Shown here: in pieces, positions 1 through 32,000 of the stretch
How positions within the stretch are numbered: the first letter of the stretch is position 1
Layout of the letters: the number at the start of each line of letters is the position of its first letter
Assembly (NCBI GenBank): GCA_021650915.1
Contig: CP091279.1
Location: 3,360,001 to 3,392,000, forward strand
Direction: 5' to 3'
DNA: 32,000 nucleotides
Origin: Candidatus Brocadia sp.
GTDB taxonomy: Bacteria > Planctomycetota > Brocadiia > Brocadiales > Brocadiaceae
Translations under genes and position numbers: made by a program
Notes under the pieces: model-generated
Databases searched by the model: none
The model's input: the letters and a program-made list of their open reading frames with translations, nothing else
Told to the model about the DNA's origin: nothing

Positions 1-1
1 G

Positions 2-214
2 GAACACGTTTTGGAAACCGTGACTATCCCCGATCTGATTCAGGAGGGGGATTTTGGGGAGTTTCTTGCCGTTAAGTTTTATGAGAAAACACCGCTGACA
101 TCCAAGTATTTAGTTGTAATATATAAAGAGGTCATAGATACCGACGGTTTTATAATAACAGCGTATTACGCTACGAAACCTTCTGAAAGGAGGAAAATAT
201 TATGGAAGCGATAA
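2..214 (+). CDS. DUF4258-like small protein, 5'-partial at window edge (putative toxin-like partner of next ORF)
   Basis: The frame is open back to base 2 (EHVLETVTIPDLIQ...), so the TTG at 11 in the ORF track is probably not the true start. It is a small protein with the 'YLVVIYKEV..DGFIITAYY' strand pattern seen in DUF4258 proteins. It overlaps the next ORF by 13 nt. Confidence 0.5.
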   Translation, partial: EHVLETVTIPDLIQEGDFGEFLAVKFYEKTPLTSKYLVVIYKEVIDTDGFIITAYYATKPSERRKILWKR

Positions 215-423
215 AGATACTTGAGAAGAAAGAGAACCTTAACTGGGACTATGATGAAGAGGCAGATGTCCTTTATATAAGTGTAGGAGAGCCGCAAAAG
301 GCGCTCGGCGTGGACATCGGGGAAGGCGCTGTTGTGAGATATATTGAGGCTACCGGCGAGGTTGTGGGGCTTACTCTGATAGGAGTTAAAGAAAGGGTGC
401 TTAGGAGTCTAAAATCTAATTGA
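202..423 (+). CDS. DUF2283-family small protein (putative antitoxin-like partner)
   Basis: The strings 'NWDYDEEADVLYISVGEP' and 'GEVVGLTLIG' match the hallmark YD..D.LYI / G.I.G motifs of DUF2283. It is 73 aa, and its ATG overlaps the upstream ORF. Confidence 0.6.
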   Translation: MEAIKILEKKENLNWDYDEEADVLYISVGEPQKALGVDIGEGAVVRYIEATGEVVGLTLIGVKERVLRSLKSN

Positions 424-424
424 T

Positions 425-725
425 ATGACACTTGCAGTTGACAAACCCATATTAAACAATCCTTTCGAAGAGCCAAAGGAATACTGGATTTATGATGAGG
501 GTCAGCCAAAAAGGATGCCAGGCAGAAGACCTGGCGGGTTACTATTTTCGCACGGGAAAAAGTCAAAACGAGCAAATAGGACTCTTTGTTTCTGTGGGGA
601 TGCTTACTGAGGGATGGGATACAAACAAGGTAACACAATTTTTGGTATTTTTTCCCTGTGTAATCTGCGAAATCTGTGGTTCCAAACGTGTTTCCCCGTT
701 TGCACGAGGACAAGTATTGGTCTGA
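425..725 (+). pseudogene. Collapsed remnant of a ResIII-type DEAD/DEAH helicase / restriction subunit
   Basis: Frame 2 gives an N-terminal string 'DKPILNNPFEEPKEYW..GRRPGG'. After a frameshift near 525-535 the text continues in another frame as 'AGYYFRTGKSQ' and runs directly into 'VSVGMLTEGWDTNKVTQ', a helicase C-terminal (TEGWD) motif. About 900 aa of intervening helicase are missing, and the tail is broken across frames. Confidence 0.45.
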
Positions 726-741
726 GGCTTAGCCTCGCTAG

Positions 742-1767
742 TCATTTATTGGGCTCGATGATAACCTTGATGGAATCCTTTGCCTCAGCAACTAACTTGA
801 AACCTAAGGCGGTATCGGCAAGACCTAACCTGTGAGTGATCAGCTCACGTACTTTTACCCTGCCCGCACGGATTAGTTCGATGGACGCGGCTGTATCATC
901 CGGCGGACCGGCGTAAGACATGATGATGGAATTACAATTGCGCCAGAGGTCCCAGAGATTCACGGGAGTTATTGCATTGGGTTCTGTGGGGGCAAAAAAC
1001 AGAATCGTTCCGCCCCGATCTACGGAGTTAAATGCCTGCTGAATAGCCGACGTAGCTCCGGTGCATACGATGACGAGGTCTGCCAACCGTCCGTTATTCG
1101 CCTTGCTTAAACAGGCGGGAACATTCTCTTTTGCGTGAATGGTTATATCTGCCCCGCATTGTTTGGCCATTTTTAAGCGGTAGTCAGTAATGTCTACCGC
1201 ACATATTCTTCCCGCCCCAAGGGCGCGCGCCAGCTGGATGTGAAGGAGGCCGGAGATACCGCTGCCGATAACGAGTATACTCTGTCCCGGATGCAGATTT
1301 GCTTTCTTTTGCCCAAGGAGGGTGCAGGCAAGAGGCTCTGCAAAGGTGCCCTCTTCAAAAGAGACCTCATCCGGCAGGATAAAGGTGCCGCGGTCAACAT
1401 TGATCTGGGGGATACGAAGATATTCAGAAAATCCACCGGGATAAAAATTGGTGGTACGTAAGGTGTCGCACACCGAGTACTGTCCGTTCAGGCAATAGTG
1501 GCAGGTATTGCAGGGCACATGATGGGCAACCGTTACCCGGTCGCCCACCTTGAAACGCGTAACTCCTTCACCGATAGCAACGATTTCTCCTGCAATTTCG
1601 TGTCCTAATACCAGGGGGGCTTTTTTGATGCGATACCATTCCATGACATCGCTTCCGCAGATACCGCTTGCCCGTACCTTTACCAGCAATTCGCCTGAAC
1701 CGATGTGCGGAGTTTGCATCTCTTCGATCCTGACATCCCTGTTGTTGTAATACATTGCTACGCGCAT
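742..1767 (-). CDS. Zn-dependent medium-chain alcohol/polyol dehydrogenase (threonine/sorbitol dehydrogenase-like)
   Basis: 341 aa. It carries 'ASGICGSDV' and 'GHEIAGEIVAIGEGV' (catalytic Zn site), a 'C..C..C.......C' structural Zn cluster (CNTCHYCLNGQYSVC) and a 'VIGSGISG' Rossmann motif. Confidence 0.85.
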   Translation of the reverse strand: MRVAMYYNNRDVRIEEMQTPHIGSGELLVKVRASGICGSDVMEWYRIKKAPLVLGHEIAGEIVAIGEGVTRFKVGDRVTVAHHVPCNTCHYCLNGQYSVCDTLRTTNFYPGGFSEYLRIPQINVDRGTFILPDEVSFEEGTFAEPLACTLLGQKKANLHPGQSILVIGSGISGLLHIQLARALGAGRICAVDITDYRLKMAKQCGADITIHAKENVPACLSKANNGRLADLVIVCTGATSAIQQAFNSVDRGGTILFFAPTEPNAITPVNLWDLWRNCNSIIMSYAGPPDDTAASIELIRAGRVKVRELITHRLGLADTALGFKLVAEAKDSIKVIIEPNK

Positions 1768-1812
1768 AGTGTTTTTCCCGTTATAAAAATCGCATAAACT
1801 AGAGAAAAATGT

Positions 1813-2610
1813 CTACTTTTTCTTCTCATTCTTCACGGAATGAAACAGGTCGCTGGCCTGTTTAACGGTCGCATTTTCATGGATGATGGCGCGCAGCGCC
1901 CTGATCATGGCTACCGGGTGTTCGTTTTGCCAGATATTTCTGCCCAGGTTTACCCCAATAGCGCCTTTGTTCATCCCATCGTGAACAAACTCAAACACTT
2001 CAACGTCTGAATTGGTCTTTGGGCCGCCGGCCATGACCACCGGTACGGGACAGCCATTCGTGACCTTATCAAAATTTTCGCACCAGTACGTTTTTACCAC
2101 GCGGGCGCCCAATTCTGCTGCGATGCGGCAGCAGAGCGCGAGATAACGGGCGTCCCGTTTTTCCATTTCCCTTCCCACCGCGGTAACGGCCATTACAGGA
2201 ATACCGTATCGCTCCGCTTCGTCAACCAGCTTTGACAGGTTGAGCAAGGTCTCTTTTTCGTAATCGCTGCCAATAAAGACGGAGAGACCAACCCCGGAGG
2301 CATTCAGGCGGATCGCCTCTTCGATGGAAGTGGTGAGCACTTCATTGGCAAGATCTTTCCCTACCATGCTGGTGCCGCCCGATACCCGGAGGATGATCGG
2401 CTTGCTGTTTTCCGGATTTATGCAGGAACGCAATACGCCTCGGGTGCAGAAAAGTGCATCCGCATAGTCAATAATCGGTTTAATGGTTTCCCCAGGTCTT
2501 TCCAGTTTTGAAGTGGGTCCCTGGAAATATCCATGATCTATCGGCATATACATGCATCGGCCGTTTGGTTTAATAAGCTGAGACAAGCGGTTTTTCATTC
2601 CCCAATCCAC
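1813..2610 (-). CDS. DhnA/LsrF-family class I aldolase (3-hydroxy-5-phosphonooxypentane-2,4-dione thiolase-like)
   Basis: 265 aa. 'DWGMKNRLSQL...DHGYFQGPT..LER', 'CTRGVLRS', 'VVKTYW' (Schiff-base Lys context) and 'GRNIWQNEHPVAMIRAL' track E. coli LsrF closely, from my memory of that sequence. Confidence 0.75.
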   Translation of the reverse strand: MDWGMKNRLSQLIKPNGRCMYMPIDHGYFQGPTSKLERPGETIKPIIDYADALFCTRGVLRSCINPENSKPIILRVSGGTSMVGKDLANEVLTTSIEEAIRLNASGVGLSVFIGSDYEKETLLNLSKLVDEAERYGIPVMAVTAVGREMEKRDARYLALCCRIAAELGARVVKTYWCENFDKVTNGCPVPVVMAGGPKTNSDVEVFEFVHDGMNKGAIGVNLGRNIWQNEHPVAMIRALRAIIHENATVKQASDLFHSVKNEKKK

Positions 2611-2730
2611 GGTTTTTTATCCTCCCTTAAAAAGTGTTGAAAATTATCCTGTTATTTCAGATTGCCGGGCATTTGATTGCCACCGGTTAAAAATGCCTTT
2701 TCCCCCTTGTAATGCTCGCCTGATCCGCGC

Positions 2731-3471
2731 CTAAATCCCGTCCCCGTCCTTATAATTTTTCATGAATATCGACATGATCTCTGATTCTGTTTCAGAAGCG
2801 GCATCATCCGCGTCGCTTGAAAGGTTTAACGTGTTTTCCAGTTTTTTTATCCGCTGTTTCAGTTTGCCATTTTCCTTTAATACCGTCATGATCGCCTCGG
2901 CAATAGGGTCGGGTAATTGCCCATGATCCAGCAAGGCTTCCTGTTCTCCCTTCTTTCGTTGTTTTATAATTCTGCCTGGCACACCGACTACCGTTGCATG
3001 AGGCGGCACGTCCTTCGTTATGACAGAACCGGATCCGATCCTCGCGCAATCGCCTATCGTTATATTCCCCAGGATGCAGGCGTTTGAACCTACAATAACC
3101 TTTTTGCCCAGGTTGGGATGTCTTTTCGTCTTTTCCGTCGTTGTGCCGCCGAGAACAACCCCTTTATAGAGGAGGCATCCATCGCCGATTACCGCGGTTT
3201 CACCAATCACCACGCCCATGCCGTGGTCAATAAATACCCCCCGTCCTATTTGCGCAGCCGGATGTATTTCAATTCCAGTCAAAAACCGGTTGATGTGTGA
3301 AATGAAACGGGATACGGTGATCCATTCTCTTCTCCACAGATAATGAGCTATCCGATGCAACCAGAGGGCGTGAATGCCCGGATAGCAGAGTAATACTTCA
3401 AATTTGCTCCGTGCTGCAGGATCATTTTGGAAAGCAACATTTATATCCTCGCGCAAACGGTCAAACATCAA
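2731..3471 (-). CDS. cysE: Serine O-acetyltransferase
   Basis: It has the N-terminal SATase helix region ('[15 protein letters not shown]...HRIAH.LW') followed by left-handed beta-helix hexapeptide repeats ('[32 protein letters not shown]'). It overlaps cysK by 4 nt. Confidence 0.9.
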
Positions 3472-4397
3472 AATTCCTTAAATAAGACCGTGGACAGATA
3501 GCGTTCGCCGGTATCGGGAAGCACAACCACAATCAGCTTTCCTTTGTTTTCAGGCCTTGCAGCCACCTGGAGTGCGGCGTGCATCGCTGCCCCGGAAGAG
3601 ATGCCGGCCAGGATCCCTTCCTGCCTGGCCAGTTGCCGGGATGCGGCAAATGCCTGTTCGTTCTTTACGGCAATGATTTCATCGATTACCTTCATATTGA
3701 GAATGTCCGGAACAAATCCCGCGCCGAGTCCCTGAATCTTATGCGGACCTGGTTTCCCGCCGGAAAGCACCGGTGAATCGGCGGGCTCCACGGCAACGAC
3801 CTTCAGCGATGGTTTCCGTTCCTTAATGACCTCGCCAACACCCGTAATCGTTCCCCCCGTGCCTACCCCTCCCACAAAGATATCGATTCTGCCATCCGTA
3901 TCATTCCATATCTCCTCGGCCGTTGTTTTGCGGTGTATCTCCGGATTTGCAAGATTTTTGAATTGCTGCGGTATAAACGAGTTCGGGGTATTCTTCTGTA
4001 GTTCTTCTGCCTTACTCACAGCGCCCTTCATTCCTTCAGCGCCGGGTGTCAGCACGATCTCTGCGCCAAATGCCTTCAGCAGGTCCCTGCGTTCTATACT
4101 CATCGTGTCCGGCATCGTTAAAATCAATTTATAGCCCCGCGCAGCAGCCACAAATGCCAGTGCAATACCCGTGTTGCCTGAAGTGGGTTCTATGATGATG
4201 GTGCTTTTACCAACCAAACCCGCCTTTTCCGCTGCTTCAATCATGGCGATCCCAATGCGGTCCTTTACGGAGCCCAAGGGATTAAATGATTCCATTTTGG
4301 CTACTACGGTAGACCCTAATCCTTTCGTAACATTATTTAATTTCACTAAGGGGGTGTCGCCAATCGTTTTCGTAATATCTTCATATATTTTTGCCAT
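3468..4397 (-). CDS. cysK: Cysteine synthase A (O-acetylserine sulfhydrylase)
   Basis: 309 aa. It carries '[10 protein letters not shown]', the PLP-lysine context '[11 protein letters not shown]', '[12 protein letters not shown]' and '[10 protein letters not shown]'. A strong RBS (AAGGAGA) lies upstream on the minus strand. Confidence 0.92.
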
Positions 4398-4517
4398 GCG
4401 GTCTCCTTAATCAGATTCTGACAAAAAGCAAGTCTTCTTTATCAAGCCATTTGAAACAGATATACTATCATAGGAAGAAGTTATTTCACAAGAAATTTTT
4501 ACAGGTTTCAATTTCCC

Positions 4518-4545
4518 TTGACAAAAGTGAATTTATCTATAGTAT
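4518..4545 (+). promoter_or_regulatory. Possible sigma70-type promoter facing the rpoZ-like ORF
   Basis: TTGACA sits at 4518-4523, followed by a 16-nt spacer and TAGTAT at 4540-4545, in the 300-nt divergent cysK/rpoZ intergenic region. Confidence 0.3.
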
Positions 4546-4695
4546 ATGAAGTTTCATTTATCGTGTTTCCCGTTTTTTCATGAACGAATTGTCTGAATCG
4601 TTCGATCACTTCGTAATGGGGAAATACGATAAAAATGCGGGTTTTTTTAGGCATTTCTATTTTTTGGGAACATAATTCTTTTTACAGGTGTTACC

Positions 4696-4935
4696 GTGAT
4701 CTATAAAAATATCGATGAACTTGCAAAACAGGTTGGTGGGTCGTTGCGGCTTACGACGCTGATTATCAGCAGGGCGAGGCAAATTATAAAAAAGTCGGCT
4801 GTTCTTGTTGCCGTTGATACCGATGACCCGGTAAGAATAGCGTTTTTGGAGTTAATGCAATCGAAGATTAAATTGAGAGAGAGCGGAGAACAGGAAAAGA
4901 AAGTTTTAGAATCGAAAAAGACGGAGGGCTCATAG
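4696..4935 (+). CDS. rpoZ: RNA polymerase omega subunit-like protein
   Basis: 79 aa with a GTG start. 'VGGSLRLTTLIISRARQI' and 'DDPVRIAFLELMQSKIKL' resemble the two conserved omega helices (..R..L..L...RA.QL / ..p..iAL.Ei..gki). Confidence 0.55.
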   Translation: MIYKNIDELAKQVGGSLRLTTLIISRARQIIKKSAVLVAVDTDDPVRIAFLELMQSKIKLRESGEQEKKVLESKKTEGS

Positions 4936-5327
4936 GACTCTGCTGAAAAAGCAGAGGACATCCGGATTTTCAAAGTGTCTATGCTTTGTCTTGTTTATGG
5001 TGAGAGAGGGGATGTATTTCATCGAATCCGCGTATCATCATGAGCTGGAATTGTTATTTGCTAGCCTACATTCTAAACTGCCTGCCAATGAATATCGCAT
5101 CAAATCGCAAGCCTTAATTCCTTGTTTCATAAATTCCGGACGATCAAATGGGTGTGTGATGGTAAGGAGCGTGCGTGTGGAAGCGCGTGAAGCGGAATTG
5201 CAATCCGTTCCCGTGCGGGTGTTCCGAAGAGAGCGTTTTATATTATGTCTATGTTAAGGATGGATAAAAACCGGCTCCAGTGAAAAAAGATAAAAAGGGG
5301 TTATTCTAAAGGGGGAGTTTTGTATAT

Positions 5328-6281
5328 ATGATTAAAGTCGACCATTTGGCAAAACGTTATGCGGACGTATACGCAGTAGATCACATTTCATTTGAAGTGG
5401 AACAGGGGGAGATTTTAGGGCTTCTGGGACCAAATGGCGCCGGGAAGACGACAACGATGCGCATCCTGACCTGTTACATGCCGGCAACTTCCGGGACTGC
5501 CACGGTGTCCGGTTATGATGTCTTTCGTGATTCAATTAACGTGAGAAAGAATATCGGATATTTGCCCGAAAACGTACCTTTGTACCCTGAAATGCGGGTA
5601 AGGGAGTATCTTTCGTTCCGCGCAAAACTGAAGAAATTGCCGTACCGTGAGCGCAAGGCAAAGATTGGAGAATGTATTGAAAAATGCAGGATTGCGGATG
5701 TCCAGAATCAAATTATTGGCACTTTGTCCAAGGGTTACCGCCAAAGGGTAGGGTTGGCAGACACCCTTGTCCATGACCCGAAAATTCTCATCCTCGATGA
5801 GCCAACGATCGGACTCGACCCCAATCAGATCCGGCAGGTAAGGCAGTTGATAAAAGAATTAGGTGAAAGGCACACCATCTTGCTGTCGACTCATATCCTC
5901 CCTGAAGTTGAAATGCTCTGTGGCCGTGTCATTATTATCAACAAAGGCAAAATCGTCGCTATGGATACGCCGTCCAATCTGGCCGTTCAGCTAAGAAGCG
6001 GAAACAACATTTCCCTGGAAGTTCGCGGCAGTGGCGAAAAGATCAGAAATGCCCTGTCCGGTATCAGGGGCGTGAAAAAGGTCGTATGGCAGGAGAAGGG
6101 CGAACTGAGTAATTTTAATGTAGAGGCGGAAAGAGGTATGGACATTCGTGAAGACGTCTTTATGAGTATTGTAAAAAATAATGGCGTTATCCGGGAGATG
6201 AAACAGGCGTCTATTACCTTAGAAGAGATATTCCATCAGATCACTACGCAGGAACACCATGAACAGGAGGTAATGGCATAA
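5328..6281 (+). CDS. ABC-2 type transporter ATP-binding protein (GldA-like)
   Basis: It has Walker A 'GPNGAGKTT', the signature 'LSKGYRQRV' and Walker B 'ILILDEPT', plus an RBS (GGGGGAG) upstream. Confidence 0.9.
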   Translation: MIKVDHLAKRYADVYAVDHISFEVEQGEILGLLGPNGAGKTTTMRILTCYMPATSGTATVSGYDVFRDSINVRKNIGYLPENVPLYPEMRVREYLSFRAKLKKLPYRERKAKIGECIEKCRIADVQNQIIGTLSKGYRQRVGLADTLVHDPKILILDEPTIGLDPNQIRQVRQLIKELGERHTILLSTHILPEVEMLCGRVIIINKGKIVAMDTPSNLAVQLRSGNNISLEVRGSGEKIRNALSGIRGVKKVVWQEKGELSNFNVEAERGMDIREDVFMSIVKNNGVIREMKQASITLEEIFHQITTQEHHEQEVMA

Positions 6282-6992
6282 ATGACGAGTGTGGGTACGA
6301 TATTTCAGAGAGAAGTTAACGCATATTTCCTATCACCGATTGCATACGTTGTTATCGCAGTCTTTACGGTTTTCTCCGGTTATTTCTTTTCGATCATGCT
6401 GGGGATAACCCAGGAATCTACGCTGCGGTATAGTCTTGCCTATACGCAGTTTATTTTATCCATCCTGGCCCCCGTTATTACCATGCGGTTAATGGCGGAA
6501 GAAAACAAAACGGGTACGATTGAGCCTCTCATGACGGCGCCGGTTACCGATTTTGAGGTGGTGTTTGGGAAATTTTTAGCAGCCTGGGCGCTCTATAACG
6601 TGATGATTGCGCCAACCGCTTTTTATATCATCTTTCTGGCATGGGTTGGAAGTCCTGATTATGGCGCAATTATCGCCAGTTATATCGGTCTGATCCTGAT
6701 GGGGGGGCTTTTCACTTCTATCGGGCTGCTGGTGTCTGCTGTCACAAAAAATCAAATTGTTGCGGCTGTTATCGGCATTGTTGCCCTGCTTATCCTGCTG
6801 GTGATCGGTTTGGCGAGCACTGAACATGAAGGATGGTTTTACAACGCACTCAAATATATTGGTACCTATGATCATTGGGACACCTTTACCAAAGGGATTA
6901 TTGATACGAGGGATGTGATTTATTACGTCAGCTTTACTGCATTACTCATATTTATTGTTGTACGCATTGTCGAGAGCAGGAGATGGAGATGA
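6282..6992 (+). CDS. ABC-2 family permease (GldF-like)
   Basis: 236 aa and strongly hydrophobic, with about 6 predicted TM segments. Its start abuts the ATPase stop. Confidence 0.8.
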   Translation: MTSVGTIFQREVNAYFLSPIAYVVIAVFTVFSGYFFSIMLGITQESTLRYSLAYTQFILSILAPVITMRLMAEENKTGTIEPLMTAPVTDFEVVFGKFLAAWALYNVMIAPTAFYIIFLAWVGSPDYGAIIASYIGLILMGGLFTSIGLLVSAVTKNQIVAAVIGIVALLILLVIGLASTEHEGWFYNALKYIGTYDHWDTFTKGIIDTRDVIYYVSFTALLIFIVVRIVESRRWR

Positions 6993-8692
6993 GCACGGTG
7001 AATAAAAAAAAGAATGATTGGTTTGATCAGGCAAACGGCTATATTATCCTGGCCGGCATCATTGCGGTTGTGGCAGGCTTTGGCACATCAAGGATTTTCG
7101 ATTCTTGGGGGCTGTCGTCTCTTATTCCCATGGGTATCGGGGGGGCTGTTATTATCGGATTTAGTACGGTTGCAGCCATGAGAAGAAATTGGTTTTCAAC
7201 CGAGGCGTCCAGGAGAAAAGCGCTGGTTGGCACCAACGTTGCAATCATGTCCATCTTTGCGGCATGCATTTTTGCGATCGTTGGATTTCTCAATAACCGA
7301 CACTATGAACGCTTCGACCTTACCGTCACCGGGAAATATTCCCTTTCGTCCAAAACCAAAAATATTCTTAAAAATCTGGACAAACCCATTGTTATAACTA
7401 CCCTTTTTAATCCGGGTGAGATGTTTTATGAACAGATCTTGGATATCCTGAAAGAATACGCCTACCACACGGACAAGATTAAAGTGGAAAGTGTCGATCC
7501 GTTAAGGAATCGAACCAAGGTTGAAGAACTGGCAAAGCGTCTCAATATCAGCGATCTTCAGCTCAATACCGTTGTGTTTGAATGTGGTGAGTACAGTAAG
7601 CATGTTCAGCAAAATGAAGTGATCGAAAAACAGTATCCTTTTAAGTTTAAGGGGGAAGAGGCGTTTACTGAGGCGATTCTCAATGTTACCCAGGAGAAAC
7701 AAACGGCCATTTACTTTGTTACCGGGCATGGCGAACGGCAGTTTGAAGATTTTGACCGCGGAGGAATTTCCGGAATTGCCAACGCCCTTAAAAGGGACAA
7801 CTGTCGTGTTGCGCCCCTCGATATTCTCTCCTCGAAGAAAATTCCGGATGATTGCGAGGTGCTCGTGATTGCGGGGCCGGCGAAGGCCTATCTGACAGAA
7901 GAACTCAACATTATCCGCAGTTATCTTGAAAACCGGGGTAAGCTTTTGCTTATGCTTGAACCGGCGCTGAGCCCGAATGCACCCACGGGATTTAAGACGC
8001 TTTTGCCGGAATACGGCATTGCGGTTCGTGACGATGTCGTTGTCTACAACAAAGTCAATATGCCTCTTTTTGGCATTCAGACCGTTGCGGAAATCTATGT
8101 GGGCAAGGATGAATATGCTGAAGACCACCCGATTGTCAACGATCTGAAGACGTATAATACGATTTTCTTTGGCGCATGTCCTGTTGACGCTTCGCCTCCG
8201 AATGACCAGATGCCCTATCAGGCAACCGTGCTCATACGGGCGCCTGAAGGCTCGTGGGGGGAGATTGACGTTGCAAATTTACGGCAGAAAAAGCCGGAAT
8301 ATAACATTGACACGGATGTGCAGGGTCCAGTCTCTCTGGCGGTAGCCTCTCAGGTAAAGGAATTGCCAAAGTCGGTTACCCAGTCGCATCCTGCTATGGC
8401 GAATGACCCAACGGCGAAGCCTCAAGGCGCCCGACTGGTTGTTTTTGGAGACGTGAATTTTGCCACAAACGAATATATAGAAAATCCGGGAAATACCGAT
8501 TTATTTCGCAATTCCATTAATTGGTTAGCCAAAAAGGAAACACAGCTGGGAATTTCCGCCAAGCCGCCTGATTTCCGCAAGGCAACCATCAGCCCGATTC
8601 AGATGAAGGTGATCTTCTGGATATCAATTGCAGGCATTCCGGTGATACCCATTGTTATTGGCAGTATCGTTTGGTGGAAAAGGCGCCGCTAA
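6983..8692 (+). CDS. GldG-like ABC transporter auxiliary component
   Basis: 569 aa. N-terminal TM segments are followed by a large soluble domain ('YFVTGHGE', 'VLVIAGP', 'VVFGDVNFATN') and a C-terminal TM anchor. It overlaps the permease gene by 10 nt. The ATPase-permease-GldG order is the usual one for this family. Confidence 0.75.
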   Translation: MEMSTVNKKKNDWFDQANGYIILAGIIAVVAGFGTSRIFDSWGLSSLIPMGIGGAVIIGFSTVAAMRRNWFSTEASRRKALVGTNVAIMSIFAACIFAIVGFLNNRHYERFDLTVTGKYSLSSKTKNILKNLDKPIVITTLFNPGEMFYEQILDILKEYAYHTDKIKVESVDPLRNRTKVEELAKRLNISDLQLNTVVFECGEYSKHVQQNEVIEKQYPFKFKGEEAFTEAILNVTQEKQTAIYFVTGHGERQFEDFDRGGISGIANALKRDNCRVAPLDILSSKKIPDDCEVLVIAGPAKAYLTEELNIIRSYLENRGKLLLMLEPALSPNAPTGFKTLLPEYGIAVRDDVVVYNKVNMPLFGIQTVAEIYVGKDEYAEDHPIVNDLKTYNTIFFGACPVDASPPNDQMPYQATVLIRAPEGSWGEIDVANLRQKKPEYNIDTDVQGPVSLAVASQVKELPKSVTQSHPAMANDPTAKPQGARLVVFGDVNFATNEYIENPGNTDLFRNSINWLAKKETQLGISAKPPDFRKATISPIQMKVIFWISIAGIPVIPIVIGSIVWWKRRR

Positions 8693-8769
8693 TTCAGAAG
8701 TTTCGCGCAATACAGAGGTTCCGTCGGTCCATTTTTATGGTATTCTACGCTGGAGGAAAGAATTAAGTC

Positions 8770-11226
8770 ATGAAACTGAAAACAACCATTATCCTTTTAA
8801 TTGTTGCCGCTATCGGTATTTCGTACGTCTTCCTTTACGAAAAGAAACAACTCCCCCAGGAAGAATGGGAACGGCTGCAAAAAAAAGTGTTGCCTGACTT
8901 TAAGGCGTCAATGATCAAAAAAATTGAATTGAACAATGAGGGTGGCAAGGTTATTCTGGAAAAGACCGCGGATAATTACTGGCATATCACAGAGCCCCTC
9001 AAGCTCCGTTCAGATAATTCTGAAGTCAACAGTATCCTCTCCGAGTTTGAATTTATGAATAAGGTTGGCTCGTTCAGCCAGGAAGGGGATAAGCCGTTTG
9101 ATCTCAAAGATTATGGTCTGGATGCCCCCACGATCTCCATTACCATGTACACCGACATCCCGGCAAAGCCTGATAAGATTCAGGTAATGGGACCGAAGGA
9201 TAAATATACGGTATTTGTTGGCAAAAAGCTTGCTGCCGGCGATAATGTGTATATAAAACTCGATGCAAGCGATGAGGTTGTGGTCGTGCCGGGCACCCTT
9301 CTTGGAAAAGTTACGAAAAATGTCCTTGATTTACGCAGTAAATGGGTGTTTGCCTTTGACAAGGATGCGGTAGAAAAGATTGAGGTGAAAACGGCAGACT
9401 ATCATATCGTTTGTGACCGGAAGGGCAGTTTCTGGCGTCTCTCTGAGCCGGTGAACGATTTGGCAGATCTGGAAAAAGTCCGGGACGTCCTTGGCAAGTT
9501 AAAGAATCTGCAGATAGACCGTGCCGACTTTATTACGGAGGATTCATCGGATTTAACGAAATTTGGGCTGGATAACCCCCGCTTTACCGTTACTCTTTAT
9601 GAAAAAGGAGTTTCGCAATCTGTTCTTTTCGGGCACTCTTTGGATAATAAGGTCTATGCGAAACGCACGGATGAACCTACAGTCTTTTTTCTGAAAGATA
9701 CGATTCTTGCAGATTTGAGCAAAAGACCAAACGACCTGAGAGACAGAAAGGTTGTGCGGTTCGATTCGATAGGAACCTACGGGATAAACAAATTGGAGAT
9801 CAAGACACCAGGCGACCTCATTACTATTGAAAAGACTTTGGATCTGGACTGGAAGCTTACCAAGCCCGTTAATATTTATGCAGACCAGGACACGGTTAAG
9901 AATTTTATTGAAAAGCTGAAAACCCTTGAGATAGAAGATTTTGTTTCGGATGCGCCAGCAGATTTATCCGCGTATGGTTTAAAAAACCCCGTCTTTGAGA
10001 TATCCGTCACCAAAGAGGAAGACAAGGAATTGGCTAAATTTTACGTGGGCAATATGTTGTCTGACGGCTCCAAATGTTACGTAAAACGCGTTGGAGAGGA
10101 ACCGGTATACACCGTTCCCACAACTGAATTCTATGACAAGATTGAGAATCCGCTCCTGCGTTTCCGCGACAGGCTGGTATGTGATTTTAACAAGGATTTG
10201 GTAAAAAAACTGGTTATTGAAAAACCGGACCGCACCTTTGTCTGCGATATAACAAACAGAAGAGATGCGGAAGGTCAATTCCAGTGGGAGCTCTCAAGGC
10301 CTGTTCAAACAATTGCGGACACAAATGCGATAAACCAGATTATATGGGACATGTCTTTTTTAAAGGTGGACAGCTATATTGTCAAAGCCCCGAAAGATCT
10401 GAAACCCTTCGGTTTAAATGACCCGAGGATCAAGGTGTCGGTAACCTATGAGAAGGCGCCAGAGACACCACCGGAAGAACAGGGTCAAAACAAGAAAGAG
10501 GAAAAGGCAGAAACCGGAGAAAAAGCAAAGGAATCTCTGGAAAAAATCGTTGAAACGAGGACGTTGCTTATTGGCAAAAAGCTTAAGGATGGCGATAAGG
10601 TTAGCTCCTATGGCATGTTTGCGGACAGTGATCTGGTGTTTGAGCTTCCCTGGCCCAAGATCAATAATCTGGATGCTGAATTGGCGCCAACCAGGATACT
10701 GAATTTTGAAAGAACGGACGTAAAAGAGCTAACGTTGAACTACAACGAAAGAACCATCTCGTTAAAAAAAATAAATAATGTCTGGAAATTAAAAAATGAT
10801 GAACAGAAGGAAGTCCAGGGACGAGAAGTGGATTACTTTATTCGCTCTTTGAATGAATTAAAAGGGAATTACATCGAACAATATAAAACAACAAACCTGA
10901 CGCAATTTTCGCTGGATAAACCACAGGCAATAATCACTATCGGATTGGAAGGCGGGGATGCCGTGCTGTATGTCGGAAAGAAGAAAGACACAGACGGCTA
11001 TTACCTGAAAAACAAAGATTCTGATTATATCTATGTCGTTGGCAACGAATCGGTTGCTAATCTGATAAAAAAGGAAGAAGATTTTACCACCTTGATTCAT
11101 GAAGCGATGCCGCAAATGTCCGGCGAAGAAGCAAAGGCGACAATGGATGAAATGTCCCTGGGTACTGCTCCGCATGTCCCACACGGGAAGCCGCCCAAGA
11201 GTTCCCCGCATGGTGGATTTCACTAA
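8770..11226 (+). CDS. Large DUF4340-like repeat protein (five tandem modules), N-terminal membrane anchor, His-rich C-terminus
   Basis: 818 aa with an N-terminal TM segment ('TIILLIVAAIGISYVFL'). The motif pair 'W.L.EP....AD...V...L..L' and 'DL..(F/Y)GLD.P...(V/I)' recurs five times. It occupies the position normally taken by a DUF4340 protein after GldG. Confidence 0.75.
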   Translation: MKLKTTIILLIVAAIGISYVFLYEKKQLPQEEWERLQKKVLPDFKASMIKKIELNNEGGKVILEKTADNYWHITEPLKLRSDNSEVNSILSEFEFMNKVGSFSQEGDKPFDLKDYGLDAPTISITMYTDIPAKPDKIQVMGPKDKYTVFVGKKLAAGDNVYIKLDASDEVVVVPGTLLGKVTKNVLDLRSKWVFAFDKDAVEKIEVKTADYHIVCDRKGSFWRLSEPVNDLADLEKVRDVLGKLKNLQIDRADFITEDSSDLTKFGLDNPRFTVTLYEKGVSQSVLFGHSLDNKVYAKRTDEPTVFFLKDTILADLSKRPNDLRDRKVVRFDSIGTYGINKLEIKTPGDLITIEKTLDLDWKLTKPVNIYADQDTVKNFIEKLKTLEIEDFVSDAPADLSAYGLKNPVFEISVTKEEDKELAKFYVGNMLSDGSKCYVKRVGEEPVYTVPTTEFYDKIENPLLRFRDRLVCDFNKDLVKKLVIEKPDRTFVCDITNRRDAEGQFQWELSRPVQTIADTNAINQIIWDMSFLKVDSYIVKAPKDLKPFGLNDPRIKVSVTYEKAPETPPEEQGQNKKEEKAETGEKAKESLEKIVETRTLLIGKKLKDGDKVSSYGMFADSDLVFELPWPKINNLDAELAPTRILNFERTDVKELTLNYNERTISLKKINNVWKLKNDEQKEVQGREVDYFIRSLNELKGNYIEQYKTTNLTQFSLDKPQAIITIGLEGGDAVLYVGKKKDTDGYYLKNKDSDYIYVVGNESVANLIKKEEDFTTLIHEAMPQMSGEEAKATMDEMSLGTAPHVPHGKPPKSSPHGGFH

Positions 11227-11420
11227 AAGTGCCGTAGCGTTGCAAAGCCGCGTCTCGCTCACTCTCTCAGGAGATGCGGAGGATAAGGCAGGAGTAGAAA
11301 CTGCGGAATCCTTAACCCTAAAATACCCGTGTTCGAGGTGAGCCTGTATGAACCACAGGCTCACAAGGGGCGTAATAAAAACGGATCAGGAAGCACGATG
11401 ACATTTTCAGGTACAGTGCC

Positions 11421-12812
11421 TTGAAAAGAATACCTCTCTTTTGTTCAATCTTTTTAACGATCATTTGCCCTCCTTTTTTATTTCACGGGGTATTTGCCCG
11501 TGAAACCACCTCCAATCGCAGAACCCCCACGGTTATAGCCGTTGAAAAGGTAGGACCTGCGGTGGCCAATATCAGCACCGAGCGACTGATTACCGCACGG
11601 CACGCAGATCCGTTTTTTGGATCGAGAAGCGAGCTCTTTGACCAGTTTTTCAATGATTTTTTTGGCCAGGGTCAGAAACAGACGGTTGAAAGACCCTTGG
11701 GCTCCGGTGTCATCATCGACGAAGATGGTTACATCGTTACCAACGAACATGTGGTAAGCCGCGCATCAAAGATCAAGGTACGATTATCGGATGGCAAAGA
11801 TTTCGAGGCTTCCATGATCAGCTCTGACCCAATCAGCGATCTTGCCGTATTAAAGATAAATTCACCCACACCGCTTCCCTACGTTAAGATGGGGACATCA
11901 AAGGACCTCATGATTGGGGAATCTGTTATAGCATTAGGGAACCCCTTTGGCCTGGAAAATTCTATTACAACCGGTGTATTAAGCGCGAAAAACCGTACCC
12001 TGACATTTAACAGCGAGTACGGTGACATTAAGTACGACGGCCTTATACAAACGGACGCACTGATAAATCCGGGAAACAGCGGAGGCCCCCTCATCAATAT
12101 TGACGGAGAACTGATTGGCATTAATGCCGCCATTGTAAATCAGGCGCAAGGGATAGGGTTTGCCATCCCCGTTGACAAGGTAAGACAAACCCTCGTTAAA
12201 CTCTTCAATTTCAGAGAACTCAATAAGATTTGGTTTGGCGCACAGGTTGAGGAGCAGGATGATAGTTCGAAGGGTATTAAAGTTTCATCGATTGAGCCGG
12301 GAAGCCCGGCCGATAAGGCACGAATCAAGGTGGGGGATTATATCACAAAAATAGACTCGAAAGAGATCCTGGATATCCTTGACTTTGAAAAATACATCCT
12401 CAGGAAGAATGCCGGTGATAAGCTGTCTATTCATATTAATCGCGATGGGAGTGAGTTCAAGGTTGACGTTAAACTGGAAAAGGCGCCGCTCCCTTCCATA
12501 GAAAAACTTGCGCTGGAAAAGCTGGGTTTGTATGTGCAGGATTTGACTCCGCAACTTGCAAAACAATTAAAACTGTGGTGGCTAAAGAGCGGGGTATTAA
12601 TTTCGGGTGTGCAAAAGAACAGTCCCGCTGCCGAAGTAGGGATAAAAGAAGGCCATGTGCTCGTGTATGTTGGCCAATATCGGATTAATGACGTCGAAGA
12701 GCTCAGCGCTTTGCTAAAGATCATGCAAAAGGGTGACGTCTGGGAGGTGGGTATCGTCTGGTCTGATAAACTTGGAGAACACCAGGGCTATGCCAGGATA
12801 AAAATCCGATAA
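11421..12812 (+). CDS. htrA: HtrA/DegP-family periplasmic serine protease with two PDZ domains
   Basis: It has a signal-peptide-like N-terminus, catalytic 'TNEHV' (His) and 'GNSGGPL' (Ser), and two PDZ-like segments. The only in-frame start I can see is TTG at 11421. Confidence 0.88.
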   Translation: MKRIPLFCSIFLTIICPPFLFHGVFARETTSNRRTPTVIAVEKVGPAVANISTERLITARHADPFFGSRSELFDQFFNDFFGQGQKQTVERPLGSGVIIDEDGYIVTNEHVVSRASKIKVRLSDGKDFEASMISSDPISDLAVLKINSPTPLPYVKMGTSKDLMIGESVIALGNPFGLENSITTGVLSAKNRTLTFNSEYGDIKYDGLIQTDALINPGNSGGPLINIDGELIGINAAIVNQAQGIGFAIPVDKVRQTLVKLFNFRELNKIWFGAQVEEQDDSSKGIKVSSIEPGSPADKARIKVGDYITKIDSKEILDILDFEKYILRKNAGDKLSIHINRDGSEFKVDVKLEKAPLPSIEKLALEKLGLYVQDLTPQLAKQLKLWWLKSGVLISGVQKNSPAAEVGIKEGHVLVYVGQYRINDVEELSALLKIMQKGDVWEVGIVWSDKLGEHQGYARIKIR

Positions 12813-12869
12813 TTCATCTCAAGCCGTTGGAAAATGGTCCATCTGGCGCTTTTTTCCACCGGTTACTTG

Positions 12870-14785
12870 CAAAAATCCATATCTCTTAGCTGGTAGGAAG
12901 GAGGCGAATCGCCTCCAACCCCCAATCGTCGCCAGATACTTTGGACAACGTGACAAAGTATCCTTTTAAACCATACGGCTTTCCCGTAGTTAGCGACCCC
13001 ATAGTGTTGCTCTGGAGCAGAGAAAAGTAACCTATCATGCCTTTGCACGTGCCTTAAGAAATTCTCTTTCAAATGAGAGTAACCCCATCTTAAAGAATCG
13101 GTGTACCGGGAAACGTTTGTTGTCAGTTTTCCATTTTCTCGAAAACTTGAAACTTCTCAGTCTCATGCGTACCCAGCAGTCTAACGAGCGATATACCGTT
13201 TGTACATTGCCCAGCCGAAAATAGTTGACATGTCCCCTTATGACAGGATTTAATGTATCAATGACGGCTTGCAGGTTGACGCCTTGTGTGCGTTTGGTGA
13301 TGTCTCTGACGGCGTCCTTGAGTTTGTCCAGGGATTTCATGCTTACACCCTTGTTCTTGCCCATGAAATTATATCCGAGAAACCGGAAGCCTCGTTTGAA
13401 GTTGGTGAGCCTGGTTTTATCCTCGCTCAGCTTCATTTCAAGTTTCCCTTCGATGATTTCTTTGACGTACTGAAGGGCGGCAGGGAGTTCTTCTTTCGTT
13501 TTAGTCATGACAACGAAGTCATCGGCATAGCGGACAAATTTATATCCTGCCTTTTCAAGCTCCTTGTCGATGATGTCACCGATAAGGTTTGCAAGCAAGG
13601 GAGATATGACGCCTCCTTGCGGAGTGCCTTGATTTGTCTCATGCACGATGCCGTCCTCCATGACCCCTGCCTTGAGCATGTTCTCGATACTGTTCAACAC
13701 CCATCCGTCAGCGATTTTCTCACGCAAGGAGTTCATGATAAGCTTATGAGGTATGGTGTCATAGAACGCCTTTATATCGGCGTCCAAAATGTTCCGATAC
13801 CCTTGCTGCTTATACTGTTCAATCCGTTTGATAGCATCATGACAGCATCTGTTTGGACGAAATCCAAAGCTGTTATCCGAGAATTCTTTCTCGAATATTG
13901 GCTCTATGATTTGTCTGAACGCTTGCTGTACTACCCTGTCCTTGACAATGGGAATGCCAAGAGGTCTCTTGTCATGCCTGCCTTTGGGAATGTAGACCCT
14001 TAAGACGGGCGCAGGGTTGTATATGGCGGTTTTCAGTTCCTTGTGAACAGCTTGTAGATTATTCTCAAGGTCACTTTCAAACTGCTTAATACTTACCCTG
14101 TCGAGACCAGCCTTGCCTTTATTCTTCTTTACGTGCCCAAAAGCCGCATAAAGGTTTCTCAGACTGAATACCTTGTCTCTTAAAGAATGATACTTAAGCA
14201 TCTCCCGATATGTTCCTTTTGATTGATTCCGGATAATAGACTTGTCAATCGTGTTTCCTGAGTCGAGATTCCTCCTGACAGAGGCAAAACAAGAGAGGCT
14301 CTTGCTACTACTTGCCCATGCAAAGAGTCTCTTTTCTCATGGAACGTATTCAATCTACCACGTTTCATCAACTCCACTACGGTTATGCCCCTTCATTCCT
14401 GGCTTACACCAGAAACTATTATGAGCGCTGCTGACGACTTCAAAGACAGACCTGTGAGAGCCAGTCGTCCGTCACCATCTCATACAGCTTGGATTTCGGA
14501 TTTCCCTTATACCTCGCTGTTAGGGAATTTCTTCCCAAGACGTAAGTCCTCCCCCGGTCATATGGATTACCCCTTTTCCCTTCGTGATGTATGTTCAAAC
14601 GCATTATCCAGAGATGTTTTCACCTGGTCTCTTTTGACATCTCCAACAAGGACATTGTCAGTGCTTCACTGAGAAAGGGCAGTTGGCACGAACTAACACG
14701 CCATACTCATACACCCCAAAAGGTCGTCTGTACCTCGTAACTCCGTCATACCCCTCACGGGAATACGCTATCCTTCTACGCACAC
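12870..14785 (-). mobile_element. Group II intron (about 1.9 kb, boundaries approximate) in an intergenic site
   Basis: An RT/maturase ORF lies inside. On the minus strand, GUGUGCG at 14785-14779 fits the 5' GUGYG consensus (start at 14785 or 14783). It is followed by a CCC-GUGA-GGG GNRA hairpin about 580 nt upstream of the ORF start, the usual D1-D3 length. A domain V-like 'AGCCGUAUGG' string lies at 12980-12971, about 55 nt after the ORF stop. I could not fold D5/D6 cleanly, so the 3' end is only placed between 12870 and 12930. Confidence 0.7.
13035..14201 (-). CDS. Group II intron reverse transcriptase/maturase (no endonuclease domain)
   Basis: 388 aa. RT blocks are 'RPLGIPIVKDRVVQQA', 'FGFRPNRCCHDA', 'ILDADIKAFYDTIPH', 'GTPQGGVISPLLAN' and 'YADDFVV'. 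The maturase X region reads 'LNPVIRGHVNYF'. The ORF ends without an HNH domain. Confidence 0.92.
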   Translation of the reverse strand: MLKYHSLRDKVFSLRNLYAAFGHVKKNKGKAGLDRVSIKQFESDLENNLQAVHKELKTAIYNPAPVLRVYIPKGRHDKRPLGIPIVKDRVVQQAFRQIIEPIFEKEFSDNSFGFRPNRCCHDAIKRIEQYKQQGYRNILDADIKAFYDTIPHKLIMNSLREKIADGWVLNSIENMLKAGVMEDGIVHETNQGTPQGGVISPLLANLIGDIIDKELEKAGYKFVRYADDFVVMTKTKEELPAALQYVKEIIEGKLEMKLSEDKTRLTNFKRGFRFLGYNFMGKNKGVSMKSLDKLKDAVRDITKRTQGVNLQAVIDTLNPVIRGHVNYFRLGNVQTVYRSLDCWVRMRLRSFKFSRKWKTDNKRFPVHRFFKMGLLSFEREFLKARAKA

Positions 14786-15012
14786 GGATTGCTCCTTTGT
14801 ATACGCATAGGTACAAACTTCTCTACGAGGATTTAGGCTCGCAGAGGTGATATTTTCAACCACTTAGGTATCCCATACTTCAAGGCACGCCCATTGCTCA
14901 ACACGGAGCGCAAAACAACATCTCCCCCTGCTTCCATCGTCCATGAGTGAAAGTTTTAGGGTGTAAAAACTTGCCAGGGTAATTTGCCAATTGTGAAATT
15001 ATGAATAAAATT

Positions 15013-15045
15013 AACCCCGTCAGGGTTTAAAGCCCTGACGGGGTT
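15013..15045. other. Perfect 13-bp inverted repeat (hairpin) of unknown role
   Basis: AACCCCGTCAGGG (15013-25) pairs with CCCTGACGGGGTT (15033-45). It is T-rich on the minus-strand 3' side (AATTTTATT), so it would act as a terminator only for minus-strand transcripts. Confidence 0.5.
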
Positions 15046-15161
15046 GACTCACGAATTTCGCACTTCTTCTGCCTGCCTGCCGGGCAGACAAACAGGGATT
15101 ATGCCTTTTCCGGCTCGCTCTGATTATGTCGCACATCGTATGAAAAACCCAGTATTTCTTC

Positions 15162-15189
15162 TTGACACGAAGACCTCTTTTGTTATAAT
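15162..15189 (+). promoter_or_regulatory. Sigma70-type promoter for argB
   Basis: Consensus TTGACA lies at 15162-67, followed by a 16-nt spacer and consensus TATAAT at 15184-89, 54 nt upstream of the argB ATG. Confidence 0.6.
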
Positions 15190-15242
15190 TTCGACTCTTT
15201 TTAATACAGATATCCTCTTTAGGTGGTAGAAAAGATAAGGCG

Positions 15243-16130
15243 ATGGAAGATGCTATACGTAAGGCCGGTATTCTTATAGAAGCCCTTCCTTACATACGGT
15301 CGTTCAGGAATAAAGTTGTCGTAATCAAGTTTGGCGGAGGGGCAATGTCCAGCGACGAGGTGCTCACCAATGTGCTGCAGGACATTGTCTTCATGAAGAC
15401 CGTTGGCATCTTACCCATTCTGGTGCACGGCGGCGGCCCTCATATCAGTCAGGAGATGACGCGGAGGGGTTTGAGTCCAAAGTTTGTCGAGGGGCACAGA
15501 ATTACCGACCGTGAGACCCTGGAGATCGCCAGGGATATTCTGATACATCAGATCAGCGCCTCTATTGTAAAGAAGATTGCCGAATTGGGGAATGCGGCTG
15601 CCTGTATCTGGGAAAACGATTTTTGCCCGCTCAAGGCGGAAAAATACTATGTGGAAACAAAGACGGAACAGGGCGGCATGAAGAAGTTGGATATCGGTTT
15701 TGTGGGCAGGGTTACTGCAATCGATAAGGACCGGTTCCTGAATCTATGCACCTCATGCACCATTCCTATTGTGCCTCCTATTGCAAAGGGTGACAATGGA
15801 GATGTGTATAATGTCAATGCAGACAATGTTGCAGCATTTATTGCAAAGGCGCTTGGCGCCGAAAAGCTCGTATTTCTTTCAAATACCCATGGCATCATGA
15901 CACGGCCAAAAGATGAAACATCCTTTGCCTCGACCTTGCACGAAGATGAGGTTCACGCGCTCATCGATAAAAAGGTAATCAGCGAGGGCATGCTTCCCAA
16001 GGCACTGGCCTGTATCAGCGCCGTGAAGGCAGGGGTAAAGAAGGCGCACATTATTAATGGAATGCTTCCCCATGCGCTCTTATTGGAAATTTTTACCGAC
16101 AAAGGCGTTGGAACGCAGATTATCGTATAA
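15243..16130 (+). CDS. argB: Acetylglutamate kinase
   Basis: 295 aa. It carries 'VVIKFGGGAM', 'LVHGGGP', 'G.RITD..T' and 'NVNAD..A', the amino-acid kinase fold motifs typical of ArgB. Confidence 0.9.
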   Translation: MEDAIRKAGILIEALPYIRSFRNKVVVIKFGGGAMSSDEVLTNVLQDIVFMKTVGILPILVHGGGPHISQEMTRRGLSPKFVEGHRITDRETLEIARDILIHQISASIVKKIAELGNAAACIWENDFCPLKAEKYYVETKTEQGGMKKLDIGFVGRVTAIDKDRFLNLCTSCTIPIVPPIAKGDNGDVYNVNADNVAAFIAKALGAEKLVFLSNTHGIMTRPKDETSFASTLHEDEVHALIDKKVISEGMLPKALACISAVKAGVKKAHIINGMLPHALLLEIFTDKGVGTQIIV

Positions 16131-16168
16131 AAGGTTGTTGTATCTCATAGAGAATATTGTATAATTTC

Positions 16169-16212
16169 GGGGATTGAAATACGCTTGTAATTTCAATCCC
16201 CTTTTCATTTTT
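16169..16212 (+). terminator. Intrinsic terminator/attenuator-like hairpin between argB and argD
   Basis: A perfect 12-bp stem pairs GGGGATTGAAAT (16169-80) with ATTTCAATCCCC (16190-201) around a 9-nt loop, followed by TTTTCATTTTT. Confidence 0.6.
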
Positions 16213-16236
16213 GAGCAGAACCAAGGACTGGAAGGC

Positions 16237-17418
16237 ATGAACACAAAAGAGATGAAAGAAATTTACGACCGCTACGTTATTCCCAATTATATCCGGAATC
16301 CTATTTTACTGGTGAAAGGAAGTGGCGCGGATATATGGGATGCTGAAGGCAAGCGCTACCTTGACCTCTTCTCTGGCTGGGCAGTGAGCCTGCTAGGACA
16401 CTGTCATCCTAACGTCGTCGCAGCGATACAAAACCAGGCGGCAAAACTCCAGCATGCTCCTAATATTTATTATACTGAGCCACAAGGATTACTGGCAAAA
16501 CACATCTCTGAAAAATCCTTTGGCGGGCAGTGTTTCTTCTGCAACAGCGGCGCTGAGGCCAATGAGGCGGCGATTAAGCTTGCCCGTATCCACAACTCTG
16601 ACAAAGGCAGATACAAGATCGTTACCTTTTTAAACTCGTTCCATGGCCGGACTCTTGCCACGGTTACTGCAACTGCCCAGCCGAAATACCATAAGGGATT
16701 TGCGCCGCTTGTTGAAGGCTTTTCCTACGTCCCTTTTAACGATCTGGAAGCGCTCAGAAAATCAGTGGATGACAAGACGTGCGCGATTCTGTTGGAGCCC
16801 ATTCAGGGCGAGGGCGGGATTAATATCGCCACGAAAGAATTCATGCAAGGCATAAGAAAACTGTGTGATGAAAAGGGATTGTTGATGATCCTCGATGAGG
16901 TGCAGTGCGGCATGGGGAGGTCGGGGAAATATTTTGCGTATCAGCACTATGATATTGAGCCGGATATTATGACCCTGGCAAAGGCGCTCGGGGGCGGTGT
17001 TGCCCTTGGAGCGATGACGGCCAGAAAGGAGATTGCAAAGAGCCTTGTCCCCGGCAGTCATGCCTCGACGTTTGGCGGAAATCCTTTGGCATGCGCGGCA
17101 GGGGTGGCGGTGTTTGAAACGATTGAAAAAGAGGGACTGCTTTCTCATGTCACAACAATGGGCGGGTACGCTGCCGATCAGTTAAAGGCATTGCAAAAGA
17201 CGCGCAAAATAATTCATGATGTGCGCGGTGTGGGTCTTATGATTGGGATTGAACTTGCGGTAAATGGGGCCGAGTTTATCAAACGTTGCATTCAGGCAGG
17301 CCTGTTCCTCAATTGTACTCATGAGAAAGTCATCCGGTTTATGCCGCCCCTGAACGTTAAAAAGGAACACATCGACGAGGGGCTGAATATTATCAATACG
17401 GTTCTTTCGAAGCTCTAA
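16237..17418 (+). CDS. argD: Acetylornithine aminotransferase (class III PLP aminotransferase)
   Basis: It carries 'FCNSGAEANEAAIKLAR', 'ILDEVQCGMGRSGK' and the PLP-Lys context 'DIMTLAKALGGG'. I prefer the ATG at 16237 (MNTKEMKEIYDRYV, with GGAAGG upstream) over the TTG at 16174, which would read through the terminator hairpin. Confidence 0.88.
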   Translation: MNTKEMKEIYDRYVIPNYIRNPILLVKGSGADIWDAEGKRYLDLFSGWAVSLLGHCHPNVVAAIQNQAAKLQHAPNIYYTEPQGLLAKHISEKSFGGQCFFCNSGAEANEAAIKLARIHNSDKGRYKIVTFLNSFHGRTLATVTATAQPKYHKGFAPLVEGFSYVPFNDLEALRKSVDDKTCAILLEPIQGEGGINIATKEFMQGIRKLCDEKGLLMILDEVQCGMGRSGKYFAYQHYDIEPDIMTLAKALGGGVALGAMTARKEIAKSLVPGSHASTFGGNPLACAAGVAVFETIEKEGLLSHVTTMGGYAADQLKALQKTRKIIHDVRGVGLMIGIELAVNGAEFIKRCIQAGLFLNCTHEKVIRFMPPLNVKKEHIDEGLNIINTVLSKL

Positions 17419-18359
17419 TGTATGAGAGAATGCCTATGAAATGCAAGGACTTAATTTCGATAGCGGATCTTTTGCCATCTGACATTGAGGAGATATTTAC
17501 CGTTACCAGGGAACTCAAGGAATGGCATGCCAAGGGATATGATGAGAAATGTCTGAACGGAAAGATCCTTGGGATGATCTTTGAGAAGAGTTCTATGCGC
17601 ACCCGCGTTTCCTTTGAAGTGGCGATGGTGCAATTGGGCGGCCACGCCATTTACCTGACCCAGGGCGATATAAACCTTGGCAAAAGGGAGGCGGTAAAAG
17701 ACGGCGCCAGGGTGCTCTCGAGATATGTCGATGGGATTGTTATCCGCACCTTTGGTCAGGAAACCATTCAGGAACTGGCCAGATACGCCACGGTGCCCGT
17801 GATCAATGCCCTGTCAGATTACCTCCACCCGTGTCAGGCGCTTACCGATATGTATACGATTAAGGAAAAGTTCGGCACCTATACGAATGTAAAGATCGCC
17901 TATATTGGCGATGGAAATAATGTTGCGCGATCTTTGGCGCAAATCTGCGCAAAACTCGGCATCCATTTTTATGTTGCATCACCAAAGGGATACGAGCTTT
18001 CTTCCGAATTTCTTGCCAAAGCGAAACAAATGGCGGAGGGGTATGACGTAATTCACCTTTCTCACGATCCGAAAGAAGTGGCAAAAAATGCGCAAGTGCT
18101 CTATACCGATACATGGGTTAGCATGGGACAGGAGGCAGAAAAAGCGGTAAGGCAGCAGGCGTTCAGGGATTTTCAGATCAATAACGATATTGTGAAATTA
18201 GCAAAGAATGATGTCAAAGTCATGCACTGTCTGCCAGCTCATCGGGGAGAAGAGATTACCGATGACGTTCTTGACGGGCCGAATTCCATTGTCTACGATC
18301 AGGCCGAAAACAGGCTGCATGTGGAAAAAGCTCTTTTAAAACTTCTCTTGCGTAAATAA
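17418..18359 (+). CDS. argF: Ornithine carbamoyltransferase
   Basis: It carries 'SMRTRVSFE' (STRTR motif), 'HPCQALTD' and 'HCLPAHRGEE'. The start is ambiguous: ATG at 17418 overlaps the argD stop, with alternatives at 17430 and 17436. Confidence 0.9.
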   Translation: MYERMPMKCKDLISIADLLPSDIEEIFTVTRELKEWHAKGYDEKCLNGKILGMIFEKSSMRTRVSFEVAMVQLGGHAIYLTQGDINLGKREAVKDGARVLSRYVDGIVIRTFGQETIQELARYATVPVINALSDYLHPCQALTDMYTIKEKFGTYTNVKIAYIGDGNNVARSLAQICAKLGIHFYVASPKGYELSSEFLAKAKQMAEGYDVIHLSHDPKEVAKNAQVLYTDTWVSMGQEAEKAVRQQAFRDFQINNDIVKLAKNDVKVMHCLPAHRGEEITDDVLDGPNSIVYDQAENRLHVEKALLKLLLRK

Positions 18360-18363
18360 AACT

Positions 18364-19083
18364 ATGAGAGTCGATGATCGCTTGTCTGATGAGTTGCGCC
18401 TTTTCAGTATCACCAGACATTTTACCAAATACGCGCCAGGGTCCGTGCTTATTCAAACCGGCAACACGAAAGTCATCTGCACGGCTTCGATAGAAGAAAG
18501 TGTGCCGCCCCATATCAAAAATACCGGTGAAGGCTGGATTACGGCGGAATATTCCCTTCTGCCAAGCTCTACGCCGGTAAGAGCTCCGCGGGAATCCACC
18601 AGAGGAAAGGTGGGGGGGAGAACGCATGAAATACAGAGGCTCATTGGCCGCTCACTGCGCTCCATTATGGATCTTGCCTTGCTGAAAGAGCGGACGATCT
18701 GGATTGACTGCGATGTGATCCAGGCGGACGGAGGGACGCGCACTGCGGCTATTACCGGCAGTTACATAGCGCTCATGGACGCTGTCCGTTGGCTGAAGAG
18801 TAAGGACATGATCAGGGAAAATCCGGTTATAAATAGTGTCGCGGCAGTAAGTGTTGGGGTCGTGAATGACGCCGTTTTGTTAGATCTCTGCTACGCAGAA
18901 GATGCCGCTGCCCAGGTAGACATGAACGTGGTGATGACGGGCGATGGCAAATTCATCGAATTACAAGGCACAGGAGAAGAGTACGCCTTTGATGACGGAC
19001 AACTGGCGGAGATGCTGAAGATGGCAAAAAAGGGCATTTGGGAAATAATTGAAATCCAGAAGAAGGCATTGGAAACCGCGTAA
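18364..19083 (+). CDS. rph: Ribonuclease PH
   Basis: 239 aa. It carries 'GSVLIQTGNTKVICTAS', 'GWITAEYSLLPSST..R..RE' and 'DCDVIQADGGTRTA'. It starts 4 nt after argF. Confidence 0.92.
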   Translation: MRVDDRLSDELRLFSITRHFTKYAPGSVLIQTGNTKVICTASIEESVPPHIKNTGEGWITAEYSLLPSSTPVRAPRESTRGKVGGRTHEIQRLIGRSLRSIMDLALLKERTIWIDCDVIQADGGTRTAAITGSYIALMDAVRWLKSKDMIRENPVINSVAAVSVGVVNDAVLLDLCYAEDAAAQVDMNVVMTGDGKFIELQGTGEEYAFDDGQLAEMLKMAKKGIWEIIEIQKKALETA

Positions 19084-19344
19084 CAGATGTTAAAGATTTT
19101 CGCTTTCCAACTCCCCCATTCCAATTTTTAAAAAGGGGATGGAAAGTTGAGTAGGGTGGATGAAGCGAAGCGCATCCACCATTGAGGAGGGCGTGGAATG
19201 GTGGACTTCGTCGTGAGATCAGTCGAACAATTCAGCGCAAAAGACGGCGTCTTAATCCACCCAGGCTAACCAACAAATCGCAGAACCAATTTATAGAACG
19301 TTAATTCAAAGGATAGAATTCGTTTTGCAAACAGGAGAAGAGAG

Positions 19345-19977
19345 ATGACTTCATTCGTAAATACGCTGCATGCAAAAACCATTTTAATTGCCACACAAAA
19401 TGAAAAAAAGAGGGCGGAGATAAAGGAGATTCTTAAAGACGTCCCCGGTATTCGGCTCAGAGGCCCCGAAGATTTTCCCTTTTTACCGCTGGTAGAAGAG
19501 GATGGAACTACCTTTCAGGAAAATGCCGTGAAAAAGGCAATTCCTCTGGCAAAGGCCTGTAACACATGGGCAATGGCAGATGATTCTGGGCTTGAAATCG
19601 ATGCACTGGGTGGGCGGCCTGGCGTCTATTCATGCAGATATGCAGGCGCTAATGCGACCGATGAAAAGAATAGAGAAAAGGTATTGTCGGAATTAAGGGG
19701 AGTGCCCAGGGAGCGGCGTACGGCTGGCTTTGTTTGCGCTATTGCCCTTGCCGGTCCACAGGGATTGTTCTTTGTTGTTGAAGGTCGTTGCGAGGGATTT
19801 ATTACTGAAGAACCGAAAGGGAAATACGGTTTTGGATACGATTCCATTTTTTATGCGCCTGATCACCGCCAGACCTTTGCAGAGTTAAATCCTGCAATCA
19901 AAAACAGGATCAGCCATCGCGCTCATGCCTTGATGCAGTTTAAGGAAAAAATAGAACCACTGATCCGGAGACGGTAG
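19345..19977 (+). CDS. rdgB: RdgB/HAM1-family non-canonical purine NTP pyrophosphatase
   Basis: It carries 'ILIATQNEKKRAEI', 'ADDSGLEIDAL.GRPGVYS.RY', 'FGYDSIF' and 'NRISHRA'. The rph-rdgB pairing is a common arrangement. Confidence 0.88.
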   Translation: MTSFVNTLHAKTILIATQNEKKRAEIKEILKDVPGIRLRGPEDFPFLPLVEEDGTTFQENAVKKAIPLAKACNTWAMADDSGLEIDALGGRPGVYSCRYAGANATDEKNREKVLSELRGVPRERRTAGFVCAIALAGPQGLFFVVEGRCEGFITEEPKGKYGFGYDSIFYAPDHRQTFAELNPAIKNRISHRAHALMQFKEKIEPLIRRR

Positions 19978-20492
19978 GGTATTGCCTGGTTCTGCAGAAT
20001 TCGGAAGTCGGAATTCAGGATGAAAATGAAACCGATTCACGCCACCTGGTTGCCCCGACTCCTGATTCCGCCGGCGCCGTTCTGATTCCTCAAACCTGCA
20101 AGGAATGAGGCGTGAACAGCATATATTCGGCATCTTCAGTCTATGTTTCCCCGCAGGTTGTATGACGGCGTCCAAGGCCTCTTCAAATTTCCCGGAGACT
20201 TCTTTGTAAACATCCGGCGCTTTTATGCCCTTCAGGTGCATCTGATATGTAAGATAAGATAAGATAGAACGCGCCGCCGATGACGGCAACTCCCTGTGCC
20301 CCTGGTTGACGTGCCTCGGAAAATGCAGTTTTGGTTGGTACTACGGTGGCAGAAACTTCTTCATTGCATCTCAATTCCTTACAAGAATCCCTGGCGTGAC
20401 ATTACAGCAAAAATTTATACCTCCCCGGGCAACAGAGGCATTGCCGGTAAGCATCTCCCGTATCCATGCTGCAAGTATTTTCCTCTCAAGCC

Positions 20493-21302
20493 CTAAATTT
20501 CGAATAAATTCCCCTGTCCCACGTTATCTAAATTGCCCTGATCCATGACCAATGGGTAGTGCAACATCCAGCTCGTAAATATCCCCAGAATGATCGATAT
20601 TACAAAGCTGATCATGGTGCCGATTAATATGTATTCTGCTTCCTTCCGGCCTTTCAGTGTCCGGGTTTCACCAAATCGCAGGATGGATTTTGCGGCGATC
20701 AGGAACCCAATGGCCTCAAAGTGGTTGAGCAGAATAAAGGTCAGAATCAAGACCCGTTCCAGGCGCCCAATCCATAGTCCGGCCTTCTCCAGGCCCTGGA
20801 AAGGGGTTTCTTTGGTTATTTCACTCCGCCATGGTTTGGTAATTTTGCCGATCAGGGCGCCGGCCGGCCAAATTACCAGAATATAGGCCAGTATGACGGT
20901 CCAAAACCGTACGCTTGATGTAAAGGTGAACAGAAATAAAACAATATCCGATAACGTGCCAGGGATCAATAATATCCAGCAACCTAAGATGATAATACCA
21001 TGTCCCAGGTGATCCAGCGCGAAAAATCGGGCGGTATCTTCTCCCTGAGGCTTTAATGCGTCCCGTAAAACGTGTGCAATAAAAATAACAAACGGGAGCC
21101 ACAGGGCATTCCAGATGCCTGCAAGGGTATAGGCGAGCGCCCCGGCGCATATCCCGTGCAGATAGAGCCAGCAAGACCGCCATGTATTCCCTGGCCACTG
21201 CTCCATTTTGGAATCCTGTTGCAGGAAAAAGTCTGCAACCACGTGGGCCACGACAAGACGGAGGAGCAACGATATATCGCTTTGACTCAACGGATGGTAC
21301 AT
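20493..21302 (-). CDS. DUF3307-family (SatE-like) polytopic membrane protein
   Basis: 269 aa. The N-terminal 'LLLRLVVAHVVADFFLQ' is the DUF3307 signature, and there are multiple TM segments with conserved His residues. The start ATG overlaps the SatD-like stop (TAATG). Confidence 0.65.
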   Translation of the reverse strand: MYHPLSQSDISLLLRLVVAHVVADFFLQQDSKMEQWPGNTWRSCWLYLHGICAGALAYTLAGIWNALWLPFVIFIAHVLRDALKPQGEDTARFFALDHLGHGIIILGCWILLIPGTLSDIVLFLFTFTSSVRFWTVILAYILVIWPAGALIGKITKPWRSEITKETPFQGLEKAGLWIGRLERVLILTFILLNHFEAIGFLIAAKSILRFGETRTLKGRKEAEYILIGTMISFVISIILGIFTSWMLHYPLVMDQGNLDNVGQGNLFEI

Positions 21303-22009
21303 TATAAGCTCCTGTACTTATTTTTATCCATTATAAGCCTCTGTGCTTCCTTTTCCCGGATTACCTGTTCATATCGCTGGCACCACTTCTCGATAGCCCA
21401 GCTACCGGCGCTTTTTAAGCGTTGACGGACCGCTGGCTGGGAAACGCCGAATTCCCTGGCAGCCTTTTCCTGGGTTAAACCCCTGATCCGGCCAAGTATT
21501 GCCTGTGCCTGTTCGCCGGACAACCGGCTTATCAGGGCATCGAGCAGGGCGCATGCTGCGTCCAGTTCTCCATCAACCTCTTGCCACGGAGTCCTTATTA
21601 ACAGTCGCTGGTCGCCCTTCATCTCATCTAAGGTCTGCCCGGAGCGGCGAAAAGCCTCGCCGTCCCCTTCAGATCCACGGCTGGCAGGAAGAAAGTCGAT
21701 GCGCCCAATCCCCACGGCAATCCGTGCATCCAGTGCATGGCGGCGTTGTTTTGTTTCAAAACCGTGGCGCAGACTGGTGCGGATGGCGATTGCTACCCGT
21801 AGCGCTGCATCCGGCCTGGATAGCACCCCCTGAAAACTATCTCCACGGTGAATTTCAAAGGGTGCGCGTATTCCATCAGGCAGGAGATTTTTAATGGTAG
21901 TAAACGAAGATTTGAGAACCAACAATAAACATCTCCGCTGGCTGGTCGTGAGTTTTGATGATCCGACGATGTCTCCGGTTACAACCGCATACAGAGCGTT
22001 CTTTCTCAT
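21302..22009 (-). CDS. SatD-like protein: N-terminal cyclase-like/palm-like domain + C-terminal sigma-70 region-4-type HTH
   Basis: 235 aa. The N-terminus reads 'YAVVTGDIVGSSKL', '..HRGDSFQGV..' and 'ARIAVGIGRI'. The C-terminus reads 'GLTQEKAAREFGVSQPAVRQRLKSAG' (HTH). The family assignment is from memory of SatD (Streptococcus mutans sat operon) features. Confidence 0.6.
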   Translation of the reverse strand: MRKNALYAVVTGDIVGSSKLTTSQRRCLLLVLKSSFTTIKNLLPDGIRAPFEIHRGDSFQGVLSRPDAALRVAIAIRTSLRHGFETKQRRHALDARIAVGIGRIDFLPASRGSEGDGEAFRRSGQTLDEMKGDQRLLIRTPWQEVDGELDAACALLDALISRLSGEQAQAILGRIRGLTQEKAAREFGVSQPAVRQRLKSAGSWAIEKWCQRYEQVIREKEAQRLIMDKNKYRSL

Positions 22010-22066
22010 GCCCTTCTTCTCCGTGTGTTTTTGAAATAATAAGGCTGCATCATGATATGCACAGTA

Positions 22067-22086
22067 TATAAGCCTTAGGGCTTATA
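22067..22086. promoter_or_regulatory. Perfect palindrome TATAAGCC-N4-GGCTTATA inside a putative promoter of the SatD-like operon
   Basis: On the minus strand the sequence reads TTGCTT-(16/18 nt containing the palindrome)-TATATA/TATACT, 58-77 nt upstream of the SatD-like ATG at 22009. Confidence 0.4.
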
Positions 22087-22287
22087 AAGCAAGAGAATAC
22101 TGGCACAGGGCGGCAAAGATCCGGATAAATCGCCCGCAAAGGGATCTTTTGTAAAACCGGGGTTTGAAGAGAAGCGATATCCGCGAAAAATGGGTAAAAA
22201 TACTTGAGACGACACGCACCAAATTCGGGGCACATGTTTACGCGGTTACCCGCGGTACGCGTGCGCTTTTATTTCGGCGACACGGCG

Positions 22288-23691
22288 CTATGTCTGGTCG
22301 TTGGCGGAAGGCGTAGTTTTGGCTATGTTGTGTTTGATAAGCTTGTTTTGAAGGGTTGTGCGGGGAATCCGCAGGATTTCTGACATCCGCACCTGGTTTC
22401 CCTGCGTCTTCTGATATGCCCACAGAAGGAGCTTTCTTTCCGCATGACTCAGCGTATCCTGCAAGTCCAGCGAGTCAATGGTGGAAAGTTCCAGGGAAAA
22501 TAAGCCCGAAGGGGTCTCTTCTTCCCGCACGTTTTCCGGGAGGTCTTTCGTCATAATCTCACCAGAGGTGCAAAATGCGATTGCATGTTCCATCGCATTT
22601 TCCAATTCACGGATATTTCCCGGCCAGTGATACCGTGACAACAGCCAAAGCGCTTCCTGAGATACCGAGTGAACCGCGGCATGCTGCTGTGCGGCATACT
22701 TTTTCATAAAGTAATTTACGAGGAGCGGTATATCTTCTTTCCTTTCCCGCAAAGGCGGGAGGTGGATAATGACCACGTGGAGCCGGTAATAGAGATCCTC
22801 GCGAAAGCGTCTCTCCCGGACAAGTTTTTTCAGGTCCCTTTTGGTAGCGCAGATGACGCGGACGTTGACGGCGATAGCCTCCTCCCCACCAACGCGTTCA
22901 AATTCCCTTTCCTGAAGAACCCTGAGCAGTTTAACCTGCATTTCCAGGGGGATGTCATCTACGTCGTCAAGAAATATCGTTCCCCCGTTGGCGAGTTCAA
23001 AACGGCCACGCCTCATCTTTATCGCACTGGTAAAAGCGCCTTTCTCGTGTCCGAAAAGCTCGCTTTCCAGAATTTCCTTGTTCAGGGCAGCGCAACTGAG
23101 TTTGATAAAAGGGCTGTCTTTTCGCGGGCTGTTGTAATGAATCGCCCCAGCCGTAAGCTCCTTTCCGGTGCCGCTTTCCCCCTGAATAAGCACCGTAGTA
23201 TCACGATGGGACACGATGTTTATCATTTCAAACACGTGTTTCATTGCGTCGCACTTTCCAATCATATTGTCGTAGCCGTACTGGCTGAGGATCTGCTGTT
23301 TCAGCAAGAGATTTTCCGCAACCACGTCCTTGTGTCTGAGCGCCTTCTGGAGTTTGATTATCAACTCTTCCAGAGAAAAGGGTTTTGTTACGTAGTCGTA
23401 AGCCCCTTCTTTCATCGCCATAACTGCATTTTCAATGGAACCATAGGCGGTCATAATGATAACTACGGTATCAGGAGACGATTTTTTAATCTCCTTCAGA
23501 AACTCTATGCCATCCATCTTCGGCAGGCGCAGGTCGGTTATTACGGCATCGAAGTTTTCCGATTGCATGACCCTGAGGCCTTCGATGGCATTTGACAGGG
23601 AAGTGACCGTATATCCCTCTCTTCTTAACTTATCCTCAAGGGATACCCGCATCAGTTTTTCGTCATCGACAATAAGGATGTTGTTTTTCAT
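22288..23691 (-). CDS. Sigma-54-dependent response regulator (NtrC family: REC + AAA+ + Fis-type HTH)
   Basis: REC domain: 'ILIVDDE', 'DAVITDLRLPKMDG'. AAA+ domain: 'GESGTGKE' Walker A, 'GAFTSA' (GAFTGA variant) and 'GGTIFLDDVDD'. The C-terminal HTH reads 'RMSEILRIPRTTLQNKL'. I prefer the ATG at 23691 (MKNNILIVDD), which forms an ATGA overlap with the kinase stop. Confidence 0.9.
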   Translation of the reverse strand: MKNNILIVDDEKLMRVSLEDKLRREGYTVTSLSNAIEGLRVMQSENFDAVITDLRLPKMDGIEFLKEIKKSSPDTVVIIMTAYGSIENAVMAMKEGAYDYVTKPFSLEELIIKLQKALRHKDVVAENLLLKQQILSQYGYDNMIGKCDAMKHVFEMINIVSHRDTTVLIQGESGTGKELTAGAIHYNSPRKDSPFIKLSCAALNKEILESELFGHEKGAFTSAIKMRRGRFELANGGTIFLDDVDDIPLEMQVKLLRVLQEREFERVGGEEAIAVNVRVICATKRDLKKLVRERRFREDLYYRLHVVIIHLPPLRERKEDIPLLVNYFMKKYAAQQHAAVHSVSQEALWLLSRYHWPGNIRELENAMEHAIAFCTSGEIMTKDLPENVREEETPSGLFSLELSTIDSLDLQDTLSHAERKLLLWAYQKTQGNQVRMSEILRIPRTTLQNKLIKHNIAKTTPSANDQT

Positions 23692-25616
23692 GTTTGATCG
23701 GGAAGGCATATCGTGAAGGTCGTTCCTTCACCGACCTCGCTTTCTATAGTAATGCTGCCGTGATGGTCCTCGATGATCCTCTTTGAGATGGCCAATCCCA
23801 TCCCAAGCCCTTTTTCTCCCATGTTGTTCTTCGTGCTAAAAAAAGGTTCAAAAATCTTTTCCTTAATTTCAGGCTGAATACCGCAACCCGTGTCGCTGAT
23901 ATGAACCGTTACGCATCCTTCATGTTGCTTGCAAATATCCGTCTTTATGGTCAGGGCGCCACCATCCGGCATACTCTCAAGGGCATTTACCATGAGGTTG
24001 ATGAACACCATGGACACGTGGTCTGCATCCACCAAAACAGGCGGCAGGGACGGGTTGAGTTCCTTATGAATGCTTACGTGGCAGGGTTCCGTTTTGTGCT
24101 CAATAAATTCAAGGGAACTGATGATGATCGCATTCGCATCGTTTTCTGCTATCCGAAGGGTGTAGGGACGGGAAAACGTCAGAAGGCGCTTGACGATCAT
24201 CTCAACTCGTTTCAAACCGTCCAGCATAAGCGTGGCGTACTTCTTTGTTTGCAGGGCGTTTCCCGGTTCATTTTCAAGCATGCTTGCAAAGTTTTGCAGG
24301 CCACCTAACGGGTTATTGATTTCGTGAGCCACTTCGGCTGCAAGCTCTCCGACTGCGGCAAGACGCTCTGCCCGTAACAATTGCGTGGTGCGCTCCTCCA
24401 CCTTTTGTTCCAGATTGGTGTAGGATTCCTTCAGTTTCTCCGTCATATGATTAAATTCTCTGGCAAGCAGACCCACTTCATTATCTGAGGCAACCGAGAT
24501 CCGATGGTCAAGATTTCCCGAAGCGATAGCCTTTGCTCCCTGCGCCAGTTGTAAAATCGGTTGCGTGATCCGGCTGGTGAGTGAAATACCCATGGCAATG
24601 ACAATAAGGAGACTAACGAAGATCAGGAGGATAACGCGGCGCTTGAGTTTTTCAACGGGTGCAAACGCCTCCTTCATGTCCTGCTTTGCCACCAGCCCCC
24701 AATTGAGAACGGGGATGTGCCGGTAGGCGGAAAGCACCGGCACGTTGCGATAATCTACCGACTCCTTAATCCCCTCTTCGCCGCCGGAGCTTAATACTGA
24801 GGGAATATCTACGGCAGAGGAAAGGGGACTGACGAATTTCAGGGCAGCCCCGGGCTTGTGACGAAGATCATTGAGATAGACAAGGTTATTCCCTTCCCTC
24901 CTCGCCAGGAGAGTCTCGCCGGTCTCTCCCATTCCCGGCCAGTTACGAATCACCGGCTCGACGCTGTTCTTAACGTTCACATCCAGCAAAATGACGCCAA
25001 TGATAATATCCGTGGTTTCCAGGGTAAGGGAATCAGTCATACAAACGGGACAAAAATAGGTTATGCAGTTCTGGTCGATTAGCTCAGAGGTGTAAATATC
25101 TTTTACCGCCACATCCTTTTTTTCGAGGGTATCGATATAATCGTTAAACGAACTCAGGGTTTTCCCGACGATCCCAGGATAGGTTGATATGACCACCTCA
25201 CCGTTTGCTCCGTCGATGATCGAGATAACGTTGTAGTGCTTATACACCTGTTTCAGGAGATGGAGGTTCTCTAAAATTCTTTCATAATTCACCCGTCCGG
25301 CCTCTGATTTTCTCAACTGATCGATACTTTCAAACCTTCTCCTCTGCTGTAAAAGGGTGGTAGCCGCAGCGGCAAGTATCTTGTTGCGGGCGATTACTGA
25401 GGTATCGATCAATCGTTCGTCAAGCCAGTTGTTGAGTTCATTTTTCTTCAGATCCGCAATAGAGGTCAGTTGTTCAATCACCCGTTGTTCAATGGCATCC
25501 TTGCTGCTGTAATATTCGACCACACACACAAACAGCAAGGGAACGGTGGTCAAGAGACAGATGGAACAGATGAGCTGTATTTGAATGCTCTTGAAGATAT
25601 TTTTGTAGTACTTCAT
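23688..25616 (-). CDS. Sensor histidine kinase (TM - large extracytoplasmic Cache-like domain - TM - HAMP - HisKA - HATPase)
   Basis: 642 aa with two TM segments flanking a ~290-aa domain. HAMP reads 'ASGNLDHRISVASDNEVGLLAREFNHM', the H-box reads 'AHEINNPLGG', and the ATPase boxes are 'NLMVNALESM', 'DTGCGI' and 'GLGMGLAI'. Confidence 0.88.
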   Translation of the reverse strand: MKYYKNIFKSIQIQLICSICLLTTVPLLFVCVVEYYSSKDAIEQRVIEQLTSIADLKKNELNNWLDERLIDTSVIARNKILAAAATTLLQQRRRFESIDQLRKSEAGRVNYERILENLHLLKQVYKHYNVISIIDGANGEVVISTYPGIVGKTLSSFNDYIDTLEKKDVAVKDIYTSELIDQNCITYFCPVCMTDSLTLETTDIIIGVILLDVNVKNSVEPVIRNWPGMGETGETLLARREGNNLVYLNDLRHKPGAALKFVSPLSSAVDIPSVLSSGGEEGIKESVDYRNVPVLSAYRHIPVLNWGLVAKQDMKEAFAPVEKLKRRVILLIFVSLLIVIAMGISLTSRITQPILQLAQGAKAIASGNLDHRISVASDNEVGLLAREFNHMTEKLKESYTNLEQKVEERTTQLLRAERLAAVGELAAEVAHEINNPLGGLQNFASMLENEPGNALQTKKYATLMLDGLKRVEMIVKRLLTFSRPYTLRIAENDANAIIISSLEFIEHKTEPCHVSIHKELNPSLPPVLVDADHVSMVFINLMVNALESMPDGGALTIKTDICKQHEGCVTVHISDTGCGIQPEIKEKIFEPFFSTKNNMGEKGLGMGLAISKRIIEDHHGSITIESEVGEGTTFTICLPDQT

Positions 25617-25624
25617 AAACCGCT

Positions 25625-26041
25625 TTACTTAAGGAGCAATATGCCGCCCAGAATAAGCAACACGCCTACTGCCTTGGACAGGGTAATCTCTTCGCCCAGA
25701 AAAATCCAACCCAAAAGGAAAGAAAATACGGGATAGCAGCAGGTAACGGGGATAATCTTTGATATCTCACCTGTCTTGAGCGCCTTGTAAAATACCAGTT
25801 GTGCCACAACACCCGCCAGAATACCGGCAAGGACAAGAAAAAAAATGGCCTTGATCCCCATTTTCCCAAAAGAGGGAAACTGAGGGGTAAAAGCGATCAG
25901 AATTACGACACCCAGGAAGACGCCCGAACATCGTATCAGGTATGCGGCGGTTGGCTCAACTGATGAGAGGCCGACCTTCTCTAAAAAGGGTACAAATCCC
26001 CAGATAAAGGCCGTCAGTAAGGCAAGGAAAAACGCTTCCAT
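25625..26041 (-). CDS. Small EamA/DMT-superfamily membrane protein (single EamA domain)
   Basis: 138 aa with 4-5 hydrophobic helices and an EamA-like C-terminus 'LGEEITLSKAVGVLLILGGILLL'. It sits 8 nt upstream of the kinase gene on the same strand. Confidence 0.65.
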   Translation of the reverse strand: MEAFFLALLTAFIWGFVPFLEKVGLSSVEPTAAYLIRCSGVFLGVVILIAFTPQFPSFGKMGIKAIFFLVLAGILAGVVAQLVFYKALKTGEISKIIPVTCCYPVFSFLLGWIFLGEEITLSKAVGVLLILGGILLLK

Positions 26042-26238
26042 ACGATTGCTCCGATAAATTTTTGAGAAAATACCCTAGAGCGTTTCATTTCATAATTATA
26101 ATAAAACCGGAGAAAAAATTCTTTAACAATATTTTCATGGCCTTTGGGATGTCGTGCTGTATTGTATTCTCTATGTAGGTAACTATTCAGCGTTCTTTTG
26201 CTCACAATTACTATGAGTGAATAACATGTTGATGCTGT

Positions 26239-26397
26239 AATCCCGGAGGGATGACATGATTATAGCATATGGTCATGCAATTACGGTTAGCCTCAGAGGG
26301 GCGACATGGTATCACTCATTTCGCCATATTTCAGCCCTATGGGGTTAAATATGGCGGTGTGCCTTATCCTATAATCATGTCGTCCCTCTTCGGGATT
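26239..26397. repeat. REPIN/MITE-like composite element, copy 1 (159 bp, about 27-bp terminal inverted REPs)
   Basis: A forward REP AATCCCGGAGGGATGACATGATTATAG lies at 26239-65. A forward variant is at 26289-315, a reverse variant at 26323-46, and a reverse REP CTATAATCATGTCGTCCCTCTTCGGGATT at 26369-97. Confidence 0.8.
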
Positions 26398-26600
26398 TTT
26401 CGGTCTGTCCATTTTCCCTGTTGGCTCTTAACTATACGGAGAAGATATTCTCTGTCAATTTTTGTTGAATAGTTGCTCCTTCAGGCTTTTCAGATGCCCT
26501 GAACCGTCCTGCTCTTTCTTGATTTTACCCGTATTTTTAGGGCATTCAAGATGATTTGAGGCTTGTATGTTTTCATCAAATCTGATATGTTTTTATTACG

Positions 26601-29404
26601 ATGATTAATCAAACGCCCGAACAAATAGCGCGAGACCTTATTGACAAGCAACTCACTGCCTGCGGCTGGCTTATTCAGAAAAAGAATCAGGTTAATCTTC
26701 ACGCAGGAATTGGAGTTGCAGTTCGTGAGTATCTGACTGATGCGGGGGTAGCCGACTATGTTCTGTTTGTTGATGAGAAACCCGTTGGTGTTATTGAAGC
26801 CAAGCGTGAGGAAGAAGGACACCGCCTCACCATACATGAAATCCAATACATGAAATCCAATCCGAAGGATATGCCTCGGCAAAACTCAAATACCTGAATA
26901 ACGAAAAACTCCCCTTTGTGTATGAAAGCACAGGGGAAGTGACCCGGTTCACCGACTTCAGAGACCCCAAACCACGGTCAAGGCCGGTATTTTCCTTTCA
27001 CCGCCCGGAAACCTTTCGTGAGTGGCGGAAGAGATCAAAATCGTTCCGTGGTAGCTTGTCTGACCTACCCGCGCTGCCCGTCGAAAGACTGCGTGATTGC
27101 CAAGTTACGGCCATTAACAACCTTGAAACATCCTTCAAGGATAATCGCCCAAAGGCATTGGTTCAGATGGCAACGGGCTCCGGGAAAACCTATACCGCCA
27201 TCACGTTTATCTATCGTTTACTGAAATACACCCATGCAAAACGCATATTGTTTCTGGTTGACACCAAAAATCTGGGCGAACAGGCAGAACAGGAGTTCAT
27301 GGCGTATCAGCCAAATGATGACAACCGCAAGTTCACCGAGTTGTATGGTGTATATCGCTTGAAATCAAGCAACATTCCTACTGACAGCCAGGTTTACATC
27401 AGCACTATCCAACGTTTGTATTCCATTCTGAAAGGAACGGAACTGGAAGAAGGCGCCGAGGAAGAAAATCCGAATGAGAGAAGTTGGCAGCCGAAAGAAG
27501 TCCCGCCCGTCGAATACAATGAAAAACTGCCGGTTGAATTCTTTGATGTTGTGGTGATTGACGAATGCCACCGTAGTATTTACAACCTGTGGAAACAGGT
27601 GCTGGAATACTTTGACGTCTTCCAGGTGGGATTAACCGCAACACCTGACCAACGCACGGTGGCCTACTTTGATCAGAACCTGGTCTCGGAATATTCCCAC
27701 GAAATAGCCGTGGCCGACGGCGTGAATGTAGGTTACGATGTGTTTCTTATTGATACACGAGTCACCCAACAGGGCGCTACCTTCTGGAAAGGCGTGTATG
27801 TGGAGCACCGTGAACGATTGAACAGGAAGAAACGGCTGGAGTTGCAGGATGAGGATGAGGCATACACCGCACAGCAGTTGGACAGGGACGTGGTGAACCC
27901 GAATCAAATCCGCACGATTATTCGTACGTTCAAGGAACATTTGCCCGAAATATTTCCCGATCGCTACAATGGGGAGGGTGAATTTGAAGTGCCCAAGACA
28001 CTCATCTTTGCCAAGACCGATTCCCACGCTGACGACATCATTCAGATTGTCCGTGAGGAGTTTGCCGAAGGAAATCATTTCTGCAAAAAAGTGACTTACA
28101 AGGCAGTCGAAGACCCAAAGTCGGTGCTGGCGCAATTCCGCAACGAGTACCACCCGAGGATTGCCGTTACGGTTGACATGATTGCCACCGGCACGGATGT
28201 GAAGTCATTGGAATGTCTGCTTTTCATGCGTGACGTAAAAAGCCGGAATTATTTTGAACAGATGAAAGGCAGGGGCACACGGACCGTTCCCTTTGATGAC
28301 CTGAAAAAGGTTTCACCTTCGGCCAAATACACCAAAGACCATTTTGTGATCGTGGATGCCATCGGCGTTACCAGGAGTTTGAAAACCGACAGCCGTCCGT
28401 TGGAAAAGAAGCCCGGCGTGCCCTTAAAAGACTTGCTGGCAGCCATTGCCGTAGGCGCGCGGGAGGAAGAGTTGTTTACTTCCGTTGCCAACCGCTTGAC
28501 ACGCCTGGAAAAACAGATTACCGACAAGGAGAAAATACAATTTTCTGCAAAGGCCAACGGCAAAACCGTTACGCAGGTGGCAAAGGAATTATTGAATGCC
28601 TTCAATCCCGATACCCTGGAAGATTTACGTGCGAGGGTAGAACGCGAAAATCCCGGAGCAGCGCCCGTTGTGAAGGAAGAAAAATACAATCACCTGCAAG
28701 CTGAATTGCAGAACAACGCAGCTAAGGTATTTACCGGTGAGTTGAATGAATATATTGAAAATGTACGCAAGGCACATGAACAGAAGATTGATATGCAGAA
28801 TCCCGATACCGTAATCAATGTGGGCTGGAACAGCGACAACAAGACAAAGGCGGAAACCCTGGTGCGGGATTTTAAGGCGTGGATAGAGCAGCACAAGGAC
28901 GAAATCACTGCCTTGCAGATTTTTTATGCGCAGCCATATCGCAGGCGTGAACTCACCTACGCCATGATGAAAGAGGTGTTAGAAAGATTGAAGACTGAAA
29001 AGCCCGTCCTTGCGCCCATGCAGGTGTGGCGCGCCTATGAGCACCTGGATGCTGTAACAAGCGCAGCACGAGGCAGCCCGCGGAATGAGCTGATTGCGTT
29101 GGTCTCCCTGATCCGTAAAGTTTCAGGCGTTGACAAGACACTGACGGCTTACGACAAAACCGTGGACAAAAATTTTCAGAGCTGGGTGTTTAAGAAACAG
29201 GCAGGCGCATTGAAGTTTACGGAAGAACAGATGCAATGGTTGCGGATGATAAAAGACCACATCGCCACCAGCATCCACCTTGATGCCGACGACCTGGATT
29301 ACACACCCTTCGATGCCGCCGGTGGCAAGGGAAAGATGTATCAGCTCTTTGGCGACAGGATGAATGAGATTATTAACGAACTCAATGAGGCATTGGCGGC
29401 ATAA
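26601..29404 (+). pseudogene. hsdR: Type I restriction enzyme R subunit (EcoEI/IB-like C-terminus), frameshifted by a 14-bp tandem duplication
   Basis: The N-terminal PD-(D/E)xK nuclease ('ADYVLFVDEKPVGVIEAKRE') is in ORF 26601-26897. The helicase part ('MATGSGKTYT', 'VVIDECHRS', 'GLTATP', 'QMKGRGTR') and an EcoEI_R_C-like tail are in ORF 26918-29404. Removing one 14-bp unit joins the two frames. Confidence 0.88.
26832..26861 (+). repeat. 14-bp perfect tandem duplication (ACATGAAATCCAAT x2) causing the hsdR frameshift
   Basis: Bases 26834-26847 are identical to 26848-26861, and the identity extends 2 nt to the left. The duplication re-encodes 'IHEIQ' in the second frame. Confidence 0.95.
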
Positions 29405-29513
29405 TGATTGACAGAAATCCCGTAGCGTGATTTGGGTTTGTAACCAGCAACCAATAGTTTGTCTGCCAGCAACATCGGAAATTCAAAGTGGATAAATGTA
29501 GAGCTGGCAGTAC

Positions 29514-29760
29514 AATCCCGAAGGGATGACATGATTATAACAAGGTAAAATAAAATTGTATTTGAATCCCGGAGGGATGACACAAATCATTTCACCCCTT
29601 CGGGGTTGTGTGGTGGCGGTGGTTGGTTTTCTATAATCATTACACACCTTCGGTGTTTAATATATGCCATAAATTAAGCAGCAAAGCCCGAAGGGCTGAT
29701 ATTATTATAGGAAAACGAGAAAAAGAAAATTAATAAACCCTGAAAGGGTGATATAAATAT
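29514..29760. repeat. REP array between hsdR and hsdS: composite element copy 2 (29514-29658) plus two further REP variants
   Basis: A forward REP lies at 29514-40 and a forward variant at 29565-90. A CCCC-TTCG-GGGG hairpin is at 29595-605, and a reverse variant at 29631-58. Further forward variants are AAGCCCGAAGGGCTGATATTATTATAG at 29684-710 and AAACCCTGAAAGGGTGATATAAATAT at 29735-60. Confidence 0.8.
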
Positions 29761-31267
29761 GGTTGACAGAAAACAAATACCGCCAAGTTGGGAAGTTGTG
29801 AAACATAGTGAAATTGCAGAAATAAATCCTAAACTTCCTTTTAAAAATATTGATGACAACACCGAAGTTTCATTTCTTCCAATGAAATTAGTTGAAGAAG
29901 AAAAAAATATTTTCTATCTCACTGAATTCAGAAAATACAAGGATGTAAAAAAAGGTTTCACCCCATTTACAAATGGTGATGTGATTTTTGCAAAGATTAC
30001 GCCGTGTATGGAGAACGGAAAATGTGTCGTTCTACATGATCTTAAAAATGAAGTTGGTTTCGGTTCAACGGAGTTTCATGTTTCACGACCAAGAGAATGT
30101 GTCATCGCTAAGTACATTTTTTATTCCATTATTCAACAGCAATTCAGAAGAATTGCAGAAAGTAATATGACTGGCAGTGTAGGACAGAAAAGAGTTACAA
30201 CGCTATTTTTTTCCGAGTTTGAAATTCCTCTTCCCCCTTTCCCCGAACAACACCGCATTGTTTCCAAAATAGAAGAACTCTTCAGCGAATTAGACAAAGG
30301 CATTGAAAGTTTAAAAACCGCCCATCAGCAACTCAAAATCTACCGTCAGGCCGTGTTGAAGTGGGCTTTTGAAGGAAGGTTGACCGAGGAATGGAGAAAA
30401 GAAAACTCAATTTTAAATACAGCCTATGACTATTTAAGACAAGTATCGGAAATACGTAAGAAGAATTTTTTAGAAGCTAAGAAAAATGGTATAAAGAGGA
30501 TTGAAAAAAATTATGATTTTGAATTTAGACGAAGTGAGGAAATAAAAACTTGGGCAAATGCCACTTTGAATAAATTAATCTACATAGCGGGTAGAATAGG
30601 ATGGAGAGGTTTAACAAAAGATGAATACACAATTGAAGGCCCAATGTTTTTGAGTGTGCATTCACTTAACTATGGAAAGTATGTAGAGTTTAAAGACGCT
30701 TATCATATTTCCGAAGAAAGGTATTTAGAAAGTCCAGAGATAATGCTTAAAGAAAAAGATATATTGCTTTGTAAAGATGGTGCAGGTATTGGTAAAATTG
30801 GCATCATTAATAAACTTCCATCGGAGGCAACGGTAAATTCCTCTTTGCTTATAATAAGAGGCATGGAAATATTTATCCCGGAGTTTTTATATCATCTGCT
30901 AAGTGGACCTAAGCTACAGGGTATAGTACGAAAACGAATCACCGGAAGTGCTACTCCTCACTTATTCCAAAATGATATTAGAAAATTTGAACTTCTTATT
31001 CCTCCCCTTGAAGAACAACATCAAATTGTTTCAGAAATAGAAACCCGCCTTTCCGTATGCGATAAATTGGAAGAAACCATAACAACCGCCTTGCGGCAAG
31101 GCGATGCCCTGCGGCAGAGTATTTTAAAAAAGGCATTTGAGGGAAGGCTGGTTGAGCAAGACCCCAATGACGAACCGGCATCAAAACTCCTGGAGAGGAT
31201 AAAGGCAGACAAGGTAAAGGGTATGACAAAGGATGATACACGAAAGAAGAAAATCCCGAAGGGATGA
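29759..31267 (+). CDS. hsdS: Type I restriction-modification specificity subunit (two TRDs)
   Basis: 502 aa. The two conserved coiled-coil spacers are 'PEQHRIVSKIEELFSELDKGIESLK...LKWAFEGRL' and 'EEQHQIVSEIETRLSVCDKLEE...LKKAFEGRL'. Each follows a variable target-recognition domain. Confidence 0.9.
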   Translation: MVDRKQIPPSWEVVKHSEIAEINPKLPFKNIDDNTEVSFLPMKLVEEEKNIFYLTEFRKYKDVKKGFTPFTNGDVIFAKITPCMENGKCVVLHDLKNEVGFGSTEFHVSRPRECVIAKYIFYSIIQQQFRRIAESNMTGSVGQKRVTTLFFSEFEIPLPPFPEQHRIVSKIEELFSELDKGIESLKTAHQQLKIYRQAVLKWAFEGRLTEEWRKENSILNTAYDYLRQVSEIRKKNFLEAKKNGIKRIEKNYDFEFRRSEEIKTWANATLNKLIYIAGRIGWRGLTKDEYTIEGPMFLSVHSLNYGKYVEFKDAYHISEERYLESPEIMLKEKDILLCKDGAGIGKIGIINKLPSEATVNSSLLIIRGMEIFIPEFLYHLLSGPKLQGIVRKRITGSATPHLFQNDIRKFELLIPPLEEQHQIVSEIETRLSVCDKLEETITTALRQGDALRQSILKKAFEGRLVEQDPNDEPASKLLERIKADKVKGMTKDDTRKKKIPKG

Positions 31268-31496
31268 CATGATTATAGCATTGAAATACAAAATCAAATT
31301 TGAATCCTGAAAGGATGACATAAATAATTTCACCCCTACGGGGTTTGCGTGGTGGCGATGATTGGTTTTCTATAATAATCACACCCCTTTGGGGTTAAAA
31401 AACAATCGCGTGCCGATGTACTATGATAATGCCATCCCTTCGGGATTAAAAAACATTGGCTGAACAATAAAATCCAGAAGGGAAATATGATTATAG
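31252..31496. repeat. REP array between hsdS and the transposase gene: composite element copy 3 (31252-31396) plus two more REPs
   Basis: An exact forward REP lies at 31252-78 and contains the hsdS stop codon. A forward variant is at 31303-28 and a reverse variant at 31370-96. A reverse REP CTATGATAATGCCATCCCTTCGGGATT is at 31421-47, and a forward REP at 31471-96 runs into the transposase RBS. Confidence 0.8.
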
Positions 31497-31506
31497 GAGG
31501 AATACT

Positions 31507-31968
31507 ATGGCAGGCACATTTTCACAAGTTTACATTCAAGTTGTCTTCACGGTAAAAGGATGGGAAAATCTCATTGGTAAGGAGTGGAAAGATGAATTGC
31601 ATAGATACATTGCCGGAGTCATCAAAGGTAAAGAACAAAAGCCAATCATTGTCAACGGAATGCCTGACCATATTCATGCCTTTGTCGGGTTGCGGCCAGC
31701 TATGGCTATTTCCGATTTGGTCCGTGATATCAAAAACAATTCATCCAATTTTATCAATGAGAATAAATTAGTGAAAGGGAAATTTTCCTGGCAGGAAGGA
31801 TATGGCGTATTTTCATATTCTCATTCACACATTCAGAATGTTTACGATTACATTTTGAATCAGGAGGAACATCACCGCACGAAAACATTCAGAGAGGAAT
31901 ACATTGACTTTTTGAAGAAATTTGAAATTGAATACAATGAAAAATATTTGTTTGAGTGGATGGAGTAA
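31507..31968 (+). CDS. REP-associated tyrosine transposase (RAYT) / IS200-family Y1 HUH transposase
   Basis: 153 aa. It has the HUH motif 'PDHIHAF' and a catalytic Tyr region 'VYDYILNQEEHH', with an N-terminal 'YIQVVFTVK' strand as in IS200-like TnpA. REP hairpins flank it on both sides, and no tnpB lies between it and the window end. Confidence 0.8.
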   Translation: MAGTFSQVYIQVVFTVKGWENLIGKEWKDELHRYIAGVIKGKEQKPIIVNGMPDHIHAFVGLRPAMAISDLVRDIKNNSSNFINENKLVKGKFSWQEGYGVFSYSHSHIQNVYDYILNQEEHHRTKTFREEYIDFLKKFEIEYNEKYLFEWME

Positions 31969-31985
31969 TATTTCTCCCATGCATG

Positions 31986-32000
31986 AATCCCGAAGGGATG
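31986..32000 (+). repeat. Forward REP copy truncated by the window end
   Basis: AATCCCGAAGGGATG starts 17 nt after the transposase stop codon and is identical to the first 15 nt of the REP consensus. Confidence 0.7.

Follow-up and report, generated by a model that had tools for sequence, protein, structure and literature searches.

The window (the whole 32-kb stretch of DNA analyzed here) carries a two-gene cassette that, to judge from its homologous loci, is real and widespread. A SatD-like protein, in which a cyclase-fold domain is joined to a helix-turn-helix (HTH), is encoded together with a polytopic membrane protein of the DUF3307 family. Copies of an 18-bp palindrome, ATAAG-N8-CTTAT, which is newly described here and is by its placement operator-like, lie in front of both genes. 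Our main reading, to which we give a probability of about one half, is that SatD represses its own operon under the control of a ligand and in this way keeps a membrane effector tightly gated, following a toxin-antitoxin-like logic. Both SatD and DUF3307 are catalogued, functionally blank families. In the literature, no mention was found of their Pfam/InterPro identifiers, a 'SatD family' was named in a single paper, and the only mention of DUF3307 was in a phage genome table.

The satD-like gene (21302..22009, minus strand) encodes 235 aa comprising a palm domain, a sigma-70 region-4-type HTH, and a long C-terminal helix. Its start codon is backed by 235-aa homologues aligned with 100% coverage. 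The gene for the 269-aa DUF3307 (SatE-type) polytopic membrane protein (20493..21302, minus strand) begins within the satD-like stop (TAATG). This gene structure had been proposed from the sequence alone and was borne out: both open reading frames appear on the minus strand in the list of open reading frames, the peptides quoted from the 235-aa protein (AVVTGDIVGSSKL, HRGDSFQGV, ARIAVGIGRI, and GEAFRRSG) all occur in it, and its stop does overlap the ATG of the 269-aa frame. The assignment to DUF3307 also held, and that to SatD held at the level of the family. The Pfam SatD profile (PF16264) matched the 235-aa protein with 25.5 bits (E = 1.2e-5), just below the gathering score of 29 bits, and the match was near full length (profile positions 1-196 of 211). 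PF16264 was further matched by 58 of 59 aligned homologues (best E = 2.7e-14), and a precomputed match is present in most database homologues. On these profile matches, the protein is a divergent member of the SatD family. The DUF3307 profile (PF11750) matched residues 12-113 of the membrane protein with 48.3 bits (cut-off 23). Database homologues numbered 1057 for the SatD-like and 1333 for the DUF3307 protein. The SatD-like profile matched 4324 clusters at 50% identity (at least 4,300, quoted as a lower bound), with a range that takes in anammox bacteria, gut Bacteroidota, enterobacterial plasmids, oral pathogens, and methane-oxidizing archaea. Judged from these comparisons, the features of the module are far beyond chance.

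The palm (cyclase-homology) domain of the SatD-like protein spans residues 7-139 (21593..21991, minus strand) and was delimited by secondary structure, Foldseek, profile matches, and conservation. An AlphaFold2 model of the protein (pLDDT 93.8, pTM 0.92) has a palm as its core. When the model was compared with the PDB using Foldseek, the top 50 matches were all class III adenylyl, guanylyl, or uridylyl cyclases or GGDEF domains (probability 1.00, target-normalised TM up to 0.58), and they included the Pycsar cUMP synthases 7r65 and 8jsz. Independent profile matches to class III cyclases were obtained with 3mr7 (E = 4.5e-5) and Ma1120 (E = 0.002), and hhalign of the SatD-like protein against Ma1120-like cyclases gave E = 1.8e-4. 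Ma1120 relatives collected by a homologue search served as the class III partner in this alignment; a search by motif for canonical cyclases in the fetched loci had found none. Taken from the model and the profiles, the N-terminal domain can confidently be predicted to be a class III cyclase/GGDEF-type palm, as had been suspected from the spacing of its Asp motifs.

Conserved residues of the palm domain are T11-G-D13, R55-G-D57-x-F-Q60, D94-x-R96, G100, G102, G117, A119, and S123-G124. In both the HMMER and the hhalign alignment, D13 and D57 coincide with the metal-binding Asp pair of class III cyclases, one in strand beta-1 and the other in the beta-2/3 hairpin. Among aligned representatives, D13 is kept in 144 of 145 and D57 in all 147, in agreement with the earlier expectation that two metal-binding Asp are conserved. 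R96 aligns with the phosphate-binding Arg of the cyclase R-I-G-I-H strand (beta-4), and its position is occupied by R in 143 and by K in 4 of 149 representatives. The substrate-specifying Lys, located four residues before the second Asp, corresponds to I53, a position held by I, V, M, L, or F across the representatives. For the transition-state Asn/Arg (the G-D-x-V-N-x-A-x-R helix), no equivalent was found in the HMMER and hhalign alignments, which end at residues 103-104; R121, the by-eye equivalent of the cyclase Asn, is variable in the representatives (R in 85, Q in 19, H in 11, and others). With a hydrophobic residue in place of the specificity Lys and an Asn/Arg region that is unalignable, SatD is not a canonical cyclase. 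Because the canonical Lys and Asn/Arg are absent, nucleotide binding by SatD is extrapolated from the Asp-Asp-Arg triad. Pfam Guanylate_cyc (PF00211) gave no match in the protein at E up to 1 and does not figure in the 25 families that the 59 homologues matched most frequently. Neither a GGDEF Pfam match nor a GG[DE]EF motif was found, and the equivalent hairpin reads R-G-D-S-F-Q. SatD-like proteins have the palm fold, the two Asp, and the beta-4 Arg in common with class III cyclases (Ma1120, Rv1900c, CyaC; Guanylate_cyc), but differ from them in carrying Ile, Val, or Met for the Lys, in the unalignable D-x-FG...VN-x-A-x-R segment, in the lack of a Guanylate_cyc match to the window protein, and in their fusion to an HTH.

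The HTH (residues 155-201; 21407..21547, minus strand; recognition helix GVSQPAVRQRLKSAG) was located with Pfam Sigma70_r4_2, Sigma70_r4, and other HTH models. The sequence-only reading had already taken it to be of the sigma-70 region-4 type, and Sigma70_r4_2 matches residues 155-199 with 28.9 bits, above its cut-off of 25.7. That the protein is itself a sigma factor was rejected: only region 4 matches, the N-terminal half being the palm domain, and the scores with NCBIfam sigma models lie far under their cut-offs. Mycobacterial cyclase-ATPase-HTH proteins of the Rv0386 type are large and combine a canonical, active cyclase with an NTPase domain and a LuxR-type HTH. They resemble SatD in that a cyclase-fold domain and an HTH share one polypeptide, and the fusions of SatD-like proteins to TPR repeats that occur among 150 representatives echo the TPR modules of the mycobacterial proteins; SatD differs in its size of about 220 aa and in its lack of the canonical catalytic residues.

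In the membrane protein, the DUF3307 Pfam domain (residues 12-113; 20964..21269, minus strand) comprises about four membrane helices and contains the His/Asp motifs H20xxxD24, H77xxxD81, and D97-H-x2-H101. The conserved His residues noted earlier were confirmed in part for this subfamily: H101 shows at least 90% conservation, and H20, H49, and H77 occur widely, although certain close relatives no longer have them. In such relatives, the His/Asp motifs are gone and the C-terminal module is invariant. Conservation within the protein peaks at residues 166-245 (GLEKAGLWIGRLER...AAKSILRF...RKEAEY...; 20568..20807, minus strand), as seen from column identity (mean 0.74, versus 0.57 and 0.51 elsewhere). 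No match to this segment was found in Pfam, NCBIfam, or the PDB. Many charged residues lie in it beside membrane helices, and it plausibly forms a cytoplasmic docking face. The AlphaFold2 model of the DUF3307 protein is all-helical (pLDDT 82.7), and the protein is polytopic by hydropathy. No relative was found in the PDB by fold search (best E = 0.31, TM below 0.3) or by profile search. The sole match in BFVD was a phage DUF3307-only protein of 128 aa that covers the Pfam-domain part only. A recognizable nucleotide-binding domain was found neither by Pfam nor by PDB profile or fold search.

The two genes are inherited together, as the first description of the pair had implied. Of 75 informative bacterial and archaeal loci, 71 have the pair (median gap 28 nt), and Mantel r is 0.86. 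Of 13 more distant loci, made up of 12 plasmid-collection records and a single viral contig, 12 keep the pair. No third conserved gene was detected in the 81 sequences compared. The next commonest neighbor is an ABC-F ATPase (15/81), and the remainder reflects lineage synteny, e.g. GroEL and a glycosyltransferase. An extra gene that follows DUF3307 in some Brocadia genomes was considered and proved to be an unrelated PFOR subunit. The same families in the same order, with the regulator-like gene first, are found as SatD and SatE (presumed to be a DUF3307 protein) in the sat operon of S. mutans, and the Fusobacterium SatD-family gene likewise overlaps a DUF3307 gene directly downstream. Compared with these, the window protein is divergent from the SatD family (25.5 bits against the 29-bit cut-off) and its gene pair, unlike the streptococcal sat genes, shows no linkage to ffh or ylxM. 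The patchy distribution across domains, together with an identity of ~50% between the Brocadia and the ANME/Methanoperedens copies, points to horizontal transfer. On 3.8-kb ColE1-type plasmids, the pair is the only cargo besides replication and mobilization genes, and on a 10-kb P. fragi plasmid it sits among toxin-antitoxin genes. The pEC34A pair was not found in complete E. coli RefSeq genomes.

Exactly two perfect copies of ATAAG-N8-CTTAT occur in the window, and both lie inside the module. The first (O1, 22068..22085; extended arms TATAAGCC/GGCTTATA at 22067-22086) is located between the -35-like and -10-like hexamers of a putative sigma-70-type promoter upstream of the satD-like gene (22063..22092, minus strand), which was recognized by eye as TTGCTT (22087-22092), an 18-nt spacer, and TATACT (22063-22068). 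A stricter promoter scan did not report this promoter, the -35 hexamer of which is weak. In three relatives (L024, L032, and L039), a variant with one mismatch, ATAAG-N8-GTTAT, lies inside the spacer of a consensus TTGACA-17-TATAAT promoter. The second perfect copy (J1, 21304..21321) falls in the final satD-like codons, where it spans the AGGAG ribosome-binding site, with 1 nt left between its end and the DUF3307 ATG. Each perfect copy is accompanied by a degenerate one that retains 8/10 arm bases, as read from the sequence: O2 (22039..22056) is located 29 nt downstream of O1, and J2 (21333..21350) lies 29 nt upstream of J1, at position -48. Tandem copies are 28-29 nt apart across loci.

In 852 kb of related loci, we counted 84 exact copies of the palindrome, 80 of which occupy the two module positions and four lie elsewhere. 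Just upstream of satD-like genes there are 54 of the 84, and a further 26 are located at the fixed positions -19 or -48 from the DUF3307 ATG (81 sequences). The palindrome occurs in bacterial and archaeal loci alike, and position -48 is also occupied in the latter. Upstream of satD-like, it was present in 32 of 78 loci compared with 0.3 in shuffled controls, and when spacers of 4 to 12 were compared, enrichment was seen only at spacer 8. About half of the loci have no exact palindrome, in part because no spacer separates satD-like from a preceding ABC-F gene. Presence of the palindrome correlates with the type of recognition helix: it was found in loci whose helix contains xQRLK or HYRVK and is mostly missing from those with xKR(L/I). 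Among loci that share the helix type of the window protein, some have no palindrome either, and the factor that binds it could be one other than SatD. In the 'KR'-helix loci, where satD-like abuts the ABC-F gene, a search for an alternative palindrome gave no clear common site and only a hint of an ATAAC/GTTAT variant. A reading of the palindromes as RNA hairpins or riboswitches was discarded: folding z-scores were only -1.2 and -1.4, the inner 8 nt at the junction sites are not kept complementary, and Rfam had no match in the window.

In the reading that we prefer, the two genes would form a self-contained operon that represses itself. The C-terminal HTH of SatD would bind ATAAG-N8-CTTAT, probably as a dimer, at one to three operator copies in the satD-like promoter and at one or two further copies that directly overlie the DUF3307 ribosome-binding site and start. 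With sites at both places, production of the membrane protein would be under double control. The palm domain, which keeps the two-Asp metal site and the phosphate-binding Arg without the base-specifying Lys and the transition-state Asn/Arg, most likely binds a nucleotide-metal ligand, either as a sensor or as a slow non-canonical enzyme, and ligand binding would switch the DNA binding of SatD. The polytopic DUF3307 protein would be the output and is probably harmful when unregulated, from which the toxin-antitoxin-like (addiction or stress-switch) logic of the module would follow. Such a logic would fit the cargo of the small plasmids, a solo satD-like gene in M. nitroreducens that still has its junction site, and the essentiality of satD in S. 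pyogenes, where it has been reported as the only 'essential accessory gene' (PMC11323703). The model predicts that satD is undeletable unless DUF3307 is deleted as well, which could explain this lone status. In Brocadiaceae, the pair has a syntenic housekeeping context beside rdgB-rph-arg genes, with which a physiological role on the chromosome would agree no less than an addiction module.

Type II toxin-antitoxin systems are resembled in several respects, i.e. a DNA-binding gene in first position, translational coupling, palindromes in the module's own promoter, occurrence on small plasmids among toxin-antitoxin genes, and a first gene that is 'essential accessory'. The pair differs from them in that the first protein is large and has an enzyme-like palm, and the second is polytopic, has 240-360 aa, and is only putatively toxic. 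A bolder version of our reading is that SatD-DUF3307 pairs constitute an unrecognized class of nucleotide-operated genetic switch that has spread horizontally across Bacteria and Archaea, in which a minimal, non-canonical palm enzyme or sensor fused to its own repressor makes or senses a nucleotide signal and so releases a new membrane effector. We regard this as unlikely; if true, the 'antitoxin' of what would in effect be a toxin-antitoxin or abortive-infection system would have a cyclase fold.

Among the alternatives, the one that fares best reverses the roles within the pair. Similar to an anti-sigma factor or to Mlc-PtsG, the DUF3307 protein would sense a membrane or envelope cue and hold or release SatD, so that the membrane protein would be the input. 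TAATG coupling and strict co-inheritance are typical of interacting proteins in fixed stoichiometry, the natural partners of a sigma-70 region-4-type HTH include membrane anti-sigma factors, and the charged, most conserved part of the DUF3307 protein is plausibly a docking face on the cytoplasmic side. However, extra operators exactly on the DUF3307 start would be left unexplained, the near-invariant metal and phosphate residues of the palm would have no role, and no SatD-DUF3307 fusion was seen among the 150 representatives, in which the fusions found are to TPR repeats. We consider a membrane-sensor pair doubtful.

The sequence-only reading had suggested a small regulatory or defence system. 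Its regulatory half gained from the operator-like sites; its defence half gained little from PADLOC, the phage records, and the flanking genes. The most specific form of the latter would be a pair resembling Pycsar or CBASS, with SatD as an active cyclase, a nucleotide product that activates the DUF3307 effector, e.g. in abortive infection, and an HTH that only sets expression. A cyclase-fold protein encoded in a two-gene unit with a membrane protein is the layout of Pycsar (PycC cyclase plus a membrane or TIR effector), the fold matches include the cUMP synthases 7r65 and 8jsz, and the metal-binding Asp pair and the Arg are near-invariant. Furthermore, the pair occurs on small plasmids, and on a Sphingomonas plasmid it adjoins TIR, ImmA/IrrE, and Pycsar genes. 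A known defence system was nevertheless rejected, as PADLOC gave no meaningful match (solely a 12-bit HTH, mad1, E = 0.039, for the SatD-like protein and none for DUF3307), and so was phage carriage, as tblastn searches of 50,697 phage records with each of the two proteins gave no match and SatD-like was present in only 1 of 2.9 million viral contigs. The flanks in 80 loci consist mostly of housekeeping genes in lineage-specific synteny, not of defence islands. The position of the specificity Lys is always hydrophobic, the Asn/Arg segment is unalignable, and R121 is variable; the DUF3307 partner has no recognizable nucleotide-binding domain, including a cyclic-nucleotide-binding one. A further difference from Pycsar is that the pair has a DNA-binding domain and operator-like sites and is usually located outside defence islands. 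A defence role thus finds little support, and we regard an active-cyclase pair of this kind as improbable.

Equally improbable is a housekeeping stress operon in which the DUF3307 protein would be an intramembrane metal-dependent enzyme or transporter (e.g. for acid or ion tolerance) and SatD a metabolite-responsive regulator, with no toxicity or addiction: the pair keeps its position beside rdgB-rph-argFDB in six Brocadia genomes, the HxxxD, HxxxD, and DQxxH motifs in the membrane helices are kept from Fusobacterium to E. coli plasmids, and the family is named after the S. mutans sat operon ('secretion and acid tolerance'), but some close relatives lack these motifs and have an invariant C-terminal module, the patchy cross-domain spread at ~50% identity indicates horizontal transfer, the pair is the sole cargo of tiny plasmids, satD is 'essential accessory' in S. 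pyogenes (PMC11323703), and copies outside streptococci are not linked to ffh or ylxM.

With an 18-bp putative operator at fixed positions, a short list of invariant palm residues, and a conserved, plausibly cytoplasm-facing segment in the membrane partner, the pair is now testable. As a point against toxicity of the membrane protein, SatE has been detected in vesicle proteomes of S. mutans, so that at least some conditions allow its expression. If the palm domain binds or makes a nucleotide, the pair would extend the cyclase-based signaling modules (Pycsar, CBASS, type III CRISPR) by a new branch and would contribute a new fold of membrane effector as well.

The satD-like gene (21302-22009, minus strand, 235 aa) and the DUF3307 gene (20493-21302, minus strand, 269 aa) were both found in the window, together with the peptides quoted in the sequence-only reading and the TAATG in which the satD-like stop overlaps the DUF3307 start. 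The 235-aa protein matched the Pfam family SatD at 25.5 bits against a threshold of 29 (E = 1.2e-5, profile positions 1-196 of 211). It also matched Sigma70_r4_2 above threshold (28.9 bits, aa 155-199), in agreement with the sigma-70 region-4-type helix-turn-helix (HTH) noticed earlier at its C-terminus. The 269-aa protein matched DUF3307 (48.3 bits, aa 12-113), no Pfam family was detected on its C-terminal 155 residues, and NCBIfam and PADLOC searches of both proteins added nothing to Pfam. The nearest homologues (77-96% identity) belong to Candidatus Brocadia and other, related anammox Planctomycetota, so that the window very probably derives from a Brocadia genome. Pfam lists both families, and the satD-satE gene order, which we take to derive from the S. 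mutans sat operon, marks the genes as members of known but functionally blank families. Our literature search retrieved no functional study of SatD or DUF3307, and no description of the fold, the universal pairing, or the operator. DUF3307 appeared in one phage gene table and 'SatD family' in one annotation paper; the papers retrieved treat satD solely as an unexplained essential accessory gene (PMC11323703).

In an alignment of 59 homologues of the SatD-like protein, T11-G12-D13, R55-G56-D57-x-F59-Q60, D94-x-R96, G100, G102, G115, G117, and S123-G124 are invariant. The AlphaFold2 model derived from this alignment was very confident (pLDDT 93.8, pTM 0.92) and displays a beta-alpha-beta-beta-alpha-beta-beta-alpha-beta core (aa 7-139), followed by a helical half with the HTH and a terminal helix of 30 residues. 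The top 50 Foldseek matches in the PDB were nucleotide-cyclase-superfamily structures only (E about 1e-4, probability 1.00, target-normalised TM at most 0.58), including class III adenylyl/guanylyl cyclases (Ma1120, CyaC, Rv1625c, Rv1900c, and soluble guanylate cyclase), the Pycsar uridylate cyclases 7r65 and 8jsz, and GGDEF domains. Independent sequence-profile evidence agreed with Foldseek: the profile of the 59 homologues matched the class III cyclase 3mr7 (E = 4.5e-5) and Ma1120 (E = 0.002), and hhalign against an alignment of Ma1120-like cyclases gave E = 1.8e-4. In both profile alignments, the two metal-binding Asp of the cyclases pair with D13 and D57, and the R-I-G-I-H strand Arg pairs with R96. 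Conservation was counted over 149 cluster representatives (50% identity): of those that align at each position, 144 of 145 have D13 and 147 of 147 have D57, while the R96 position holds Arg in 143 and Lys in 4. As far as fold and metal site are concerned, the cyclase-like palm proposed from the sequence is therefore correct.

These similarities are what a rival explanation, a true cyclase-effector signalling pair of the Pycsar type, would draw on. Unlike class III cyclases, however, the SatD-like protein always carries a hydrophobic residue (I53) where cyclases have a Lys, four positions ahead of the second Asp, and both profile alignments stop at residues 103-104. In class III cyclases, the segment past that point holds the specificity Asp and the Asn/Arg pair. 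R121, the by-eye counterpart of the cyclase Asn, is variable among the 149 representatives. Because of these three features, the protein is, judged by its sequence, not a canonical cyclase. One JGI record labels a SatD-like homologue 'class 3 adenylate cyclase', and the cyclase-fold assignment may already be implicit in databases.

A scan of one genome per species yielded 276 SatD-like relatives, of which the best 80 loci were analyzed. These comprise bacteria (Planctomycetota, Bacteroidota including Balneolaceae and Lentimicrobiaceae, Clostridia, Acetothermia, Omnitrophota, and Latescibacterota) and many archaea (Methanoperedens, ANME-2, Methanosarcinales, and Methanothrix). A DUF3307 gene directly follows on the same strand in 71 of these best 80 loci, with a median gap of 28 nt and 14 overlapping pairs; a further five loci are cut off by a contig edge. 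That leaves four real exceptions: two solo genes (L021 and L037), a frameshifted copy (L071), and a fusion to C-terminal TPR repeats (L074, 470-2065) with no DUF3307 gene after it. The fusion recurs in the homologues P0304, P0305, and P0308, and such proteins are a further variant. A Mantel test showed strong correlation between the pairwise identity matrices of the two proteins (r = 0.86, permutation maximum 0.13), so that the survey bears out co-inheritance of the two genes. Comparison of neighbours in 81 sequences revealed no third conserved gene family; the commonest other neighbour was an ABC-F ATPase (15 of 81), the remaining common ones reflecting lineage synteny. Among 13 distant copies (<45% identity) found by tblastn in a plasmid collection and one viral contig, 12 keep the gene order, with an upstream protein matching the 59-homologue profile (E = 1e-8 to 2e-46). 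Their hosts are Segatella, Vibrio, Sphingomonas, Salinivibrio, Pseudoalteromonas, Fusobacterium, E. coli, Klebsiella, Enterobacter, and Pseudomonas. At a Bacillus locus (L086), the profile misses the upstream protein, which has similar motifs only. Brocadia and ANME/Methanoperedens copies share about 50% identity; similarity of this order between bacteria and archaea speaks for horizontal transfer of the pair.

Alignment of the upstream regions of Brocadiales copies drew attention to a palindrome, ATAAG-N8-CTTAT. A pattern search of the 32-kb window found exactly two perfect 18-bp copies, both in the module. The promoter copy (22068-22085, extended arms TATAAGCC/GGCTTATA) lies between a -35-like TTGCTT and a -10-like TATACT, 76 nt ahead of the satD-like ATG; these hexamers were assigned by eye, the promoter scan having made no call. 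The junction copy (21304-21321) lies within the last satD-like codons, spans the AGGAG ribosome-binding site, and ends 1 base before the DUF3307 ATG. Each has a degenerate partner exactly 29 nt off with 8 of 10 arm bases (22039-22056 and 21333-21350, respectively). The window and the 80 loci together (852 kb) hold 84 exact copies: 54 immediately upstream of where satD-like starts, 26 in the 3' end of satD at a fixed -19 or -48 from the DUF3307 ATG, and four elsewhere. Counts of TAAG-Nx-CTTA with x from 4 to 12 served as an internal control: only x = 8 was enriched (72 upstream and 26 junction sites versus 8 elsewhere), and the other spacers gave 0-1 sites close to the module and 2-15 in other places. 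An upstream site was observed in 32 loci versus 0.3 in shuffled upstream regions, and consecutive sites are spaced 28-29 nt.

The palindrome occurs in both bacterial and archaeal loci, and its presence follows the type of HTH recognition helix. In every site-bearing locus the helix reads SQ[PSA]A.xQRLK (a few have R, Q, or V variants among the final two residues) or SQAAVHYRVK, the latter in Balneolaceae carrying a TTAAG variant of the palindrome. The palindrome is missing where the helix is xKR[LI]..AN; at most of these loci satD-like directly abuts an ABC-F gene, leaving no promoter region to inspect. The converse is not strict, as L005, L010, L014, and others have the window-type helix and no exact site within 200 nt upstream. 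A consensus TTGACA-17-TATAAT promoter in L024, L032, and L039 has its spacer filled by ATAAG-N8-GTTAT, which differs from the palindrome by one mismatch. An RNA element was also considered; since folding of both regions was unremarkable (z = -1.2 and -1.4) and Rfam matched nothing, the palindrome is better explained as a putative protein-DNA site.

The best-supported model is that of a self-contained, self-repressed operon, as predicted from these sequence patterns. The SatD-like protein would bind the palindromes via its HTH, block its own promoter, and also occupy the DUF3307 start, where it might serve as a roadblock or act at an initiation region or internal promoter. With two perfect sites in 32 kb and four strays in 852 kb, the regulon appears to be the operon alone. 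An Asp-Asp-Arg triad holds nucleotide triphosphate and metal; by analogy, the palm domain, which keeps the triad, would most plausibly switch DNA binding, either by holding a ligand or by slow catalysis. The DUF3307 membrane protein would be the output.

Several features suggest that this membrane protein may be harmful once deregulated: (i) its double operator control; (ii) the position of the regulator gene, first and translationally coupled; (iii) carriage of the pair by small plasmids, with a P. fragi copy amid toxin-antitoxin genes; (iv) the junction site still present beside a solo satD-like gene of M. nitroreducens; and (v) the report of satD as the sole 'essential accessory gene' of S. 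pyogenes, essential if present and missing from 29% of genomes (PMC11323703). On 3.8-kb ColE1-type plasmids of E. coli and Klebsiella (L084, E. coli pEC34A), the pair is the only cargo besides Rop/Mob genes; no pEC34A-type pair was found in complete E. coli RefSeq genomes. A 4.4-kb K. pneumoniae plasmid (L090) carries only Rop, an HTH gene, and a small YdgH/BhsA/McbA-like gene in addition, and on the 10-kb P. fragi plasmid toxin-antitoxin genes surround the pair. The solo gene of Candidatus Methanoperedens nitroreducens (L037, 6001-6700) keeps a perfect ATAAG-N8-CTTAT at its 3' end, and its partner looks like a recent loss.

The AlphaFold2 model of the 269-aa protein is all-helical (pLDDT 82.7), with about 8-9 hydrophobic helices. 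Neither a fold search (best E = 0.31, TM <0.3) nor a profile search of the PDB returned a meaningful relative. In a viral structure library, the sole match was a 128-aa phage DUF3307-only protein, confined to the N-terminal domain; the SatE-type protein thus consists of a DUF3307 four-helix domain and a further module. This C-terminal module (aa 166-245, GLEKAGLWIGRLER...AAKSILRF...RKEAEY) is the best-conserved region (mean column identity 0.74 versus 0.51-0.57 for the remainder) and holds most of the invariant residues. The N-terminal domain carries the intramembrane His/Asp motifs H20xxxD24, H77xxxD81, and D97-H/Q-x2-H101. The conserved His residues noted earlier hold in part: the motifs were found again from Fusobacterium to enterobacterial plasmids, but are absent from some close relatives. 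An intramembrane metalloenzyme or transporter in an ordinary stress or homeostasis operon is a rival explanation for this protein; another is a membrane sensor that sequesters SatD.

The self-repressed operon would relate to cyclase-fold signalling or autorepressor modules; it stands outside every characterised system and is not categorically new. The module is very widespread across domains and now has a concrete regulatory architecture of predicted operators. The most exciting readings would be a new nucleotide signal and a new membrane toxin. While the sequence-only reading is confirmed as an observation and supported in its interpretation, its proposal of a regulatory or defence module fared unevenly: operator-like palindromes accompany the pair, but the defence part is weakened by the negative PADLOC search, near-absence from phage and viral collections, and housekeeping flanks. 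A single clear defence-island context was seen among the copies examined, on a Sphingomonas insulae plasmid (L083, 950-8357), where the SatD-DUF3307 pair is flanked by a TIR-domain gene with an HTH/ImmA-IrrE pair and, at its other end, by a Pycsar-like cyclase, an E2-associated gene, and an effector.

The gene content of the window is that of an ordinary chromosome (cysteine and arginine biosynthesis, RNase PH, RdgB, HtrA protease, ABC-2 transporter, two-component system, and type I restriction-modification). In Brocadiaceae, the downstream flank (rdgB, rph, argF, argD, argB) is syntenic and the upstream flank variable. In some Brocadia genomes (L001, L003, and L005), a pyruvate:ferredoxin-oxidoreductase-like gene pair lies between DUF3307 and rdgB, where the window has 515 nt without a convincing gene (19978-20492). 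Directly upstream of satD-like, and on the same minus strand, are genes for a half-size EamA protein, a dCache-HAMP histidine kinase, and a sigma-54-dependent response regulator (22288-26041), a flank that varies between Brocadia genomes. In Bacteroidales/Lentimicrobiaceae (L040, L041, L048, L050, L051, L059, L061, L064, and others), satD-like begins a few bases past an ABC-F (EttA-like) ATPase gene, which makes co-transcription of the two probable; downstream, the opposite strand carries GroEL. An ORF with RVT_1 and GIIM domains (reverse transcriptase, group II intron maturase) occupies 13035-14201 (minus strand), and no intron RNA in the window reached the Rfam gathering threshold. The hsdR-like (ResIII, EcoEI_R_C) and hsdS-like (Methylase_S) genes of the type I system lie at 26918-31267 (plus strand); past about 29 kb, G+C falls to 0.36-0.42, a drop that suggests acquired DNA. 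The ABC-2 type transporter cluster (ATPase, permease, GldG-like auxiliary protein, and a large DUF4340 protein; 5328-11226, plus strand) is followed by the HtrA-type protease at 11421-12812.

Follow-up and report, generated by a model that had tools for sequence, protein, structure and literature searches.

Why are the gaps of one restriction-modification locus filled with short hairpin repeats that the neighbouring DNA lacks? The window analyzed here, a 32,000-nt stretch from a Candidatus Brocadia closely related to B. fulgida, reaches into a type I restriction-modification locus with the order hsdR, hsdS, Y1 transposase gene, FRG-domain gene, hsdM, which extends past the window end. The calls of hsdR, hsdS, and the transposase gene in an earlier note on this DNA were supported by Pfam domains (Table 1). 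As the overall explanation, it is likely that the locus was invaded by a REP/Y1-transposase system.

REP modules and four-hairpin composites

The REP hairpin consensus, AATCCCGAAGGGATGACATGATTATAG, comprises a stem of 4-5 bp and a conserved 14-nt tail. The stem is kept by compensatory changes (TCCC/GGGA, CCCC/GGGG, CACC/GGTG, GCCC/GGGC, and CCCT/AGGG): all cells are paired, both sides are changed in three of four pairs, and the observed score was reached in none of 500 shuffles. A search of the window with a 23-nt REP pattern (up to 3 mismatches) gave seven matches, all within 26242-31444, versus a chance expectation of 0.01. Zero matches were obtained at positions 1-26000, in agreement with the earlier note, which had seen no copy of its composite element there. 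The REP modules of the locus (17 in number, all within 26239-32000) occupy every gap, the adjoining 26 kb having none; in assembly L001, REPs were likewise absent beyond the restriction-modification locus. Such local clustering is as expected around a REP-associated transposase gene.

Table 1. Positions of the REP-derived elements and genes in the window.
Feature	Positions	Strand	Details
TIR-bounded miniature element with copy 1	26179-26479	+	~301 bp; left terminus GTAACTATTCAGCG, right terminus degenerate GTTGAATAGTTGC
Copy 1 core	26239-26397	+	f 26239-26265, f' ~26289-26315, r' ~26323-26349, r 26369-26397; outer arms pair over 27 bp
hsdR	26601-29404	+	frameshift splits it into 98-aa and 828-aa frames; Pfam HSDR_N, ResIII, EcoEI_R_C
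14-bp tandem duplication	26832-26859	+	ATACATGAAATCCA twice; frameshifts hsdR
Relic hsdS start	29404-29417	+	ATGATTGACAGAAA; overlaps hsdR stop codon; duplicate of live start 29759-29772
Inserted REP cluster 2	29418-29758	+	between relic and live hsdS starts
Copy 2	29514-29658	+	f 29514-29540, f' 29565-29591, r' 29581-29607, r 29631-29658
Forward REP pair, left-end-like	29684-29762	+	29684-29710 and 29736-29762, 52 bp apart
hsdS	29759-31267	+	502 aa; Pfam Methylase_S
Direct duplication of hsdS 3' end, left copy	31069-31254	+	~184 bp; right copy just past window end, downstream of transposase gene
Copy 3	31252-31396	+	f 31252-31278, f' 31303-31329, r' 31319-31345, r 31370-31396
Reverse REP	31421-31447	-	51 bp past r module of copy 3
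Forward REP variant	31470-31496	+	tail leads into AGGAGG, 5 nt upstream of transposase ATG
Y1 (HUH) transposase	31507-31968	+	153 aa; Pfam Y1_Tnp, E = 1.5e-23; motifs DHIH, WQ, YILNQEEHH
Beginning of another four-hairpin composite	31984-32000	+	cut by window end; whole copy at L001 10478-10640
Extra REPs	29684-29710, 31421-31447, 31470-31496, 31984-32000		second on minus strand; last cut by window end

The three composites that the earlier note had described around hsdR and hsdS are all present. Each is 145-160 bp long and has the module order f, f', r', r (forward, forward, reverse, reverse), with direct modules 51-52 bp apart. Copies 2 and 3 are collinear across ~147 bp at 83-84% identity, and copy 1 belongs to another subfamily. 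Of the single architecture ascribed to all three, copy 1 keeps the order of modules as well as the REP ends but has different spacers. Similarly, the proposed conserved core, TGGCGGTG, is common to the Brocadiaceae copies but missing in relatives from Desulfobacteraceae and Bacteroidota. The composite nonetheless behaves as a unit sharing more than its REPs, since the internal parts and the module spacing are kept both in ~20 Brocadiaceae copies and in Desulfobacteraceae. The ends of copy 1, reported as inverted repeats of ~27 bp, are 27 nt long and 89% complementary; as single-stranded DNA, they are predicted to pair as a single extended stem (-40 kcal/mol, z = -7.8). Long-hairpin folding of copy 3 is poor (z = -1.75).

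The placement of the elements in the intergenic gaps can be refined at two points: hsdS reads into the first REP of copy 3, which encodes its final five codons and its stop (31252-31267), and the REP variant at 29736-29762 holds the hsdS ATG. In full units, the f' hairpin has the corresponding place just upstream of the transposase ATG. As for hsdR, its repaired product (929 aa) is collinear with the intact HsdR of loci L153 and L155. The identical 98-aa/828-aa split is present in the independent assembly L001, and L002 has the 98-aa frame as well. Other host restriction systems are often decayed too, with hsdM split or lost.

The transposase unit and its derivatives

The transposase scores 62 bits against the NCBIfam IS200 model (cut-off 55) and 26 bits against the REP_Tyr_transpos model (cut-off 80), and its Y motif is of class 1 (Y---Q--HH) rather than class 2 (Y---NP); the RAYT label thus rests on context. 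The transposase occurs in Brocadiaceae, Desulfobacteraceae, and Calditrichaceae MAG loci (L046), and an Ignavibacteriae-labelled homologue is 84% identical. Near-identical transposases (76-95%) accompanied by REPs were found across phyla, with two copies in some genomes. At nearly all loci, the gene is preceded at ~65 bp by a forward REP and followed at ~50 bp by a reverse REP. The intact autonomous unit, observed in other taxa, consists of f, a 24-nt spacer, f', the transposase ORF, r', a 24-nt linker, and r.

Copies 1-3 and the L001 copy at 10478-10640 are collinear with the joined left and right ends of full units (L112, L165, L188, L213, L172, L182, L222, and L138), which shows that the composites are ORF-less derivatives of the adjacent Y1 unit. 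The 145-160-bp composites are the unit minus its ORF, with the left end joined straight to the right end, and are REPIN- or MITE-like; the earlier suggestion of a non-autonomous element agrees with this. The L001 copy also retains ACGGCAGGAACG, left over from the transposase start ATGGCAGGAAC.

Empty sites, a comparison that the earlier note had proposed, were found for two clusters. The orthologous site of Brocadia sinica is devoid of the segment 26173-26513, including the copy 1 cluster. The hsdR-hsdS cluster with copy 2 is absent from the related systems L153 and L155, in which the hsdR stop and the hsdS start overlap (TAATG) with nothing intervening. The transposase-side cluster with copy 3 is flanked by the duplicated hsdS 3' end (L002, 5759-5944 versus 6886-7071; L001, 9564-9747 versus 10689-10872), and L003 lacks one 392-bp unit that L001 has.

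The HUH/Y1 enzyme would recognize the short G+C-rich hairpins with their 14-nt tails on single-stranded DNA, cut and rejoin at the hairpins, and move or copy units in trans, by preference near its own gene. Such action in trans would explain the 17 REP modules of the locus versus none in the neighbouring 26 kb. Target duplications of variable length (~24-312 bp) often accompany transposase insertions, a feature for which the proposed mechanism does not account.

Copy 1 probably arrived by a second route. The three copies had been taken for one and the same element, a view that does not hold, copy 1 being instead the core of a larger element (~301 bp) whose GTAACTATTCAGCG termini form 14-bp terminal inverted repeats (TIRs). 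Many Brocadiaceae loci share the flanks of copy 1 as well as copy 1 itself; TIR pairs are separated by 249-533 bp, and 8-bp AT-rich target duplications were observed at 5-6 of the nine complete TIR-element copies at other Brocadiaceae loci. The element's own TIRs and the duplications at copies elsewhere fit mobilization by a DDE transposase, and the ends resemble those of the IS66 family. IS66 termini start with GTAA, and target duplications of this family are 8 bp long. A DDE gene with ends matching the TIR element was not found, and the IS66 copy in L132 is without them.

Link to type I restriction operons and other readings of the clusters

The composite had also been proposed to be recruited to defence loci. 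Restriction genes were found near none of the 111 dispersed REP-bearing control loci without a transposase gene (about 720 kb), so the composite as such is not recruited. The non-random link to type I operons, which recurs across unrelated families and bacteria, belongs to the transposase gene together with its immediate ends. The flanks of 23 of the 80 closest metagenomic transposase homologues contain hsdM, hsdR, or hsdS, versus 0/111 control loci (Fisher p = 2e-10), although the value of 23/80 is inflated, as the query used for the similarity ranking itself lies in a restriction locus. Distant hsd matches were verified by Pfam. The transposase gene is co-oriented with the hsd genes in all 28 listed loci having hsd matches. 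It occupies differing junctions within one restriction family, and both junctions in L202. Between Runella and Brocadia, the HsdR and HsdM proteins are only 25-26% identical versus 84% for the transposases. Most likely, the association would reflect tolerated, non-polar insertion at gene junctions, together with hitch-hiking on horizontally mobile, hard-to-delete restriction cassettes.

The link might also be a sampling artefact, in which a few widely spread gene-carrying cassettes dominate the nearest homologues. The ranking with an embedded query points this way, as does the composition of the positive loci (~11/23 with the Brocadia-type and 5/23 with the Runella-type cassette), and other homologues adjoin housekeeping genes (gcvP, biotin carboxylase, ETF, and a kinase-regulator pair). 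We consider this unlikely, if still worth some weight, since the gene is also associated with at least seven more type I systems that are distant from one another (L161, L183, L190, L194, L217, L222, and L229), the junctions vary within one family up to the double occupancy in L202, and the control loci are all negative. By comparison, it is improbable that a DDE transposase moved all three copies as ordinary TIR-bounded MITEs, with the adjacent Y1 transposase irrelevant. Such an origin would suit the termini of copy 1 and the 8-bp duplications of its relatives, as well as the short outer inverted repeats on Desulfobacteraceae copies; however, the GTAACTATTCAGCG terminus occurs just once in the window, copies 2 and 3 lack such termini and their homology ends at the REP ends, the composites match the Y1 unit ends module for module, and neither a DDE gene with matching ends nor such ends on the L132 IS66 copy were found.

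Two further readings give the hairpins another role. Clusters placed exactly at gene junctions in the orientation of the operon, with some hairpins that precede T runs scoring as terminator-like and with one REP tail supplying the stretch that immediately precedes the hsdS ATG and another the AGGAGG before the transposase gene, could be native regulatory parts (terminators, attenuators, or mRNA stabilizers setting subunit ratios) and not mobile DNA. This is quite improbable, because the copy 1 and copy 2 clusters are missing in related loci with the same flanking genes, the same elements are found in unrelated contexts and phyla and derive from a transposase unit, and the host systems are often decayed (hsdR frameshifted here, hsdM split or lost elsewhere). 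Slightly less credible still is that REP pairs serve as cassette boundaries, so that flanked genes such as hsdS would be mobilized by the Y1 enzyme in an integron-like manner, shuffling restriction subunits between operons. It is true that an f, f' pair precedes hsdS, with the second hairpin abutting the ATG as in the transposase unit, and r', r follow it; that the relic start codon indicates a rebuilt hsdS 5' end; and that hsdS and hsdM fragments are duplicated around the transposase gene at several loci. Yet no REP-flanked hsd gene was seen a second time anywhere, no integrase is present, and the duplicated fragments consist of short gene ends that lack target-recognition domains and are equally well explained by simple target duplication.

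Comparison with known systems

Among the closest known systems are the proteobacterial REP/RAYT systems (REPtrons; TnpA-REP) and REPINs. As in these, a small Y1 HUH gene is flanked by inverted short palindromes, the same repeats are dispersed extragenically as single copies or inverted doublets able to fold into a long hairpin, and repeat density is highest beside the transposase gene. The Brocadia protein differs in being of class 1 (subclass 1.2) instead of class 2 and in failing the NCBI RAYT model, whereas its repeats differ in having two hairpins per arm at a fixed ~51-bp spacing and a stem of just 4-5 bp with a conserved tail. The spread of 76-95% identical proteins with their REPs across phyla, at times in two copies per genome, is another distinction. 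The E. coli BIMEs are likewise mosaics of REPs in alternating orientation with short lineage-conserved linkers between co-transcribed genes, but their sequences are unrelated, and the mosaic described here is made of transposase-unit ends. The likeness of the 26179-26479 element to IS66-derived MITEs lies in the GTAA-starting termini and the 8-bp target duplications; its core, a REP composite, belongs to another class of transposon, and no autonomous element sharing these termini was found.

The IS200/IS605 family with its ORF-less PATEs is similar in the protein, which passes the NCBI IS200 cut-off, in the subterminal hairpins, likely single-stranded DNA recognition sites, and in miniatures whose two ends adjoin after loss of the ORF. 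In contrast to IS200/IS605 elements, whose ends are both read on one strand and which are not known to make target duplications, the unit described here has mutually inverted ends and often long variable duplications. By its motifs, the transposase matches TnpA-Y1 subclass 1.2, for which a 2018 study reported no REP-like or IS200-type end structures and a distribution largely in Cyanobacteria and Bacteroidetes (Quentin et al., 2018; PMC6006769). The DH[IV]H, WQ, and Y---Q--HH motifs, the size of ~150 aa, and the presence in Bacteroidota are in common, whereas the gene studied here is clearly bounded by inverted hairpins and has derivatives dispersed elsewhere, and its range takes in Brocadiaceae, Desulfobacteraceae, the Calditrichaceae MAG, and the Ignavibacteriae-labelled homologue.

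Hairpin modules and composite units

The clustering of REPs (short hairpin repeats with a tail) described in the earlier note was confirmed, since a 23-nt REP pattern allowing up to 3 mismatches matches the window seven times against a chance expectation of 0.01. All of these matches lie within positions 26242-31444, and the first 26 kb, described as free of copies, contains no match to this pattern; looser scans were also run. In total, approximately 17 modules occupy roughly 5.8 kb, including extra REPs outside the three composites (copies 1, 2, and 3; see the table). Each composite contains four hairpin modules, two forward (f and f') at the left end and two reverse (r' and r) at the right end, with the direct modules spaced 51-52 bp apart. 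Copies 2 and 3 are collinear across ~147 bp (83-84% identity). The common architecture proposed for all three copies holds with respect to module order, which is the same in copy 1, but not with respect to the spacers, which in copy 1 differ from those of copies 2 and 3.

Coordinates of genes, repeats, and target duplications (L-numbers are compared loci from other assemblies)
Feature	Sequence	Coordinates	Strand	Basis
Composite copy 1	window	26239-26397		
Composite copy 2	window	29514-29658		
Composite copy 3	window	31252-31396		
Extra REPs	window	29684-29762; 31421-31447		
REPs about the transposase gene	window	31470-31496; 31984-32000		
Reverse REP about the transposase gene	L001	10610-10634		
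hsdR, two reading frames	window	26601-26897; 26918-29404	+	Pfam
hsdS, intact	window	29759-31267	+	Pfam
Y1 (IS200-like) transposase gene	window	31507-31968	+	Pfam Y1_Tnp, E = 1.5e-23
~184-bp hsdS 3'-end duplication, left copy	window	~31069-31254		
~184-bp hsdS 3'-end duplication, right copy	beyond window end			
Two transposase genes in one restriction locus, tandem	L062 (Brocadia BIN37)	3196-3654; 3841-4299		
Two transposase genes in one restriction locus, separate junctions	L202	6001-6459; 8661-9119		
Target duplication	L112	1329-1367/1978-2016		
Target duplication	L182	5906-5929/6555-6578		
Target duplication	L172	147-302/1288-1445		
Target duplication	L131-L136	5588-5899/6627-6938		
Bacteroidota REP array	L138	4780-4938		
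Bacteroidota REP array	L162	1004-1256		
Bacteroidota REP arrays	L202	5585-5969; 6509-6731		
Bacteroidota REP arrays	L011, L033, L079			

The 4-bp stem of the modules is maintained via compensatory changes, with 52 of 52 cells paired and both sides varying in three of the four pairs; the observed stem score was reached by none of 500 shuffles, with the caveat that several modules were chosen with a filter requiring a stem. A long hairpin of the REPIN type was considered for all copies and rejected, as only copy 1 fits it, with an outer stem of 27 bp upon folding. Copy 2 folds with f paired to r' and its last REP folding by itself, and the folding of copy 3 is weak. Within copies 2 and 3, the stem of f is not that of r (TCCC vs. 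CACC or CCCC), yet each stem remains self-complementary, and what is conserved is therefore the local hairpin. The unit conserved across relatives has four hairpins; a REPIN is two inverted REPs that form a single hairpin, which is replicated as a unit. A search of positions 25900-32000 against Rfam returned no known RNA family, only sub-threshold matches to plant microRNA precursors, which are explained by the long hairpins.

Relatives of copy 1 are full-length (all 159 bp, 70-83% identity) and were found in ~20 loci of Brocadia and Jettenia genomes, with conserved spacers, so that the composite is indeed a real unit and not merely a set of shared REPs. Relatives of copies 2 and 3 with equal spacing and a different linker sequence occur in a Desulfobacteraceae genome. 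In a pattern scan of genome contigs, the exact REP pattern was found in at least 120 loci from many phyla, mostly Bacteroidota among the loci listed, and the matches listed include many REP-bearing loci in other Brocadiaceae genomes. Tandem REP arrays were observed in Bacteroidota, forward upstream and reverse downstream of the transposase gene, with periods of ~36, 50-52, 96, or 111 bp. A REP-like match inside hsdR (28163-28187; GCCGTTACGGT TGACATGATTGCCA, 4 tail mismatches) falls in a conserved helicase segment and is probably due to chance. Compared to the window, L001, a locus of B. fulgida that continues past the window end, carries single-base deletions in REP G runs (GGATG vs. GGGATG in the window; e.g., L001 8015-8037 and 10482-10504); they probably stem from homopolymer errors in the sequencing of that public assembly.

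The origin of the composites is indicated by the structure of the complete transposase unit, in which the modules are ordered f, 24 nt, f', ATG, ORF, stop, r', 24 nt, r. We joined the 85 nt located 5' of the transposase start to the 100 nt located 3' of the stop in intact units from 8 loci, and all three copies, as well as L001 10478-10640, are collinear with these joined ends. The L001 segment still carries ACGGCAGGAACG, a relic of the transposase start ATGGCAGGAAC. The composites are therefore ORF-less left-end/right-end derivatives, related to the transposase unit as a MITE is to an autonomous transposon. The previous description of the repeats as a REPIN/MITE-like non-autonomous element is largely correct for copies 2 and 3, and for copy 1 it is correct as regards the core.

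Insertion sites and target duplications

Copy 1 is the core of a larger element. Its flanks are co-conserved, and the repeat unit starts with GTAACTATTCAGCG at 26179 and finishes at 26479 with a degenerate, inverted version of this terminus (the TIR element, ~301 bp). Among the loci examined, the GTAACTATTCAGCG terminus is confined to Brocadiaceae, where inverted pairs are 249-533 bp apart. GTAA termini and 8-bp target duplications are typical of the IS66 family. The TIR element shows the characters of an IS66-derived MITE, namely GTAA termini, terminal inverted repeats, and an 8-bp duplication: 7-8 of 8 bases are duplicated at AT-rich targets in 5-6 of the 9 complete copies, one of the copies being inserted in a REP tail, and the window copy has no clear 8-bp duplication. 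No autonomous IS66 element with GTAACTATTCAGCG termini was found among the loci examined, in none of which, the IS66 gene of L131/L132 included, was a flanking pair of such termini present. An empty site for copy 1 was identified in B. sinica, which has the same flanking genes and lacks the segment corresponding to 26173-26513 of the window. A ~38-bp flanking duplication considered at this insertion was not significant (222 of 2000 shuffles). A promoter-like site on the minus strand (26431-26458; TTGACA, 16 nt, TATAGT; 11 of 12 positions matching, by consensus match only) lies within the right arm of the TIR element and points through the REP core to the EamA gene (25625-26041, minus strand).

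The clusters between hsdR and hsdS and on the sides of the transposase gene are insertions as well. In L153 and L155, whose HsdR proteins are 76-78% identical to that of the window, the hsdR stop overlaps the hsdS start (TAATG), and the junction is free of REPs. The window retains a relic hsdS start, ATGATTGACAGAAA (29404-29417), in overlap with the stop codon of hsdR, and the live start ATGGTTGACAGAAA (29759-29772) is found after 341 bp of inserted REP cluster, 355 bp downstream of the relic. The live ATG is located in the tail of an f'-type hairpin, and this tail resembles the transposase-gene leader in other taxa. A ~184-bp stretch from the 3' end of hsdS occurs on both sides of the transposase gene with its clusters, and a 392-bp unit (composite plus hsdS remnant) present in L001 is missing from L003. 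Comparison of filled and empty sites in the Runella-type family demonstrated that ~30-36 bp of the hsdM-end/hsdS-start junction are repeated on both sides of the unit, so the upstream gene retains its end and the downstream gene retains its start.

Across loci, the direct repeats of target DNA about the transposase unit are very variable in length, ranging from ~24 to 312 bp, and likewise leave the upstream gene's end and the downstream gene's start intact. Reversed flanks served as the control in a test of the 56 non-redundant loci that were usable; flanking duplications exceeded the control maximum in 10 loci and the 95th percentile in 17 loci; one of the loci in this test (L197) is a coordinate artefact. 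To our knowledge, IS200/IS605 elements make no target duplication, and the variable duplications observed here are not expected for that type of transposition.

Decay of the locus and association with restriction operons

The genes upstream of the restriction locus encode an EamA protein, a histidine kinase, and a sigma-54 regulator (Pfam) and are unrelated to it. Further upstream (20493-22009, minus strand), a DUF3307 protein gene adjoins a SatD-family gene with a sigma-70 region 4 domain, also unrelated to the REPs. Beyond the window end, the locus continues in L001 with an FRG-domain gene and hsdM, and the transposase gene is therefore inside a type I restriction-modification operon. The three genes are not all intact, as hsdS is intact, hsdM is present in L001, and hsdR is frameshifted. 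The frameshift is a 14-bp tandem duplication (26832-26859; ATACATGAAATCCA x2), and removal of one unit yields a 929-aa HsdR collinear with intact relatives. The resulting split into 98 and 828 aa is also present in the independent assembly L001, and the 98-aa frame was found in L002, an anammox enrichment contig. An identical 153-aa transposase is encoded in B. fulgida LAQJ01000087 (L001), in L002, and in a 4.05-Mb Brocadia contig.

The transposase gene occupies syntenic positions in B. sinica and B. fulgida. At this site, B. sinica keeps no more than remnants of hsdR, hsdS, and hsdM. In Brocadia BIN37, hsdR and hsdS are gone and the transposase gene is present twice in tandem, and in Jettenia the gene is accompanied by hsdS and a split hsdM. 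The locus presents mobile hairpin DNA alongside defence-locus decay, from the hsdR frameshift to the loss of hsdR, hsdS, and hsdM in sister species where the transposase is retained. Downstream of the transposase gene, B. sinica (L131/L132, 7719-9957) has also gained a DruA-domain (DUF4338) gene and an IS66 transposase that break the FRG gene, and in another genome a DruA-Tn5-type fusion and IS110 adjoin a transposase copy (L148, 1-1226); such neighbourhoods look like sinks for mobile DNA.

The suggested recruitment to defence loci stands for the transposase gene but not for the composites. Genes hsdM, hsdR, or hsdS are present in the available flanks of 23 of the best 80 metagenomic homologues (76-95% identity) and near 16 of the 51 homologues with at least 1.5 kb of flank. 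In contrast, only 2 of the 120 REP-pattern loci listed (774 kb) have hsd matches, both with the transposase gene, and none of the 111 loci without the gene does. The association of the gene with hsd is significant (Fisher p = 2e-10), and since the homologue sample is biased to relatives of a query in a restriction locus, with the Brocadia-type cassette making up about half of the positives, the magnitude of the enrichment, though not its existence, is uncertain. The host restriction systems comprise more than one cassette. HsdR and HsdM of Runella are 25-26% identical to the Brocadia proteins, whereas the transposases are 84% identical, and seven further distant type I systems beside the gene were confirmed by Pfam. 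In the Runella-type family, the gene is located at the hsdR/hsdM or hsdM/hsdS junction, both being occupied in L202. The transposase gene is co-oriented with the hsd genes in all 28 listed loci with hsd matches. A large N6_N4 DNA methylase gene is located directly downstream in three more loci, and other homologues have housekeeping genes on both sides, again mostly in the same orientation (37 of 44 neighbouring genes). In two loci, HsdR beside the transposase gene carries a GIY-YIG nuclease domain within the helicase region (L194 1330-3291; L229 1492-4377). An integron attC reading was set aside, as the locus contains no integron integrase and the integrase near Jettenia hsdS is missing in the compared locus L127.

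Recognition by the Y1 enzyme is probably of the hairpin together with its 14-nt tail on single-stranded DNA, and the enzyme would move full and miniature units mostly over short range, which would fill the junctions of the home locus. The insertions that an operon tolerates are those that are sense-oriented and preserve the junction. Both the association and the spread across phyla would be explained by the horizontal mobility of restriction cassettes and the cost of disrupting them; that host systems are often decayed argues against a dependence of the element on restriction function. We tentatively propose, while holding it more doubtful than probable, that this widespread clade of Y1 transposases (subclass 1.2) forms a hairpin-ended element specialised for operons, chiefly type I restriction-modification operons. 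Such an element would enter in sense at gene junctions, preserve the upstream gene's end and the downstream gene's start through variable duplication, supply its own hairpin-plus-start-region, and persist by travelling with, and under the protection of, restriction cassettes moving between phyla. If this operon-specialist reading is true, the duplications of ~24 to 312 bp would point to an insertion chemistry or repair pathway undescribed for HUH transposons.

Transposase class and related systems

The 153-aa protein is a Y1 transposase with the HUH motif, as DHIH and the catalytic-tyrosine motif are read in its translation. It reaches the NCBIfam model NF033573 (TnpA-IS200; 62.2 bits, cut-off 55) and falls below REP_Tyr_transpos (26.4 bits, cut-off 80), and the class 2 TnpA-REP signature (Y---NP) is absent, the Y motif being YILNQEEHH. 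In a comparison with Table 1 and the text of PMC6006769, its motifs (DHIH, SWQ, YILNQEEHH) and length fit subclass 1.2, for which DH[IV]H, WQ, Y---Q--HH, and ~148 aa are given (Quentin et al., 2018). This subclass is described as low-copy and mainly from Cyanobacteria and Bacteroidetes, and as lacking both REPs and end structures of the IS200 type (PMC6006769). The elements studied here differ from that description, since inverted hairpin ends flank the gene in nearly all loci examined, the upstream REP being forward and the downstream one reverse; a Y1 class reported as repeat-less has both repeats and ORF-less derivatives.

There are more than 8000 homologues, those listed being 80-100% identical and originating from Brocadia, Jettenia, Ignavibacteriae, Runella, Desulfobacteraceae, and Chitinophagaceae. 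REPs and the transposases associated with them are commonly regarded as lineage-specific, vertically inherited, and Proteobacterial. Here, nearly the same protein and hairpin are found in Planctomycetota, Bacteroidota, Desulfobacterota, and Calditrichota, the transposase being 76-84% identical across phyla. Literature searches returned nothing relevant on RAYT/IS200 in type I restriction loci, Brocadia MITEs, or REPIN target duplications. The sense-oriented embedding in type I operons and the unexplained variable duplications make the long-standing question of the function of REP-associated transposases and the spread of their repeats directly testable, as biochemical work can draw on defined junctions, on sites that are naturally filled or empty, and on partners of both full and miniature length.

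REP/Y1 transposase systems with miniature derivatives are a known kind of element, of which this one counts as a new variant by virtue of its enzyme subclass, four-hairpin ends, nesting in a second MITE, life inside operons, and variable duplications. One 3.49-Mb contig encodes two transposase variants, and the two gene copies in each of L062 and L202 do not fit the single copy that has been described as usual for RAYTs. With REP/RAYT systems, the element has in common the flanking inverted REPs but not the RAYT protein model and the class 2 motif. With the IS200/IS605 family, it has in common the protein model, whereas its ends are inverted and both end hairpins of IS200/IS605 are on the same strand.

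Follow-up and report, generated by a model that had tools for sequence, protein, structure and literature searches.

The type I restriction locus of Candidatus Brocadia raises the question of why its hsdR gene is read as two separate open reading frames. The window, which is the whole 32,000-nucleotide stretch of DNA analyzed herein, holds both halves of this gene with a short perfect repeat between them. The split could come from an error in the data, from a mobile element, from a gene that is still decoded across two frames, from a reversible switch, or from an ordinary mutation. The most probable answer, to which we assign a probability of about 85%, is that a spontaneous 14-nt duplication is a young, clone-fixed loss-of-function lesion of hsdR in the Candidatus Brocadia fulgida lineage, with a predicted r- m+ state. 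The duplication in hsdR is a well-known type of frameshift pseudogene and involves no new mechanism. The features at the lesion are as follows.

26601 to 26897, plus strand: 5' fragment of hsdR, with codons 1-82 native, followed by 16 out-of-frame codons and TGA.
26832 to 26861, plus strand: perfect tandem duplication, with two copies of the 14-nt unit ATACATGAAATCCA, then AT.
26840 to 29404, plus strand: 3' frame of hsdR, with the second copy of Q82, Y86 (26870-26872), the ResIII/DEAD and Helicase_C motor, and EcoEI_R_C.

Positions 26832-26861 read ATACATGAAATCCA ATACATGAAATCCA AT, which is 30 nt with a perfect period of 14, flanked by CACC and CCGAAGG. Tandem Repeats Finder gave it as the top-scoring tandem repeat of the window (period 14, 2.1 copies, 100% matches, score 60). 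In our own scan it was the sole complete perfect duplication with a period of at least 10 in the 32 kb, and none was found in 30 shuffles. A perfect 14-bp tandem duplication splitting hsdR had been reported in a preliminary description of this DNA, and the sequence, Tandem Repeats Finder and the scan all agree with it; the register used there (26834-47 and 26848-61) differs from ours in phase only and is just as valid. In the ancestral state, the one unit has a 2-nt AT microhomology on each side. The DNA folds around the duplication did not exceed shuffled sequence in stability (z -0.5 to -1.3) and included no significant hairpin, and a hairpin as the cause of slippage was rejected on these values. 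A new promoter made by the duplication was also rejected; no plus-strand sigma-70-like site was found at or near it.

The net gain of 14 nt shifts the reading frame, and hsdR is split into ORFs of 98 and 828 codons. The 5' ORF (26601-26897, 98 aa) terminates at TGA 26895-26897. In the 3' frame, which is open from 26840 onward, an ORF was called from GTG 26918 to 29404 (828 aa). These calls reproduce the N-terminal stop at 26897 and the helicase ORF from 26918 that had been described before. The two frames overlap by 58 nt (26840-26897). When one unit was removed in silico, a single frame of 929 codons resulted, reading TIHEIQSEGYASAKLKYLNNEKLPFVYESTGEV.

The restored product of 929 aa carries HSDR_N, ResIII/DEAD/SWI2_SNF2, Helicase_C and EcoEI_R_C in Pfam. 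The motor was recognized by ResIII (6e-41), DEAD, SWI2_SNF2 and Helicase_C and aligns to the motor of 3H1T, and the C-terminal domain was recognized by EcoEI_R_C (6e-41, residues 748-927). According to the literature, the role of the EcoEI_R_C domain is docking to the methyltransferase. In the nuclease region, the restored reading gives an HSDR_N match with ExK and then QxxxY, and this motif is broken in the sequence as it stands. The partner genes hsdS and hsdM are found in the same locus. The restored HsdR also matches the type I restriction-enzyme models in PADLOC. Its scores against NCBIfam PRK11448 and the EcoAI/FtnUII models are under the equivalog cut-offs, which makes it a distant member of the family. 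The sequence relatives in PDB were only the HsdR fragment 3H1T (Vibrio vulnificus) and a helicase. Foldseek, run on a structure model of the intact orthologue, ranked HsdR structures first, including 3H1T and EcoR124I 2W00; the model is of low confidence (pLDDT 55, pTM 0.33) and was used for N-terminal secondary structure and as weak support for the fold. The domain order, the PD-(D/E)xK and QxxxY residues and the hsdS/hsdM neighbours are the same as in type I HsdR of the EcoAI/EcoEI branch. Unlike the members of that branch, the distant Brocadia fulgida gene is frameshifted.

A sister Brocadia sp. lineage (GCA_021463075.1, GCA_029760155.1, GCA_949281365.1 and five Logan runs) has an intact hsdR of 925 aa. 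The sister DNA at the site reads CACCATACATGAAATCCAATCCGAAGG; it equals the window sequence with one unit removed, and the flanks are identical (loci L005-L012). The neighbourhood is the same, with RNase PH, Ham1, DUF3307, SatD, a sigma-54 regulator, a kinase, EamA, hsdR, hsdS and the Y1 transposase, and nine flanking genes are common to the window and the sister syntenic locus. The restored reading and orthologue P0001 are identical in residues 1-208, and the first 208 codons are identical in DNA too. In the 7.8 kb upstream, about 25 positions differ from the sister, and the flank divergence is about 0.3%. Since the sister is single-copy at the site with identical flanks, the duplication arose after the two lineages separated. 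The preliminary description had proposed that deletion of one unit restores hsdR and that the junction HEIQSEGYA is the ancestral reading. Both proposals hold, as the repaired reading matches the intact orthologue proteins and the orthologous DNA is single-copy. Judged from the orthologous sequences, the one-unit restoration is the ancestral state.

The frameshift breaks the nuclease at an invariant motif. The 5' fragment contains the PD-(D/E)xK residues D52 (26754-26756), E66 and K68 (26796-26804), together with Q82 (26844-26846), and its product ends with HEIQYMKSNPKDMPRQNSNT before the stop. E66, A67 and K68 of nuclease motif III (ExK) and Q82 and Y86 of QxxxY are invariant in all 121 of the 121 homologues, and so is D52 in the restored reading. 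The duplication sits between Q82 and Y86, inside QxxxY, and adds its 14 nt within codons 82-86. In EcoR124I, QxxxY belongs to a helix just past nuclease motif III, and mutations in it slow or abolish cleavage (PMC2475608). Residues 80-91 are helical in the orthologue model (pLDDT 55). The 3' ORF starts no earlier than residue 102, so neither product contains residues 83-101, among them the invariant Y86, L91, L94, L99 and P100, and the nuclease is cut off from the motor. The ORF is disrupted in comparison with intact close orthologues. The 828-aa 3' product is 100% identical to P0007 / KKO20617.1 of Candidatus Brocadia fulgida. This ORF may be expressed by reinitiation at GTG 26918, which is 21 nt past the upstream stop; inspection of the sequence ahead of the GTG found no Shine-Dalgarno-like sequence. 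A motor produced in this way, without its nuclease, might be partly active.

The remainder of the gene was compared with the intact orthologue. Of the codon differences counted, 61 are synonymous and 22 nonsynonymous, with a rough dN/dS of about 0.1, and there is also one 4-codon indel. The differences sit in blocks 3' of codon 208, and other hsdR alleles, such as P0122, have different block combinations. The clustering in blocks indicates exchange of functional alleles and not decay. Among 121 homologues, the residues unique to the window lineage number 2, and intact homologues have 2-26. One of the two is P531S, which adjoins helicase motif V at a site where 119 of the 121 homologues (98%) have proline. 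P531S is possibly a second lesion, and the restored protein would still carry it. Secondary degenerative changes were absent, and the earlier statement that the remainder of hsdR is undamaged is confirmed by the comparison with the orthologue and the 121 homologues. The frameshift is evolutionarily young because there is no decay beyond it. The lesion had also been called very recent. This is right on the evolutionary scale, but it does not hold in the sense of a fresh event in a single sample, as the allele is fixed across the lineage.

At least 10 separate data sets from NCBI, JGI and Logan contain the duplication allele. The duplication was detected by pattern match with a 14-nt gap, and related loci were reached via protein look-ups. 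The duplication-bearing assemblies are as follows.

NCBI: GCA_000987375.1.
JGI: 2030936003.
Logan: SRR22026048, SRR31740696, SRR31740697, SRR33012319 and SRR12262941.

The SRR22026048 contig with the duplication is common to 6 samples. The sequences of these assemblies are those of the window, or differ by single-base gaps only (nine 1-base indels in L001, the oldest assembly), and the contigs pass through the duplication site unbroken. The exact 98-aa product was present in NCBI, JGI and Logan assemblies and is the same as KKO20618.1 and UJS20192.1. Exact-pattern scans of genome and metagenome contig collections for the junction, with or without a variable gap, gave no match. No single-copy version of the fulgida-lineage allele was found among the data sets examined, whose assemblies are consensus sequences and blind to minor variants. 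The exact restored protein of 929 aa was absent among about 15 billion proteins. The duplication allele is fixed throughout the fulgida data sets, so it did not arise freshly in a single sample. Because their sequences are identical, the duplication assemblies may all sample one widely shared enrichment clone.

Downstream of hsdR, the partner genes of the type I system are intact. The features of this part of the window are listed below.

29405 to 29758, no strand given: repeat-rich spacer with REP-like hairpin units, from the hsdR stop to the hsdS start (context only, outside the lesion).
29759 to 31267, plus strand: hsdS specificity subunit, intact, 502 aa (profile and PADLOC matches).
31507 to 31968, plus strand: IS200-type Y1 transposase gene between hsdS and hsdM (profile match).

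The hsdM gene lies just past the window end; in L001, which is of the same lineage, it is found about 4 kb downstream (12440-14008, 522 aa) and is intact, with an MTase_I match of 3e-197 and the DPACGTGGF and NPPF motifs. It is preceded by the Y1 transposase gene and an FRG-domain gene. The order here is hsdR-hsdS-(Y1 transposase, cargo)-hsdM, whereas hsdM and hsdS are adjacent in the usual type I arrangement. The second target-recognition domain (TRD2) of hsdS (about 30385-31012) shows no relationship to its sister-lineage counterpart, and the window lineage and its very close sister differ by wholesale replacement of TRD2 and the downstream block. The remaining genes of the window are ordinary chromosomal genes, for arginine biosynthesis, RNase PH, an ABC transporter and a two-component sigma-54 system. 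An antisense ORF (26490-26882) and an upstream ORF (26269-26472) gave no family matches and were taken as non-genes. A megablast of the region against E. coli genomes gave no hit, and the window is therefore not enterobacterial.

An assembly or sequencing artefact has a probability close to nil. Errors do occur, as seen from the nine 1-base indels of the older assembly L001 against the window; however, a 14-nt duplication is unlike a homopolymer-type error, the identical duplication appears across differing runs, platforms and pipelines (2 NCBI, JGI and 5+ Logan), and the sister lineage is uniformly single-copy in 8 assemblies. The presence of the same duplication in many separate assemblies excludes an assembly artefact. 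The preliminary description had held that raw reads with only the single copy would point to an artefact; at the assembly level, two units are present in many assemblies. It is very improbable that a mobile element once entered hsdR, left the two copies as its target-site duplication and then disappeared. Mobile DNA is abundant around the gene (an IS200-type transposase, REP-like repeats, and a retroelement by which hsdR is interrupted in another strain), but no leftover element sequence is found between the copies, precise excision normally takes one target copy along, and a 14-nt target duplication fits no element seen here. Neither IS200/IS605 elements nor group II introns are known to make target duplications. 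Continued function of hsdR, by programmed -1 ribosomal frameshifting (26840-26897) or as a two-polypeptide HsdR, is extremely improbable. A -1 shift within the 58-nt overlap would join the frames. However, no X XXY YYZ slippery heptamer was found in the zero frame of the overlap (26838-26897 inspected), and the frameshift is found in no orthologue, all of which are single-frame. The fusion would add about 5 residues beside the invariant QxxxY helix, or disrupt it. The split products would be without the conserved residues 83-101, and GTG 26918 is the start that, as described above, has no Shine-Dalgarno-like sequence upstream.

The duplication could also be an OFF state, from which slipped-strand loss of one 14-nt unit restores hsdR at a useful frequency, and this is unlikely. 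The perfect 14+2-nt direct repeat is a substrate for slippage deletion, the loss of one unit gives the exact ancestral sequence, and the remainder of hsdR is undecayed. A precedent is given by the S. pneumoniae capsule loci cap3A, cap8E and tts, for which reversible spontaneous tandem duplications are reported (Waite et al. 2001, 2003, cited in PMC4243769). The capsule duplications are likewise short, perfect and within the ORF, cause a frameshift, and restore the gene upon loss of one copy; there, both states were seen and switching was measured, whereas Brocadia shows OFF only. Type I and type III systems with phase variation have also been described (PMC11868660), and the repeat-mediated frameshift in a restriction-modification gene is a likeness to them. 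Those loci have long tracts of 1-5-nt units that are conserved across strains, unlike Brocadia, in which two 14-nt copies stand against a unit that is single-copy in all relatives. No repeat tract is present in any orthologue, so hsdR is not a conserved contingency locus with a hypermutable tract. ON and OFF states were not found together in the lineage; the OFF allele alone occurs in the data sets described above, as read from consensus assemblies that are blind to minor variants, and its contigs are unbroken at the site. The absence of the exact restored protein, the loss of the system in other lineages through unrelated, irreversible lesions, and the lineage-specific P531S at a 98%-conserved site also stand against a switch. 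Reversal of the duplication by slippage is mechanistically plausible as a possibility, and nothing here supports it. A related proposal takes the duplication as a restriction-off state that let the lineage survive a change of specificity, as a temporary safety catch to be re-armed by slippage. With a new specificity, the new sites would be unmethylated and self-attack would follow unless HsdR were off. The link of the duplication to the TRD2 replacement is speculative, and the safety catch is distinctly improbable.

The preferred reading remains a spontaneous duplication with ordinary loss of restriction. The tandem duplication most likely arose when replication slipped between two AT dinucleotides spaced 14 nt apart, and AT on both sides of the unit is the usual signature of slippage between microhomologies. 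The 14 nt added in codons 82-86 shift the frame inside QxxxY of the RecB-type nuclease domain, the nuclease domain is parted from the helicase motor, and no functional HsdR would be made. As hsdS and hsdM are intact, the host is predicted to keep the methylation of its own DNA and yet to have lost the cutting of foreign DNA, which is the r- m+ state. The hsdR laboratory strains of E. coli K-12 are the classical r- m+ type I mutants. As in those strains, the R subunit alone is lost and M and S are intact; unlike them, the Brocadia allele occurs naturally, is fixed in an uncultured anammox lineage and has a predicted phenotype. To our knowledge, loss of the R subunit alone is the one non-self-lethal way to lose a type I system, and thus the viable path to restriction deficiency.

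In other Brocadia lineages, this locus is damaged in other ways. In L021, hsdR has lost 1 bp; in L022-L024 (JGI, NCBI and ENA assemblies), hsdM is frameshifted by an A4-to-A5 change; and in L019, a deletion has left a remnant of hsdR-hsdM. In strain UTAMX2, an RT/maturase retroelement lies in hsdR in the sense orientation. This interruption was downgraded as an independent inactivation, since the sense element is possibly a spliceable group II intron; its Rfam intron-RNA match is weak (E 0.89). The simplest reading of the differing lesions across Brocadia is repeated erosion of a dispensable defence system, with the fulgida allele as its predicted r- m+ form.

In GenBank, the two halves are entered as separate genes (KKO20618.1/KKO20617.1 and UJS20192.1/UJS20193.1), but they belong together as a single hsdR pseudogene. 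For this type I system, the widely used enrichment lineage of Ca. Brocadia fulgida is predicted to be restriction-deficient and modification-proficient. The predicted r- m+ state is relevant to introducing DNA into anammox bacteria and to interpreting their methylomes. Together with the lesions of the sister lineages, the duplication indicates that the type I locus is repeatedly being lost in Brocadia.

The specificity subunit of the window lineage was compared with that of the near-identical sister Brocadia sp. lineage. The second target recognition domain of HsdS, TRD2 (30385-31012; L005 11133-12512 in a syntenic sister locus), was unrelated between the two, and TRD1 and the C-terminus were 97-100% identical. 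Judged by these sequences, the two lineages should differ in the half-site recognised. Divergence from the sister lineage is raised in the hsdR-hsdS block, where 110 mismatches to L005 were found in 4 kb (26425-30384), compared with about 25 in the 7.8 kb upstream (18592-26425). The divergence is about 9 times greater within the block. The mismatches are concentrated 3' of hsdR codon 208 and are mostly synonymous. This raised, clustered and mostly synonymous divergence indicates that the R-M alleles are recombinational mosaics.

An older public assembly of the window lineage (GCA_000987375.1, locus L001) was aligned with window positions 20911-31996. Zero substitutions and nine 1-base gaps were found. 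The gaps break genes, such as that of the sigma-54 response regulator (286 vs 473 aa), and are probably homopolymer sequencing errors in GCA_000987375.1.

The repeats and genes surrounding hsdS are as follows.

29404-29417 and 29759-29772: 14-nt direct repeat ATG(A/G)TTGACAGAAA, just past the hsdR stop (TAATG) and at the hsdS start
29514-29660 and 31252-31399: 148-nt direct repeat, REP-like, flanking hsdS, 83% identity between copies
29506, 29676, 29728, 31244 and 31462: REP-like units; the 148-nt repeat is made up of ~35-nt units
31433-31447 / 31986-32000: perfect 15-nt inverted arms, enclosing the IS200-type Y1 transposase gene
L001 11709-12440, just past the window end: gene with an FRG domain, assigned by PADLOC to candidate defence family PDC-S15 (E 2.5e-79)

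The two ATG(A/G)TTGACAGAAA copies enclose a 341-nt repeat-rich spacer between hsdR and hsdS, whose length varies by lineage (297, 355 and 571 nt). The presence of this direct repeat on either side suggests that the spacer was inserted between an hsdR stop and an hsdS start that originally overlapped. The REP-like repeats on both sides of hsdS are of the GC-hairpin type. In three Brocadia lineages (the window, L005 and L022), the Y1 transposase gene lies between hsdS and hsdM; it therefore appears to be a stable part of the locus. The sister-lineage transposase is just 55% identical to that of the window lineage. The FRG-domain gene is found immediately upstream of hsdM only in the window lineage, and the sister carries unrelated small ORFs in that position (L006 13290-14355). 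The R-M locus seems to contain a variable cargo slot.

A reverse transcriptase/maturase gene is also present in the window.

13035-14201, minus strand: RVT_1 + GIIM reverse transcriptase/maturase gene, 5' end of the element near 14891-14904

This gene probably represents a group II intron, with a weak Rfam match (E 0.89). In Brocadia sp. UTAMX2, hsdR is interrupted by a 97%-identical copy of the 5' end of this element (L013 5839-5955), inserted in sense orientation relative to hsdR at window-equivalent position 27464; the contig terminates within the inserted element.

Among the residues unique to the window lineage, only P531S (28191-28193, codon 531 of the restored hsdR) falls at a highly conserved position, with P in 119 of the 121 homologues. 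The change adjoins helicase motif V (TGTDVKP), and it may impair function as a second lesion.

Other Brocadia lineages also carry lesions. In hsdM, an A4-to-A5 frameshift lies shortly upstream of motif I in L022 (about 13306-13335) and also in L023, a 1-bp hsdR deletion lies at about 1000 in L021, and an hsdR N-terminus is fused beside an hsdM fragment in L019 (5001-6201). These are independent lesions in an orthologous or homologous R-M system.

Follow-up and report, generated by a model that had tools for sequence, protein, structure and literature searches.

An IS200-like Y1 enzyme and its flanking hairpin modules in a type I restriction-modification locus of Candidatus Brocadia: a probable REPtron/TIRtron-like system

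What kind of Y1 system closes this stretch of Candidatus Brocadia DNA, and what are the short hairpin repeats that surround its gene? The window (the whole stretch of 32,000 nucleotides that was analysed) ends in a gene for a Y1 HUH/Tyr enzyme, and a first-pass annotation had read this arrangement as the classic one of a single RAYT-type transposase flanked by REPs. The point of reference for such an arrangement is the REPtron, which consists of an E. coli-type TnpA_REP/RAYT with REP/BIME flanks and in which REPINs form the repeat (Nunvar 2010; Bertels and Rainey 2011; Ton-Hoang 2012; Messing 2012). Our analyses indicate that the end of the window probably holds a REPtron/TIRtron-like system that is built on an IS200-like (class 1, subclass 1.2) Y1 enzyme, rather than a classical RAYT.

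Hairpin units and modules in the window

All of the hairpin copies in the window are located within one type I restriction-modification (R-M) locus. A filter-free covariance-model search has identified 14 hairpin-plus-tail units (E<0.3), all of them within 26237-32000, and zero units in the first 26 kb. Together with a tail-less hairpin at 29566 and a degenerate pair near 26290 (+) and 26335 (-), they bring the total to about 17, in good agreement with the about 15 copies that had been counted before. The tail pattern is matched 11 times in the window, where 2.2 matches are expected, and a count of 11 was reached in 0 of 100 shuffles. The units and their host genes are as follows.

26237-26399, four-hairpin composite upstream of hsdR, with intact outer hairpins at 26237 (+) and 26369 (-) and a degenerate inner pair
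26918-29404, plus strand, hsdR of the type I R-M system
29512-29659, four-hairpin composite between hsdR and hsdS, with units at 29512 (+), 29566 (+), 29585 (-) and 29631 (-)
29682-29762, plus strand, two-hairpin module, an outer AGCCC hairpin with the full tail and then an inner ACCCT hairpin
29759-31267, plus strand, hsdS of the same system, which continues with an FRG/PDC-S15 gene and hsdM beyond the window end
31250-31398, gene-less four-hairpin composite, with units 31250-31278 (+), 31301-31327 (+), 31323-31344 (-) and 31370-31398 (-)
31421-31449, minus strand, complete hairpin-plus-tail unit, reading AATCCCGAAGGGATGGCATTATCATAG on that strand (covariance model, 40.1 bits)
31469-31496, plus strand, decayed outer-type unit, stem down to 3 bp, tail intact (20.1 bits; fold z = 0)
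31507-31968, plus strand, gene for the Y1 HUH/Tyr enzyme of 153 aa, IS200-like subclass 1.2 by motif (DHIH, WQ, YILNQEEHH), with a conserved 30-aa C-terminal tail
about 31984-32000, plus strand, opening unit of the next four-hairpin composite 3' of the Y1 gene, cut by the window end

The hairpin element is 13 nt long (A-N-C-C-C GAA G-G-G-N'-T) and is followed by the 3' tail GAnAT(G/T)ATTATAG; its 5' foot is a conserved A, and a GTAG or GT[AG]G tetranucleotide is absent. Two hairpins about 50 nt apart make up a module of about 75 nt in all, within which the outer hairpin (mainly ATCCC, with the full tail) and the inner hairpin (mainly ACCCC, retaining GAYAT only) represent distinct classes. The loop of the window units is mainly GAA, with the variants GGA, AAA and GTA. 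All of the stem types listed in the first-pass annotation were recovered (viz. ATCCC/GGGAT, AGCCC/GGGCT, ACCCT/AGGGT, ATCCT/AGGAT, ACACC/GGTGT, and ACCCC/GGGGT), as were the three copies that it had named around the gene (31421, 31469, and 31987).

The composites are about 150 nt in length, with four hairpins in the orientation + + - -. Those at 29512-29659 and 31250-31398 share 83-84% identity, and the former is predicted to fold as single-stranded DNA (ssDNA) into a long hairpin (z = -3.45). The hsdS gene takes its final codons and its TGA stop from the first hairpin of the composite at 31250-31398, and its start codon (29759) falls in the inner-unit tail of the module at 29682-29762. The tail of the unit at 31469-31496 leads into the Shine-Dalgarno sequence (AGGAGG) of the Y1 gene and its ATG. 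The flanks of the Y1 gene are rearranged in the window, with the left inner hairpin missing and the left outer one decayed, but they are still dense with units. The orthologue of this decayed unit in B. sapporoensis (L007) is an intact hairpin, and the unit that is cut by the window end runs on as GACATGATTATAG in locus L001.

The covariation of the stems was evaluated against shuffles on 147 units (735 cells) that were picked independently of their stems. In this set, 96.7% of the stem cells are paired and double-sided changes, which are seen at all five stem pairs, amount to 104 cells, compared with 21.6 +/- 4.6 in shuffles (0 of 500) and 3-12 in slid controls. The earlier claim of stem covariation is thus upheld at high significance. 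The pairs at stem position 2 are UA in 62 units, CG in 43, GC in 20 and AU in 15, and wobble (G-U) pairs occupy 4 of the 735 cells, a near-absence which fits DNA, or a constraint acting on both strands. In the composite between hsdR and hsdS of B. sapporoensis, three of the four hairpins share another stem, GCTCC/GGAGC, a pattern suggestive of concerted replacement and not of each hairpin drifting independently. An Rfam search of 25800-32000 in E-value mode returned only chance miRNA-precursor-like matches to the long palindromes, and a literature search with the hairpin and tail strings gave unrelated primer sequences only; the suggestion that this repeat family is not among the described types agrees with both results.

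These observations also bear on the possibility that the hairpins act in RNA, by terminating transcription, stabilising mRNA or regulating translation, and are found near the Y1 gene as part of its transcript, not as DNA targets. Their fixed distances from the start (-20) and stop (+11) codons, the terminator-like scores of some units and the units that directly precede hsdS (in the window) and hsdM (in loci L028 and L042) are in accordance with this possibility, as is the loop of the opposite strand, C(UUCG)G, which is a very stable RNA tetraloop. However, G-U pairs are scarce, no U-tract is present, the two orientations occur symmetrically, the module forms an inverted repeat, and the gene-less composites and long arrays lie away from ORF ends. 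Modules are likewise not enriched upstream of other genes, since a non-Y1 ORF follows within 70 nt of 23 of the 271 terminal modules compared with 28% at random control positions. A role at the RNA level is in our judgement highly improbable. The same comparison led us to reject the idea that the module serves genes in general as a 5' leader or promoter, and a promoter scan fell below shuffle expectation.

Affinity of the Y1 protein

The ORF at 31507-31968 is intact, and the 153-aa HUH/Tyr enzyme described in the first-pass annotation is matched by the Pfam profile Y1_Tnp (PF01797) with 83.7 bits (E 1.5e-23). Its HUH motif is D54-H55-I56-H57 and, in an alignment with ISDra2 TnpA (H55/H57 and Y115), the catalytic Tyr corresponds to Y115. 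The motifs DHIH, WQ and Y-x3-Q-x2-HH are invariant across 39 homologues (viz. D54, H55, H57, W95, Q96, Y115, Q119, H122, and H123), and so are six further residues in the C-terminal part of the protein (F128, E131, Y132, L148, F149, and W151).

The designation of this protein as a classic RAYT is not supported by our analyses. The protein passes the NCBIfam model transpos_IS200 (NF033573; 62.2 bits, cutoff 55) and fails REP_Tyr_transpos (NF047646; 26.4 bits, cutoff 80), its Tyr motif YILNQEEHH is of the Y-x3-Q-x2-HH type and not the class-2 Y-x3-NP, and its sequence matches in the PDB are IS200/IS605 TnpAs only (best ISDra2, E 4e-4), with the E. coli TnpA_REP sequence (4ER8) unmatched even at E<=10. 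In a Foldseek search with the AlphaFold model of the protein, ranks 1-29 were IS200/IS605 TnpAs and 4ER8 was rank 30, a ranking that is weak and serves as a coarse guide because the model is poor (pLDDT 62.5).

Judged by its motifs, compared with Table 1 of Quentin et al. (2018; PMC6006769) rather than with their HMMs, the protein appears to belong to TnpA_Y1 subclass 1.2, an IS200-like, low-copy group described as being without REPs. The likeness extends to the DH[IV]H, WQ and YIKNQKEHH-like motifs, a length of about 150 aa, a conserved C-terminal region of 30 aa, a low copy number and a lack of insertion-sequence behaviour (PMC6006769). The published range of this subclass is Cyanobacteria and Bacteroidetes (PMC6006769), whereas the present gene is from the Planctomycetota and has relatives in the Ignavibacteriota and Nitrospirota. 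By its description, the gene possibly also corresponds to IS200 Group 3 of Bertels et al. (2017; PMC5581495), a group in which duplicates and plasmid copies are lacking and flanking 16-mers are abundant.

The gene-hairpin package across genomes

Comparison of the best 80 homologous loci, drawn from 77 assemblies, has identified the gene-plus-hairpin package in at least four phyla (viz. Planctomycetota, Bacteroidota, Ignavibacteriota, and Nitrospirota). Over these loci the hairpin density is 12.45 per kb within 100 nt of the gene, 5.26 per kb at 100-300 nt and 0.93 per kb at 300-1000 nt, and it drops to 0.02-0.06 per kb, which is about the chance level, beyond 1 kb. Hairpins are present within 260 nt of the Y1 gene in 77 of the 80 loci and in none of them inside it. 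In all four phyla they occupy positions of about -70 (+) and -20 (+) upstream and +11 (-) and +63 (-) downstream, and the left end and the reverse-complemented right end of the element share one common consensus. Subclass 1.2, published as REP-less, is found here with hairpin modules at nearly every locus. The earlier description of the gene as flanked by REPs was correct as regards the tight linkage of hairpins to the gene, but what is repeated is a module of two hairpins, which serves as the inverted terminal repeats. Besides the modules that bracket the Y1 gene as inverted repeats, there are gene-less four-hairpin composites, tandem arrays and dispersed doublets.

A hairpin-anchored metagenome scan, which cannot tell whether the genome of a dispersed copy also has a Y1 gene, matched 157 times, in 119 loci, with only 33 matches in Y1-gene loci; it comprised 105 isolated doublets with a spacing of 48-52 nt and sharp boundaries, and 13 + + - - composites. 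REPs are defined by their high-copy (>100) genome-wide dispersal; in about 85 kb of Brocadia sequence located more than about 6 kb from any Y1 gene, no unit was seen. The system resembles the REPtron in several respects: a low-copy Y1 HUH gene lies between short hairpin repeats in inverted orientation, these repeats are found elsewhere as inverted pairs able to fold into a long hairpin, stem pairing is kept by compensatory change, and the gene, which purifying selection maintains, is seldom carried by plasmids. It differs from the REPtron in that the protein is of class 1 (Y-x3-Q-x2-HH) and not of class 2 (Y-x3-NP), that a 5' GTAG is absent and a 13-nt tail follows the hairpin instead, and that the repeat has a stem of only 5 bp and a GAA triloop and is organised in modules of two hairpins, an outer and an inner one of different kinds. 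The first-pass annotation had suggested that TATAG in the tail could act like GTAG, but TATAG is 3' of the hairpin and GTAG is 5'. The TIRtrons (Di Nocera et al., 2013; PMC3733652) similarly have a Y1 gene between terminal inverted repeats, some of which are double palindromes and some of which belong to dispersed repeat families, as here; however, the TIRYT proteins are of class 2.1, are longer and end in HTH tails, while the motif GGGGWSAS is common to their repeats, and both of these features are absent from the present system.

The transposase is not single, contrary to what had been proposed. Two paralogs are located at different loci of one complete Brocadiaceae genome (GCA_046350575.1), and locus L005 has a tandem pair. 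The two paralogs of that genome are non-identical (93% and 95% identity to the window protein), and no identical copies of the gene were found. No tnpB is located downstream, where the next genes are an FRG-domain gene and then hsdM. Relatives of the gene occur in 2 of 72,556 plasmids and in 0 phages. In comparison with other phyla, the gene has a saturated pS (about 0.79) and a pN of about 0.11, values which point to long residence under selection and not to recent spread, and the non-coding hairpins keep their sequence. The saturated pS also rules out recent horizontal transfer as the source of the approximately 80% cross-phylum identity.

These results can be set against the explanation that the element is an ordinary selfish IS200-type insertion sequence of about 610 bp (module-gene-module) with MITE-like internal-deletion derivatives, which spreads horizontally and lands in defence islands. 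NCBIfam does call the protein an IS200/IS605 transposase and it has the Y-x3-Q motif. IS200/IS605 elements (IS200, IS608, and ISDra2) offer the closest solved structures and sequence models, share the same catalytic core and have enzymes that recognise small hairpins on ssDNA. The ends are conserved while the neighbours are unrelated in most genomes, the inner content of the gene-less composites is variable, as in deletion derivatives, both paralogs of one genome are at defence-type loci, and at least four phyla are represented. However, IS200/IS605 elements require LE and RE hairpins on the same strand, with cleavage sites outside the hairpins, whereas the end hairpins here are inverted, (+) upstream and (-) downstream, and such elements have many near-identical copies per genome, often a tnpB, and frequent plasmid locations. 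The low copy number over the best 80 loci without identical copies, the substitution pattern, the near-absence from plasmids and phages, the R-M position conserved across Brocadia species and the description of subclass 1.2 as being without insertion-sequence properties (PMC6006769) further argue against this explanation, which we regard as unlikely.

A search for filled and empty sites at the flanks of every hairpin cluster across the loci examined found no clean insertion boundary; it yielded tandem copy-number differences, a gap of Ns in locus L206 and a 23-nt microdeletion in L207, and orthologous intergenic alignments between Brocadia species are too diverged for indel boundaries to be read. 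The tandem copy-number differences at hairpin clusters could arise by recombination or slippage.

For the REPtron/TIRtron-like system that we favour, IS608 TnpA, ISDra2 TnpA and E. coli TnpA_REP suggest by analogy how the enzyme may act. A dimer of the Y1 enzyme would bind the hairpins on transiently single-stranded DNA, one per monomer, and Tyr115 would cleave and rejoin near the conserved tail. The modules may thereby be copied or rearranged, with the gene itself staying low-copy under strong purifying selection.

Type I R-M context and significance

The Y1 gene is embedded in co-orientation inside a type I R-M operon in 18-19 of the 80 loci, in several phyla and at least three R-M architectures, and this placement is conserved across Brocadia species. 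In loci L028, L042 and L047, an hsdR-like ORF stops 2-4 nt before the Y1 ATG, and the second Brocadiaceae paralog is located in an island with a DUF1156-MTase, DruA and SNF2. In addition, a fragment of about 200 bp from the hsdS 3' end is tandemly repeated together with a composite, as a repeat of 392 bp in a copy number that differs between strains. These features speak for the reading that the Y1 enzyme is an accessory of type I R-M or defence loci, possibly a PrrC-like embedded effector or a rearranger of the hsdS 3' end, with the hairpins as its local substrates. However, about 75% of the loci have no R-M neighbour and contain housekeeping genes instead, and the dispersed modules are not linked to R-M, whose type I genes are found in only 5 of the 119 metagenome loci (at least three of the five with a Y1 gene). 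PADLOC gave no meaningful defence-family match for the protein, the repeated hsdS fragments contain in-frame stops, and mobile elements commonly accumulate in defence islands. We consider an accessory role of this kind very unlikely. A related hypothesis, to which we assign a slightly greater yet still small likelihood, is that type I R-M and defence loci of several phyla have domesticated the subclass-1.2 Y1 nuclease as an accessory embedded in their operons. It would use the modules as substrates to rearrange or mobilise parts of these loci (e.g. the hsdS 3' repeat), or would serve as a back-up nuclease of the PrrC kind that attacks invading DNA in single-stranded form. Co-directional embedding of Y1 genes in type I R-M operons is unmentioned in a review of R-M systems, and its recurrence may point to a host function.

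A clade of Y1 enzymes that is given as REP-less in the most detailed classification in print (subclass 1.2) thus gains a cognate hairpin family, which is conserved in sequence over at least four phyla despite saturated synonymous sites. Bertels et al. (2017; PMC5581495) left open whether the domestication of Y1 transposases was a single event or a repeated one, and this clade, which sits between the IS200 transposases and the RAYTs, therefore bears on that question. With a 5-bp stem in which one pair covaries freely, a GAA triloop and a 13-nt tail, the hairpin is so small and regular that it would make an easy in vitro substrate, well suited for testing how Y1 enzymes read hairpin and guide sequences.

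The Y1 enzyme and its relatives

The enzyme considered here is encoded by one gene of the window:

31507-31968, (+) strand: Y1 gene, an ORF of 153 aa

A protein identical to this enzyme is found in a database entry under Candidatus Brocadia sp., and LAQJ01000087 (GCA_000987375.1) is 99.9% identical to the window. The 153-aa protein matches Pfam Y1_Tnp (PF01797) with 83.7 bits, passes the NCBIfam IS200/IS605 transposase model (62.2, cutoff 55) and falls far short of the NCBIfam REP-associated tyrosine transposase model (26.4, cutoff 80). The solved structures related to it by sequence are IS200/IS605 TnpAs only (viz. ISDra2, IS608, and Sulfolobus and Deinococcus proteins), and E. coli TnpA_REP (4ER8) gave no sequence match even at E<=10. 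The same order was obtained by Foldseek with a low-confidence AlphaFold model (pLDDT 62.5), where ranks 1-29 are IS200/IS605 TnpAs and 4ER8 occupies rank 30.

The protein family is invariant in the motifs PDHIH, SWQ and Y115-x3-Q-x2-HH and has a conserved C-terminal tail of 30 residues, all of which agree with the Table 1 entry for subclass 1.2 in Quentin et al. 2018 (PMC6006769); that subclass is described there as IS200-like and low-copy, lacking the properties of an insertion sequence, and is marked "REP: no". The "IS200 Group 3" of Bertels et al. 2017 (PMC5581495), which shows 0 duplicates, 0 plasmid copies and abundant flanking 16-mers, was suspected by those authors of being RAYT-like; it may be the same clade.

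Hairpin units, modules and composites

The hairpin units have the consensus A-N-C-C-C GAA G-G-G-N'-T, followed by the tail GAnAT(G/T)ATTATAG. A covariance model built on 147 units gathered by tail and loop only, and run without filters on the window, gave 14 matches at E<0.3, every one within 26237-32000, and nothing comparable in positions 1-26000. Counting also the hairpin at 29566, which has no tail, and two degenerate units (near 26290 and 26335), the total is ~17. The three REP copies named around the gene by the first-pass annotation are all real; the unit at 31469-31496 is decayed, its stem being down to 3 bp, and that at 31987 is interrupted by the window end. The units are not singly scattered; they are grouped in four-hairpin composites of ~150 nt:

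26237-26399, orientation + + - -: four-hairpin composite
29512-29659, orientation + + - -: four-hairpin composite, 83-84% identical to the next
31250-31398, orientation + + - -: four-hairpin composite

Two further composites lie 3' of the Y1 gene, just past the window end (locus L001), and 29510-29665 folds as ssDNA into a long hairpin (z = -3.45).

Some units overlap coding sequence. The hsdS stop codon lies within the hairpin 31253-31265, and the last five hsdS codons and TGA come from the hairpin unit (AAA ATC CCG AAG GGA TGA, 31253-31267); the hsdS ATG sits in the tail of unit 29737 (29737-29761), which reads TATGG for TATAG. The hsdR-hsdS spacer of B. sapporoensis (L007 7840-8000) is orthologous to 29512-29659, and 3 of its 4 hairpins have a common different stem, GCTCC/GGAGC, with loops GTTA, ATA and TAT. 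From its sequence, this composite looks like the product of concerted replacement rather than independent drift.

A genome scan identified 466 loci encoding Y1 relatives, and the architecture was derived from the best 80 of these (proteins 76-95% identical; Planctomycetota, Bacteroidota, Ignavibacteriota, Nitrospirota and others). Typically, two (+) hairpins precede the Y1 gene, the outer one at ~-70 and the inner one at ~-20, and two (-) hairpins follow it, the inner one at ~+11 and the outer one at ~+63. One consensus is common to the left end and the reverse-complemented right end; hence, the Y1 gene lies between inverted repeats of ~75 nt, each consisting of two hairpins ~50 nt apart. Outer hairpins have mainly ATCCC stems (variants AGCCC and AACCC) and the full tail, and inner hairpins have mainly ACCCC or ACTCC stems and keep only GAYAT of the tail. 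The window composites are a gene-less pair of these two-hairpin modules, with a variable sequence (15 to >130 nt) between the inner hairpins.

Stem covariation and distribution

Units from the window and the 80 homologous loci were picked on two features only, the tail and the GAA loop, which leaves their stems unselected. Standard pairs occupy 96.7% of stem cells (81.7% in shuffles), and double-sided changes are seen at 5/5 stem pairs. The stem covariation claimed by the first-pass annotation is strong: 104 cells show double-sided changes, compared with 21.6 +/- 4.6 in shuffles (0/500 reach the observed value) and 3-12 with the partner offset by 1-3 columns. At stem position 2 all four Watson-Crick pairs are used (UA 62, CG 43, GC 20, AU 15). 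That the hairpins act at the RNA level is a less probable reading. Wobble pairs are nearly missing (4/735 stem cells), a pattern expected if selection acts on a hairpin in DNA or on the two strands simultaneously, and one that speaks against a structure formed in RNA alone.

Around homologous loci, hairpin density is 12.45/kb within 100 nt of the Y1 gene, 5.26/kb at 100-300 nt and 0.93/kb at 300-1000 nt, and falls beyond 1 kb to 0.02-0.06/kb, about the chance level (0.02/kb), with 0 hairpins within the gene itself. Real copies more than 1 kb away occur at four loci only, and ~85 kb of Brocadia DNA remote from Y1 genes showed none. A hairpin-anchored metagenome scan (157 matches, 119 loci) gives a different picture, as most matches are in loci without a Y1 gene and 33 are in Y1-gene loci. 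It contains 105 isolated two-hairpin doublets with a spacing of 48-52 nt, the conserved stretch extending past the outer stem by 1-2 nt on the 5' side and past the inner stem by ~9 nt on the 3' side. Arrays with as many as 11 units and 13 ++-- composites were also found. The module is therefore a dispersed repeat family in addition to a gene-flanking structure. Arrays in L097, L135, L138, L045 and L030 are head-to-tail with a 49-57 nt period, and identical spacers in some of them indicate tandem duplication of single units.

As a less probable reading, the Y1 gene and its hairpins could make up a normal IS200-type element that has given rise to MITE derivatives. No tnpB is present near the Y1 gene, the downstream genes being an FRG-domain gene and then hsdM, and no identical Y1 gene copies were found; duplicated copies lying close together are 85% (L005) and 78% (L041) identical in nucleotides. 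The transposase gene, described as "single" in the first-pass annotation, is not single-copy: one 3.49-Mb Brocadiaceae contig (GCA_046350575.1) bears two paralogs, P0025 at the orthologous R-M locus and P0020 ~0.75 Mb off. P0020 is surrounded by a DUF1156-methylase/DruA/SNF2-helicase island (L208/L209 8163-10520; GCA_046350575.1, CP054188.1), where an IS110-family transposase gene lies between the left two-hairpin module and the P0020 gene. REPs in Pseudomonas are known targets of IS110 elements.

Restriction-modification context and evolutionary significance

A type I R-M operon surrounds the Y1 gene at 18-19 of the 80 best loci, in several phyla and at least 3 R-M architectures (HSDR_N + T1RH-like_C; EcoEI_R_C; fused methylase-specificity subunit), and the gene is always on the strand of the R-M genes:

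Window 26918-31968; L028, L042, L047, L025, L082, L011, L046: R-M-embedded Y1 loci, co-oriented
L013, L017, L067, L061, L041, L038, L039: further R-M-embedded Y1 loci, co-oriented

In L028, L042 and L047 the left module is absent and 2-4 nt separate the end of the hsdR-like ORF from the Y1 start codon. The FRG-domain protein in the Y1-hsdM interval (L001 11125-11856, just past the window end) has a PADLOC match (E 2.5e-79), to the candidate defence family PDC-S15. A role of the enzyme as a defence or R-M accessory is again of lower probability; no R-M linkage of dispersed modules was found among the metagenome loci, and other recurrent neighbour clusters, annotated with Pfam, are all unrelated or housekeeping families.

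A ~200-bp fragment of the hsdS 3' end recurs, together with a four-hairpin composite, to either side of the Y1 gene:

Window 31074-31278; L001 10694-10896, ~11000-11080: hsdS-fragment repeats
L007 9388-9992, 10650-10875; L205 8592, 8984, 9376 (period 392 bp): hsdS-fragment repeats

The extra copies contain in-frame stops, and copy number varies among near-identical strains (124 nt in L003 vs 514 nt in L001).

In comparisons with other phyla, pS is ~0.79 (saturated) and pN ~0.11; hence, the ~80% identity reflects strong long-term purifying selection, and recent transfer as its cause was rejected on the saturated pS. The hairpin sequences are retained across the same span. Relatives occur on 2 of 72,556 plasmids, both ~600-kb Bacteroidota replicons, and a phage search found none. 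An uncultured Chlorobi bacterium (L039 1743-12862) has the entire hsdR-hsdS-Y1-hsdM block in common with Brocadia (HsdR 70%, HsdM 84% and Y1 78% identical), and this shared block suggests that the R-M locus and Y1 gene moved together between phyla.

The best-supported interpretation is a REPtron/TIRtron-like partnership of a class-1 Y1 enzyme with its own hairpin family. Hairpin binding with cleavage and rejoining is established for IS608 TnpA, ISDra2 TnpA and E. coli TnpA_REP, and by analogy a Y1 dimer would engage a pair of hairpins in single-stranded form, then cut and rejoin the DNA near the conserved tail. An outer and an inner hairpin ~50 nt apart on the same strand would match a dimer with two hairpin-binding sites. 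The C-GAA-G core matches d(GCGAAGC), a mini-hairpin of very high stability, and this is in keeping with a single-stranded substrate. The lack of tnpB, the lack of an identical multicopy gene and the strong covariation all favor the RAYT-like system proposed in the first-pass annotation. However, its "classic" arrangement does not stand, since the enzyme lacks the protein motif of the RAYT family proper and the unit lacks the GTAG tag; thus the system represents a variant of the REP/RAYT kind rather than a classic example.
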